Assembly: GCA_905178155.1 (NCBI GenBank)
Contig: CAJINV010000010.1
Location: 2,240,778 to 2,304,777, forward strand
Direction: 5' to 3'
Source: Amoebophrya sp. A120
Lineage: Eukaryota > Protista > Dinoflagellata
Length of the DNA stretch: 64,000 nucleotides
Within the stretch, counting starts at the first letter, position 1. Each line of letters starts with the position of its first letter. The notes below the pieces were generated by a model. That model worked only from the letters and a program-made list of their open reading frames with translations, was not told the origin of the DNA and made no database searches. Below, in pieces: positions 1 through 64,000 of this stretch. The position numbers and the translations under genes were made by a program.

Positions 1-3000
1 TTCTCTTCGCGACATCCAAATGATACCCTCGGCAAAGTTTCTCTTCGCTCAGTTTCGCGTACAGCAGCCAGAGACTCGCCACGTCTTCCGCGATGGCAAA
101 TTGGTCCAGGTTTTTCCCGTTCTCTGCCGGCACGTAGTCTTTCAGTTGCAACTGCTTCTCGGGAGAGGGGAAAATCTCATCTACGACAGAGTCTTGTTGC
201 CCGGATTTCTTCAGATCGTCTTCGTTTGGTGCTGCTGTGGCTACAGTATCCGACATATCAAATGTAAAAGTGTCTGGGACTGGAAGAATGCAAGTTTGTC
301 GCGCTTGTCTGGCATGACTCTTAAATCTGTCATGCACATTACCAAAGAGCCTCGCTTTTCTGTCATGCAGAAACGTAGTTTGTCATGCAGAATAGGCAAC
401 ACCTAGAAGCTCAGAAACTTGTCATGCTGAGCCAGCAATTGTGGCCTCCTCATGATATGCCACACAGCATCACAAGTTTCCAGACCCAGACACTTTTACA
501 TTTGATACGACACGGCTTTATGCAGCTCCGCGGCCTTTTGTAGAACGTACCGCCACTTGCGCAGGAAGTCGTCCTCGCCCGGTATCCAGAGGGAAAGTTG
601 CCCCTCCCCATATCAAAAAGGCATGCTTCCGCAAATTTGTCTTGCTGATTTGAGACCACAAATCGCGTCTGTCTTGCAAGAAGACAAACGCAGAGGCTTC
701 CGCGCCATTATGGAAGCGATTTGGCATGCTATTGGGCCTAGGGGAGAGCCGTTTGTAATGCTAAGCACCTAGACCCAAATGTCCCTCCGTAGGCTGCGGA
801 TCAGGCTGCGACGCCGTCTTGCAAGACAGCGCGCATTTGTGTACACAAATCCTGCATCACAGATTTCCCATTTGATATGGGGTGGGGGCTTTTTTCATTT
901 TGATGCCCGGTTTTCTTCCGCCACTGGATATCGTTCCGGTTGTGCTGCTACTAGGCTGGTCGTGTGCTCCTCCGTGGTGGTCGTGGTGGGTCGTCCCTCT
1001 CTGTCCCTCATCCTTTGCAAGTGGTTCCTCGTGTTTGTCACGACCCGCGACCGGAGTTTTGCGCCACGGAAAGGAAAACGCGAGCGGAGAAGCAGAACTT
1101 CTACTTTTTGATGGAACTTTATCAAGATTGGGATTTTTCACTTTTTTCGTGCTGCTCCTCGGAGAACCACGACCCGCATCTTCGGCAACGCCTCCGGTTG
1201 CATCAAAGTCAAGAACTTCTATCGGCACCAGGATTTGCTTCCACTCAGAACCCATGCGAGGACTAGTACCTATGTTGGCGGGGTGGTAGTCGAACACGGG
1301 TGCGTAATACTCCGGGAAGAAAAGCTCGAAAGTTGATGTTGATGTAGCTGGCTCACCACTAGAAGAAGTACCCACGTCGCTTTTGGTAGTCTCCTTGAAC
1401 ATGTTGATATGATCTCTATGCTGGTTTCCATTCTCCTGTTTTGATGTTCTCCCGCGGATCTCCGAACTTGATAATCTGCCCACTCTGGACCGCAGAAACT
1501 CTTCGGTCACGCGCTCGTGGTAGGATTTTTTACCTCTGGCGAAGAAGTAGACCGTTTCAGGTTGGTTCGCTGTCTCGCTACCGAGGACACCGGCTTCAGT
1601 TTTGGCGCGAGTGACATGTTGATCTGTGTCGTTTGCCAAAGTTGATGATGATGGTCGTGGTTCACTTGTTCCAGCACTAGAACTATGCTGTGGCTGCACA
1701 GCTGTAGGGTTCTTTTCTGTTCTCTCGTCTCTACCGTCTTCTGATATTCGATCCAATGTAATACTTCGGTCTGGCTCTATTTTTACTTCGTCTTCGCCCA
1801 CCACCACGCTCTCCGCGACTACTTCCTCACCGAGCAACTCGCCGATGGTGACAAAGGGAATCCCGGGCTCTTGACGTTCCTCCGTCAGCGTCATCGTGGA
1901 GAAGAACGCGTAAAAGTACGTCCCAAGGGGTTCAAACGGCACGCACTTCACATTTTGGATGTTTGCTGCGCTGGTTTGCCCGTAGTGGTTGTGTAGGTTG
2001 TCGGGGAGGTATGCATCGCAAACATGTATCCATGGGTCTGGAAGATTGCAAAGGCTGTCATACGGTTTTTGTGTGACCCGGGAACAAGTCTGGTATCAAT
2101 GCAAGTCGTGGCGTCATCACGGATCTTGAGCAGGATTCATTGTCACTGCCTGATCCGCATGACAATGACATCGGTCCGCATGACAAATTTCCTGTTCTTT
2201 CGGTGACAAGAAGTAGGCAACTTTTGACCCTAGTGCCGTCCAGCACGGAAAACAACACGTAGTTCTGGTGTGGTTTGCATCCCTCCACACCCAGACCATG
2301 TATCTGCAATGCATAGGAGGCCGATACTCACGATGTACTGGATGAAATTCACAAGAGGCTCGAAATCCGCGGCCTGCAACAAGTCGGACAGGTACTCGAC
2401 CGAAAGGAGATATTCGGTGAAGATAACGAACTCCTCAAGCGCAGAAAATTTGATATCATATAACCTGTGCGGCGGATAATCATTATGTGGAAATAATTCC
2501 TGCAGCACGTTGGCTTGGAACTGCCTGTACAGTTCGTGCACGAGATAGGAAAGCATCTGCTGCTCCATTTTTTTGCGATTTTCTTTTTCCGCACCGCCGG
2601 TGTGTTGATGGTGCACTCCTGCTTGTTGTCCTCCTTTGATGTTCCACTTTTCGAATTGGGCAGTTATTTCACCACCGGTAGTTTTCTGCCAATTTTCGTT
2701 CAAAACGAGTTCAAGCAACGATAAACTGCTCTTGTCGTCTTTCATCATGTAGTGTCGTGCTTCATTTGCTGCGTCGTCCTGTTGTGTAATTCTTCTTTCA
2801 TTTTGTCTTCTACTTCTACCTGAAGATGTGTCTCGATTTCTACCACCATTTTCCTCTAGCTGGTCACTTGCGTCTTCTTTGTCGAGGACTTTCATCCGGT
2901 CGTTATTTCTTTTCTCCGAGTTCTTGTGCAGAACTTTCACTGCCTTCAGGGACAACTGGCGTAGCGCGGCTTCCCGTCGGGCCCGTGTACTTCTACTGTG

Positions 3001-6000
3001 CTCGGGGATTTTTGCTTTTCCCGTCGGTGGTGGTGCTGGCCCAGCACGCGCATCCATTGTCACCTCGTGGTGAAAGATTTCTGCTAGATCGGATAAAAGC
3101 TCCTTTAAGTGGATCTTCGTGTAGTTGCTGTTGCCCAGGGAGGTGGCTCTTCGTTCATCATCATATTTGATTCTAAACTCTTCATCTTCAAGAGAATTAT
3201 GAGAAGCGTTGTCAACATCATCATCTCCGGAGTGAGGCTCCTCTGGACGGCCCCGGTGCTGTCCCGCAGGTGGTGCCCGTGGTTGCGTGCCGCTCGTACT
3301 TACGTGGTCCCCGCTCAACGTCGTATCAGCCGGTAGTACTTCTACTGGCGATGAACTAACTAGTCTCCGGGAGGAAAACGAGATCAAGTTTCGCGCCAGC
3401 CTCCTGGACAATTTCTCCAGCACCTCGTGATGCTCCAGCGCCCAATCTTGGATCATTCCGTACCTTTCCTCAGCGGTGACGGTCGGGTCTTGCTTCCAGG
3501 GATACGACGCCCACACGTGGTCGTACTGCAGAAACGCCCGCGCCGACCCGAACCCGCGGGGACACGTCGAGGAAGGACTACTTTTGCCCGCGTCCTTGTT
3601 ACTCCCCGCTGCCTGCTGCTGTTCCTGTGCAGACCGGGGATGTTGCTCGTCCTCCTGGCTATAGTTCGTTCCTATTCCTGTAGAAGCTGTTTTATTTTTC
3701 TCAGCTTCTTGTTTCATCTGGATCTGTTCTTCTTCGGTAAGAGTTGCGGTCCAATCGGTATGGTCTATCGGATTGAAACGCGCCCCCACGACTCCGGATC
3801 ATAAGTAACTGCCGCCTGGTATATGCATCAGCATGGTAGATTTTCGAGCCAGAGCAGCTAAATCCTGTGTCGCACAGCGCCCCAGAATAAGCGATAGATC
3901 ACCAGATTCAGATCTGTCATGTTGAAAGCTTGCACAACTGGCTTGGATTCTGACACAAAATGGCTCGCGTCAATATTCCTTCATGCAACACGAAAGGAAA
4001 AGAGTTGCTCACGTGGAAAGATTATGCAATACGAATACAAACAGTTCAGTCATCTGGTGGTGGGGCACTTTTCATTTGGATATGGTCGCGCAAGTCTTCC
4101 CAGAGAAAAACATTCTCCACCCCGTAACTACCGTGTTGAAAGCTTCCTCCGTATCCCGAGTGAAAACGCCCCGAGCCCAGACTTTTGCCATGCATATTTG
4201 CAGTCTTTACAGAAACATTTGAATTTGAAAAAAAATTAACCGCATTACCGTGTGAGTCAGCTGTTCTTGCTAACCTTCACTACACTCCTGGTAGAGGTAG
4301 ACCACGCTTGTCATGCGTGAAGAATGATTTTGGGAAGATGGAAACGTTTTTACACGACCGGATACTCCAGGGTGCTTCATCACGCTACTTTCCAGCTTCG
4401 CGCCGACGCTGGGCTTGGAGTGCTTGAAAAACATGAGCTCTTGCATATGACCTGCTCAAACGTTACAATCTCAAACGTTACAATAGAGTCTGAAATTTGT
4501 CTTGCATGATGAACATGACAGACTCGCACAGCATTCCACTTTCTGCAATACAAATTTCGCCAGATTGTAGTGCCGCGGATTGGGACTCCAGAACTTGTCA
4601 CGCGCATTCCCATGAGAGTTGGCTAGATCATGCACTCTGGCATCACAGATTTCCATATTCTATTGCAACGCTTGAGATTGTAACAGCTGAGCGGGTTATA
4701 TTGCACCCGCTGGTTGACCAGCTCGTCGGCCCAAGCGAGTGCCTGCGGCTTGGATATCAAATGCAAAAATATCTGGGTCTGGAAGGATGCGAACTTGTGA
4801 TGCATACTGGGATCACGCAAAAATCTGTCATGCTTTGACAGCAGAGGGAGCTCCTTTTCCATCCTGTCGCCGAAAGAAGGTGTTCTTTGTCATGCGGATT
4901 AAGCATGGGGCAACCGTTTCAAAACCTGCGATGCTAGGCCTTGCATGGCACACCTTCCGTGTCAAGCAGACACAGCATCACAAACCTCAGCAATCTTCCG
5001 GATCCAGACATTGACACCATTTTTGCGATGCATATTGGACCGCCAACTACGAAGGGCGAAGGAGTGTGTCTCTGACGCATACTGAGGTTGATCCCAGGTC
5101 GGGAAAAACGGAAGGGGGTTCTGGTCGTCGAGTAGTAGACTTTCTTGTTCTACTTCTTCGGCTGCTGCTGCTGTTCCGCCGTCTGCCGTCAAAGGGACGC
5201 CTCGATAATTTTGCCCGGCAATTCTAGCCGTTTTACCCTGCAGCTGGCCACTTTGCAAGGCCAAAAATGTGTCCAAGTCCAGGTCTACTGGTTCGGCCGG
5301 AAGAGTTGTACTAGCAGGACCTCCCTCGTCCTCCCTGCTTGGCGTGGCAGTGGCTTTCGTCCCTCCGCCGCTGCTGCTGCTGGTTTCTTCTACTTCCACG
5401 GGCGCAGCTTCATCTGTTTTCGCCGTATTCTGTCGGGTTGCTTTGTTCCCCAAAACTTCTACCGCGCCACCCGCTGCAGCAGCTTCTTCAGGTGTCGCTC
5501 GGTGTTCCGGTTTCCCCTCACCTGTGGTCGCATGATTTTCCGCCGCCGTGCTGTAATCGGAGGAAGTTGGTCTTGTTGGCCCAGGAGGAGCAGCACTACT
5601 ACTGCCCGCTTGGTCATCCCCCGTCTCTTTCCCAGAAGATACACTCCGGGTTGCAAGGTATCTCCCGAACTCCTCGGGGCCTGAGAAATGACGAATGCGC
5701 TGTCCTCCTCCCGCGATTGAAGATGTAGCTCCCATCATCGCGGCTTCCAAATTTCTACCTATATCCCCTTCGGGGAATTCAATCACCGAGATCGCAGCTT
5801 CTCGCGCTCCGATGAAAGAACTCGGCTCTTGTTCATTTTGTCGTTGTACTTGTTCTGCGACGGGCTGCAAGATTCTCCTGCGTTCTTCCACACCCTCCGG
5901 CACTGCCGTCGTCGCGGAGCTTAATATGTGTATGGGACGGGTCGCGAGGGACAAGTCGTCGACATCGTGTCTCTTCTTGTCAGCTGCATCGGCTACAAAT

Positions 6001-8179
6001 TCAGCATCTTTGATCTCTGTCTGTGCCGTTGTTCGTGTTCCCCTCACGACCGCGTGGGGCTGCGCGACCTGTTCTTCTTTCTTCTCGCCCTCAGAAGCTT
6101 TCGGCGTAATAGAAGAGGACCGCGGTGACCGTAAAAAATCGGTCGCTTCCCGTTCCAAATCCTGCAAGACCGCGTCACTCACGTAATGTTTGCTGGGGTC
6201 AAGATTCAGCAACGAAGCGACAAACGGCGTGGAGGCACCGCGCAAGTGAGAAGAAGTTGATGCTGGACAAAGTCCCTGCTCCCCTCCGCAGCTCTTTTGG
6301 CAATTCATTTCGACGTCTTCGGGCTCCGCTGCGGTCGTGGTGCTGTTGGCGTTATTAATACAACCGCACAGACTATCGTGAGAAAAAACTGTTTCACTGT
6401 GAACTTGTGATGCAGAAAATGGAACACAGAACTCTTTGTCTTGCTACACCTGCAAGGCATTGGATTTAAGCGTGTTTTCCCTTGGGAAGCGCGCATGACA
6501 AATTTTCAGTCTCATGTGTAGCAAACTTGTGATGCAGATCTTGCAAAGTCATCACAGTGAAACACTTTTTTCGTACGATACAGACCGAAATTGTCCATTT
6601 TCCGCTCCAGATCCAACGGCGAGAGCAAAAGGTGACAGGACTGCTCTAGGGCAGAAGAAGAAGATTGCCACAATGTACTTTTCATCCAAATTACCCCTTC
6701 TGACTGTTCTTGTTGTGCACTACACAAATCACACTTTCCTTCCCCCAACTGGAGGTCGTGATCGTGTCCACCCTGCTCATACCCGCGGCCGCCCTCCAGA
6801 CAGACCAGCTGGGCCTGGCGCCAGGTCACCAGAAAAGCGCAGGCCAAGGCCGTGCCCCGCCGCAGCCGCAGTTTACACTTCTCGCGCCACTCGAGGGCGC
6901 GTCGGGCGGCCTGTCGGTTTTCCTCCTGCTTTTGCAGCAGCTCCTGCCGCTGCTGCTTCTTCGACTTGATGCCCGTAGTTGGTGGGGGGACCAGGCGTGA
7001 TAATCCAGACGTTGGTTGTAATGGTGCAGCAGCACTCCCAGATGAACAAGATTCTCGGAGCTGCGGAGAGGAAACGGACAGATCCTGTCCAAAAATCGCG
7101 GTTCCGCTACGTGCTCCGTCTAGGCTTCGAACTTGATCACCAACAAGGGCCGAGGGAGCCGCACGAGGATGGTGCCTGCTTGCGGGATAAAGGCCCTTAG
7201 CCCGGAAATCCCAACGCGGGGCGACCGTTTCTGCCAGGTCAAACCGACCACCTGGTGTGTTCAAGCACGAAGGGACATCAATAAATGGCACCGACAAATC
7301 GAAGTCTTCGGCTTCTTGTGGAGGTCCTGACGAGGAACCATAATGCCTCGCCCACCTCCCTGACGCCCCGGGTACTGCAATGGCGCCTGCTGCAGACTTC
7401 GCCCGCCGACAACACAAACGCACCTGGTCGCGCAGCTGCTGCAGCTCCTGCTCAAACTCTGCGTCGGACGACTCCGTCTCCTCCGACCGCCTATCAGAAG
7501 TACTACTAGGGGCACTATCTTTCACACTATTCGACGAAGGAGTATGATTTTCAGCTTGTGAAATAAATGCTGCATTGGAGCTGAACCTACCTCCCCGCGG
7601 ACCCTCTCGTTCCTGCCACATTCTGTTTGCCACCAAGGTTGCTTTCGCCTGGGCCATCGCCCGGTAATCTGCCTGGGACCTTTCATGGCCTGCGCTCGGT
7701 AGTAGACCAGGTTTCGAGAGTGTGTGATGGCTATGGCTCGTGCTCGTCGTGCTGCCGCCGGGAGCATTCTTTGGTGCACCAGCGCCTGGTAGTTGTACTA
7801 CACTGGCGGGAGAATTCATCTTATGCCCGAACTGCCCTCCGGACGTCCCGCCAAGTGCATCGTCTGGGTAGTTGTGTCTGTAGTAGTACCCATCCTCCGG
7901 TAGCAAACTGTCACTTTGCGGCCCCACAGCACTCGCATAGAAAACCTCTGCCTCGCCCTCGCCTTCGACTTCGCTCCGCCCGCCGGCAAGAACTACAGGT
8001 GAAACCCGCACGGGGAGGCCGGCCGCTGGGAAGCGAACGGACCGTGTTGACGAGATGCCTGCTCGACGTCCGGGTTTGACTGCGCTGGTCGTAGCGGCGG
8101 AAAATACTGCTACAACTGCGATCGCTGCCACGGTCGTGGACCTGCGCAGGGGAAGGGCCATGGCACCGGGCATCAACAT
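1..8179 (-). CDS. Large multi-exon hypothetical protein with N-terminal hydrophobic signal-like segment; runs off the left window edge
   Basis: ORFs 6512-8179, 4962-6308, 2230-3789 and 857-1951 plus small exons join in frame on removing introners (DNFGL|CGCINN, WRS|KPQALAW, RVQ|ELMFF, SIGL|PDNLH, RKPG|EDDFL, KAVS|DTVAT). The junction at about 3790-4082 does not resolve in frame, so this could be two genes. Confidence 0.7.
256..507. mobile_element. Introner, family A
   Basis: TIR TATCAAATGTAAAAGTGTCTGGG; direct repeat CGACA on both sides; excision restores frame. Confidence 0.9.
583..905. mobile_element. Introner, family B
   Basis: Imperfect TIR with CCCCATATCAAA core; direct repeat CCCGG; excision restores frame. 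Confidence 0.85.
2010..2315. mobile_element. Introner, family A (diverged)
   Basis: TATGCATCGCA...TGCAATGCATA; direct repeat GGAGG; excision restores frame. Confidence 0.85.
3822..4082. mobile_element. Degenerate introner with a family B-like right end
   Basis: Right end TGGGGCACTTTTCATTTGGATA; left end poorly matched; repeat TGGTA/TGGTC; frame not restored. Confidence 0.45.
4152..4364. mobile_element. Introner, family C (diverged)
   Basis: TATCCCGAGTGAAAACG...CGTTTTTACACGACCGGATA; repeat CTCCG/CTCCA. Confidence 0.75.
4446..4700. mobile_element. Introner, family E
   Basis: Long imperfect TIR TATGACCTGCTCAAACGTTACAATCTCAA; direct repeat TTGCA; excision restores frame. Confidence 0.85.
4755..5034. 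mobile_element. Introner, family A
   Basis: Family A TIR; direct repeat TTGGA; excision restores frame. Confidence 0.85.
6374..6580. mobile_element. Introner, family D
   Basis: TIR TATCGTGAGAAAAAACTGTTTCACTGTG; direct repeat CAGAC; excision restores frame. Confidence 0.9.
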
Positions 8180-10228
8180 CCTCCGGTGGGGTCGAAGCCT
8201 TCTACTGGGTCAGGTGAATTAGGCTCCCCATAGCAGCTTCACAGTGAAGCAAAAATTTTTCGTCCCGGCGGATGCTGCTTTCATAAAGTGCGGCTGCCAC
8301 GTCGACAGCGTCCTTTATTTATCGAGACACTGAAGTAAAAAGCGCACTTTCATATCATGCTCGCCACTGTTCACTTGACGAGATGCGGCATTCTTGAGTT
8401 ACTTTTGGATTAACATCGGTTATCCGAAAAAAGAAAGCAAGAAAAAGTGAATAACTTGTTGCAAAAGGCCAAAAGGACGAAGAGCAAGAGCCGACCTGCG
8501 ACGAAGGTAGAAGATAAAGATTTAAGTGGATGCAAAACAACAAAATATTGTCGCTGTCAGATCTGTATGCCTGTCATACAATGTGGATGCGTGTCGTGCT
8601 AGTTCTGTGCGGCGTCTTCTAGGTGAGAACGAGATTGCTCAAAACGATATTCTCTGGCTCACCTGCACAGGTCGATATCTAAATTCTTGAAGCTGTAGCT
8701 CCAGATAGTAGAGGCGGATCAACCATAGTGGAGATCTTCAAAGAGAGTAGCTTTATACATATCGTTAAACACAGCTGCGCCGCGCTTTTGCGTGATTGCA
8801 GCCGCCCTTGTGCATGAGTCCACCAAAGTAAGGGAAAAACGAACCACGCTCGTAGCAGGTACAGAATTCTAGATCTTTATGATGTCGTGTCAGTCCTCCA
8901 TCTTCATGCTCATGGAATGTATAGTATACTACTCGAAGCAGAGCCAACAGAGACGATTCTTGATGATCAAGCTGAGTGCACAAAATCACTTTCTTCAGAT
9001 CGCACGAAGAACCAGACCAGGGCCGTCGATATTGAAACATAGTAAAATCCCGGTGCTCCATGCCTTGTTTTGCACGAGATTGTGTCACACACGAACACGT
9101 TGTAACTACCGAAAGCAAACGAAAACATAAACCAGACCGAGATTCAGTCGAGACCGAAAAGAATACTGTGTGTCAGACACGAAAATGAGCGCAACGAAGC
9201 GAGATGGTGGCCGCACCACCAGACATCAGCATATAAAACGTCTGACGAAGAGCGATCAACCTCTTGCACCGAAGAAATTCAAACTAGACATGCAACCTCG
9301 AAAGCCAAAACGGAAACCAAACTACGCTGAACATGTGCTGGGAATCCAGAAATCTTGAAACCTCCTTAGATCTACTCATAGATGAATGACGGAACAGCAA
9401 CAGAGAGTCAAAACTAGCAAGAGCCGATGCAGCTGACTGGGCTCGCTGGCGCGCAAAGGCAAAGAAATGTTTTTCTCATGAGGGGATAAAGGGGTACAGC
9501 GCAGAGAAGTGCATCTTCAGCTTCGTTTGGTACAACTTCCGCATCTGACGTGACAAAACGCAACGAATCTTCGCCAGTGTCACTTTTCCTAGTTGCGCTA
9601 AATCTTCTGATATATTATACTTGTAGTAGTACCATCAAGAAGGAGAGAACTTCCAGTCGAAAACAGACCAGCGCCGCAAGCAGCTGTCCTGTGTTTCAAG
9701 CAGAGTTGCAGCTGCTCTGAAAATTAAGGAAGGGGATTACTGTTGTATGTTGAAATGAATAAGAAGCTCCGGAAAGATCTCGTGGGGGAAAACTTACAGA
9801 TGAGTCCGATTGGAGTAGGGGGTACTGAATGCGGGCTCCGACATTGTTACGTGCTTACTTATCGAAATAGTTATAGTTTGTAAAACGATATGTTGCATCA
9901 ATGTGAAATCAAAATGTGAAGTCTGAGTAGATGTAAAATGATATGCAATTCATCAGTGCGTGCAGAGCTTATCTTTCTCATAGCGTGCTGGACGTCGTTC
10001 CGCGAATGAGCGAGATGCAAAATTGAAGTTGCGCAAATGTGTCACTAGAGGAAATGTGTATGCAACATAAATAAGGATGAATAAAATTGCGTGTTGGCGC
10101 TCCTTATACGAAGCAAACCTTTGCTTAGACTTGTTGCACTCTCCGACGACCGAATTGTTGCAAGAATGAATTTGCTGCAAACTACTCGGAGAAAAAGTAC
10201 GATTAAGGTGTAGGAAGTAGATGCAAAA

Positions 10229-11650
10229 TCAGAGTTTAAGTAGGTCACTGTAGCCGGTGCCGGAGCGAATGCGAACTGCTAGGAAGAAGAAGAAGATCAA
10301 GATATTATAAAAAGGTTGAGGTTGTGAAAAAATAAAGTGATTGTCGAAGACACGTCTCCAACTATAGTACCAGTAGCACAACTTTGATGAAAAGCGACAT
10401 GGCGTCGCCGGCCGCTCCACTTTCTCCTCGAGCGGCTTCTGTTCTTCTGTCCCATGATTTTTACACCGTGAGAAAAGCTTCGGCACCCGGGTCCGGCGCG
10501 AAGTCGCGGGCACTGGCAGGAGGATGGAAAAACCCCAGGCTGTCCTCGCCCGGCACGGGAACTGGGTCCGACCCGTCGTCTTGTTGGGCGGACGGCGCTG
10601 CGAGAAAAGCCGCAGCGCCGGCGCCAACTTCGCGGTGGTCTTCCGTAGGAGGGCCTCCCCCATATGGATTGCAAAAGTGTCTGGGTCTGGAAGAATCCGA
10701 GATCTGTCATGCAGTTTTTACCCGACCAAGATCGTCTGACATGCACGCTCCAGCATCACAGACTTTGAGCACTTATCCCAATGCCTAATCATCATGACAA
10801 ACCCCCTCTCTTGCAAACAAGAAATGGGGCTTCTTGCTAGCCATGCATGACAAATTTTGTCATATTAATGTAGACTTCGCATCACAAATTGGAATCCGTC
10901 CAGACCCAGACATTTTTGCATTTGATACCCCAGTTTCTTGCACGAAAGACGAGCAGCAGCCGTCCTCCGCAGCGGGCGTCGGAGCCGGGGCCACCTGCAC
11001 GGCCGGTGGCGCAGGCGGATCGCGGCCCGGGCCCGGCGTCGGGCTTGGGCTCCGATTGGCTTCCTCGGCGGGGGCCATGTTCTCCGTGCTCGGGCTCGGC
11101 GCCGGACTTGTTGTAGTCGGCGCCGGACTTGTCGTCGGACTTGTAGTAGGCGGCGCCGGACTTGTCGTCGGACTTGTAGTAGGCGGCGCCGGACTTGTCG
11201 TCGGACTTGTAGTAGGCGGCGCCGGACTTGTCGTCGGACTTGTAGTAGGCGGCGCCGGAGTTGTCGTCGGACTTGTAGTAGGCGGCGCCGGAGTTGTCGT
11301 CGGACTTGTGGTAGGCGGCTCCGGGGTTGTAGTTGTTGTAGTAGTAGCTGTAGTTGTAGTGGTAGTCGGCTCCGGGAGCGTATTCGTCTTCAATTCCAAG
11401 TACCCGTTAATGTGATGATCGCCATACCCGTCTTTGGGCAAAATCTGGTGGTAGTTCTCGCCAGTAAAGATATAGTCGTACGTCCTACACTCATAGTCGT
11501 CAAAACCCCACACCCCCGCATGATACTTTCTTTCTTGATTTACGCAACACGGATTGTTCTTACAGTTAGACCAGCCCGTTTCATACTTATCGAAAGGTCC
11601 ACTAGGACATGCGGTTTGCTCGTCGAAGCATGTCATACTCATTACACCAA
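10229..11650 (-). CDS. 3' exons of a Cys-rich, mucin-like Pro/Thr-repeat protein; may be continuous with upstream exons up to 14387
   Basis: ORF 10860-11702 has a Cys-rich segment followed by (PAPPTTSPTTS)n. It joins ORF 10229-10663 in frame (QETG|EALLRK) on removing introner 10663-10927. The 5' boundary is approximate. Confidence 0.65.
10663..10927. mobile_element. Introner, family A
   Basis: Family A TIR; direct repeat CCCCA. Confidence 0.9.
11098..11320 (-). repeat. 33-bp coding tandem repeat (PAPPTTSPTTS, about 6-7 copies)
   Basis: Unit GGCGCCGGACTTGTCGTCGGACTTGTAGTAGGC repeated. Confidence 0.95.
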
Positions 11651-12043
11651 GCTCGTCTGCTATAACAAAGAAAAAAGAGAAACCCCCACGTTGATCATGC
11701 ACGACAAAAAATTGAGTACGGTATCACATGGAGGTTGTAGAGCCTTTAAGGGTCGTGCCAGCACCTTGTTCAGCTTTACAACTTTAGCATGTTGAGAAAT
11801 TCGATGTGCAACGCAAATTCTTGTTCCATCTACGTTGCGGAGAGGACAAAACGAATTTTGGTTGCGCGACGCGTGTGATGTACATGTTGATGTTCTTATG
11901 CAACCCAGAAATAATATTTTCGTTGCAACTACTTCTGCAAGGAAAAATGGCACTTCGTGGTGGGCTCTTTTCTGTGGGTTAGCTCCAGGTATCACCTCCG
12001 CGGCGGCATGTAACTGTCGGATATCGCGCGCTCAGGTAAGATG

Positions 12044-12215
12044 TATCAAATGCGAATATGTTTGGATCTGGATGAATGCAGATGTTTGTCACGCATTTGT
12101 CGCATGACCCAGAAGTTCTGGCATGCAGGCAATAGCATTACACGTTCAGAACGAATGCGTATCACAACATTTTTGCACATTCCTCCAGACCCGGACATCA
12201 TATTTGCTGTCGATA
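12044..12215. mobile_element. Introner, family A (short, diverged)
   Basis: TATCAAATGCGAATATG...TTTGCTGTCGATA; direct repeat AGATG. Confidence 0.8.
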
Positions 12216-13048
12216 AGATGAAGGCAATCTCAACTATCACGACATTATCGGAGTAGCCTGTGACTGTGACTCGCAGCGATTGCATGACCTAGCAGCCTGC
12301 CGGGAAAAACAATGATGTAGCGCAAGTTTCATCTTAGACAAAGTAAGACTATTTGATGTCAGGCGACGAGCATGAAAACTGTGAAGAAAAACAATGTAGA
12401 ACAAGCTCCTTCCTTGTCCTTGGGTACAATGTAGAAGAGGAGCAAAATGGTAATCTTCGTACGAATATTGAAATTAAACATCAGCACCACCACGGAGGTT
12501 TCGCTATCATGCATGAAGACTCCTCCAGGTCTGTAACAAGTCAAAAAACCGAACGCTGCGGCCTTGCATGTTGCTGAGTTTGCTGTTCTTGAGTACTACC
12601 TGTACTTTCACTGCAACATTTGAAATGGTCCCTCTATCAACACCTGAGCGGGCCATAGTGCAGGATCCCATCGTGTTTCTCCCATTTTTCAGTCCCGTCC
12701 CAAAGAAGTCTATGAAACACGACTTACCGTAATTCACCAAGCTGCTGACGCTGAAGCCGGACGCCGCCATAACATCAGAACAAATAACGCGCACCGTGCC
12801 CACCAGAGCTCCGGGCGCCACAGCCGTGACACCCAGATGAAGTTCCGGATGTTGGCGAATTAGTATTAGAATTTCATAAATTTGCATACATACATACATA
12901 TCCTGTTTATTGTAGAGGATAGTACCAACGCCCTTTGCTTCTATCTGCACAACCGCTTTCGTGGTCACAGACTAGTGCAATTATCGGTAGCATCTTCAAC
13001 TTGATAGTAAGGCGCCATTTTCGTCTTCCAGTCGTCGTCGTGCCCCCC

Positions 13049-13369
13049 TATTACAATGAAAAACGCCCCCTCCCCATATCAAAACGGAAATCTGTGATGC
13101 AGATTTGTGGCCACAAATCAGCTTTGTGATGCCAGAAGGCAAAAGATGCGGACTGTAGTGCTGTCTAGTGTGGGAAAGCCTTGCAGCTCCAGGATGACAG
13201 AAGGCAACTGGAAGTGGGAAACAGCATGACAGATCGCCTGCAATTTAGGCCGCAGCCTCGTCTCTTGGCCTTCTAGCAATACAAGTCGATTTGTGTCCTC
13301 AAATACAGCATCACAAATTCACGCATGTTCCGTTTCCGATATGGGGAGGGGGGATTTTTCATGTCGATA
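13049..13369. mobile_element. Introner, family B
   Basis: TATTACAATGAAAAACGCCCCCTCCCCATATC end; direct repeat CCCCC; flanks read WKVDSG|GHDDDWK on the minus strand. Confidence 0.85.
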
Positions 13370-13772
13370 CCCCCAGAGTCGACCTTCCAGCCCTCATCAT
13401 CGCGGCTATTAAGATGAAAAGCGGTACCCCTGCCCCGCCCCCGCCTGAGCTCTACTACCTAGCGCTGCGTTGAAACTACGCTTCCAAACGAAAACAATTT
13501 GTCTTCCTTCTCCTTGTGATGTTGTGAAAGAAACATCAACACGACGGACAGGATTTGTGTCAGAGTCTTCTTGGCCAAAAACACAGCGGGCCTCACCCGG
13601 ATCATGCTAATCAACATGCCAGTCAAAGCTACGTGTAGTAGGCAGCTTTGCTGGAACTAAGTAATGTAATGACAGGCGCATTTTTTCATTCTGCACAAAT
13701 GCAAATTTTTCCAACCCTTCTCTGCAGACACAATGAATGATTGTATGACCTGCGACGTAGCTCCGAAATACA

Positions 13773-14387
13773 TCAACACGAGCATTGTACTATCGAGTTC
13801 CATGATCGTCCCCGGGAGCCTTCTTCGCTGTGCAGGCATAGCTTTGGTTTCATCACGACGGGGCAGGATGGACTCTTTTCAGTAGGATAGCGAAATCGAT
13901 CGAAAAAAACGTCGCGATACTGCATTGTGTTCCCTTGCTTGGTATACAACTTAGTACCTTCACAGCGATCCTCTCCATTTTGATCTCCATGCGGGGGAGC
14001 CCAGCAGGAAAGTTCGATGGTTTCCATTAACTCCAGTGCACAATTCCAAGGATTCGTGCCGGAGCTGGCGCAGTTGACGTACGTATTCCACGGGTTGTAC
14101 CCGGCGTAATTCAACGGGTGGGGTTGCATGCCCCATCCGATTCCCTCACCAGTGACCGTATTGAAAACTAGATACGCATTGTGCTCCGCGCATGATCCGC
14201 AGTAGCTAACGGCTACCACTTCCTGCAGCTCTTCTCGCTGGGTGGAGGCTGCGATCAGGAGGCGCAACGCCGTGTAGTACGACGAGGACCCGGCAAGGTA
14301 GCGCGCTGAACGCCGCTCTAGCGGCATACGGAGGAACGTACTCCTCTTGTTTCCTGCCGCGGCTGATTGCAGCCCGAATTTCATCAT
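13773..14387 (-). CDS. Cys/Trp-rich hypothetical protein (probable first exon of a longer gene)
   Basis: 204-aa ATG-initiated ORF with protein-like composition; downstream exon structure unresolved. Confidence 0.55.
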   Translation of the reverse strand: MMKFGLQSAAAGNKRSTFLRMPLERRSARYLAGSSSYYTALRLLIAASTQREELQEVVAVSYCGSCAEHNAYLVFNTVTGEGIGWGMQPHPLNYAGYNPWNTYVNCASSGTNPWNCALELMETIELSCWAPPHGDQNGEDRCEGTKLYTKQGNTMQYRDVFFDRFRYPTEKSPSCPVVMKPKLCLHSEEGSRGRSWNSIVQCSC

Positions 14388-15579
14388 GATCGAGTTTTTT
14401 CTTGTCGAAATTCTTCCGCAAAAAATAAAATCAGACTTTTACTTTTTCCGTAAAAGACACTTGATCAGGTCATACACGACGTTGTACTAGGACTTATTTG
14501 TACTAGGCAGCCCCTTATCAGTAGCTCCCTTTGATGCGATAAAAGGGCCCTGTAAATCGAAATCACCGAACCGGGTGGTAAGGTATACTAAAAAGCTGCT
14601 TGGCGGGAAAACGAAAACTTTACTTGTCCAAACAATAACAAGGGCGAGGTAACAAGTACAAAGATGAAGACCTGTACTTTTTCTGAAACGCAAACAAGTT
14701 CTAATTGTATTTCGCTTGTCTTCCTGAAGAACGACGGGCCGCGTCTGCCCTTCGTGTTCTTTTCAACGCGGACGAGATCGAGAACGACATCATACAATGA
14801 GGAACGATTCGACTTCGTGGTACGCTGTACGAAGCTTGCCTAAGAAAATGACGTAGAATAAAGACGAGCACGCTGCATGTGTTGCGTGGACGAATCTTTG
14901 TTCATTATCCCTATCAGATCGCATCATAATAAGTAAATTATACGGAAAGGAAAAACGACCAAGATGGAGATGCAGCCAATTATATCAACAATAAGCACGA
15001 CCCGCCTTGCCGACGAGGGCGAACGATCACGATCACGATGACATGACCCTGTGGCAAATAATAAATCCGGAGGACCACCTACTTTTCTTATATCTTTCAA
15101 CGGCAGCACGATGATCCACTACTAGTACGTGGCCTCGAAAACAAAACAACTACGTAAGTCCTGCGCAACGCCTGTCGTGCAGCCATGGGGAAGTAGTAGT
15201 AATCAGAATTCACGATGCTTACGCGGCGCGAGAAACATGAAGAAACAAAGATATGGTGGAAAATTGCGAAGAACTTAAAGGAGCTGGTGGCGTGTGAAAG
15301 TTGATTTTTCATGCGCAGGAGAATTATAAGTACCATCTCTCGTCAGTCGAAGACCACGCGAACAGAAGCAGCACTGAAGTTGTGTTATTGATGAAAAGCA
15401 AACGACGTGACTTCTCTTTGTCTGTGGTAGCTAGTGGACCACAGCAAAAATAAGACACTACTTTTGTTTGCTTCTATCCGGGAGCCGATCCTTTTGTCGT
15501 AACAACTACGCACGTAGTTATTCGTTCATTTAGTTTTTTATGTACGTGTTTACACAAGAATTAGGTACTTCTTTATCCA

Positions 15580-17476
15580 TTATCGCTTTATTCCACCTCT
15601 CGAGGCCTTCATGTCCTTTTTCTGCGCCAAGATTTCGCCTTCCGTGAGCGGGCGTCGTTCCCGCAACTGCTTCGCACGGAGTGCTTGCTCCTCCGCCAGC
15701 TTGAAAGCCTTGTCGGCCGAGGTGTGGAATTTTAAGCCGCCCGTGAGCCCAAAAACCGCGTCATCCTCGTCGTCGACACCGTTTTCCTCGTTGTTCTTCT
15801 TCGTTTCGTTCCCGTTTTCGTCGCGCGTGGGCTGAATGCGTTTCGCGTTTTTCAGGCGTTTCTCGAATTCGGCCAGCATGTTGAAGCTGGTCTGCCCCCC
15901 TCGGTTGCGGTGCAGGCTCTCGCCCCCCGGCAGATTGTCGCCGCCCCCGCGGTTTCGTTTGATTCCCTTGGTTGCCTTGTTGCCCTCGTCTTGCAGGAAT
16001 TGGTCGAGTAGCAGGTCGCTCTTCTTTTTCTTCTTCTCTTTTTTCTTCTTGCCGTTGCCCTCAAATTGGTCCTGGATTCCTTGCTTCAGCTCGTCGATCT
16101 TTTGCTGCCTCTTTCTCTGCTCCTCCTGCTTTCGCTTTTGCTTCGCGTCTTGCACCGCGTCAAGGTCCGAATCTTCTTCGGAATCGATCCCCTCCCCCGC
16201 TTTATTTCTCCTACCTGGTGACCTACTCCCGGAGGACGCGTCGCTCGAGTCTGCGTCGTGTTTATTTCGCTTTCGCTTGCCTCCTCCCTCCGCCATTTTG
16301 GTGCCGCTCAGAAGCGCGGCGTTTTGACTGAGGTCCACGTTTTCGTAGGCCTTTTTCTTGAGTAACCGCTCGTCTTCCAGCATGTCGTGCGCGGAACGAA
16401 TCTTGAACTTCTTTGCAGCCGATGCTACGGTAGTCGCGTTCTTCTCCTTTTTTCGTCCTGCAGTAGACCCACTACTGTCGCTCTCCTCCTCGTCGCTGTC
16501 CTCCAGCGCCAGGACGTTTTTGTTCTTCACGACCTGGATCTTTTTGTCCTGCAGCTCCTCCTCCTTCCGCTTGGCAATCGTGGACTTCCAGTTGTTTTCC
16601 ATCTTTCGCAGCTGGTTCTTCTGCAGAACGTCCCCCCGGATCTCGATGTCGTCAAAGGGATTGTGCGTCACCTCCACGTGGGTTATCCTGGGCAGGTCGC
16701 TCGGGTCCTCCGCGAGCGGCCGATCCGTCTTCGCATCGGTCTCCACCTCCGCCATTTTGGTCAGGTTGTACAGCGTGTTGCCCGCAACCTTGGCAAACAG
16801 CGTGTGCACCTTGTCCAGGTCCCGGGCGGGGCCCAGCGTGAAAAAGAACTGCGACCCGTTGGTCTTCGTGTGCTTACCTGAGTAGACGTAGACAAGACAA
16901 GAGTTGATGTGCTTTTTGCATGACAAAAAAACGGGGTGAAATGCTAGCAACTTCGCATGTTGACAGACTGCGGCTTTTTACCTTGCAAGACTTCTTGTAA
17001 ATACTGCGAGTTCTTCATGTTCAATTATCTTGCAGCGCCCGAGATGAAATGAAACTGTAACTGTTGATCACTATAGTTAGATACACGTAGAAATTTCTAT
17101 CCATAAATGCTACACGACGAAGATTGATAAGGATGAACCACTAAGTACCTGCATTGGCCACCCCCATCATCCCGCGTTGCCGGAACTGCAGTCGGCCATG
17201 GATTTCTAACGGAAACGGTTCCCCGTAGATAGATTCACACGTGTTGCCGGTTCCCGTGGGGTCGCCACCCTGGATCATGAAGTCTTTTATTATCCGGTGA
17301 AACGTGGTGTTGTCGTAGTAGCCCTCCAGGCAGTTCTGCACAAAGTTCCGGCATGCTTTCGGGGCCTCCTTGGACCACAAAGCGATCTGCAGCGGGCCGA
17401 AATTCGTGTGCAAAATCACCTCGCCCTTCGTGTCGGGCTCGTTTTTGTAGCCCGTGAAACTACCCGCCGTCGCCAT
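15580..17476 (-). CDS. CWC27: Spliceosome-associated cyclophilin-type PPIase CWC27; exons 17476-17149 and 16877-15580
   Basis: EPDTKGEVILHT..LWSKEAPKACRNFVQ.CLEGYYDNT.FHR..FMIQGGDPTGTG..ANAG|..NGSQFFFTL..HTLFAKVAGNTLYNL..NPFDDI, followed by a long charged tail, all diagnostic of CWC27. Confidence 0.92.
16878..17148 (-). other. Canonical GT-AG intron in CWC27
   Basis: GCAG|GTACTT...CTACTCAG|GTAAG; splicing gives ANAG-KHTKTNGSQ in frame. Confidence 0.9.
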
Positions 17477-18696
17477 GGTTCGTCGGTTTTGGGATGATGT
17501 ATATCAATGTCTACTGTTACTTTATCTTAATATACGAGCGTATAAAGAAGTACTTGTCATCTACTACAGTCAATCTTGAGACAGGAAGATAACTAGTACC
17601 CAACTTCAGTTGTTGTTCAACTTCCTGTTCCTACTGCTTCATGAAGAATAAACTACTGTGGTTCCGCTTTCTGTCTACTTCTGGTCGCTGAAAATAATAC
17701 GGAAAACGAAAACCAAATGCGATTCAAAAAGTGGAGGATGGCTTTGGCAAGATGCTGGAAATTATAAAGAACCCAAACTACTACTTCTCTTCAATCAATG
17801 CGATTCTTGTTCTTCAGCTTCACCACTACTCATATACTGGAAATTACGGAACGAGGACGGGATCCTCGTAGTTGAGACAGATTTTCTTGAGGCATCCAAT
17901 TCGAGGATGTTATATATCACGGGAGATTTATTTTTCCCATTAATTCGTCCACCTCCGCGTCTGTGATTTTATTTTTTCATCGGGGAAGAACAATGCAGCA
18001 TCGAGCTATACGTACTGTAGTTGTTAGTTCAGATCATCGTCAGTCCAACCCGGCTATCACAAGTTGCAATATCCGGAAGAAGAAGATCAACAGAGACGCG
18101 GCAACCACAAATAAATCTCAGATCTTCAACTTTTTGCTCACTGCTCATGAACCCCGGAACAATTAGCGCTTGGTTAATGCAGGTTTTGAAGAGATCAAGT
18201 AAGTACTTATTTTCATCTGCCCATTATACAACCTGCGTCGTGTTTGTGGAGGCACCACTAGCTTCAAGAGCTGCCAACGGCTCGCTCCAGAGCCACACAG
18301 CTACAGCTAGTAGTGGGAAGAAGATGAACACGCATGAATTCGTGCCGCATGGTAACATAGACACTTCACTCTAGGCGTCCGCGAATGTGGATTTTTCTTG
18401 GGGCTGTTGCAAGTAGAAGTAAGAAAAAAAAATTCTTCCTGATCTCAACATCGCACAACAATTGTCGCCTGTATTCCCTAGAAAAGTGGTAAGCACATCT
18501 GTCGTCAAGGGTCGTGTACTCGTCTTTTCTCGTCCTGTGAGTTGTTGCAGACCTAGTCTTGTGATCCTGATTTCGAACTGGACGAGATTCAGTTACACAA
18601 GCGAAAAACGACAAGCAACTTCCTTCTCGAAAAGAGCAGAAAATTATTGAGAGTGAGGGGATGCTTTCACTCGTCGACTTCTCTTCCCGTTCCCCC

Positions 18697-21600
18697 CTAT
18701 TCCGCCTGGAAAATGGAGGCAAATTCGTAGGAGACCAGTGCGCGATTGCTGCTGATCCCGAAGAGTTCTTTTTCGTTCAGAAAACACGCGTTCACGAGGT
18801 TCACGTTCGGCGTAATGCTCACGTCACTCTTTCCGCCCTTGTAGGTCAGCCCGTACTGCAACTGGGTGACCACGTGGACCATGTAGCGGAACTGCGGCTC
18901 CTGGTCGCTATCGTCTAGTTCCGGCCGTACCAATGGGGGAGAAGTAACGGGATCATTTTGCTGCGCCGCCGACGGCGCAGCAACCGACTTTTCGTAGTAG
19001 CAGAGCCAGGCCGGGGCGTTTTCAGAACAGGTCTCTGGTCCTTTGAATTTCGGGTTTTTGCGCAGGAAAAAGACGTGGGGCACCATAGGAATGCGCGCGT
19101 CGTGGTCTTGGTGAATCTGGACGCGGTTCGGGTCCTGCCAGTATTGGTCGTAGGACTGGAATTTCTCGGCGAGATTGTAAAACACCTCCGCGGTGGGGCG
19201 CAGAAACTTCCGCTCTATAATTTGGCCGTTTATTTCCCCGGACTGGGAGGGATCGGAATGATGATCCACCGCCGCGCTATTACCATTCCATCGTCTATTT
19301 CTCTTCTTTTTCGTACTGACCGTGACCATCAGCATATCCCACGAAAAAAGTGTTACAGTTACACATCTGTTGTCAATGCAGCAACACAAATTTCTCTGCA
19401 TGAGAGAGAAAACTTGTAATGCAGAAATCCTAAGGGAAAACGCCTATGAAACGAAGCTCCTATGCTTATCCGACATGACAGAGCTTGTCTGTCTTGCTTG
19501 GCCTGCAACACAATGTGTAACTGTAACACTTTTTTCTAACCATACAGCAGCAGTGTCGGTTTCGACTTGTGGTCGACGCCCAATATATCAAATGCAAAAG
19601 TGTCTGGGTCTGGAAACTTGTAATGCTAAAAATGAATGGTAGACGCACAGCAATGAGCAGCGACGCATGACAAATTTTTTGGCCGCCATGTCTTACGTAT
19701 TCCGCATGGCAAACTGCGTTTTTGCATGACAGGTAAGCTGGCTTTTTCGTGCCTATGCAACACAGATTCTCGAGTCATGCCAGACAAGCATGACAAACTT
19801 GCATTCTTCCAGACCCAGACACTTCTACAGTTGATACAATATCACGTCGTTCGTGTCCGGATTCACATACAGTGACCGAGGCTGCAACGCCTGGCCCTCC
19901 CACTGACCGACGATCTTCACAATCTCAGCTTCGAAGCCCGGTTGTAGTTCTGATGTTGGTGAAGGATCCTGAACGGCTGCATTCTGCGCTTGCTGTTGAT
20001 GTTGTTGTTCCTGGGACGAGAGAAACGTAGAACTAGTAGCAGTACCACTACCCTGAAGATGATCTTCTGGTGGTATGAGACCTTGCGAATTTAATATTCC
20101 GCCCGTATTCATCGGCGAGGGCGGCGGAGTGGACGGGCCTCCGCCGGGCCGGTTCACCGCCGTCCGGACGTGCTGGGTGACAGGCTGTTGCTGTTGCTGT
20201 CGCTGCAGTAACGATGAATCTTGCAGCTGCCCATTTATTTCTGGTGGCTGTGCTGGTTCCTTTGCTTTGCACCGAACTATGGAAGATTGCAACAAGACCA
20301 CCGGATTGCAGTTGTTGTCCATCGCAATGTCTATGATGTCCCGGAAATTTTCCTCCTCCTTGTAACCGTTCGCCAGCCAGGGCTGCAAATCTTCCTCGGA
20401 ATCGTCGTCGGTACTACCGGGAGAGGAGGAAGAGGTGTCAGCACTACTACTACTACTTCCCCGATTCATTTGATTCTCGATCTCCGAAACGATCAAGTCC
20501 TGCATCTCGCGCGCGCACTCGTTCCCGGGTTGGCTCGCTTCGTTGAAATTCAGCAAGTCAAACTCCGTCGCGTACACGATTTTATCCACGCCGCACTTCT
20601 CGTTGCACGCTATCCTCGCAATTTCCCCGGTCTTGAAGGCGTTATCAACTGTAAAAATGTCTGGGTCTGGAAGAATTCATGTTTGTCATGCTTGTCTGGC
20701 ATGACTCTTAAATCTGTCATGCACGTTACCCAAGCGCTGCGTTTTTCTGTGATGCAGAAGCGCAGTTTGTCATGCAGAATAGGCAACACCTAGGAGCTCA
20801 GAAACTTGTCATGCTGAGCCAGCATTTGTAGCCTCATCATGAGACGCTACGCAGCATCACAAGTTCCCAGACCCACACATTCTTACATTTGATAGGCGTT
20901 GCTGCTATCGTAATTCCAGCCCGCGCCCCCAGCCTGCTTGAAATTCGTCACCACCGTGCCAGCCTGTTGCAGGTACTGCTGCGTGGTCAAAATTTCCGTC
21001 CTTTCTCTCCTGTCTTGATGTTGTACCTGCTGTTGGCCTATCTGCACAAAGGAATTCACCGTGCTCGCTTCATTTCTGGCTGCGGCCGCCCTGCTTTCTT
21101 GCACGATGCTGCCACTGCTGGACGTGGGCGCTTGGAGATGGACTTTGAACCCGGGGACGCGGAGAAATTTGTAGTATATCCTGAGTAAAAACGTACCCAC
21201 ACCAGAGTTGTGATGCAGATTTGCAAAGACAGGAAGACTTGTAATGCGCATCCCCATGAGAGCCATTTCCAGTCGTGTTTTGGAATTTGTGATGCTGTGA
21301 ACAGGATGAGCAGATGAATCTGTGACGCGGCTGCACTTTCTAACCTGCACTACACTGCATAGTGCAACTTGTCATGCGTGACTCACAAAACTCCTAGGTT
21401 TGTGTTGCAAAATCCTCATCCTGACTCTGGTGTGGGTACGTTTTTACTCAGGATATAGTACGCGTCGTATTCTTGCATGGACAAGGTGACGAGCGCGACC
21501 ATATCAAATGTAAAAATGTCTGGGTCTGGAAACTTGTGATGCTGGGCGGCGTATCATGAGGAGGCCACAAGTGCTGGCTCAGCATGACAAGTTTCTGCGC

Positions 21601-24600
21601 TTCTATATGATGCCTATTCTGCATGACAAACTGCGTTTTTGCATGACAGAAAAGTGGGGCTCTTGAGTAACGTGCATGACAGATTTAAGAGTCATGCCAG
21701 ACAAGCATGACAAACTTGCATTCTTCCAGACCCAGACATTTTTACATTTGATAGACCAGCCAGGAGATCAATAGACTGATCATCACTCGGTTGAACAGCA
21801 CCTGCGGCAGGTAGTTCGCCTCGGTCGCCGTGGCTTCTAAGGTTTCGATCTCCTGAATCACGTGCGGCGTTTCATACAACGCCTTCTTATCAAATGTAAA
21901 AATGTCTGGCTCTGGAAGAATGGAAGGCTTGTCATGCTTGTCTGGCATGACCCATGATGCTTGTAATGCATGACCCAGCATCACAGATTTTTGGAAAGCT
22001 TCCTGATGCCATTTCCGCATGACAAATGCCCTCCTCGCGTAGCACAAATATGGCTCCTCTTGCTGGTCATGCAATACACATTTTTTTAGAGTCCTAAGTT
22101 AGCATCACAAGTTCCAACTTTCCAGACCCAGACATTTTTACAGTTGATACTTCTTCTCACTCAGCCAGGCACCCAGTCGGTCGATCAGGTTCCGCTTCTT
22201 CGGACCCCGGTTCTTGTTCGATGGTCTTGATATCGAAGCGGAACTTTCATCTGGCAGTGCGGAAGAAGAAGATGATGGCTCTTCTTTACTATTGTTCTTT
22301 TTGCCATTTGGACTATCAAATTGCACGACTTTCTTGTTCATCATTCCTGTGCCCACTGTACCAGCTACATCGGTTGTTGCACTATCTCCAACCGCGAGCA
22401 GCTCGTCTAAATTGTCCTCCAGTTTCCTCAAATTCTCTTCCAACACTTCAAACCCGTGTTCTAAAAAGTTGGACCGCATGAAGACCGTATCGGGAACCGA
22501 GTATTTCACCACCTTCCGGTCGTAGTAGACGTAGCAGGGCATGTAGAGACCAGTGTTGTTATCGTAATCCGGGATTTGCACCCACTTCGCGACGTATCGT
22601 ATTCAAAAACGTCCCCACCCCATAGTTGTGATGCAAATCTGCATGCTGAAAATGTGTCTCATGCGGAGCCCCATGAGAAGCATTATCTAGTCGCGTTTTG
22701 GAATTTGTGATGCTAGAACCAGCATGGCAGACTAGATCTGTGATGCTGCTAAACTAGCTCAAACAGCAGCACGCTAAGAGTCCAAATTTGTCATGCGAAA
22801 CAGCCAAAACTTGTGGATTTGTCTAGCCGATTCCCCATCTTGACTATGGGGTGGGGGCGTTTTTACACAAGATACGACGTGTTGCTTCTTCTGCCTCACC
22901 TGCTGGAAAGTTGTTTCCGGGTTCAAGTTCGCTTTTATCAAATGTAAAAATGTCTGGGTCTGGAAGAATGCAGACTTGTCATGCAGGTTTTGCATGACCC
23001 ATGAGGTCTGGTATGTAGGACATAGCATGACAGATCCTGCTGTGAGAGTTCTATCATGCCTATCCTGCATGAGAAACTGCCTCACGATTAGGTCAAAAGT
23101 GGCCAGCTTTTGGTAATCATGCAACACAGATTTTTGAATGATGCAGATTTAGCATGACAAGTTAGATTCTCCCAGACCCAGACATTTTTGCATTTGATAG
23201 CTTTCTGGAGCAGTTCGAGAATTTTCGGTCGGAACGTGTTGTCCATTTTGTCCTTGAAACTCGCGAAATCAATCGGGATGGGTTGGAGACTTGTCTGCCT
23301 CTCCAAAGCGGCAGAGTTCGAGGACATCACACTGTTTCGCCTGCTAGCCGTCCCGAAACTCGCGACCGTGTTCTGTGCGTTATCAAATGTAAAAATGTCT
23401 GGGTCTGGAAACTTGTGATGCTGAATTGCGCATGATTGAAGCGCTTCCAATGGCAGCCAAGCACGACAAGTTTTTGAGAGGTCTGCTGATGCCTAGCACG
23501 CATTACAAATTGCGTTTTCGCATGACAAAGAAAGCCTCTGTTTTGCTGCTCATGCAACACAGATTTTCCAGGAGTGCAGGACACGCATTACAAGTTCCAA
23601 TTTTCCAGACCCAGACATTTTTACATTTGATATGCGTTGGAAAGGAGCGAAAGAGCTTCGTCGTGAAACTTGTTTCTGCTTTTTCGCATAATATTGACCG
23701 GTGGAGGTGGCATGCTGGAGGAGGTATCCTGAGTAAAAACGTACCCACACCAGAGTTGTCATGCAAATCTGCATGCCAAAAAGGTTTGTCATGCGGAGCG
23801 CCATGAGAGGCATTGTCTAGTCGTGTTTTGAAATTTGTGATGCTACAATCAGCATGATATACTAGATCTGTGACGCTGCTGAACTACCTAAACAGGATTA
23901 CACTACGAAGACGAACTTGTTATGCCAAACGACCAAAGCTGGCTGATTTGTCTAGCAGATTTGCCATCTTGACTCTGGTGTGGGTACGTTTTTACTCAGG
24001 ATAGGAGGAGGAAGTCAGCAAAGCGTCGGTTTCCTCAGCGGACGGAAGAAACCGTTGCTCTGGGTAAACGAAGTAATTTTGTTCACTTTCCATGCTGGTA
24101 CTGTTCCTCAGGTTGGTAGCGTTCGTACTGCGATAATTCGCCTGTTGTTCCACCGTGCTCATCTGTTCGTTTATTTCCTTTCCTCCATGATTTCGTCGGT
24201 TGCGCAGCGTGGAGGTAGTTGTACCTTCGATGCTGGCGTCGTCCTTTCTATCGGGACCAGCAGCTTGTTCCGCAAGACCCCCAACTTTCCTTCTGATTTC
24301 CGCCTGCTTCGCCATCCAGGTGTCTAGATAGGCCTCTAACTCGCACGCGTGGTCCATCACCTCCAGAAAATCGCCGGCGAAAAGGTCCGCCTGCGTGTGG
24401 ATCAGAATCTGTCTCCGGTCGACTTGTTTAGAAGTACTTGGAGAAGAAGGTCTTGTTGCGCCATGACCGCCAGCGCCGCGACGCATGTCTTCATTTTCCT
24501 TCTCGTTCACAGGAAGCGCTTTCCCCGTTTGTTCATCCTTCAAATTCATTTTCAAGTCCACATTTACCGTCCGATCTTTCACGACGACACCCCCGTAGCT

Positions 24601-27418
24601 GGAAGGCTGGAGATTCAACATTTCGTCACCTCGGAAATTCTGCTGGAAAAGCAGCGCTGCCTCCTGGTCCTCGAAGAGTTTTTTGTTTGCCCTCAGCGTG
24701 ACCGCCTGCTGGATCCTCAGCTTCCGCTCCTCTCTTAACCTCTCCTGGGGGGACAGGTTCTTTGCGGTTGTTGCTGCGGATGATGATGATGATGATCCGA
24801 TGCTCAATCGCGCATTACTTCTACCGTCCGCCTCGGAAGAGGACGCGCCGGTTGAAGATGAGCCGTAATTACCACCAGCGGCCCCTCGCCGCCGCAGAAT
24901 CGTGTCGTCCAGCCGTTTCCAATATGGAATGCAAATATGTCTGCGTCTGGAAACCTGTGATGCTGCATTGCGCATGGCTGTAACGCTTCTTGCAATGGCA
25001 GCCAAGCATGACAAACTTTCGCTTTCTGCTGCATGACGCGCATGACAAATTGTCTTCTTGCAAAACAAGGCAAGCAGCTCATCTATTGCTGCTCATGCAA
25101 CACAGATTTTCATTTTCCAGGAATGCAAGAGACGCATTACAAGTTCCGACCTTCCAGACCCAGACATATTTGCATTCGATATCCAAGCGAGACAGTCAAT
25201 GTACAGGATCTGCCGGAACTTTTCAGGCAAGTGCCCGTGCGGGGACTCGATTGCGTTGGTCGTATGGATGTGTCAGGATTGAAATCGACAAAGTTGAAAA
25301 TGAAATAATTTGTATTGCATAAAATGGATGAAAGTTGTAACGCAGACTCCAAGTGACGCATGACAAATTTGGGTAGAGCCGAAATCCAGTTTGTCATGCT
25401 GTTTGGGTAAGGAAGACGCCTTTTGTCATGCTACTTTAGCAGCTCAGTTTCTACAACTCCTCAACAGGCTTACGATCTGCCTCACTTGCCTACTCTGCAA
25501 GACAGGCACTTTGTGGGCTGCAACTGCATTTTATGCATGACAAACTATGTATAATTTCAACTTTGAAAATTTCAATCCTGACACTCCCATAGGTCGGCTG
25601 CGACAGGTAGAACAGGAAGGTCAGCCAGGAAAACTGGAACAAAGCGGACAGAGGGATTAAAATCGTGTTCCAGATCGAGTTCCGGTCCGCGAGTAATGCG
25701 CACGTGTAGATCATGAGGATCACGAACACCACGCCGGTTTGCAAAACGGTTAACAAATACGACTCCCAGCGGTTCAAAACCAAATCCACCGTCGCGATTG
25801 CGCGGGACAAAAACGCGTAGAGTGCGCCGCACATCCACGCGAGCAGCCACATCTTCTGGAAAATCGCCAAGTAGGTGAGCAGGAAAAACGCGATCGCGTT
25901 CAGCATCATGTAGGTGCCGAGCGCGTTAGTCACGCGCGCGTAGGCGTCGAAGTGCTGCCAGTGTTTTTGCAGGATCCTGAAGATATCCAGGTGCGAGGTG
26001 CGAATCTGGAGTCTCGGACGCATCTTCTCGGTCAGTTCGGCCTGGTTCGTGGCTCTCGGGTTATTTCGACTTGTACTTCCCGCCATTCCACCAGGCATCA
26101 AAGATGAACCCGCTGTACCATAGTTCATGTTCATGCCCGGAACTGCTGCGCCCCCAGTGTTGACCGGTCCGCCCACGCCACCTCCGCGGTTCAAGTAGTA
26201 GTCTTTTCTCTCCGCCTCCTCTAGCCTTTCGTTGATGTAGAAATGCTCCAACGCGTCGGGCTCGTAGTGAAACGGGATTTCCGGTTTTGTCAACGCAGTT
26301 TTCAGTGCACTGGTCGTTTTGTCTACTAATCGACTTCCGTCGGCCGCTGTTTGCGGCGCTTTATTTTCCTTACTCTCCACCTCCGGACCTGCAGCAGGAC
26401 CCATGACGTTGCCGAAGAACTGTTTCAGGCGGGTCGCGAAGGGGATCCGCAGTTGTTTTCTCACATCGGTTTCCTCGAAATCCTGCAACCTTGCGCGAAA
26501 CGCGTCGATCTCCGTGCCGGTGGGCAAGTCGCGGACCTGTCGGGATTGCAGCAGCAGGGACAGACCGCAGCTGTGCGCCGTGATTGACGCGTGCATGGCC
26601 ATCCAGGTGGACAGCACCAGCATCACGATGCCGCCTGGGAGTAAGGATTTTGATAGTATTTTTCAATTTGTTTTATATACGACTACATGTTCGCGACTGT
26701 TTGTTGTTCCTACTTCTCACATGATGCTGCTTCGACTACATCACAGCAGCAGCAGCAAAGGACTACATCACGAAATCGAATACTAGAAAGAAGACATGAC
26801 TACCTATGTTCTAAAAGCAGTATACCAGTACCTGTAAAAGACAGCATGAAGGCCCAGGTCGAAAACGCGGGCATGTCCCCGGACGGCAGTAAAGACCCCT
26901 CGCCCAAAATCGCCATGATCAGCGTGATTTGGAGTGTGTTGGTCAGGATGTAATTGTCCATGCGGAGAATGTATCAAATGCAAAAGTGTCTGGGTCTGGG
27001 AGATTGCGAGACTTGTCATGCTGGTCTGGCATGACTCTGAACTCTGTGTTGCATGGCCGCGAAGAGCTCTTCCTTCCTGTCATGCAAAAACGCCGTTTGT
27101 CATGCGGAGTACGCAACTCAGAACCATGAAAAACTCTTGTCATGCTTGGCAGCGCATCATAGTGAGTTCACTATTCCCTTTCTTGCATCACAAGTTTCCA
27201 GACCCAGACTACATGTTTGCAATGCATAGAATGGTTAGGTCGACCATTTGGTTGATGTCATCGCGGAACAAAAATATCCACTCCCGACGCATCTGCTGCC
27301 GCTGGTGCATCGCCGATTGCTGCATCGTCTTGTCGAAGTTGTAGCAGTCCTGATTGTAGCCCCAGATCTGCTGCAGCGTTGCGCCCGCCGCCGCGGCCCC
27401 AACTGCGAGCTCCGCCAT
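18697..27418 (-). CDS. Multi-pass membrane protein of an uncharacterised alveolate-type family, paralog 1; 13 introners and 1 GT-AG intron
   Basis: All 14 junctions join in frame from MAELAVG to FQAE-stop. N-terminal motif WGYNQDCYNFDK..FRDDINQMVDLTILRMDNY, followed by several hydrophobic helices. Confidence 0.85.
19335..19544. mobile_element. Introner, family G
   Basis: TIR TAT-N5-GAAAAAAGTGTTACAGTTACACA; direct repeat CAGCA; frame restored. Confidence 0.9.
19586..19836. mobile_element. Introner, family A
   Basis: Direct repeat CAATA; frame restored. Confidence 0.9.
20643..20894. mobile_element. Introner, family A
   Basis: Direct repeat GGCGT; close copy of 256-507; frame restored. Confidence 0.9.
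21177..21455. mobile_element. Introner, family C
   Basis: TIR TATCCTGAGTAAAAACGTACCCACACCAGAGT; direct repeat TAGTA; frame restored. Confidence 0.92.
21502..21753. mobile_element. Introner, family A
   Basis: Direct repeat GACCA; inverted relative to 20643-20894; frame restored. Confidence 0.9.
21888..22149. mobile_element. Introner, family A
   Basis: Direct repeat CTTCT; frame restored. Confidence 0.9.
22595..22874. mobile_element. Introner, family C
   Basis: Direct repeat CGACG; frame restored. Confidence 0.88.
22936..23199. mobile_element. Introner, family A
   Basis: Direct repeat GCTTT; frame restored. Confidence 0.9.
23381..23632. mobile_element. Introner, family A
   Basis: Direct repeat TGCGT; frame restored. 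Confidence 0.9.
23725..24003. mobile_element. Introner, family C
   Basis: Direct repeat GGAGG; frame restored. Confidence 0.9.
24923..25181. mobile_element. Introner, family A
   Basis: Direct repeat TCCAA; frame restored. Confidence 0.9.
25263..25591. mobile_element. Introner, family F
   Basis: TIR TATGG-N2-GTGTCAGGATTGAAAT..AAAGTTGAAA; direct repeat GGTCG; frame restored. Confidence 0.88.
26635..26831 (-). other. Canonical GT-AG intron
   Basis: ACAG|GTACTG...CTCCCAG|GCGGC; gives SFTG-GIVML in frame. Confidence 0.85.
26972..27228. mobile_element. Introner, family A
   Basis: Direct repeat GAATG; restores DLTI|LRMDNY. Confidence 0.9.
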
Positions 27419-28528
27419 GGTGTCGTAGTCGCTTGAGGATCTATTACAGTTTTAAGCAAGTAGTTCTTACCGGGCCCTGCTACAGCTCTCCTGCGTGCAA
27501 AACACGCAAGCGTGCCGAGGACCGCTATGAGTCTACAACTCACTCCGGGTCGTGAGAGGTTGCTAAGTGCGGCCACCGTCCAGCGAAATTGCTATATGCG
27601 GAAACATTAAACCCCTCCGAGGTCCTCGCCGATCATGTGGTGTGCTGGGTCGCGGTCCTGCTCTTGCCGATGGTGCTGCCATGATGGTGTATGATGTCAC
27701 AGAGGTGGAGCTTTAGCTCATCTCATGTTGATCATGTGGTAAAAAGGTAAAGGTAGAGATAAAAATGGTGGCCATTTTTAACGCGATAGGAATGATGTTG
27801 AACACTGACATAGGTTAACTTAGAGATAGTGAGAGTTGTACACAGAGTCGCATATTACGCGGGTTCGTTGTCCTTTGCAGGGTGGTCCTCACAGTGGCAA
27901 TGAGAATAAGACTATGCAAGCACAACAGAATAAAAACTAGGATAGTAGTACTAATCCAGCAATAAAAATGTGCATAAACTTTAATTAAAGACTTCACACG
28001 TCGTGACGATAGTTCTAGTCCATAGCAGGCCCGCCTGTGAGAAATTTTTTCTTGCAAAATCATGTTGCGTTTGTTTTTTGTACAACGCGACGCGCTTCTA
28101 GAATAAAACGCGTTGTTCTTCATGATTTCAGGTCGTGGTGCAGTTTGATTCCTGTTCTACTTGTTAGCGCGGCGGTGGAACGGATTGATCTTTTTCGAAC
28201 GGTTGATAAATTTGGACGAAGCAATCGCACGAAAACCGACCAAATTGGGATACGGTTGTCCACGGATTTTATTTTGCACGAAAAACGAAGACACGAAACG
28301 GAGATGAAACATGGCAAGATAATGTTGAACAGATCCAGTACTTAATATCGTCGTCCCATTGGGCCGCCTGATGATTCTGCTCTCCAACGAGTTGATAGAT
28401 GACGGAAACAAGACAGCAAGAGCGAAAGCAGTGGACCAAGCGTGGAGGTCCATGGACAACTTTTACTTACTCACTATGAAAGTAGACAACATGTTTTTGT
28501 TCATTGAAAATTATACACTCTACTAGTA

Positions 28529-31500
28529 TTAAAACTGCAGACCCAAGTCCTTTTTCTCGTATTCAAAAAACGCCTCTCCCGCCATCGTCGCCCGTATTCT
28601 GGTCTCGGAGATTTCGCAGGCCGTCAGAAGCGGCGTCGTTTGGTAGATGAGGTTGAACTTTTCCGAGAAATGGTCGTACTCGAATAAGGACCCCGTTTCC
28701 AAAAGCCCCTGGATCACGTACTTCTTCCAGAATTCCGGATTCTGCGGGTCGACGATTGCATCCAAATCGGCTAGGTTTTTCATCGCCTTGTTCTTCCCTT
28801 TACCACCTCCGTACGCCCGCAACTGTGTCTCCAACACCTCCGGCGTCTTCTTCACGATCCAGAAATTGGCGATCGCAAACTGGTGGAAAAACTCCTGCCT
28901 TTTCTGTTTTGTCTTCGCGTCCCGGGTGGGGGGCTGCTGCGACTCGCCCATGGGAACGGCGCCGGACAGATCTCCCGCGTAGGGGTAGGCCACGTGTTGG
29001 CGAAGGTACAGCGAAAACTTTGGAAACAGTTCCAACAGTGGAACCAAAATTTTTTGCTGAGGCATGGTCGTCGTGGAAGAAGATCTTCGCGTCTTCACCT
29101 CGTCGTGAAGTTGTAGATCTGCTTCTGTGCTGTCGCTCGTAGTGGGAGTTTTATCTTCTTCCTTGTCCTTTATTCCCATCAAGTAGATGCTCGGGCCGTT
29201 GTTTCCGTTGTTTTTTTCCGTACTCGTGATCAGGAAGAATTCGTCCTGGAAAAGGTACATCGAAGCCGCCCGCAACGGCGTACTGTTCTCCAGCGTTCCC
29301 TTGATCTCGTAATTGGTCTCAACCACTCCCGTTTCCACATTGCACTCCGAGATTTTCCGGCCCTGGTCGTGAAGCGTGGATAAAAACACGACTTCTTCAT
29401 TCCTCGTCGCCGGTGCCGACACGTCGCCACTGTTGCCTGTTTCGTCTACAATAAGTCGTTCTTCTTTCCTAAATCCTAAACCCCCAATTCGGCTGACGAT
29501 TTTCTTCTGGCTTTGTGCGTAGAAAGAGTGCTTTCTCATGGAGTTGTCGCATTTTGTGTTCGATACCACTTCGAAGTCCGTCGCGATGGCGAAGAGCCGC
29601 TGGGGCTGAGAGAAGGATGGGGACTTGCTGCACCCCATCTGCGTAACTTTTGACGTGAGCGGAAACTGCGATGTTGACAGTAGCGGTGTAGACGGAGCAA
29701 CAGTTCCTGCGCTGCTTGCTGCGAATCGCTCGACCATGCTGGAGTCAATGTGAATGTCAAACAATGAAGCGTTGTCAAAATTATGACCCTGGAAGGTTCG
29801 TGTACTACTCCTTCCAGTTCCAGCTTCTGCACTTTGTTCCACGATGAATCTGCTCCCTGACCCTGACATCGTACTACTCCTACCAATAAAAGTAGATCTA
29901 TCCTCCTCGCTCCATGATCTGTCTTGGAGCTGCGCAAAGCTGCTGGTCTGGTGATCGTCAGGAGCTGCCACTGCTGCTTCCCCTCCCTGTTCTACTACTG
30001 CTCCCCACGCGTTTTTCCAGTTTTCATTCACCAGAACCGGTTTCACCGAATTGTCTACCTCCATTTCGGAAAACACCATCGCGGATTGGAAAACTTGCAA
30101 CACAAACGCCAGCAACAGGCACAGCAGGTACACGCCCACCAGAATGTTGTACATATGTAACGGCAACTTTCCCGCGGCAATCGCGCTGCGTTCCAGCGTC
30201 TGGATTTCCCCCGTGATATTCGGCGTCTCATACCGTGCGACCTTGCGCGTCCACCAACTGGCGAAGGGGTGCTTCACTTTCCTGACGAATTTGCACCCCA
30301 AGACCACACAGGGTCGTGCTGCAGTTGTTCCTTTAGCTGGTTGGCTTCTAGTAGTACTACCTTGAAGTTCTTCTTGATGTTCAGCATTTTTACCATCGTG
30401 TAGCTCTTTGTCGTCAACCACCACAACCTCCGCAGCGTCGATTTCCTTTTCCAAATTTAACAGATTGCTCACCAGCACTTCCACCTGATTGGGAAAGAAA
30501 TCTTGGCGGATGAGACCCGCTTCGGACGTTGATGTTCCGGATGGAATGGAGTACCGGATTTTCTCTCCTTCGTTGGAACAAACGTAAAAGTACAGTGGCG
30601 TGCCCGTGTTGGGGTCATAATACTCCTTTTCGATCCAGTAGGGCTTGCTCGAAGTAGAAGTAGATCCGCTGCTGTTTTCAGCCGTTGCTTTCGCGATTTC
30701 TGCTTCGAAATACTGCTCGTCGACGAGGAGCGCAAGGGGTTTTTGAACAACGTCCTGGTTTGCATTTGCTTCATTTCCGTCCTCCCTGTTCTCCCCCGCG
30801 GGGGCCACCGGCACCCGCAGCGATTGCTGCTCTAGTACTTCTTGCCCCACTCCTGTCAGAGCTGATCTTCTCCGCAACCCCCGTATTTTGTCGATCAAGG
30901 AAAGAATTTTCCACTTGCAGTATCAAGGTGAAAAAAGCGCCCACCCCATATCAAAACGGAAATCTGTGATGCGGGATTTGTGTACACAATTCACATTTGT
31001 CTTGCAGGAAAGCACTGCACGCAGATCGCCAGCCTAAGGGGGGGCCTTTTGGTGTAGGGGCCTAGCATGCCAGACGTCTGCCCTGTAGGCCTTGCGGCAT
31101 TACAAACCGCCTGCATATCGCGGCGGACTCTCTAGATTCGCCTTCTGGCAAGACAGACAGGATTTGGGGTCACAAATCTGCATCACAAATTTTCGGAAGG
31201 ACGTGTTTTCAATATGGGGAGGGGGGATTTTTCCTTGCAATATGCAGTTTTCGAGCAAAAACCGGTTTTCCTGCTCTTCTTTCCTCTCCTTCTCAACTTC
31301 CTCCTCCTCCGGGGTCAGCAACGCGTTGTTTTTCTCGTAATCCCGGATTTGTTGGGCACAGTAATTCTCGAACCCGCCGTCACTTAAATGGCTGCTGGGA
31401 GATATTTCGATTTCCTCAGACCCGGAATGGTTGGCTGTCGAGGTCGTGCTATCCGTTTGATCTTGAACTTCATCTTCTCTGTCTGGCTCTTCTTGGTCCT

Positions 31501-34500
31501 CTTCACTGTTTTTCTCCGCATTCTTCTTGTCGTTCCGCAACACAAATCCCGGTTCTGAATTTCGCAGTGTCTCGTCGTAACTGTCGAGGAAGAAAGAGGT
31601 CAGGGGAGCAGTGGAGTGCTGTGTAGTTGTTCCATGACGCGCAAACCTCCTGGAGAGCTTCGTGTCGCTGGAAGTTGTGCTAGAAGTGCTACTTTCGCGC
31701 CCATAATTCAAGGATTTTTTTGAATTTGCGGCTCTGGACTTGTCGTTTCTCGTCTCATTTGCACCGTGTCGTTGCAACTTCGGCGGGTTATATATCACCC
31801 GCAGCCACGCCAACAAATCGCAGTAGAGCTGGATCTGCTGTTTCAGACACTTTTCCAGAAGAACCACACCGTCTTGGTTTTTTGAGGAATCTTCGTCCTG
31901 AAGGAGCGTTGAAAAGTCGACGTTGTGTTCCTCCTCTTCATCTTTGCCAACTGCTGCAGGATGATTCCGTGCTGCACCACCACCGACGGCCGCAAAATCG
32001 GTCATTTCTATCTCACGAATACCCGATGGAGGAAGGTTTCTATCTCCCTCGACAACATTGCTATCCTGAAGAAACGTCACCGCTTTACCATTCCTGTTTG
32101 TTGGATGAACATCAATTTGAGATGATGAATTCACCCCCACACCTCCCACATCCGCCACACAGGCCGCCTTTCTTCTCCCCTCAGCGTCGACCACTTTTTC
32201 GCTGTCCACGGGCACTAGATCTTGGTCGGACAACACATTCCCGTAGGCCAAAATATCGACGAATGCCGTCATGCGGTAATTGTAGGGTAACTTCAACACG
32301 TATTTTTGCTCCGCATCCGACAGAATCCGCTCCTCGTGTTCTTTATCCCCACCGTCTCTCCTCCCCGTTTCGTTCCGCGTCGTGGGTTATGCGTTGCAAA
32401 TATGTCTGGGTCTGGGAGGACGCGAACTTGTCATGCTAAGTCTGGATCGTACAAAAATATGTGTTGCATGACTACCAAAAGCTGTCCACTTTTGAACAAG
32501 CTTAGAGGCAGTTTGTCATGCGGGTTTGGCATCATAGAGACGTCGAAGAAGCTGTCATGCCAGGTCCTGCATTCCAAACCTCATGGGGCATGGAAAATAT
32601 GCATGAGAAGTTTGTACTCTTCCAGACCCAGACATATTTTTTGCATTTGATATGGGTTGGGACAGAAAGAAAAACTGCATCACGAAGATGAACTGGAAAA
32701 GCGCGGGTAACGGCGTGAAGATTAAGTGCAGTAAGGACAGTGTATAGCTGTTCAGCAAGGGGTTATTCCCCGTGAACCCGTTCTTCTGGGCGGAGCTGTT
32801 GCACACTTTGAGCAGCATCGTCATCCAGTAGCTGAACATCATCAAAATCTGGCACGATTTGAAGCAGAACTGCCGGACCACGCTATTGCGAGGAAAAGTC
32901 CCCCCTTCCCATCTTGAAAACGCACTCGTCTGAAAATTTGCGATGCAGATTTGTGACCACAAATCCTATCTGTGTTCCAAGAAGGCGAACCCCGAGAGTC
33001 CGCCGCATTATGCAGGCGGTTTGTGATGCGGTTGGGCTTATAGCCTAGACGTTTGTCATGCTAGGTGCCTATGTCAAGACCCCTCGACTCAGGCTTGGCC
33101 TATGCCTGCAGTCCTCTACTTCTGCAAGACAGATCTGATTTGTGTACGGGAACCCAGCATCTGAAACTTCGTTTTGATATGGGGAGGGGGGATTTTTCCT
33201 TTTGGTACACGCTCCCGTAGTGAAAATCCATCGAACTCGACCAGGCGGAGGCGAACCCGATAAGCAGCGCGATAACCAAGCCAATCGCTGGGTGGGACTA
33301 TGAACTGCAAAACTATAATCGTACTAGTAGTAATTGCAATACAAATTAGCTCAGCATGACAAATGGAATTTGTCATGCTGTTTTACCTTGAGAACGAGAT
33401 TTGTAATGCATAAAATGCAATTACTACGAGTACGATGCTTTTGCACAGGATAGGGACTCGAAAAGCACGATGTCTGTGGTGAGGAAGAACCCGATGAAGT
33501 GCAGGAAAATGAGGAACCCTATCGCAAGAAAAAACTGCTTCACTGTGAACTTGTGATGCAGAGAACGAAGCACCAAAGTGTTTGTCTTGCTACACCTGGT
33601 GCAGGACATTGGATTTTTAACCGTGTTTTCCCTTGGAAAGCGCGCATGGCAAATTTTCCCTGTCATGTGTGACAGACTTGTGATGCAGATCTCGCAAAAA
33701 CACCACAGTGAAACAGTTTTTTCGTGGGATAAACCCGAAACACGACGCTATCCGCGCATAGACATCGTAGTAGAGGAAGTGCTGCTGCAAAATCCGGTAG
33801 GTCCGCAGGTGCCCGCGCTTCATGCAGATTAACTTACTGCCCGGAGGATTCGCGGAATCGCTGGCGAGCGTGGGGACTGGCGGGCGGGGGTTTTGCACTG
33901 CTTTTGATTGTGGGTTCAGTTGTCTCCTCCTTCGTCTATTGATCTTCTCTCTTTCAATGAACTCTACGTTTCTTTCGGGAACAGCGAACGCGTTTGTGTT
34001 CCGAGTCCGACGTCGAGATGAATGTGTTCTACCAACAAGGTCCAGGTCTTCTTCCTCACTGTCGGCATGAATTACCCGCGCACCACTATTCTCGCCATTT
34101 TGATCATCAGATTCAGAAGAAAAACCCGCTTCATCCGGTTGATCTTGATAGTTGCTTGATATCCCACCAACATGAATATCATTATCATCTGCGGCAAAGT
34201 CTGGTAATTGGTATTTTATCCTGTTCGCCGCAAATTTTTCGTACTCTTCATCCCGCAAACTGGTTAATCCCAGGTACCTTTTCCTCAACTCTCTTTCCAT
34301 ATTTTCGTTGAGCAGGTATTCGTCTATCGGATCGGGTTCGTAGTTGTATAGATCCGCTTCTTGTGCAGCATCGTCGTTGCCTGATGAGGACCCATGTAGT
34401 TGTTCTACTCCATTTGCGTCATCATGATCTTCCCCTGTACTACCGAAGACACCCGTCGTCGTCTCTCTTCCGAGGCCAGGACGAGTAGTCCTTCGAGATG

Positions 34501-35713
34501 AACGGCCCCCATTGATATGATCATTACCGCCTGCTCCTCCTCCAAACGTCGACCTGACAAACCTAGAGATCCTTCGCACGAAAGGGATGCGCAACTGCAG
34601 TTCCTTATCGGTTTCCTCAAAATCCTGTCCCCTGGCTCGCCCCCGATCGACGTCCACCCCCGTCGGCAAAGCCCGCAACTGCTTGCACTGCATCTGCATG
34701 GATAACCCGCAGACCTGCGCTATCCTGAGTAAAAACGTCCCCACCCCAGAGCTGTCATGCAAATGTGCAATGACAGGAGCATTTGTAATGCGCAGCGCCA
34801 TGAGAGGCATTTCTAACCGTGTTTTGACATTTGTGATGCTGTCAACAGGATGAGAGATTGGCCTTCTCATGCAGCTTCCCGTGCCAACGAGCCCTACACT
34901 ACAGAGGGAAAGTTGTCATGCACAGCTCCCAAAACTTGGAGATTTGTGTTGCTAGATCCCCATCTTGACTCTGGGATCAGGACGTTTTTGCTCAGGATAA
35001 GCGCCAGGATGCTCGCTTCGATGGCCAGCCAAGTGGAGAAGAGCAAGAAAGCGCTGGGCATGACGAAAGCTAGGACGTAGATGATCAACAAGGACTCACT
35101 CGTTGACTGCTGGTTCGTATCAAATGCAAAAATGTCTGGGTCTGGATCTGGAAACTTGTGATGCAAGACAGTCAATAACAAACGCACTGTAATGCGCCGC
35201 CAAGCATGATAAGTTTTTTCGTGCTTCTGTGCTGCATATTGCGCATGAGAAACTGTGTTTTTGCATGACAGGCGAGAGAGGCTGTTTCGATGGCCCTACG
35301 CAATACAGATTTAAGGGCCATGCCTGATCAGCATGACAAATCTCGCAATCTTCCAGACCCAGACATATTTGCATTTGATAGTTCATGAACACCGGGGGGG
35401 AGAGCAAAATCCCTCTTTTCGTGTTCTCGTCCGCGGGCAGGTCGTAGTAGCTGGAATTCAGCCACCGGAAGGTCTCGTGGACCACGGGCGTGGGGACCAG
35501 GGCGATTAAAGCAAGCATTTCCAGACTGTTCAACGTGATAAAGATGTCCATGCGTTTTACCGTCATGTGCCATAAGTTGTTGATGTCTTCCCGATACAGC
35601 TGCACCCACTCTTTGCGCTCCGCGGTTTTTTGAGTGATCGCGGCTTGTTGCATCTTCTTGTCGAAATTGAAGGCCGCCTGGTTGTACAGCCACATTTGGA
35701 GAAAATCGGCCAT
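28529..35713 (-). CDS. Multi-pass membrane protein, paralog 2 (tandem paralog of 18697-27418); 7 introners
   Basis: All 7 junctions in frame. Motifs shared with paralog 1: YNQ..NFDK.MQQ, STW.A..ASI.A..CGLS, LPTG, QDFEETD...QLRIPF, YEPD, ILQ.H...D.YAR, LSQPT, YETP. Confidence 0.85.
30921..31242. mobile_element. Introner, family B
   Basis: Direct repeat TGCAG; frame restored. Confidence 0.88.
32388..32652. mobile_element. Introner, family A
   Basis: Direct repeat TGGGT; frame restored. Confidence 0.9.
32884..33207. mobile_element. Introner, family B
   Basis: Direct repeat CACGC; right end GTA instead of ATA; frame restored. Confidence 0.85.
33299..33452. mobile_element. Introner, family H
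   Basis: TIR type TATCCTGTGCAAAAG.ATCGTACT; direct repeat GGGAC; frame restored. Confidence 0.88.
33520..33731. mobile_element. Introner, family D
   Basis: Direct repeat AACCC; homologous to 6374-6580; frame restored. Confidence 0.9.
34721..34999. mobile_element. Introner, family C
   Basis: Repeat TGCGC/AGCGC; frame restored. Confidence 0.88.
35118..35380. mobile_element. Introner, family A
   Basis: Repeat GTTCG/GTTCA; frame restored. Confidence 0.88.
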
Positions 35714-36809
35714 TTTCTTGGTCGTGCCGGGTTGTACTTAGTTTGTAGAGTAGGAAGATATTTTTATGATATAAATGAGAACTACGGTAACCAGGGCGAC
35801 GAGGTCGAGTTCAAGATCCTTAAAGATTGAAATAATCAATTTTCAGGGATAAAAATTGTACATAGCAATGTATAAACGCGGATGGAAGCAAGTGCAAGGC
35901 CATGGCAAATTACACTTCGAAATAAACTCCCCGTTCTTTGGGGTAAAAATGGGTCGTAGTCGTTGTATGTCGTGGAGCAGTAATGTGAGTCCGTAGCCTG
36001 ATTGACTGAGGAAAACAAAAAGCGAGACATTTCTTGTGGTTATGCCGATGGTGGATAAAGGCCCAACGACTACTGGATCAGAGAGAAGATCCTCCAAATT
36101 CATCTTCATTGGTTCACATTTCTTGTTTTTACACTGTCTGACGTGGTGCGTCTCAAGCTTATGGTCTCGACGCTGGAGTATCCTAGTTGTACCGATGCTT
36201 CCATTGATTCAGATCGCACGAACGACGAGATGTTCCGATGAATTTACGACATCGACATCGGAGGTGGGTCATAAATAAACAAATACGACGCACGCAGAGC
36301 AGAGATGAAAAGCACGAACGCAGGGAAAAGGTTGTACGAACGGGTCAACGATAACGAAATCTACTGAACGAGTCCGCGTGCGAAACGAGTCCGCGTACGA
36401 AAACGAAAAGTACGCTTCTTGTTATGCGTAAGATACGAATCCCAAAGTGATGTTGAACAGGCAACGAAAGAGACGACACGATACTAGTATCCCAGCATTC
36501 GAAATCAAAATGCACGCATCTATGGCAGTGCGTCAACGGTTGTACCTGAGAACTAGCCTGATCAATGTACCTTCGTGGGGCAAAAATGAGGACTCAGAAT
36601 CTTCACCCTCTAAACTCTACGTACTATGTATGAAGCCAGGTCGCCACACTAAGACGAACAGAGCAATGAGTAACTACCCTGAGCATGTGGCTTCGCAGAA
36701 GAACGCGTGGTGCTTCCCTAGCGATAGTATTCCGCTTCAAATCGACAGGAGCGACATTGTGGCTCTTACTTTTGCGCTCACGCAGCACAAACTCGGCATG
36801 AAAACAAAT

Positions 36810-39800
36810 TCATCTTCCAGAATACGGATGATGTCCTCGTGAATAGGTTGAAGCAGAAGCACGGTACTGATCATAGCCATACCCACGTCCCTTCCAGCTG
36901 CTGTTACGACCTGCCGATATGGCACCATTATATTTCCCGCTACATGCTTGCTTACTCCCTTTCCCACCAAAATACGCAATAAAGTAGTCTTCCGCCTGTT
37001 GAGCCGTTTCGCTGCCGGCGCGCAGCACTTGATTATTTTGATGCAAAGTATTTCTCCTCCTGCTCGTTTCCCCACCGTTGCAATAAGTGTACAACTTCTG
37101 CACCCACTCGGTGCGCAACACCTCCACGCGCGGTTTTGCCAGTAGCCAGTTGTCGATCCAAGCCCGGTCCAGCCAGTGACGGCTGTTGCTCACCGCCTCG
37201 AAGGTCTGTCCGAGGAAGGACAGGTCGCCGCCAAAGCCGGTCGAGTTCCACTGGCACATTTGCCGCCCCGCCAGGTTCTTCGCTGCGTACCGCGGGTCGT
37301 AGCAACACCTCCACATCCTGCTGGGTGATAAATGAAATCTAGCAATACCTACAGTCGTGATATAATGAAATCTGACATTTAATAGAGATGAAGTTAGCTG
37401 TTTGTTCTTTGTAGGTACTAAGTACACAAAGTGCTCACTTCGCCGCCTGCTCCGCCTGTTTGTTCATTTTATTCACCGCGTCAATTTGCATCTCGTCTGC
37501 AAGCTCCGGCGAAATGTGCTCCAGTTTTAACTGCATCTCCACTTTGCCCGACTCTTTACTGAAGTTGTGCTGCGCCACGTTATTCAGGTTAGTACTTTTC
37601 ACGCTGCTCTTGCCGTTTATGCAAGAAAAAAACTGTGCGATGTATCGTGCAGATTGATGCATTTCCTAGCCATAGCCTGTTAGCATGACATCAAACATGC
37701 TCTGCAGGACAGAGAAAGTCTGTCATCAAGCACGGCTAGTATCCGAATCGGTATGATGAAATCACGACGTATGAAATGACCCAGGGTTGTACCACTCGTC
37801 CAGCTTGGCTGGCCGGGGCCGGCATGACACGTGTATTAGCTTATTTGTAGTAAGTAGCATGCATTGCATATAGCTACTTACTATACAGAAGATTTCCTGT
37901 ACTTAACACGGCACGTTTCTTCTTGCATACTGTTTATTTTCTTCGGGGTGGGCTGGTTGGAGCTCTTGCTGTTGCCTTTCTGGTATGCATTGCAAAAGCA
38001 TCACCGTAAAAGAGATCATCGCAGTCATGCATCACAAGCGTCTTTCTTCTAGATGTGTAAATTCTGTTTTTCATGCAGAGAAAATTAATATTAATATTTA
38101 CATTGCTTGACTTCCGGGTTCTGGTAACGCATACCCCCGGCGACAGGTGACCTTGACAGGTGACCTTGACAGGTGACCTTGACAGGTGACCTTGACAGGT
38201 GACCTGGACAGGTGACCTGGACAGGTGACCTGGACAGGTGGGCGCGACAGGTGTTGGCGACAGTCGAACGCCCTTGCCCCACTAGCGTGGCGCGCACTAA
38301 GCGACCACGCGCGCGCCTGGTGTGAGGCAACCCGATGCCGAACTTCCTGCCCCCACTAGTGCCTCGTGCACTAAGCCACTATGCGCGCGCCTGGTGTGAG
38401 GCGAGGGGCGGACGCTGTCCGCCCCGATGCCGAACACCCTTCCCCCACTAGTGCCTCGTGCACTAAGCCACTATGCGCGCGCCTGGTGTGAGGCGAGGGG
38501 CGGACGCTGTCCGCCCCGATGCCGAACACCCTTCCCCCACTAGCGCCACTAGGGATGGGCACAAGGCCCCAGCGTGGGGACCCTGTCCCCACGCGTGGAC
38601 CTTGTTTGTCATGCGATTTCTGCTAGTCTAGGATACTTTTGCAAAGGATATGTGGTTGACTTCTATCCGCTGCCAGGTTCTTCGCTGCGTACCGCGGGTC
38701 TGCGCGATTCCGCATCTTCTTGCGCTTTCCACATTACCATTAGCCGCGAAGGAGTTGCTTTACCTTTTCAAGTAGAACAAAAGAATAGCCGAAGGCTTCC
38801 AACTGCTCGAGGATTTGCTTTTATTTGGATGAAAAAGTAGTAGTCGCGCCATCGGAAGCTCCTACAGAGGTGTAAATACTTCCTATCGCCTTCTTATTTC
38901 CGGCATAGGCTGTGGCTGTAGGTGGCTTTCGAAACTGCAACTGAGCAGGGTTTGCTGCTCGTCACATTTGATGAAATAGAAATACAAAAACTTAAGAGAG
39001 GTGGTGGGGTAACAGTAGCTGGCGCACCCGTTGTAGCTGCGGTTACTATTACAATTATTTTTAAGGAGGTTTGGCAGTCGTGGTGATAAGAAATTACGGC
39101 ACTGAAATCGGAGTAACTCAGAGTGGGTGGGAAGTGATAGTACTTTGAAACAGAAACTCTCTTCGTGCATGTCTTCGTGGGGTAGCTTAGCATCAGAAAA
39201 CGAAACTCCAAGTGGGGTATGGTTCTTTCCTGGCTGCCTGAATCTAGAAGTAAGTCCTTGACTAAAGTAGCTCGTAGCCACTGTCTGTGAATTGCTCATG
39301 CGTCAACGGAGCAAGTCCTGTTTCTTCTGTGCAAAAATTATTGTGAATTGATGTAAATGTACGTGTTGTAAAGAGACAAAAATCATGCTTACGCTGGGGC
39401 CGATTGTGAAAATGAAATAGTACTATTAGAATATAGTAAGGAGTAGGAGTAAGTAAGTGTCTTTTTGCAAAAAGCTGCTTCCTCGCGGTTTGCCTAGTAC
39501 AGACACTAAATGCGCATGCTTTCGTGAAGGGTAGCGCAGAAAGTGCAGAAGACAACAACGAAGAACATCAATGACAGACTTTAGTCCGACACCGACAAAG
39601 CCACTCACACTGTCACATACCAATGGGGTGATTCGCGGCAGCGCGCACCGCGGCAGCGCGCCCCGCGTCACTCGGTCCTGTCCCGACCTGGCCGCCGGCC
39701 GCAGCGCCGGAGGCCGTGGAACCCAGCCGGTCCACCGACGGAGACACAATTCGTCCGCCCGAACGGACTGGAAAATGACCCGCTCCGTCACATACCGTTG

Positions 39801-42387
39801 TGAGGGGCGCGTCGTATTGACGTACACATGTGTAGTGTTGTTGCTCGCTCCCCGAACTGCCCGACACCCCAAAGACACTTGGTGTACAGTAGAGCTGACC
39901 GTGGCAGCAGTCCGCCGTCGAAGATAGTTGTTGGAAGTACTTACCCCACGACAGATCAGTTGTACATGCCGTATTGACGATCGATGCAGCACGTACGTAT
40001 TGACGATCGATGCAGCTTTATCGAAATTTTTTACTACGAAATTAATGCTCAACACCGCCGGGGTGATGAAAAAGTAGAAGCTCAACTACCACATAAGGAG
40101 CGAGAATGCTTTTACTCATCCTCCACAGTCCCGCCCCCAGCATCGTAGGTCTCTTCGAAGCCTTCCCCAAAGCCATTCCCATCTCCAGCGAAATGCTCTT
40201 CCCCTTCCATGATTTCAGGCTCAGCAAGGTGCTCGTTTTCATCTACTCCCCCTTCTAGTCCCAGATGATCCTCGGGTTGTTCAACTCCTGGTTCATCATC
40301 ATACTGGTCGTCATGAAGATCTTGTTGCCAGGTTCTTCGCTGCGTACCGCGGGTCTGCGCGATTCCGCAGACACCAAAGGTTGTGCTCCCGGATCACCAG
40401 AGTGATCGCCTTCTTCTGCGCCCCTTGCAGGTCGCAGAAACGGTCGGTCTGCTGGCGGTCAAGCCAGCCGATGGCGAAGGGAATCAGTGGCATGACTTCT
40501 CTGTCCTCGGCGGGAAGTGTGGATGGCAGGGCCTCGCCACTTTCTAATTTTTGCAACAAAGTCGTCCACTGCCCTCTGCAAAGTCGGCCCACCTCGGTAG
40601 TTTTATTCCGAGCTTGGCGCGCCGCGGATGCTGCTCTCGTGGTCCCTTGCGCTGGCAGCTGCAACTCTGCGTGAAGATTGCGGGATGAGGAAGGCGGGTC
40701 TTTCGAATTACTATTTGTAGCATGGTCCGCTACTGCAGCTGCTTCCGTTGGACAACTCTCTTTTGGAAGAACGTTGATTTCCTTTTCTCCTGTTTCATCT
40801 TCTACTTCGTTGGCCTTCGTAATGATCTCTAGCTTAAGACCCATCGCCTCCTCAATGGCTTCGCGAAAAGTGATTCTTACTCGCTTCTTACTCTTGCCAT
40901 TTTTGCTCGCCAATGACCTCCCTCGATCTTCAACAACGTCTCTTGGTGGAGCTGCCGGGGCTCCTGCAGCTGCTGCGTGGTGTGTTTTCAGAGTTCCGAC
41001 GAAGTCCACCAACTTGTTGAGACAGCGAAAGACTTCCCCGTTCCCGCGTACTTTTTCGTAGACAAACTCCTCCACTTTTTCTATCAAATGCAAAAGTGTC
41101 TGGGTCTGGAAGAGTCATGCTGTTTCTGCATGACACAGAAGGTCTGGCATGGAAGCTATAGCACTACAGGTTTCGAGAAGCTTCCGCAATGCCGAACCCG
41201 CATGACAAATCCCCCATGTTGGGGACAGAAAGTGAGCAGCTTTTGCTACCTATGCATGAGAGATTTTTGTGTGTTCCGAAGTGCGCATCACAAGTTTGTA
41301 TTGTTCCAGACCCAGACATTTTTGCATTTGATATTTTCGGATTGCAAACGATTTTCGTCTTTGGTGCGTTTCTTCTCGAAGTCACCCGCGATATACATTG
41401 CAAATATGTGTGGGTCTGGAAGATGGCAACCTGTCATGCCAAATCTGAATGATGCAAAAAATCTGTGTTGCATGGTTACCAACAGCCGTCCTTTTTTAAC
41501 AAGTTGCCAAGGAATTTCTCATCCAGGACAGGCAAGATAGAGATCCCACAGAATCTGTCATGCCATGTGCTGCATTACAGACCTCATGGGTCATGGAAAC
41601 TGGCATGACAAATCTTACATCCTTCCAGACCCAGACATATTTGCATTTGATACGCGAGCCCGTAGTGCGAGAGGAGGTTGCTGGATGTGATCTGCACCTT
41701 GTGCGGACTCTTGGCTCCCCTGGTTCCCACGAGTTCGCGAAGCGTCAAGGTCAGCAGAGCGTCGCCCACATGCGCTTTGGACTGACCCGGTACTTCCTTT
41801 GTTTTTACGATCTGCTGTGCCTCGAGAAACTCCTGCACAAAGTCGTAGAACCGGTCTGCCTCAACCTGGGACTGCGGATAGTTTTTCAATTGCGAAAAGT
41901 CCACACCGCAGCTCGTTTGCAACGCCTCCACATCCTGCTGGGTGTAGTTCTGAGTGAGGGGAGGAAAGGACGGGGAAGGTTGTGGCTGGAAAAATTTTTG
42001 TTCCTCCACCTCTCGGCCGACAATGTTCAACCCGTCTACAACTTCCCTTTCATTTTCTACCTCTTTGCTTTCAATTTCATCTCGAGGACCATAGGCCAAA
42101 TAGGAATGCTGTTCCGCGTCCGAGACATCAGGAATTGATCCGTCTTCTACTTCTTCGCCCATCTCTTCAGAAACTTCAGCCTCGTCGCTGGTCCCCACTA
42201 GTTGTACCGCACGGGGTTCATCTTGTTCGTCCACAGCGACCACGACTGCTGGTGCACTTTGACTAGTATTTTGATTTTCGTCCTCGTCGGGGTACGGAAT
42301 GAAGTCCTGCGTCATGAACTGCGACGCCTGGCTCCGCACCGCGAAAGCGTCCAGCGCTCGCTCCTCGCTGTGGGCGGCGTTCGCCAT
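36810..42387 (-). CDS. Hypothetical protein (about 665 aa if rejoined) with 2 introners, interrupted by a 3.06-kb composite insertion; may be disrupted
   Basis: 42387-40327 reads in frame through two introners to RADPRYAAKNLA; 37298-36810 resumes DPRYAAKNLAGRQMCQW and runs to a stop. Confidence 0.6.
37270..37298. repeat. Target-site repeat, copy 3 (29 bp)
   Basis: GCCAGGTTCTTCGCTGCGTACCGCGGGTC, identical to 38672-38700 and 40327-40355. Confidence 0.95.
38142..38258 (+). repeat. 13-bp tandem repeat GACAGGTGACCT(T/G), 7 full and 2 degenerate units
   Basis: Directly visible. Confidence 0.95.
38277..38543 (+). repeat. 92-bp tandem repeat (2 copies plus a shorter diverged first copy) containing hairpin GGGGCGGAC-GCT-GTCCGCCCC
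   Basis: CCCCACTAG recurs at 38277, 38351, 38443 and 38535. Confidence 0.9.
38671..38714. repeat. Target-site repeat, copy 2 (44 bp)
   Basis: Identical to 40326-40369. Confidence 0.95.
40112..40327 (-). pseudogene. Orphan acidic C-terminal coding fragment of an unidentified gene
   Basis: Reads QQDLHDDQYDDEPGVEQPEDH...GGGTVEDE-stop, out of frame with the host gene and with no start codon. Confidence 0.55.
40326..40369. repeat. Target-site repeat, copy 1 (44 bp)
   Basis: Identical to 38671-38714. Confidence 0.95.
41082..41333. mobile_element. Introner, family A
   Basis: Direct repeat TTTTC; frame restored. Confidence 0.9.
41392..41652. mobile_element. Introner, family A
   Basis: Direct repeat CGCGA; frame restored. 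Confidence 0.9.
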
Positions 42388-43624
42388 CTTTCTAGAACGG
42401 ACAGGTGTCGTTGAAAAAGCAACCTTATAGAGAACTTCTATATATACTCCTTTACAATTTACAATTTATTCACGAGAAGATCTCGCGGTTGCAGCGAAAA
42501 ATCGACTGCTGGGTTGTAGTACTTCGAACAACAGACGCAAGAAAAAGAAGCAAAGGCTGAAGCATCAAGACAAGTCGCAAGGGAAAAAACGCCATCTTCG
42601 CCACGGCGTCAATACCACAGCTAAGTACCACCTGAGTAGTAGAACATCGTCACAACTCATCCACACGACATCTCTACTAGAGTGCTGCGAGAACCAAAGG
42701 AGAGGCCGCTCCTAGGAGGTTGTCGACCCAGATGAAATCATTTTCATCATTTTCGTTTTTCTTCGTCATCTTACACTTTTGGTTTGCACTGCCTCCTGAA
42801 TCAGGAAGGTCTTCAATCTCTTTTAAGTCTTTGCAATGCAAAATATAAGATGCGGCCATGCTAATAGTTACTTTTCCACAATGAGATGAGCCTTGTTGAG
42901 ATGATCAACTGTTTGTGTAGCTTTCTCTTTGCAGCTGCGGTCCTGCACTGGGGATCGGACTACTGATTATACTATCTTTCTATACAAAATCATAGGAACG
43001 AGTACACACGCACTCACTCCAGTCTAACTGGGCCAAAAAATGGCATGCAACATCTGTCTCATTGATCTGTATGAGACACAGGTCAGCAAAAAAATTAAAA
43101 TGACCTGGGCCAGCTCAACTTACATCTCTGCACCCAAAGAAATGATATAGATAGGCTTAGTAGCGTCTGGCGCCAGCTAAGGGAGTACCGTGCCAATCTT
43201 CAAGGGAGTCAAGGGAGTAAGTTCGAAAAGCGCTCAAGGTTAGCTCATTCAACCAAAACACAGCAAAGCCAAAAAAGATTTATGCGTAATTCAAATTCTA
43301 AAATCATACACAAATCGCCCGGTGGATTTCGACGCGTTTGATGGGACGTCTTTAGGGCGGTGGCGCTTTGCTAAGTGCTACCTCGTTCTGCTTCGTACGA
43401 GACTTTTGAAAATTAGCATAGCGATATATAGGATAGGTTTATGGAAAAGACCGACGAGCATCAATAATTCAGACAAAGACTCCAACTCGGATGTAGACTG
43501 GAAACAAAAATGAGCCCGAGCACTCTCTAACACGTTCAATAGATACCTGTACTTCTTTCTTACTGCTATAAAGCTGTAGCAGGATCCACCTTGAAAGAAA
43601 TTCTCTTCTGATAGACTTCCCCCC

Positions 43625-45916
43625 TTACACCATAGGAGCGTGTAGTTTCATGAACGCGCGCATCTCTTCGACCATCGGCAACGTGGTTGCGTGGTCTACT
43701 GTGTGGTCGCTTTCCAGCAAAGTCTTCCACTCGTCAAAAACCTGATTAGACATTACCGCGTCCCACACCCGTCCAAAGTCCGAATCTGCCGGGGGCTGGT
43801 TGTGGTCAAACTCCCAAAACAGCCATCCCGAGCGGGCGTTCCTCTTCTGATGTCGCGCGGACACTGCGGACAGGGCGCGGAAGGGGCCAATGTACGCCTC
43901 TCCCGCGGCATTCGGATTGCGGACGGCGTCATAGTTCCCAAAGAAACGCTGCCAGCTAGACGAGTGCAACAACATATCGCGCGGCGCAAGGGTCTTCCGG
44001 TTCATGCCGTGGCTCTTGAAAAGAATCGACTGGAAAGAAAGCCACAACTTCTTCGCCATCACAGTGTGTTCGTTCTGCCAAAAATCCAGCGGGTGCACCG
44101 GGTTGCCCGCCGCGTCCGTGTTTTCGCTCGTCCTTTGGGCCGGATTCCGGATTGGGAGTCTCGTGTCTGCGCATTGCCCGGCGATAACTCGATGGAAGAA
44201 CCGATTTAGCCAGCCGAGCCCCCGCCCCAGGCTCCCGTCGATGCCGTTGAACAAGTGGCCGTAGTTGGTGGAGGCGCGCAGGTGCTCGAGGTGATGCGGC
44301 GCGTAGACCAGCACGAATTCGAGAATCTGCAGCTGTCCCTCGGTGAGCTTCCCCGTGCTCCAGTTCCAGTCCGCGTCGGTCCACAGGTCGGCCGGGTCGT
44401 TAATGAAGTGCCTCGTCGTCGGGGCGTGCAGCGTGTGCGACGTGTAGGAAGCCACCCGCTCCAGCAGGCGCAGCGCGTTCCGCTTCTCCGCCACTGTGGG
44501 CAGGTCCGCCTGCAGCACCTCCTGCAGAGAAAAGTTTTTCGGTCTGTCCGGGGCGTCCGCGTCGCGGACCGTCCGCTTCGGGGTGGCGGAGATCAGGCTG
44601 CGCATCACCAGTCGCTCCACCATCGCCTGCCCCTCACCCGGCGGGGCGGGCTTTCTCGTCACGGGGGGAGGCGCCGGCGTCTGCGCGGACCGCGGCCCCT
44701 CCGCGGTCGCCCGCGTGGACGCGTAGTCGATATCGGGATGCGCCGCCCAAGCCGCCTCGCCCCAGGCTTGGAGGAGCGAATTCCGGTCGGTCCGGTCCAC
44801 CCACAGGTTAGCCCCGGTCTGCGGGTCCGTCTGGAGGTACTTGTTCCCGTTTCGGAACATGATGGTGTTCCCGACCTCGTCCGCGCGCCGGGATCCCGCG
44901 ACGATAGCTGCAAACACGAAGGCCCGAACCAACGCCGCTTCGCTGCTCAGGCCGGAGTAGGTTTGCAGCTGTTGCCACAACTGCGGGGCGTTCTTCTTGA
45001 CCATAAACAGGAGATACAGACTGGTCGGGATGTGCCGCACACTCCAGAGCGCCCCGTGGTTCCACGCCTTGTCCGGCTTCGCGTTGCCGACGGTTGCGCG
45101 GGGGTAGGGCATCCCCGTGAGAAAGGTGGACAAATTTTTCCCCAGTTGCCACATCCAGTGCTTTTTCCCGCTCAAAGCCGTATCCACGTAGAAGGCCGGG
45201 GAGGTGGTCGTGGTCGTGGTCGTGTTTCTGTTTCCGGCACCACCACCACCAGCGCTGCTCTTCTCGAACTCGTTTTCAGTAAACAGCTTGTTGTACTATT
45301 GCCACTGGCGTTCGCCCTGCGCCTGAAACCACTTGCGGCACCGGTGTTGATTCTGTGCGCCGACCGCAATCTGGTTGCAGATCGTTTTCCAAATCTGCCC
45401 GTAGGTGTTCGGGAACCCCTTCTGCGCCATCAATTTCCCGACGGAGCTCACACTAGGCGGAAGGATGTAGTTGTCACTTAGTATTCCGTCCGGGTGCGGC
45501 GGGCCGGGTGCAGGCGTCGGCGTCGGATTCGGCGTCGCATTCGGTGTCGGATTCGGTGTCGGACTCGGTGTTGGATTCGGCGTCGGATTCGGTGTTGGAT
45601 TCGGTGTCGGATGCGGCGGTCCTGTTGCTCTATTCTCGTTGTTTCTGTTCACCACCACTGACGCCACCGGCACGGCGACACAGGTGCAAACTGCTAAGAC
45701 TGCGAGCACAATCCAGAGCCAAAGGAATTTCTGGCAACAGGAACGAGGACTTTCGGCCGAACAACCGGAGTTAGAGTTCTTCTGCGCGGCACATCCTGGT
45801 CGGTCCTCTCCGTGGAGGAGCAAACTGTGTTGCTCCTGCTGTATTTCCAAGTCCTCTGCCTCGTGCAAAAATGAACCCCGCTGCTCCCGTGGGGCAACAC
45901 CTCCGGCCAACATCAT
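43625..45916 (-). CDS. Type II membrane protein with PTPN stalk and putative SidE/DupA-like PDE ectodomain; one in-frame TAG (possible pseudogene)
   Basis: ORFs 45296-45928 and 43625-45187 share one frame, separated only by a TAG at 45298-45296; TM helix FLWLWIVLAVLAVCTCVAVPVASVVV; motifs NHG, RRADE, HHLEHLR. Confidence 0.7.
45512..45612 (-). repeat. 12-bp coding repeat (PTPN)n
   Basis: Units of type GGATTCGGTGTC. Confidence 0.9.
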
Positions 45917-45954
45917 TTCTGCGCACAATAAAAATTTGGAAAGTAGTACAAAAT

Positions 45955-46680
45955 ATAGCCGCCGGGGCGGGGGTAGTGAGGTCGTGGGCGTTTTTTTTGC
46001 CGGCCGCAGCCTTGGCCGCGGCTTTGCTTTTTATGGGCTCGCCATACCGCCGTGAGTAACGTTATGCCGCACGGTATGGCGGCCACTTGGGAAACGTCGC
46101 AAATTTTGGCACATTTCCAAAATTCCTTTCCGAAAGCCAGCCCCGATGCTATGGGGCCGATCCGGGTGCCACGGGGGGCGCCCAAAAAGCGAAGAAAAAC
46201 CGGGCCCATAGCATGCGGATTGGCTTTGCGCGTCTGGGGCGCTTTTTATTTTTCGCGTTTTTATTTTTCACGCCGGCGCTTTTTGCAAAGCTTCCCAGGC
46301 TCTAAAACCGGCGAAAAGGCGGCCGCTTTCGCGGCCGCCCAAAATGCTCCGAAATCGCGGCCGTGCCATGCTGTTTCGCTGTTCTGATTTTGGGCGCGTT
46401 TTTTGCGCGCCCCTTTTTGGGCGCCCCAAATCGCCAGAAACCAAGGCGGCGGGCGCCTCAGAAGGGCGCCCCTTTTGCCGGCTCCCCTGCGTCGTTTTAT
46501 CAAGTGCGAATCGATAGTTTTCAACCGGGCTTGTTTGATGGCAACGCCCCGGCCGCTTGACAATTGAAAATTTTTTCTGTCAAAAAACACTTCCGCCCGC
46601 TTCAAAACTGCCGGTCGTTTTTCACGGGAGGTGGCAAAAAAACTCCCCGGTTAGAACCGTTCGGTGACCTCACTACATAC
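45955..46680. mobile_element. MITE/HINE-like GC-rich non-coding element
   Basis: 11-bp inverted repeat GTAGTGAGGTC (45973-45983) / GACCTCACTAC (46666-46676) bounds a compositionally distinct block of GC patches and A/T runs. Confidence 0.45.
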
Positions 46681-49117
46681 AAGTAGTTTAATTATATTCG
46701 AGGTTGCTCAATGTAGACTACTGGCACTAGGTCTCGATCCTTGATAAAAGGCAGCAAGGAGGACCACTTCTGAAAATGAACTTGCTGCACTTACAGGTTG
46801 CTTAGGCGTCAAGAAGCAAGAGTATTCAAAACAAGAAGCGCAGCGTCCACCAACAGGAGCAGCTCTCTGTAAGTTCGTGGTCTTCTAGTTCGATACGATC
46901 AAGAAAAGAAACAACGTGTCGAAAATCAATGAGTTCTCACAAAAACTCGACACAAAAATAGGGAGTCAGTGGCTGATTAATTTTCGTCTACTCGAGTGGT
47001 CTAGAGGTTTAGAGAGAGATCAAAACAGAAGTAGAGATCAAAATAGAAGTAGAGAATAGGTCTTCTAGTTGTAGAGATCAAAATAGAAGTACAGTCTCAG
47101 TCAGCCTTGGAATCCTGTAGCTTGTGCTGTTCTTCCATGCAGTGACGACCACGGGTTGCTCCTTCGATCTGAAAAAATCTTTACCGAATGACCACGAACA
47201 AGAACCTAATCCAAACTTAATATAATCATTTTTAAAAATTGACGGACTCAACTGATCAGGGCCACGACCTTGTTGTTTTTTGAGCCGCACAATCAGAAAT
47301 AAATATACGAGGACCAGGACCGAGCAGTGGAATTTCAAAAAAATTCTTTCTTTCGTCCACATTCACCGCGCAAGGAAGATTTGTGAAGATCCATCAAGGT
47401 GATTTCGATCATCGCGTTCATAATTTTCGATTGGTCTCTGTGATCTTCTGTGAGTGATCCAGATTTCAAAACATCGGCTACAACATGGTCTACTTAACGT
47501 TTTTTTCACCGACTACATCCTCGGCAAGATGACCAATGGCGCTGCTACTGCCGAAGTAGCTCGCTTTTCAATACAAATCCGAATCTGCTGAAGAACATGC
47601 TTTAGATTTTTTCAACAATTTGCTGTTGATCATGACGCGAAAACCCAAAGTTAGTCATCCATGCGTCAGTATTTTTTCACGTTTTTGAAGCAAATTACCG
47701 GCACGGAAATCATTTTCGTTTTCGTTTTTTTTGTAGTTTTTCGTCATCTTACGTGGAGTTTTATGGCAGAGATTATACAGCCTCATCTTACACTTTTATG
47801 TACTAGCTTGCTCTGCTTCCTGAAGCTGCGGAGTTCGTATATTGACATCAGGAAGGTGTGGGTCGTGTCCAATCTTTTTTACTTGCAATATTACTCTGTC
47901 GTGGATGTTGCGGCCATACTTCTATCCATCCGATTTTGGAATCAGCCGTGTCGTAACACGAATCATCCGAGAAGATCATCTTAATTTTTCTTTATCCGCG
48001 CTTCTAGTGCACTATCTTGCTCAGAAAACCAAAACCATAGAAACGAGCACACACGCACTCACTTCAGTATCTATGTATAGATGGGCAAGATGAAATAACT
48101 GGTGGCACGCAGAATCTCATTACAGAAAGAAAAATCTCCTGGGAAGTCGGGAAGAAAAATCAAGATCTCCTCTTTGGCCACTTAAAGCTAGACATAATTT
48201 CCACCAATGTGATTATTTCTTGTTCTTTAGAACAAGAACTGCACCCAAAAAATAAAAAGCGCGACTTAATTCTACCGTGATCCTTTCGTCCGGTGCATTT
48301 CGTCGCCTTCGGCATCAAGGCGGCGCTTTCCCAAGCACGAACGCGTTCGCGCGAGAGCTGTGTCCACCTACACGGCCGCCTGTAGCTACAGAGATTTTAC
48401 AGTGATGAGAAGTTGTGAATTATAACTGGATGCACCAATTTTTTAAGTTTTATAAATTGCACAAGGAGCGCCAAGATTACAACTAAGTTCGTTGCATCTG
48501 TATGTATGTGTTAAGCATAGCAGAAAGCCTGCAGATAGTAGAGAAGCCAGAATTCTGACATATCAATATCGAAGCTGTTCTGCTGATTTCTCTGTCCGGG
48601 CCGGATATAATTATCCGACTCGGCGTACTTAACTCTTCGTCTTCCGCTTTCCTAGCACACCCTTGTTGCTGGTGATGTATTATGACTATGCAGTTGAGAA
48701 TGAAAAATAAAATCAGCGATTGGACCTCGAAATATAGATGCACAAAGTGGTCGGTAGAGAAATAAGCAAAAATCCAGGATTGCTTATTCCTCTACCGTTT
48801 TATCAAAACTGTAACTTTACTTCATTGTTAGCTGTTAGGTTGAAAACATTATCTCGTCCACAACTCGTTTGCATACACCTCCAAGAGATTATCATCATAC
48901 AGTCAAGAGTACATCACGTCTGAAAAATTATACAGCGAGAAATTGATTTTCATAGAGAATATTGCAACGCAGAGTCCAAAATTAAGACCGAAAGCAGATC
49001 AGCCTAGAAACGACTGCAGAAGCTTATTTTCTCCCGTACTTACAAAAACAAGACCCGCTTGTAATTACGGTGTACTCTAAGTGTGATCTATTTTACCGGT
49101 ACAATTATACAAGGAGT

Positions 49118-51525
49118 TTACGTAAACAAACCCAGAGCTTTCCGGAAGTCAGCGACAACTTGTGTGTAGACTTGCGGATCCATGGAGGACTGCATGTTCG
49201 CCAGCGCCAGCTGGCATGCGGTTTTGTTGTGGCCCCAGTTTTTCACCAAGGTTGCGTTCCCGTCTACAATCTGGTGGCGGAACCTATAGCGGTGCGACAT
49301 CTGGCGCGCCAAGTTAGCCGTCGGGAAGGGCGTATCGAACATCTGCTGGATTTCGCTGATGTTCCCCGGCCTTCGCTGGTACTCTTTGTGCTCGAATAAC
49401 AAGCTTGCCTGGAAGAGGGTCAGCGTCGTGATGCCTTCCCGGATCCTCTGCCGGCTCTGCGCGGTGGGATGCTGCATCGCAATCTGCTGCCCAGGGGGTG
49501 CGCCGTTTTGTTGCACCCAGCGCAGGGTTCCCGTGTTCGGCAAAACCGCACCGAGCAGCTTGAAGATCGCGTAGCGGCCCAGGTGGAAACTCGCCGCGAC
49601 AAAGTGCGGCGAAAAGTGGTCGTAATTGCACGTGGGCCGCAAGTGCCCTAGGTCGTGACCAAAGTGGAACACGGGCCAGAACAGCCAGTCGGCCTGTTTT
49701 TCTGTCGCGGCGGGCCCCGCCGCGGGGTCGTAGGTCAGAGACAGTGGGAAGTCTTTGGGCATGTTCATGTAATATAGGGCGTGGTTCGGATCCGTGGTCT
49801 CCGGCAGTCCCGTTGGCATGCGCGGCTGGTAGTCACGTTTGACGGCTACCTCGATGTGGTGAATGCTCAAGGTAAGCCGGAACAACTCGTCCAGGAAGGC
49901 GTCATGTTGTTCCGCGGAGGCAAAAAATTCCGCGCCAAATCGCATTTCCCGGGCTACCTCGCGCACGAACAGGAATCCCAGCATGTTGTCCAGGGTGGAC
50001 AACCGACCCAGATTTCGCTTTAGCTCGCCCACCGTGTTCATCCACGCCGGAAAGCGCGCCGCCTGCAGCTTCGCAGTAAAGCTTGCTTCGGCCGCGGGAG
50101 ACAACGCACTGAGATCTGCAACCGTCTTCCACCGCATCCAGGGCTGCGTCAAACCGTCCACGTAGCGGAAAGCACGCCCCATACCCCCGCAAAGGGCAAA
50201 CATTTGCTTCAAGAAGGCCTTTGCCTCCTCGGGGGCTGCCGTCGTTTGCATCTGAACGCCGGCTTTGTGCTGGAAGTATTTGAGCCAAAATCCCCAGTAA
50301 TTGTTCTGCGTGTCGTCCTGGCCCGCGGGGCCGTGGTCGAGGTAACTGGTTAAGAGAAGAGTAGAAGCGAATTGCTCCACAAACCACGTGACGTGATGGT
50401 TCCCGCGGCGCGGCACAGGGCGCGGGCCTTTGTCCGGATACTCGATAAGCAGGACGTGGTCGTGCACGTTCTGCAGGACAGACTCCACAAACTTTCCTTC
50501 CCCATTCGGGCCGCAACATTTCTCGATCCGCATACCGCCGGCCGACCCGCGCTTTCCGGTGACTGCAGACACCCCTCCATAGTGAAATCGGTACTTCTCT
50601 GGCGTTCCGCTTCCGCCGGCGGTCAGTTCGTTGATGAGTACGTCGTGCTGCTTGCCCCAATTACCGCCCAAAAGCTTATCAAATGCAAAAATGTCATCTG
50701 GGTCTGGAAGATTGCGAGACTTGTCATGCTTGTCTGGGATGTTTGTGATGCGTGTCCAAGAAGAGACCCTTTTGTCTGTCATGCAAAAACGCAGTTTGTC
50801 ATACGAAAAACGCAACACGATTTCTCATGCTTGGCTGGGCATTACAAAGCATTCACTAGTCCCAAGGCAGCATTACAAGTTTCCAGACCCTGACCCAGAC
50901 ATATTTGCATTTCATAAAGCTCGGACCCGGTCAAAACGTCTTTGCCCACAAGTTGCGGTGGTGGAGTAGGCGGAGTCGGTGGTGGAGTAGGCGGAGTCGG
51001 TGGTGGAGTAGGCGGAGTCGGTGGTGGAGTAGGCGCAGTCGGTGGCGGAGTAGGCGCAGTCGGTGGCGGAGTAGGCGCAGTCGGTGGCGGAGTAGGCGCA
51101 GTCGGTGGCGGAGTAGGCGGAGTAGGCGGAGTCGGTGCTGTCGGAGTCGGCGCTGTCGGAACCTGCGTGGGGTTTCTACTCCTCTCCTGGTTGTTGTGTC
51201 TCTCCGCTACCACAATGGCCACCGGCACGGCGATGCCGGTCAACACTCCCAGGACCGCGAGCAGAATCCAGAGCCAAATGAATTTCTGGCAACAAGAAGA
51301 AGCGCGCCGAGGACCACTTCCTTCTCCTTCTGGCGCAGAGTTCTGCGCTTGTTGGGAAGTAGTTGTCAAGAACGGCGTGGCTTCTCCAGCATTCACCTCC
51401 TGAGCTTGAGCCTCAAGAACTTCGCCGTGCATGGGAAGCAAACTGCCTCCCTCCGGGTCTTCTACGTCGACCTTGCTGAAAGACGACATCTCATCCCGCG
51501 ACGCTGCTGCACGAGCGGCCAACAT
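49118..51525 (-). CDS. Type II membrane protein with PPTAPTP stalk, paralog of 43625-45916; 1 introner
   Basis: Joins GSEL|LGGNWG on removing 50677-50916; shares SCCQKF.WLWI.LAVL.V....AVPVA and H.L.HLR...NY.H with the paralog. Confidence 0.8.
50677..50916. mobile_element. Introner, family A
   Basis: Direct repeat AAGCT; frame restored. Confidence 0.9.
50956..51160 (-). repeat. 21-bp coding repeat (PPT[A/P]PTP)n
   Basis: Unit GGTGG(T/C)GGAGTAGGCG(G/C)AGTC. Confidence 0.95.
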
Positions 51526-53113
51526 CTCTACTTATTTACAACAACAGTTTCGACCTGATAAATTATTTTATAGAGAGACAACAAGCAGGACTGATAAAAA
51601 CTCGTCTCCCGTGTTTACTTTACTCGACAAAATGAGTTTTAATGATCCAAAAGTAAGGGCAAAGCAAAAAAGCGCAGCAGCTTCCTCAACAAGAAGCTTC
51701 CTCTAGCGAGTAAAGTTGTTGTCGAACAAGCTACTTAAGTACAGTGTGCGGCCGAGACTACTAACACAGATCTTCGCCTAACGCAAAACACAACACGTCG
51801 GTCCCAAGGGATAATTGTTGTCAATAAATCTACACAGCTTCGCTTTAAATCCAAAAATTTGAATAAACCTCGTCGGCGACGTCGTAATTGTAGAGACAAC
51901 CCACTGGCTGATTACTAGTGTTCGCCTACGATGGAGGTTTGGTCTGTTTGTAGAGCTCTATTCCAAATAGTACAAAAGTATCGGCCTTGTCTTTGCTGTT
52001 CCTTTATGAAATATAAGAAGTCCCTGCAGGCAATTCCTCCGACCACGACTTGTTCCTTCGATAAAGATCCTCACCGATTCTTGACAAAAAAAATCAACCG
52101 TCTTTGATTTTGATGACGGACCATCATGGTCAGGACCACTACTTGATCATTTGATTTTTCTAACCATCAGACATTGTCATGTGGAACCATCAGAAATCAT
52201 CGCGTGGACGAATGCTGCTGTCTTCCGAGTACAAGGACCGAGCACTGCTGCGACATACTTATTACTTCGGAGATGGATCCTTATGCTTTTTCCGACACGA
52301 TTTAGAAACTGTGATCCGCTTTTTCAAATAGAGATGAACGATTTTGTGATCGAGACGAAGGATGAAAACAAACACCATCCGGACTGAGTCACGCTGCGAT
52401 TGAGCAGGACGCGCTTACTTTTCTTCAGCGTCGACTTTCGTTCCTTGTTTTTCTTGCCAAAAAATCAATTGGAGTGCAACTGATAGTATCATTTTCAGAA
52501 GCGAGCTACTTCGTGCCTGCTTCTTTCGGTGCAGGTCTCTTGCGACTTTCCATTGCTTTGGTCTCTTGCGGTTCTTGCATCGGGTCGCCTGCGCCAGGGG
52601 TAAAATCTAGGCAGGGACTCTTTTACCCACCGAATCTAGTGGTAGTGCTCCCACATCTCCACCATCATGCCGCAGTGAGCATGTCATAGTTCGTCACAAT
52701 TTTGATTTCTGCTCTATGTTGTTTTAAGTCCAAGACAAATTTGTTGTTGTTGATGAAGGGGACTGCATCATACATGAACATTGCAAAGTAAATCTACTTC
52801 TACGTACTATAACTTCGGGGGAGAAATACCAATACCAATCATACACTATACTCATACAACAGCGGAAATACACGTCAAATTCCAGAGGGAAGAAGTTTGA
52901 CTAAAAGCACAGTAGCAGGGCGACCTGAACAATGCAAATTCTGTATAACTGTAATCATCAGCTTAACAGCCACAGAGGTGCTGCGATGTCAGCATGGAAC
53001 CTCCTCCGAGGTTGTGGCTCTCTGTGGTCGTCTCCGGCACTGCTTACTTCGTACTTGAGGTTCTTCTTGTGCTGGGTGCGGGTGGTGATAATGATAAACT
53101 CCTGCTCTGATGA

Positions 53114-53406
53114 TATGCATTGCAAACATGTCTGGGAGGTCTGGAAACCTTGAATGCTAAATGGTCATCCGTGAGCGCCAACGGCCCTTTAGCTTTAAGT
53201 GCAGTGCAGCATGACAATTTTTTCAAACACTTTCACAGGCTTGGTTGTGCTTGTGCGCTTTACCATTAAGTACAAACTGCGCTTTTTCATTGCACGAAAC
53301 AACCTGTGGCGCTCTTGTTGCTTTTATGCAATACAGATTTTTCTGGAATCCTGGACACGCAATACAGGTTCAACCTTTCCAGACCAAGACAAATTTGCAT
53401 TCCATA
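53114..53406. mobile_element. Family A element without a matching direct repeat, probably in a 3' UTR
   Basis: TATGCATTGCAAACATGTCTGGG...TTTGCATTCCATA; flanks GATGA and CCTCT do not match. Confidence 0.7.
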
Positions 53407-53522
53407 CCTCTTGCATGGGAACGACGACGACGACTAAATTATGCTGCGCGCCATGAAGATTTTTCCCGGTGCTTTCAGTCGACGAATTTACCTGCATTAC
53501 GACGAGTCGGAGGCGCGATTTA

Positions 53523-54281
53523 TTACTGGTGGTGACCACTCTGTGGTTGCTGTTGTGCTTGGGCTCCAGTCCGTTGTTGCGATAAAAAACGATTCCGTTC
53601 TTCTTGCTGTCCTTGCCAAAGAGCCTCTCCCTGGTCAACGTAGGGCGACCCGTCGGCGTAGCAACACAGGTTGAAAACCGTCTTTCCGTCAGGAGAAAAA
53701 CCATCTGGGAAGGGCGGCCGCCCAGACGCAGTAGCGCGGCATGCAAATACCAGGTCGCCGCCACGCGTGATATATCCGCCGGTGCTGGGCAGCTCCGCAC
53801 CGTGAGACGACTGAGCTGCACTCGGGATCATGAAAAGAGCAGCGTCCAAATTGAGGCCTCGTCGAGATGAATCTGTTCCACCTGCACCACTGGAAGTGCC
53901 TATGCCGCTGCCGGCAGGAAATATACCATGTCGAAAATAAGGATCCTGGCCCTGAGCCTGAGCATAGGGAAAATCATAGACATCCGGTCGCGATCCAGAG
54001 AACGAGGCCTGCCCGATTACTACCGCTTGTTGTCCTTGATGTTGATGTCCGACTCCGGCGGGAGCGGCATGAGAATCAGTGTCCTCCTCCGCGTCGGAAT
54101 CCTGAACGTCAGCCCAACGACCGCCTTCGGGCATATTTCCCCCACGAACTTGTTCTTCTTCTATGGGCGTGGTCAGCTTCTTCCGCCACTTGCCCTGCTT
54201 CGCAGGACGCAACGCGACAGCCTCTGAACCAAGCACCGCGGCTGCCAGATGAACGAAGGACAAAAGGCGACTAGGCGACAT
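53523..54281 (-). CDS. Hypothetical secreted protein, 252 aa
   Basis: ATG start; signal-peptide-like MSPSRLLSFVHLAAAVLGSEAVA; TAATAA stop. Confidence 0.65.
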   Translation of the reverse strand: MSPSRLLSFVHLAAAVLGSEAVALRPAKQGKWRKKLTTPIEEEQVRGGNMPEGGRWADVQDSDAEEDTDSHAAPAGVGHQHQGQQAVVIGQASFSGSRPDVYDFPYAQAQGQDPYFRHGIFPAGSGIGTSSGAGGTDSSRRGLNLDAALFMIPSAAQSSHGAELPSTGGYITRGGDLVFACRATASGRPPFPDGFSPDGKTVFNLCCYADGSPYVDQGEALWQGQQEERNRFLSQQRTGAQAQQQPQSGHHQ

Positions 54282-55904
54282 TTTGGTCTTCGAATTCGTT
54301 CGTATAGGTTATCGTTATATTCGGTGATGTTGATTTAAAACTTCTTGCTTATATGGTCTTGGGTGAAAGAAGTCAGTGTGAGCACACGACAAGTACCGGT
54401 GTTCTTTAGTTTTGTACTGTAGATTCAATTATGCACTTACTGTACTAACTTAGCTGCAACAGGAACAAGGTCTCTTGATTTTTGCGCGAGGATCTTTGAT
54501 GTTGTCAAAGTAGAAGCTGAAGCTGTTGCACTCGTTGTACTTGTTCTTCAAAGTCGTGTAGAAGACACTGGCGATAAGTAGACAACTGCGTCGACGCGGC
54601 GATAGTTGTAGTTTACTTAAGTTGCTGTTGGTTTTTTGTACTGAGCAAGAGTTTTGCGATCAACGAACATGTATGTCATGACAATACATAGATACGTGGT
54701 CTGTGTTCGTTCTCTTCGTCGTTCCGACAATTTGGAAGTACCTACATTGACCCGTCCAAATGTACAGATTTAGGATCCTCACAATGTTACTTTTTGATTT
54801 TTAGGCCCGACTGTGCACAAGTAGAAGACTAAACTTCGGAGCGATGATCATGATCCTTTATTGAATTTATGACTTACGACATAGCGCCTCAGGCCTTTCT
54901 TTCCGACACGATCTAGAGATGACTGCGATTCGCTTCAATGTGCAGCGAGCGCCTCAACGAAATGATCTGGGGAACCGAACCGAGAAATTGATCTGGGTTG
55001 ATCTTTTATTTTGATTTTCCTATTCTTTCCGGAACTCATGAAGAAGTTGTGCAAGACGAAAGGTGGAGGTACCATTCCACAAAGCATTGCACCTGGCGTA
55101 GTCGCACAGCACTGAGAGATGAAAATAATCTTCATCCCTGCCCCAGGAGTCATAAATTTCACGTGGTCAGCAACCATTTTTTATTGAAGAAAAATACCAG
55201 CTCAACAACTACCTTGGTAGTTCGGGCTTCTTCTTGGTCCAGCCCTTGTTGTTCTATCTTTCCGTTCGATTTTTACTTCCTTTCTTACTGCTGTTAAGCG
55301 TACTTTTACTTTGTCTGAATTCGGCTAAGGCTTTACTGTAACTGTATCATCTTCTAATTTTCGCGACATACACTCCGGGTCGTGGTCCCCTGAGTCACTA
55401 TCCCCATCCCGATTCCCGTGATTCCTGCTCGTTTTCGTTGATATAAAAACTGATAGCTTATTTTCAATAAAGTATTCTATTTCTGCACTGGTACTATATC
55501 AGAGTTGGAGAAAAAGTTGTGTTAAGCGGTCTCGCTCGAAATATCGGCGAATCTTTGGCCGCGGTTGCCGTGGTTGCTCCTTCAAACACTCATTTTGGCG
55601 CGTAGTTTCTCGCATCTCGTGTCAACCGCGACCTCACAGGGCAAAGGTAAAGATCAAGCTCTCGACACTTATGTCAACATGATGAAAGTCACAGTACAGG
55701 AAGAGGAACTACACTTGTACAACCAGGAGAACAAATTTTACAGCCTGTAGTAACTTTCACATCCTGAAGGAAGCTCTACTGCTGAAAAGTGAAATAAACA
55801 AAAGCTCACCAACACTACACCTTCACACGCTCGGGAAGTCGTGAAAGCTGACACGAGATGAAGTTCGCTGTTTGTTCTTTGTAGGTACTAAGTACACAAA
55901 GTTC

Positions 55905-58900
55905 TCACTTCGCCGCCTGCTCCGCCTGTTTGTTCATTTTATTCACCGCGTCAATTTGCATCTCGTCTGCAAGGTCCGGCGAAATGTGCTCCAGTTTCAA
56001 CTGCATCTCCACTTTGCCCGACTCCTTACTGTAACTGTGCTGCGCCACGTTATTCAGGTTAGAACTTTTCACGCTGCTCTTGCCGTTTATGCAAGAAAAA
56101 AACTCTGCGATGTATTGTGCAGATTGCTTCATTTCCTACTCCTAGTCCTAGCCATAGCCTGTTAGCATGACATCAGACATGCTCTGCATGACAGAGAAAG
56201 TCTGCCATCAAGCACGGCTAGTATCCGAATCGGTGTGATGAAATCACGACCTATGAAATGACCCAGGGTTGTTGTGCCACTCGTCCAGCAATTGCTGGCC
56301 GGGGCCGGCATGACACGTGTATTAGCTTATTTGTAGTAGCATGCATTGCGTTTAGCTAGTTACTATACAGAAGATTTCCTGTACTTAACACGGCACGTTT
56401 CTTCTTGCATACTGTTTATTTTCTTCGGAGTGGGCTGGTTCGAGCTCTTGCTGTTGCCTTTCTGGTATGCATTGCAAAAGCATCGCCGTAAAAGAGATCA
56501 TCGCAGTCATGCATCACAAGCGTCTTTCTTCTAGATGTGTAAATTCTGTTTTTCATGCTGACGAAATTTGTCATGCGATTTCCACTAGTCTAGGATACTT
56601 TTGCACAGGATATGTGGTTGACTTCTATCCGCTCCAGCTGTGCGCTGCCCTGACCCACCAGTTGGTTTACGATCGCCTCGCGCTCGCCGTCAATGTGCAC
56701 CTTCGGGATATTGTTGCTGTGCCGGGCCGCTTATGCAGTGCAAAAGTATCGTACTAGTAGTAATTGCAATACAAGTTAGCTCAGCATGACAAATGAAATT
56801 TGTCATGCTGTTTTGCCTTGGGATGGAGATTTGTAATGCATGATTGCGATTACTACGCGTACGATACTTTTGCACAGGATACCGCTCCCGCGAAAAGCAC
56901 TTTCGTGTAGGCTTCGGCAGGATTTTTGATCGCCTCCTCCGCTTCCCGCTTCTGTAGGTGGTCCGTCCTGGCCTTGATCAGACTCTGCAGGGAAAAGAAG
57001 GGGTTCTCGAACACGCTCTCCGGCTCCGCCTGGCCATGCAGATTGCTGTACGTGTTCGCCTATCAAATGCAAAAATGTCTGGGTCTGGAAGATTGCGAGA
57101 TTTGTCATGCTGATCTGGCATGGCCCTTAAATCTGTATTGCGTGGCCACAAACAGCCTCTCTCGCCTGTCATGCAAAAACGCAGTTTCTCATGCGGGATA
57201 CGCAGCACAGAAGAACGAAGCAACTTGTCATGCTTGGCGGCGAATTGCAGTGCGTTTGTTATATGACTGACTTGCATCACAAGTTTCCAGACCCAGACAT
57301 TTTTGCATTTCATATCGCCGGACCAAAGCTGTTTTTCTTCGGTCCAGCCCCATCGACGCCTTTTGCGCCGCCGGCCGCATGCTCTTCGAATTATCATCTG
57401 TAAAAACGTCCCCACCCCAGAGTCAAGATGGGGATTTTGCAACACAAACCTAGAAGTTTTTGCTGTTTCGCATGAGAAATTTGGACTCGTAGTCGTGTAG
57501 TGCTGTTTGAAGTAGTGAAGACGCATCACAAATGGACTACTTCATCGTGATTCCATTTCCAGCATCACAAACCTCCAGATAGCATTAGAAAATGGCTCTC
57601 ATGTGGCTGCGCAAGAGGAACATTTTAGGCATGCCACTTTGCATGACAAGTCTGGGGTGGGGACGTTTCTGCAAATCATACGAATGCGGTCTTCATCATT
57701 TTGTCCAGCGACATCCGCCCAAACTTCTTCTGCTGGTGACTTTCGATCACCTGATTGATCGAGTTGCTGTGTACTTCCGTCGGCTTGTTCTTGTTCGCGC
57801 CGAATATCCCGCCAGGATCGGCAATGTTGTCGAGGTTCTGTTGCTATCCTGTGCAAAAGTATCGCACTCGTATTTTGCAGTCATGCATTACAAATCTTGA
57901 TCTTAAGGGAAATCAGCATTACAGATTTCATTTCTCATGCTGAGGAAATTTGTAATGCATTTATATATACGAGTACGATACTTTTCAATTCATAGTTGCA
58001 GGTGGTCCAGCTTCTTCGTGCCGAAGCACATGGCCAGGTCGTTCTCGGTATGAATTGCAAATATGTCTGGGTCTGGAAGAATGGAAGTTTGTCATGCTTG
58101 TCTGGCATGATTCGACAATCTGTGTTGCATAGGCACGAAGAGGCCCTCTTAATACCGGTCATGCAAAAACGCAGCTTGCCATGCGGAATACGCAACACAT
58201 GGCAGCCAAAATAAAATTTGTCATGCATAGCTGCGTATTGCAGTGCGTCTATCATTTTTCACTTTTAGCATTACATGTTTCCAGACCCAGACATATTTGC
58301 AATCCATACTCGAGAATCTTTGTCTCGACTGGATCGTCCACTAACTCCGCAATCTGGCCCCGGTAGTCCTGCAGCAGTGCCCGCAAGCAGGACCACAGTT
58401 GCTTCTGGAACAAGGATTTTTTCTTGATCATGATTGTCTTCAGGTCCAGCAGCACTGGGAGAATTTTCTCTTGGAGTAGTCTTTTCTGCACGGTTCCCCG
58501 GAGATTATCCATCGCGAGCTGCTGCTTGTCATCGCTTGGGTTTTTTTCGTCCTCCGGTTGGTCAATTTCCAGGCCGCCCTTGCCCAAAACCATGCAGCGC
58601 ATCTCTTTGCTGGACAACAAAATCAGGCAGTCCATCAACACACACCCGGCTGGGGTCATGACATCAGTGGGAAACGGCACGCAGTTCGTATTTTTCTGCG
58701 ACGGGTGTCAAAAGGAAAAACCCCCCTCTCCTCATAGTAAAAAGAAATTTCTGACGCTGGATTTGGATACACAAATCTGCAAGACGGACCCGGTTCTTTG
58801 TGGTCACAAATCTGCATCACAAATTTTCAGAAGGATACGCCTTTCAACATGTGAACCAGGGGGTATTTTTCCTCGCAATAACGGGTCGTTTGCGATTTCC

Positions 58901-61900
58901 GACAACTTGTGTATCCTAAGTAAAAACGTACCCACACCAGAGTCAGGATGGGGATTTTGCAACACAAACCTAGGAGTTTTGTGAGTCACGCATGACATAA
59001 ACAGACTGTGCTACTGCGGGCGGGACATTGTGTATCAGGTGAATTGATCAACCCGAAGACGCCGCCCCCCCGGGCCCTATGGCCCAGGCACTCCCCACTA
59101 TACTCCTCACACAAAACGCCACCAATACAACTGTAGGACATAGCCAACCACCCCGGAGCACCAGCACCAGCAACGGGGGCGGAAACGGCCCCACCCACTT
59201 CGCATTCCTATCTGGCAGAGCACAGACCACCAGCACACTGTGAGAGCTGACAGCTGTTTTTCTTTGCCACATTCACTATAGCAATACCTTAGCAGGGGCG
59301 CACGCGCAACAACATGCGCCCAATGGAGAGCAGGCAGAGCAACTGTTACTGTCCGAAAACTGACCAGGCCACCAATAACTAAGGAGGAGAAGCTACAGGC
59401 TAGACCATACCCATAATGATCATGGACGACGTTTTCGACTTCACAAAGGGGCAGCTACAAGGGAATACATGGGAGGACGGTGGGGACACTTTTCTCGGGG
59501 GCCATGCAAGAGAGAGTCAGTCTGATAATTTATTGAGAACATGCAAGACCGGGGGCAGCGGGCTTCCCGAGGTGAAAATGTGACGTGGGCCCATGGTGGA
59601 ACCTCGCCCGGCTGGAGGCGTTTCGGTGGTCGTGCTGCTTGCGTTCGTCGGCTCCGGTACGCAAATGCTTCGAGCCGAGGAGTTTGCAGCTACACATCTT
59701 TCGTTGAGTGCCCCTACACATCTGTTGTTGAGTGCTACGGGAGTAAGCCGCCTCGTTGGGGTTACTGCTGAAAATTCCCCTAGCCCTGCCGCATTTGCTA
59801 GCGTCCTGCGCCGCGCCTGTGCCCGGAACGAGTGGACTCCGCCTGAACCTAGGCGCCGCCGCGCAGTGCAGGCCAACACTTGTCCTGGTCGCGCGCTGGC
59901 GGTCGGTGCCTCCGTGTTTGGCAGTGGTGCGGCCTGTCACGCTTTGGTGGTGTGGTGTGTGGGAGACTACGGCCCGCAGCCTATGGATTGTGCGCCCCGA
60001 CTCTCGCCTCCCCGGATTGCGGTTGTACGGCACGACTACTATTTACCGCTCCTCTGGACACCCGCAGGACGGTAAACGGCGACTCCGCGAACATGGAGAA
60101 GTTGCTGCCCATGCCCGTCAGGCTAAGCGAGGACCTTGCTGCTGCGCAGGATGGTGCGTGGACCACTGCTGCAGAATTTAGGCGCCGTGTCCGGGCGGGA
60201 AGGAGGTCATTTTTAGGAGGGGTACTCGGCAGCGCGGGGCGCTGGGTCTGAGATCTCGGCTACTGTAAAGGGGGGCCTGAGATCTAGTCACGCATGACAA
60301 GTTGCACTCTGCAGTGTAGTGCAGGTTAGCAAGTGCAGCCGCATCACAAATCCAGCTGCTCATCCTGTTCACAGCATCACAAATTCCAAAACACGATTGG
60401 AAATGGCTCTCATGGGGATGCACATTACAAGTCTTCCTGTCTTAGTCTTTGCAAATCTGCATTACAACTCTGGCGTGGGTACGTTTTTACTCAGGATATT
60501 GTGCTCCGTATCGTTTTCCTGCACGCCCTGCGTGTTATCAACTGCAAAAGTATCGTACTAGTAGAAATCGCATGACAAATTCCCTCAGCATGAAAAATGG
60601 AATTTGTAATGCGGATTTAGGTTAAGAAGGAGATTTGTAATGCATGACTGCGATTACTACGAGTACGATACTTTTGCACAGCATACGTGTAACCGTGCAG
60701 CAAATGGGTGACGATTTTGTTCAATGCCAGGTCCCTGGCATTTGTGTCCATCTTATCAAGTGCAAATATGTTTGGGTCTGGATGGGTGCAGCTTTGTCAT
60801 GCAGGTCATGCATGAGCCATGACGTCTGTGATGTATGCCCTAGCATCACAGGTCTTCTTGATGGCTATCCCGCATGACAAATTCCCTTATCCAATAGCAA
60901 GAATCGGACTCCTTATTTTGCTGGTCATGCAATACAGGTTTTTTTGGAATCCAAAGACAGCATCACAGGTTGAAGCAACCTTCCAGACCCAGATCGATAT
61001 TTCAAATTGATACATCTGCGCCAACATGAACTTGTAGATAGTGGCTCGTTTCTGTGGGCACTTGACCAGGGAAAATCGCGGCATCTTCGCCGCGGTTTCG
61101 CGGTAGAGCGAGAAGCCGGTGAAGGAAGAAATGGCGCAGATGGTTTCCGGTAAGTTGTTCTCGTACAAATTCTTGTTCCGTGCGTATGAGAGTGCACAAC
61201 TCCTCCTCCCTGTCCTTTGTCATGCAAAATGTCAATTCCAGTTGCTACCCTGTGGCACTATCTGCATCACAAATTTTGGGACTCTAAACAGTACTACACT
61301 CAGGGCATCATGATAAACTTGTCACACATAGCATCCACCTGTGTTGGTGTTTGTATTGCTGTCCATGCATATACAAATGAGCAAGACGAGGGGGAGTTGA
61401 TGTGCAGTGTCATAGTGCGAACAGAATCTTCACAAACACCGACTGAATGAAGTGCCGCACGTCCTCGTTGGGGTCCGCCAGGGCGTAGATCAAGCGGTAC
61501 AGCAAAGTCCCGCGGAGCTTCACGAAGTCTTCCGCGAGCAGGGAGGAAAGGATCATGCCGGCTTGTTTTCGGTTGATACTCTGCTTTATGCATAGCAAAT
61601 ATGTCTGGGTCTGGAAACTTGTGATGCAAATCTACGAATTGTGGGCGCGCCGCAATATGCAGCACAGCATGACAAGTTTTTGCGCTGGCTGCTGTGAGTT
61701 TCGTTTTTCGCATGACAAACTGCGTTTTTGCATGACAGGCAGGAGGCCCTTTTCCTGCTCACGCATCACAGATCTAAGAGTCACGCCAGACAAGCATGAC
61801 AAACATGAATTCTTGTTCCAGAGGACCCAGACATTTTTACAGTTGATATGCTTCGACCGGAGGCAATCGGACATCTTGTCGACATGTCTGAGGCGGTTGG

Positions 61901-64000
61901 AAAATGTATTTTGAATTAGATAAAACTACATCATCATGAGGAAATTGGAATTGCTGTACTTCATCTATCCAGACTTGTATTAGAAGGTTCCTACGTGCTA
62001 CGTGCAACGGAGTCAAATATTAGTTAGTATACCTGTCCACCAAGCTGGTATATGTCCGGGCCAGGTCTCCCAGCCCGATAATCAAGTTGTTCCGCACAGT
62101 CACGGATTCCTGCTCGTACATATGGATTGCAAAAATGTCTAGGTCCGGAAGATTCTAAACTTGTGATGCTGTCTCTGGATTTTAAAAAAAATTGTATTGC
62201 ATGTTGACCAGCAAGAGGACTCCAGTTTGTGCTACGCGGAAAGGGCATTTCTCATGCGGTAGAGGCATCGCAAAGTCCTGTAAAAATCTGTGATGCTAGG
62301 GCATGCATCACAGACATCTTCATGGATCATTCAAAATATGCATGACAAGTCTCAGAATCTTCCAGACCCAGACATTTTTGCATTTGATAAGACAGGTGGG
62401 CCACCAAAAAGTCGATGTTTTCCTTCGCCAGCTTCCCCTTTTTCAAACACAGCTTGATCAGCGTCACAAACGCCTGCGCCCGCACGACGGTCGGGAGCTG
62501 CAGTCTCTCCGTTCGTATGCAGTGCAAAAGTATCGGACTCGTATAAATGCATTACAAATTTCCTCAACATGAGAAATAAAATTTGTAATGCTGATATACC
62601 TCAACAAAAAGATTTGTAATGCATGACTGCAATACGAGTACGATACTTTTGCACAGGATAGTTCGTCGCGAATACTCGTTGAATTCGGACACGTGTCCGG
62701 ACGCGATCTTGCGCACGTCGAACACCGTCTGGTCGGAAATCGCGTCCGGTTTCAGCACGGCTAACTCCCCCAGCGTGAACAGGTGATTTTGCACGGCGAG
62801 CCGATCTCCGTTCCGCGAGAAGTCGCCACCGTGCGCCTCGAGCACCTCCTGCGTGGCGGGGGACACGTGCCCCTGACAGAGCCACTCTAAGCGATAGGAG
62901 ATGTGCGCGAGCAGGAACTGGAAGTGCTCGTTCCGCACTTTATCCGTTCTTTCCTTTGAGTCCAGAAAGTTCAAACACTGCATCATCTCCTTGATCAGCA
63001 TAGGCTCGGCGGAAAACTCGGTCAACCGCGCCGTGAAATCCTCGGATATCAAATGCAAAAATGTCTGGGTCTGGAAGGATACAGCTTGTCATGCTAAATC
63101 TGGATCATGCAAAAGTTTGTGTTGCATGATTACCAAAAGCTGTCCGTTTTTGACTAAGTTGGGAGTGAGTATCTCATGCAGGATAAGCATGATACAGATC
63201 TCACAGATTCTGTCATGCTAGATCCTGCATTCCAGACCTCATGTGTCATGTTGAACCTGCATGAGAAATCTTGTACTCTTCCAGACCTAGACATATTTGC
63301 ATTCCATATCGGAAAGCCGCACGCGGTCCTGCTCGGGAATGGTATTGATCGGGCGCTTATCAAATGTAAAAATGTCTGGGTCTGGATGATTGCGAGATTT
63401 GTCGTGCTGATCTGGCATGGCCCTTAAATCTGTATTGCGTGGCCACAAACAGCCTCTCTCGCCTGTCATGTAAAAACGCAGTTTCTTATGCGGAATACGC
63501 AGCACAGAAGCACAAAGCAACTTGTCATGCTTGGCGGCGCATTACAGTGCATTTGTTATTGACTGACTTGCATCACAAGTTTCCAGACCCAGCCATTTTT
63601 GCATTTCATAGCGTTTTTGTAAGAGCGCGAGGGTCTTGCCGGCGACGAGGTTCGCGGAGGGGTCGTCTTTCACCTTTATTGGATGTAGATTTATTGCACA
63701 AGGATCTATACCATTGTGCTGGTGGTAAGTCCTTTCAAATATTTCTCATGCACTTCTTGTTCCAATACAAGGTCGCGCATGTCTTTGTCTTAGATAACGA
63801 CGCATGAGAAAAAATCATTTCGAGTCTACTAGTCACTTCTACCTATAGTACCTTGTCGAACAACTCAATGAGCAGACTGGGTGACAATTTCGCATCCTGT
63901 GCAAAAGTATCGCACTCGTACCATTAATTGCATTTATGCATTACAAATCTCGTTCCTAAGGCAAATGCGCATTACAAATTCAAGTTGTAATGCTGAGCCA
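55905..64000 (-). CDS. NCAPD3: Condensin II HEAT-repeat subunit CAP-D3, 3' part; 16 complete introners in window; final exons below about 56410 unresolved
   Basis: Joined exons give LPTVVRAQAFVTLIKLCL, VRNNLIIGLGDLARTYTSLVDRH, LLAEDFVKLRGTLLYRL, RATIYKFML and ILPVLLDLK..LLQDYRGQI, colinear with CAP-D3 motifs as I recall them. Confidence 0.85.
56466..56612. mobile_element. Introner, family H
   Basis: Repeat TCTGG/TGTGG; frame restored. Confidence 0.8.
56732..56881. mobile_element. Introner, family H
   Basis: Direct repeat CCGCT; frame restored. Confidence 0.9.
57061..57314. mobile_element. Introner, family A
   Basis: Direct repeat TCGCC; close copy of 63358-63610. Confidence 0.9.
57392..57680. 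mobile_element. Introner, family C
   Basis: Direct repeat CGAAT; frame restored. Confidence 0.88.
57845..57994. mobile_element. Introner, family H
   Basis: Direct repeat GTTGC; frame restored. Confidence 0.9.
58049..58308. mobile_element. Introner, family A
   Basis: Repeat CTCGG/CTCGA; restores ILE|NDL. Confidence 0.88.
58706..58880. mobile_element. Introner, family B (short)
   Basis: Direct repeat ACGGG; left end TGT; frame restored. Confidence 0.82.
58912..60498. mobile_element. Introner, family C, expanded by a nested 1.29-kb insertion
   Basis: Family C TIRs at both ends; direct repeat TTGTG; restores DTEH|KLSE. Confidence 0.9.
58998..60285. mobile_element. Nested insertion with 14-bp TSD, possibly a non-LTR retroelement remnant
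   Basis: AGTCACGCATGACA at 58984-58997 and 60286-60299; this motif is single-copy in the uninterrupted family C element 21177-21455. Confidence 0.8.
60536..60685. mobile_element. Introner, family H
   Basis: Direct repeat CGTGT; frame restored. Confidence 0.9.
60754..61012. mobile_element. Introner, family A
   Basis: Direct repeat CATCT; frame restored. Confidence 0.88.
61185..61414. mobile_element. Introner, family I
   Basis: TATGAGAGTGCACA...TGTGCAGTGTCATA; direct repeat GTGCG; restores ILFA|RNKNL. Confidence 0.85.
61587..61848. mobile_element. Introner, family A
   Basis: Direct repeat TGCTT; frame restored. Confidence 0.9.
61888..62032 (-). other. Canonical GT-AG intron in CAP-D3
   Basis: GACAG|GTATAC...CCTCAG|ACATG; gives YTSLVDR-HVDKM. 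Confidence 0.85.
62121..62389. mobile_element. Introner, family A
   Basis: Repeat GTACA/AGACA (2 mismatches); frame restored. Confidence 0.85.
62516..62660. mobile_element. Introner, family H
   Basis: Direct repeat GTTCG; frame restored. Confidence 0.9.
63047..63308. mobile_element. Introner, family A
   Basis: Direct repeat TCGGA; frame restored. Confidence 0.9.
63358..63610. mobile_element. Introner, family A
   Basis: Repeat GCGCT/GCGTT. Confidence 0.88.
63893..64000. mobile_element. Introner, family H, truncated by the window edge
   Basis: CATCCTGTGCAAAAGTATCGCACTCGTA left end. Confidence 0.75.

What the first reader, a model, noticed from the sequence alone, without database searches (positions are those of the whole stretch)
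43625..51525. Tandem stalked membrane proteins with SidE/DupA-type phosphodiesterase motifs in a eukaryotic parasite
Seen: both paralogs have a short N-tail, one TM helix, a Pro/Thr stalk and a domain of over 500 aa. Paralog 43625 has FLTGMPYP, NHGALWSVR (His codon 45056-45058), AAIVAGSRRADE (Glu 44876-44878, 60 residues later) and HHLEHLR (44276-44296). Paralog 49118 has LLIEYP, RGNHH, GGMGRAF and HDLGHLR (49637-49657). Known, from memory: Legionella SidE and DupA PDE domains, which catalyse or reverse phosphoribosyl-ubiquitination, use NHGxxHxxR, GRxxE about 60 residues later, and HxxxxxR. Inference: these may be surface-displayed HD-fold/SidE-like enzymes acting on host ADP-ribose or ubiquitin conjugates. 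Caveats: the second His of the first motif is Trp, the Glu-to-His spacing is much longer than in SidE, and paralog 49118 lacks the Glu at that position.
Basis: inference. Interest (0 to 1): 0.75.

Follow-up and report, generated by a model that had tools for sequence, protein, structure and literature searches.

The report
Parasite membrane proteins with SidE-like site
A marine parasite of algae (Amoebophrya) carries two neighbouring genes for membrane-anchored, stalked proteins whose large domain likely is a very distant relative of the phosphodiesterase domain of Legionella SidE effectors and would cut nucleotide-type phosphate bonds outside the parasite cell; one copy is interrupted by a stop codon, the other lacks a predicted catalytic residue, and the substrate is untested and probably not ubiquitin.

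Summary
The motifs are present at the stated coordinates, in Amoebophrya sp. A120. Gene A (43625-45916) has an in-frame TAG between stalk and domain, also seen in a DNA run. Gene B (49118-51525) becomes one 720-aa protein only after a 245-nt introner is spliced out. One outside relative was found, an intact membrane protein of Amoebophrya AT5 (35% identical to A). It keeps the motifs and matches 11 of 13 conserved SidE-PDE positions (A 9, B 8). A low-confidence model of A (pLDDT 37), built without SidE sequences, matches HD/PDEase-clan folds: ranks 1-15 are class I phosphodiesterases (Z 6.6-7.8), SidE-family domains score Z 5.7-6.4. The metal ligands are lost, while the SidE-type His-Glu-His order and arginines are kept. 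No Pfam hit, whole-domain profile comparisons are not significant, and the Glu-to-His spacing is two to three times SidE's. Verdict: probably a new membrane-anchored eukaryotic variant of the HD fold with a SidE-type site (about 0.5); not a member of PF12252; action on ubiquitin conjugates is unsupported (under 0.1).

The parts
43625..45916 (-). Gene A: one intron-free frame of 763 codons with an in-frame TAG at codon 207; N-tail, TM, stalk, linker, HD/PDEase-like domain
   Evidence: continuity across the stop supported by AT5 orthologue P0004 matching both sides
45647..45727 (-). Gene A transmembrane helix (residues 64-90), preceded by Cys-Cys; type II topology inferred
45488..45622 (-). Gene A Pro/Thr/Asn stalk (12-nt repeat)
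45296..45298 (-). In-frame TAG separating anchor and stalk from the domain
   Evidence: same letters in a DNA-run contig, 0 differences
45035..45124 (-). Gene A motif 1 region: PYP ... NHGALWSVR (His 45056-45058 = SdeA H277-like; Trp in place of the second His; Arg 45035-45037)
44876..44911 (-). Gene A motif 2: no HD doublet; R-x-x-E (Arg 44885-44887, Glu 44876-44878 = SdeA E340-like)
44276..44296 (-). Gene A motif 3 HHLEHLR (His 44294-44296 = SdeA H407-like; Glu in place of the family's Asp; Arg)
43625..45154 (-). 509-aa ORF downstream of the stop (P0001, held by NCBI); holds all three motifs but no anchor
45948..46680 (.). High-copy repeat element 25 bp upstream of the ATG of gene A, flanked by a 7-bp direct repeat; not seen upstream of B
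49118..51525 (-). Gene B: two exons, 720 aa after splicing, intact frame; N-tail, TM, stalk, divergent domain
51208..51285 (-). Gene B transmembrane helix (residues 81-106)
50956..51171 (-). Gene B Pro/Thr stalk (21-nt repeat)
50676..50920 (-). 245-nt introner (non-canonical intron; the cut can slide within the direct repeat)
   Evidence: element type described in PMC7789003 (passages)
50393..50452 (-). Gene B motif 1 region: YP ... RGNHH (His 50396-50398); Glu where the family has Arg
50165..50188 (-). Gene B motif 2 GGMGRAFR: G-R kept, Arg in place of the catalytic Glu
49637..49657 (-). Gene B motif 3 HDLGHLR (His and Arg kept, Gly in place of Asp)

Best explanation
These are two tandem paralogous genes for single-pass, stalked membrane proteins of Amoebophrya whose large C-terminal domain is likely held outside the parasite cell, is predicted to have an HD/PDEase fold, and would, in its intact form, act as a metal-free SidE-type phosphodiesterase or pyrophosphatase on nucleotide-like substrates. 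Shown: architecture, motifs, the TAG in A, the introner in B, and an intact AT5 orthologue with the same motifs. Inferred by analogy with SdeA and DupA (PMC8605245, passages): the first His attacks a phosphate, the Glu assists it, the third-motif His activates water or a hydroxyl; the kept arginines would bind phosphates (recalled role, from no call). A 100-130 residue insertion lies between the Glu and the last His. The most likely substrates are ADP-ribose, NAD or other nucleotide pyrophosphates met in the vacuole or host nucleus, either for scavenging or for removing a host signal. In A120, gene A is probably a recently broken copy, or yields only an unanchored 509-aa form; gene B is intact but lacks the Glu, so it would be a binder or an enzyme with changed chemistry.
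For: Fold: the AlphaFold2 model of A, from 3 Amoebophrya sequences only, is most confident in the helices between and before the motifs (block pLDDT 53-71 at 81-130, 56-66 at 311-330). Among 48,161 chains, ranks 1-15 are all class I PDE domains (Z 6.6-7.8, rmsd 4.3-5.8, 197-218 residues aligned); six SidE-family entries follow (lpg1496 Z 6.4 and 6.0, SdeD 6.1, SidE 6.0 and 5.7, SdeC 5.8), with other HD-domain proteins such as Cas10d and Ppx (their HD assignment is recalled). In the second look 21 PDE chains score Z 6.8-7.7 and the next row 4.8. Residues: of 13 conserved positions in 31 SidE-PDE sequences, P0004 matches 11, A 9, B 8 (register set by eye and by hhalign). His-to-Glu spacing is 60 (A) and 59 (P0004) against 51-61 in the family and 59 in DupA (PMC6941232). 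A SidE PSSM picks motifs 1 and 3 unaided in all three proteins; P0004 and A+P0004 beat 1000 of 1000 shuffles. The motif 1-2 slice aligns to SidE-PDE over 84 columns in register, E 0.0023, above 200 of 200 column shuffles. Topology: P0004 has net +2 before and -2 after the TM; a Cys pair in the linker is shared by A and P0004; 3-6 sequons per domain. Niche: the parasite grows in the host nucleus and degrades chromosomes (PMC9478091, passages).
Against: The model has mean pLDDT 37, pTM 0.42, and no Z reaches 8, which the tool says may mean only a common helical arrangement; Foldseek found nothing at E 0.001. No Pfam, NCBIfam, PHROG or PDB sequence hit. Whole-domain hhalign against SidE-PDE: E 0.22 and 0.09, the second in a wrong register. 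The first PSSM attempt gave only 29 of 1000 for A and P0004 and 416 of 1000 for B; the narrower blocks were a second try, and there A alone (98 of 1000) and B (324 of 1000) are not significant and motif 2 is not placed. These tests are against one chosen family, not corrected for a database, and 22 of the 31 family sequences were fetched by a motif-1 pattern. Family-invariant Gly117 is lost in A and P0004, Asp204 in A and B, the second His in all three; Glu-to-His spacing is 170-194 against 57-95. The motif-3 slice fits the HDxGH motif of bacterial PDE-like proteins as well (E 0.003-0.014). Charges around the TM are neutral in A and B, so topology rests mainly on P0004. Class I PDEs score higher than SidE domains in the fold search.
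Confidence: 0.5

Rival explanations
1. A degenerate offshoot of eukaryotic class I cyclic-nucleotide phosphodiesterases (or another HD protein) that lost its metal site; the SidE-like residues are convergent or chance, and the domain binds rather than cleaves a nucleotide.
For: Class I PDEs hold ranks 1-15 of the fold search and 1-21 of the second look; HxLxH, conserved in all three proteins, resembles HDxDH/HDxGH (E 0.003-0.014); needs no gene transfer.
Against: PDE motifs YHNxxH, HDVDH and CADVSN (PDE8A) are not matched; at the diagnostic positions the proteins have N-H-G, R, RxxE and HxLxxxR as in SidE-PDE. Within the model the HDxDH register is excluded: PDE8A aligns 205 residues over model 28-419 and chain 482-805, while putting His334 on His596 allows at most about 200 (assumes a sequential alignment).
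Confidence: 0.2
2. One reading: surface enzymes that make or reverse phosphoribosyl-ubiquitination, or strip ADP-ribose from host proteins.
For: Triad order and first spacing match SdeA and DupA; the parasite lives in the host nucleus (PMC9478091, passages).
Against: No ADP-ribosyltransferase domain detected in either gene or in 22 other ORFs of the window scanned (intron-split genes are poorly covered). The triad alone does not give activity on ADPR-ubiquitin: only DupA and DupB of the PDE-only Legionella proteins processed it (PMC6941232 section 8). Neither A120 copy has both an intact frame and a full triad.
Confidence: 0.1
3. Lineage-specific helical surface proteins (adhesins or decoys) unrelated to the HD clan; motifs and fold match are chance.
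For: No significant database hit outside Amoebophrya; low model confidence and Z under 8.
Against: The fold hits are coherent, one superfamily with about 200 aligned residues; the residues invariant in all three proteins include His, His, Arg, Arg, as in an active site; the orthologue moves toward, not away from, the SidE consensus.
Confidence: 0.2

Closest known systems
SidE_PDE domain (Pfam PF12252): Legionella SdeA/SidE PDE, DupA, DupB/SdeD, Lpg1496 (PDB 5zq2, 5zq3, 6b7m, 5bu0)
   Same: Order and context of motifs (PY, RxNHG..R, RxxE, HxLDxxR), His-to-Glu spacing of about 60, absence of the HD doublet, fold match Z 5.7-6.4
   Different: No HMM hit; Trp for the second His; Gly of G-R lost; Glu-to-His 170-194 against 57-95; single-pass membrane anchor and stalk; eukaryotic; no ADP-ribosyltransferase domain detected
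Class I cyclic-nucleotide phosphodiesterase catalytic domain (Pfam PF00233; PDE4D 1zkn, PDE8A 3ecm)
   Same: Best fold matches, Z 6.6-7.8 over about 200 residues
   Different: Metal ligands of YHNxxH, HDxDH and the last Asp are not kept together; no HMM hit; domain predicted on the outer side of the membrane
Amoebophrya sp. AT5.2 g3120.t1 (P0004, 671 aa, unannotated)
   Same: 35% identical to the domain of A (172 of 497 columns), N-terminal TM, same motifs, intact frame
   Different: Very short N-tail and a Gly/Ala linker instead of a Pro/Thr stalk; no stop codon

Membership tests
SidE_PDE (PF12252) | HMM score above the 25-bit cut-off | tested here: not met
   No hit at E up to 10 for A, B or P0004; 23 of 23 control sequences hit
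SidE_PDE (PF12252) | His-Glu-His in order, His-to-Glu 51-61 residues | tested here: met
   A 80/140/334, P0004 189/248/435; not met by B, which has Arg at the Glu position
SidE_PDE (PF12252) | Glu-to-His spacing 57-95 residues | tested here: not met
   194 (A), 187 (P0004), 170 (B) against 31 family sequences
SidE_PDE (PF12252) | Conserved second His (29 of 31), Gly117 (31 of 31), Asp204 (31 of 31) | tested here: not met
   Trp in all three; Gly kept only in B; Asp kept only in P0004
SidE_PDE (PF12252) | HD/PDEase-type helical fold | tested here: inconclusive
   Z 5.7-6.4, rmsd 4.4-6.8, 165-184 aligned, from a pLDDT-37 model
SidE_PDE (PF12252) | Triad residues meet in one pocket | not testable with these tools
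   The tools return no coordinates or residue pairs; only helix positions and aligned ranges
SidE ligases / Dup deubiquitinases | Cleavage or transfer of ADPR-ubiquitin | not testable with these tools
   Needs an assay
SidE ligases | Adjacent mono-ADP-ribosyltransferase domain | tested here: not met
   No Pfam hit; only about 120 residues, modelled as helices, follow the HD-like part
Class I cNMP phosphodiesterase (PF00233) | Metal ligands H (YHNxxH), H-D, D | tested here: not met
   Trp, no HD doublet at motif 2, Glu/Gly/Asp at motif 3
Class I cNMP phosphodiesterase (PF00233) | PDEase fold | tested here: inconclusive
   Ranks 1-15, Z 6.6-7.8, all under 8
HD domain (PF01966) | HD doublet after a hydrophobic helix, 25-60 residues behind the first His | tested here: not met
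   Absent there in all three; B has HDLGH only at motif 3, 247 residues behind the first His

The most novel reading that the evidence does not exclude
Amoebophrya displays a eukaryotic, membrane-anchored SidE-type phosphodiesterase on the surface that faces the host nucleus and uses it to cut ADP-ribose conjugates (DNA-damage or ubiquitin-linked signals) while it digests host chromosomes, with a catalytically altered paralog acting as a reader or decoy: SidE-type His-Glu-His chemistry outside bacteria.
Probability: 0.15. Interest if true: 0.85.

Novelty: new variant of a known kind. Interest (0 to 1): 0.55.

Why it matters
In the papers read here, SidE-type PDE chemistry (a phospho-histidine relay on an HD fold) is described for Legionella effectors. 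Three full-text searches listed no paper describing a eukaryotic or Amoebophrya version; the library lacks most subscription journals, and I could not check eukaryotic members of PF12252 in InterPro. A stalked, membrane-anchored version in a nucleus-invading parasite that controls algal blooms would widen the family and give a first testable candidate for a host-facing enzyme among the many orphan Amoebophrya genes. It might also point to the substrate of the Legionella PDE-only effectors that ignore ubiquitin. If the fold call fails, this is an ordinary orphan surface-protein pair.

Tried and rejected
No whole genome is held for the window, so A120 paralogs outside it were not searched; within the window tblastn found none. 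Word-indexed protein searches found only the genes' own products (only about 8,000 candidates scored, and P0004 itself was missed). The exhaustive search with the A+B profile gave 4 proteins at E up to 0.001: three from this locus and P0004. ESM Atlas: all feature scores under 0.9, all TM under 0.5. No relative in viral contigs, metagenomes (0 of 46 motif loci confirmed by tblastn), 401 genomes of the class around G001 (best E 0.003, no motif) or phages. Foldseek on PDB and on viral structures: nothing at E 0.001. The model of B failed (pLDDT 34, no residue above 50) and its search returned only helical hairpins, with no HD-clan family listed: uninformative. TAG read-through as a genetic code: considered unlikely, because PMC12005148 (passages) confines ambiguous stops to the Karlodinium strain. 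TAG inside a hidden intron: unlikely, because the orthologue leaves room for only one extra codon. Horizontal transfer: GC3 is 0.81 (A) and 0.74 (B) against 0.49-0.74 in ten other ORFs; too weak, and no donor is known. Rfam: no match. Earlier findings of the scan: none by sequence or for these words; one search listed unrelated PDE-like proteins. Rows dropped: of 27 loci, L023 (broken), L025 (not coding for the family), L018 and L027 (near-duplicates) were left out of A4, and L001 also of A5; of 18 loci, 9 entered A5 (L074 duplicates L006; 8 were not placed by my motif search). Four papers were not held. No complex prediction was run.
Full report
Setting. The window is eukaryotic and comes from Amoebophrya sp. 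A120, by the source name of P0002, a model of gene B. Most genes lie on the minus strand and the window holds many copies of an introner family, as described for this strain (PMC7789003, passages).

Observation. All quoted motifs and coordinates are correct. Two features were missed. Gene A is one frame of 763 codons with TAG at codon 207, between linker and domain. A contig of run X1 covering 42458-45974 shows 0 differences; this run may be the source of the assembly, so it argues against an assembly error but is not an independent isolate. Ambiguous stop codons are reported only for the Karlodinium strain (PMC12005148, passages). Gene B is split by a 245-nt introner; removing it gives 720 aa and the junction of P0002. 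The two domains are homologous but distant: 24% identity, local alignment above 500 of 500 shuffles.

Relatives. Pfam, NCBIfam, PHROGs, PDB sequences and the ESM Atlas gave nothing usable. The exhaustive HMMER search with the A+B profile returned 4 proteins, one of them new: P0004, Amoebophrya AT5.2 g3120.t1, 671 aa, E 2.4e-22. It has an N-terminal TM, an unbroken frame, 35% identity to the domain of A, and weak similarity to A's linker upstream of the TAG, including two cysteines. So A descends from a continuous anchored protein. No relative was found in viral, metagenomic, phage or 401 bacterial genome searches.

Comparison with SidE-PDE by sequence. I collected family members from public genomes; 23 of 23 in alignment A4 hit PF12252, and A5 (31 sequences) retrieves lpg1496, SidE, SdeA, SdeC, DupA and SdeD from the PDB. 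Twenty-two of the 31 were selected by a motif-1 pattern, which inflates conservation there. At 13 conserved positions P0004 matches 11, A 9 and B 8. The orthologue test is the most independent sequence evidence: P0004 was found after the motifs were named, keeps the His, Glu, His and three arginines, and has the SidE residue where A deviates (RxNH, HxLD). His-to-Glu is 60 and 59 (family 51-61; DupA H67/E126/H189 and SdeA H277/E340/H407 in PMC6941232); Glu-to-His is 194 and 187 (family 57-95). The statistics are modest. Whole-domain hhalign gave E 0.22 and 0.09. A three-block PSSM gave 29 of 1000 shuffles for A and P0004 and 416 for B; with narrower blocks 0 of 1000 for P0004 and for A+P0004, 98 for A, 324 for B, with motif 2 not placed. 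The motif 1-2 slice of the three proteins aligns with SidE-PDE over 84 columns in the expected register, E 0.0023, probability 13%, above 200 of 200 column shuffles; SidE-PDE against bacterial PDE-like HD proteins scores E 0.007 in the same test. Against this, the motif-3 slice fits the HDxGH motif of those bacterial proteins as well (E 0.003-0.014).

Comparison by fold. AlphaFold2 on A's domain with only the three Amoebophrya sequences gave pLDDT 37, best in the helices that carry or precede the motifs. Foldseek found nothing. The full structural alignment against 48,161 chains put 15 class I PDE domains at ranks 1-15 (Z 6.6-7.8, about 200 residues aligned, rmsd 4.3-5.8), followed among short helical matches by six SidE-family entries (Z 5.7-6.4), Cas10d, exopolyphosphatases and SadB. 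In the second look, 21 PDE chains (Z 6.8-7.7) stand above the next row (4.8). No Z reaches 8, so each match alone is weak; the agreement on one superfamily, and with the motif reading made beforehand, is what counts. The aligned ranges favour the SidE register for motif 3: in PDE8A the last Asp is residue 726 (chain position 245 with the chain starting at 482), 79 residues before the end of the aligned range, and the matching residue 337 of the model is 82 before its end. The HDxDH register could give at most about 200 of the 205 aligned pairs. The model of B failed and is uninformative. Whether the triad converges in space could not be measured.

How it probably works. Shown: anchor, stalk, motifs, lesions. 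Inferred: type II topology, clear from flanking charges only in P0004 and supported by a shared Cys pair and sequons; an HD/PDEase fold (about 0.7); loss of the metal site, since the second His is Trp and the HD doublet is absent; and SidE-type covalent catalysis, in which His277 attacks the beta-phosphate helped by Glu340 and His407 acts as base (PMC8605245, PMC10143409, passages). Overall about 0.5 for an active SidE-type hydrolase in the intact orthologue. The parasite first sits in a vacuole, then grows in the host nucleus, takes up nutrients across its membrane and degrades host chromosomes (PMC9478091, passages; those passages do not say whether a vacuole membrane remains in the nucleus). 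Nucleotide pyrophosphates such as ADP-ribose or NAD are therefore the likeliest substrates. Ubiquitin conjugates are unlikely: no transferase domain was detected, and Legionella proteins with the full triad but no such activity exist (PMC6941232 section 8; PMC11696984 passage). In A120, A looks recently broken (one stop, GC3 0.81, a repeat element 25 bp upstream), though an unanchored 509-aa product is possible; B is intact but lacks the Glu, the motif-1 Arg and the Asp, so it would bind or catalyse differently. Expression is untested.

Membership and novelty. The proteins fail PF12252, PF00233 and PF01966 on defining features, so they are not filed as members; they probably work like a SidE-type PDE. 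Searches for a eukaryotic or Amoebophrya version listed nothing relevant, and PMC6176090 has no occurrence of 'phosphodiesterase' or 'ADP-ribos' in its main text (supplements not read, and they may hold expression values for these genes). Papers seen: passages of PMC7789003, PMC12005148, PMC10143409, PMC11696984, 10.1101/745331, PMC9478091, PMC6176090, PMC8605245; passages and section 8 of PMC6941232; search listing only for PMC9673145. The primary structure papers on SdeA and Lpg1496 were not held.

Verdict. Observation partly confirmed; interpretation partly supported. New variant of a known kind, interest 0.55: a plausible eukaryotic, membrane-anchored SidE-like HD domain resting on three sequences and one low-confidence model, with neither copy in this window both intact and complete in its triad.

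Noticed in passing
window 45941-46687: About 733-bp element between 7-bp direct repeats (ACTACTT on the minus strand), with an inner inverted pair and internal hairpins; summed contig depth in the thousands in run X1, one copy in the window; sits 25 bp before the ATG of gene A and may have disturbed its promoter.
   Followed up: partly
window 42700-47800 against 47700-52300: Non-coding flanks of A and B share short stretches at 4.9-5.0 kb spacing and the TM region is 70-79% identical in DNA, yet the domains are only 22-25% identical in protein and A is closer to the AT5 protein (35%) than to B. Fast divergence or replacement of B's domain, or gene conversion at the 5' end; unexplained.
   Followed up: partly
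window 45296-45298: Against the AT5 orthologue the TAG is one extra codon rather than a substitution; it could be a short duplication or an element footprint.
   Followed up: partly
whole window (e.g. 26972-27228, 35118-35380, 57058-57314, 63355-63610): Many further copies of the introner family found in gene B; they produce false ORF ends reading MQICLG.
   Followed up: partly
window 10860-11642 (-): Another Thr/Pro-rich stalk behind a Cys-rich segment; no Pfam hit; probably an exon of a further surface protein.
   Followed up: no
P0002, P0003 (NCBI models of gene B): The public annotation splits gene B into a partial 386-aa model with a frame-shifted end and a 119-aa fragment, although the window gives one 720-aa frame.
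   Followed up: yes
L084:556-1470, L087:1174-2019: Weak SidE_PDE-family matches that still carry an HD doublet (HDAGREAD, HDSGN): possible links between metal-binding HD proteins and SidE-type domains.
   Followed up: no
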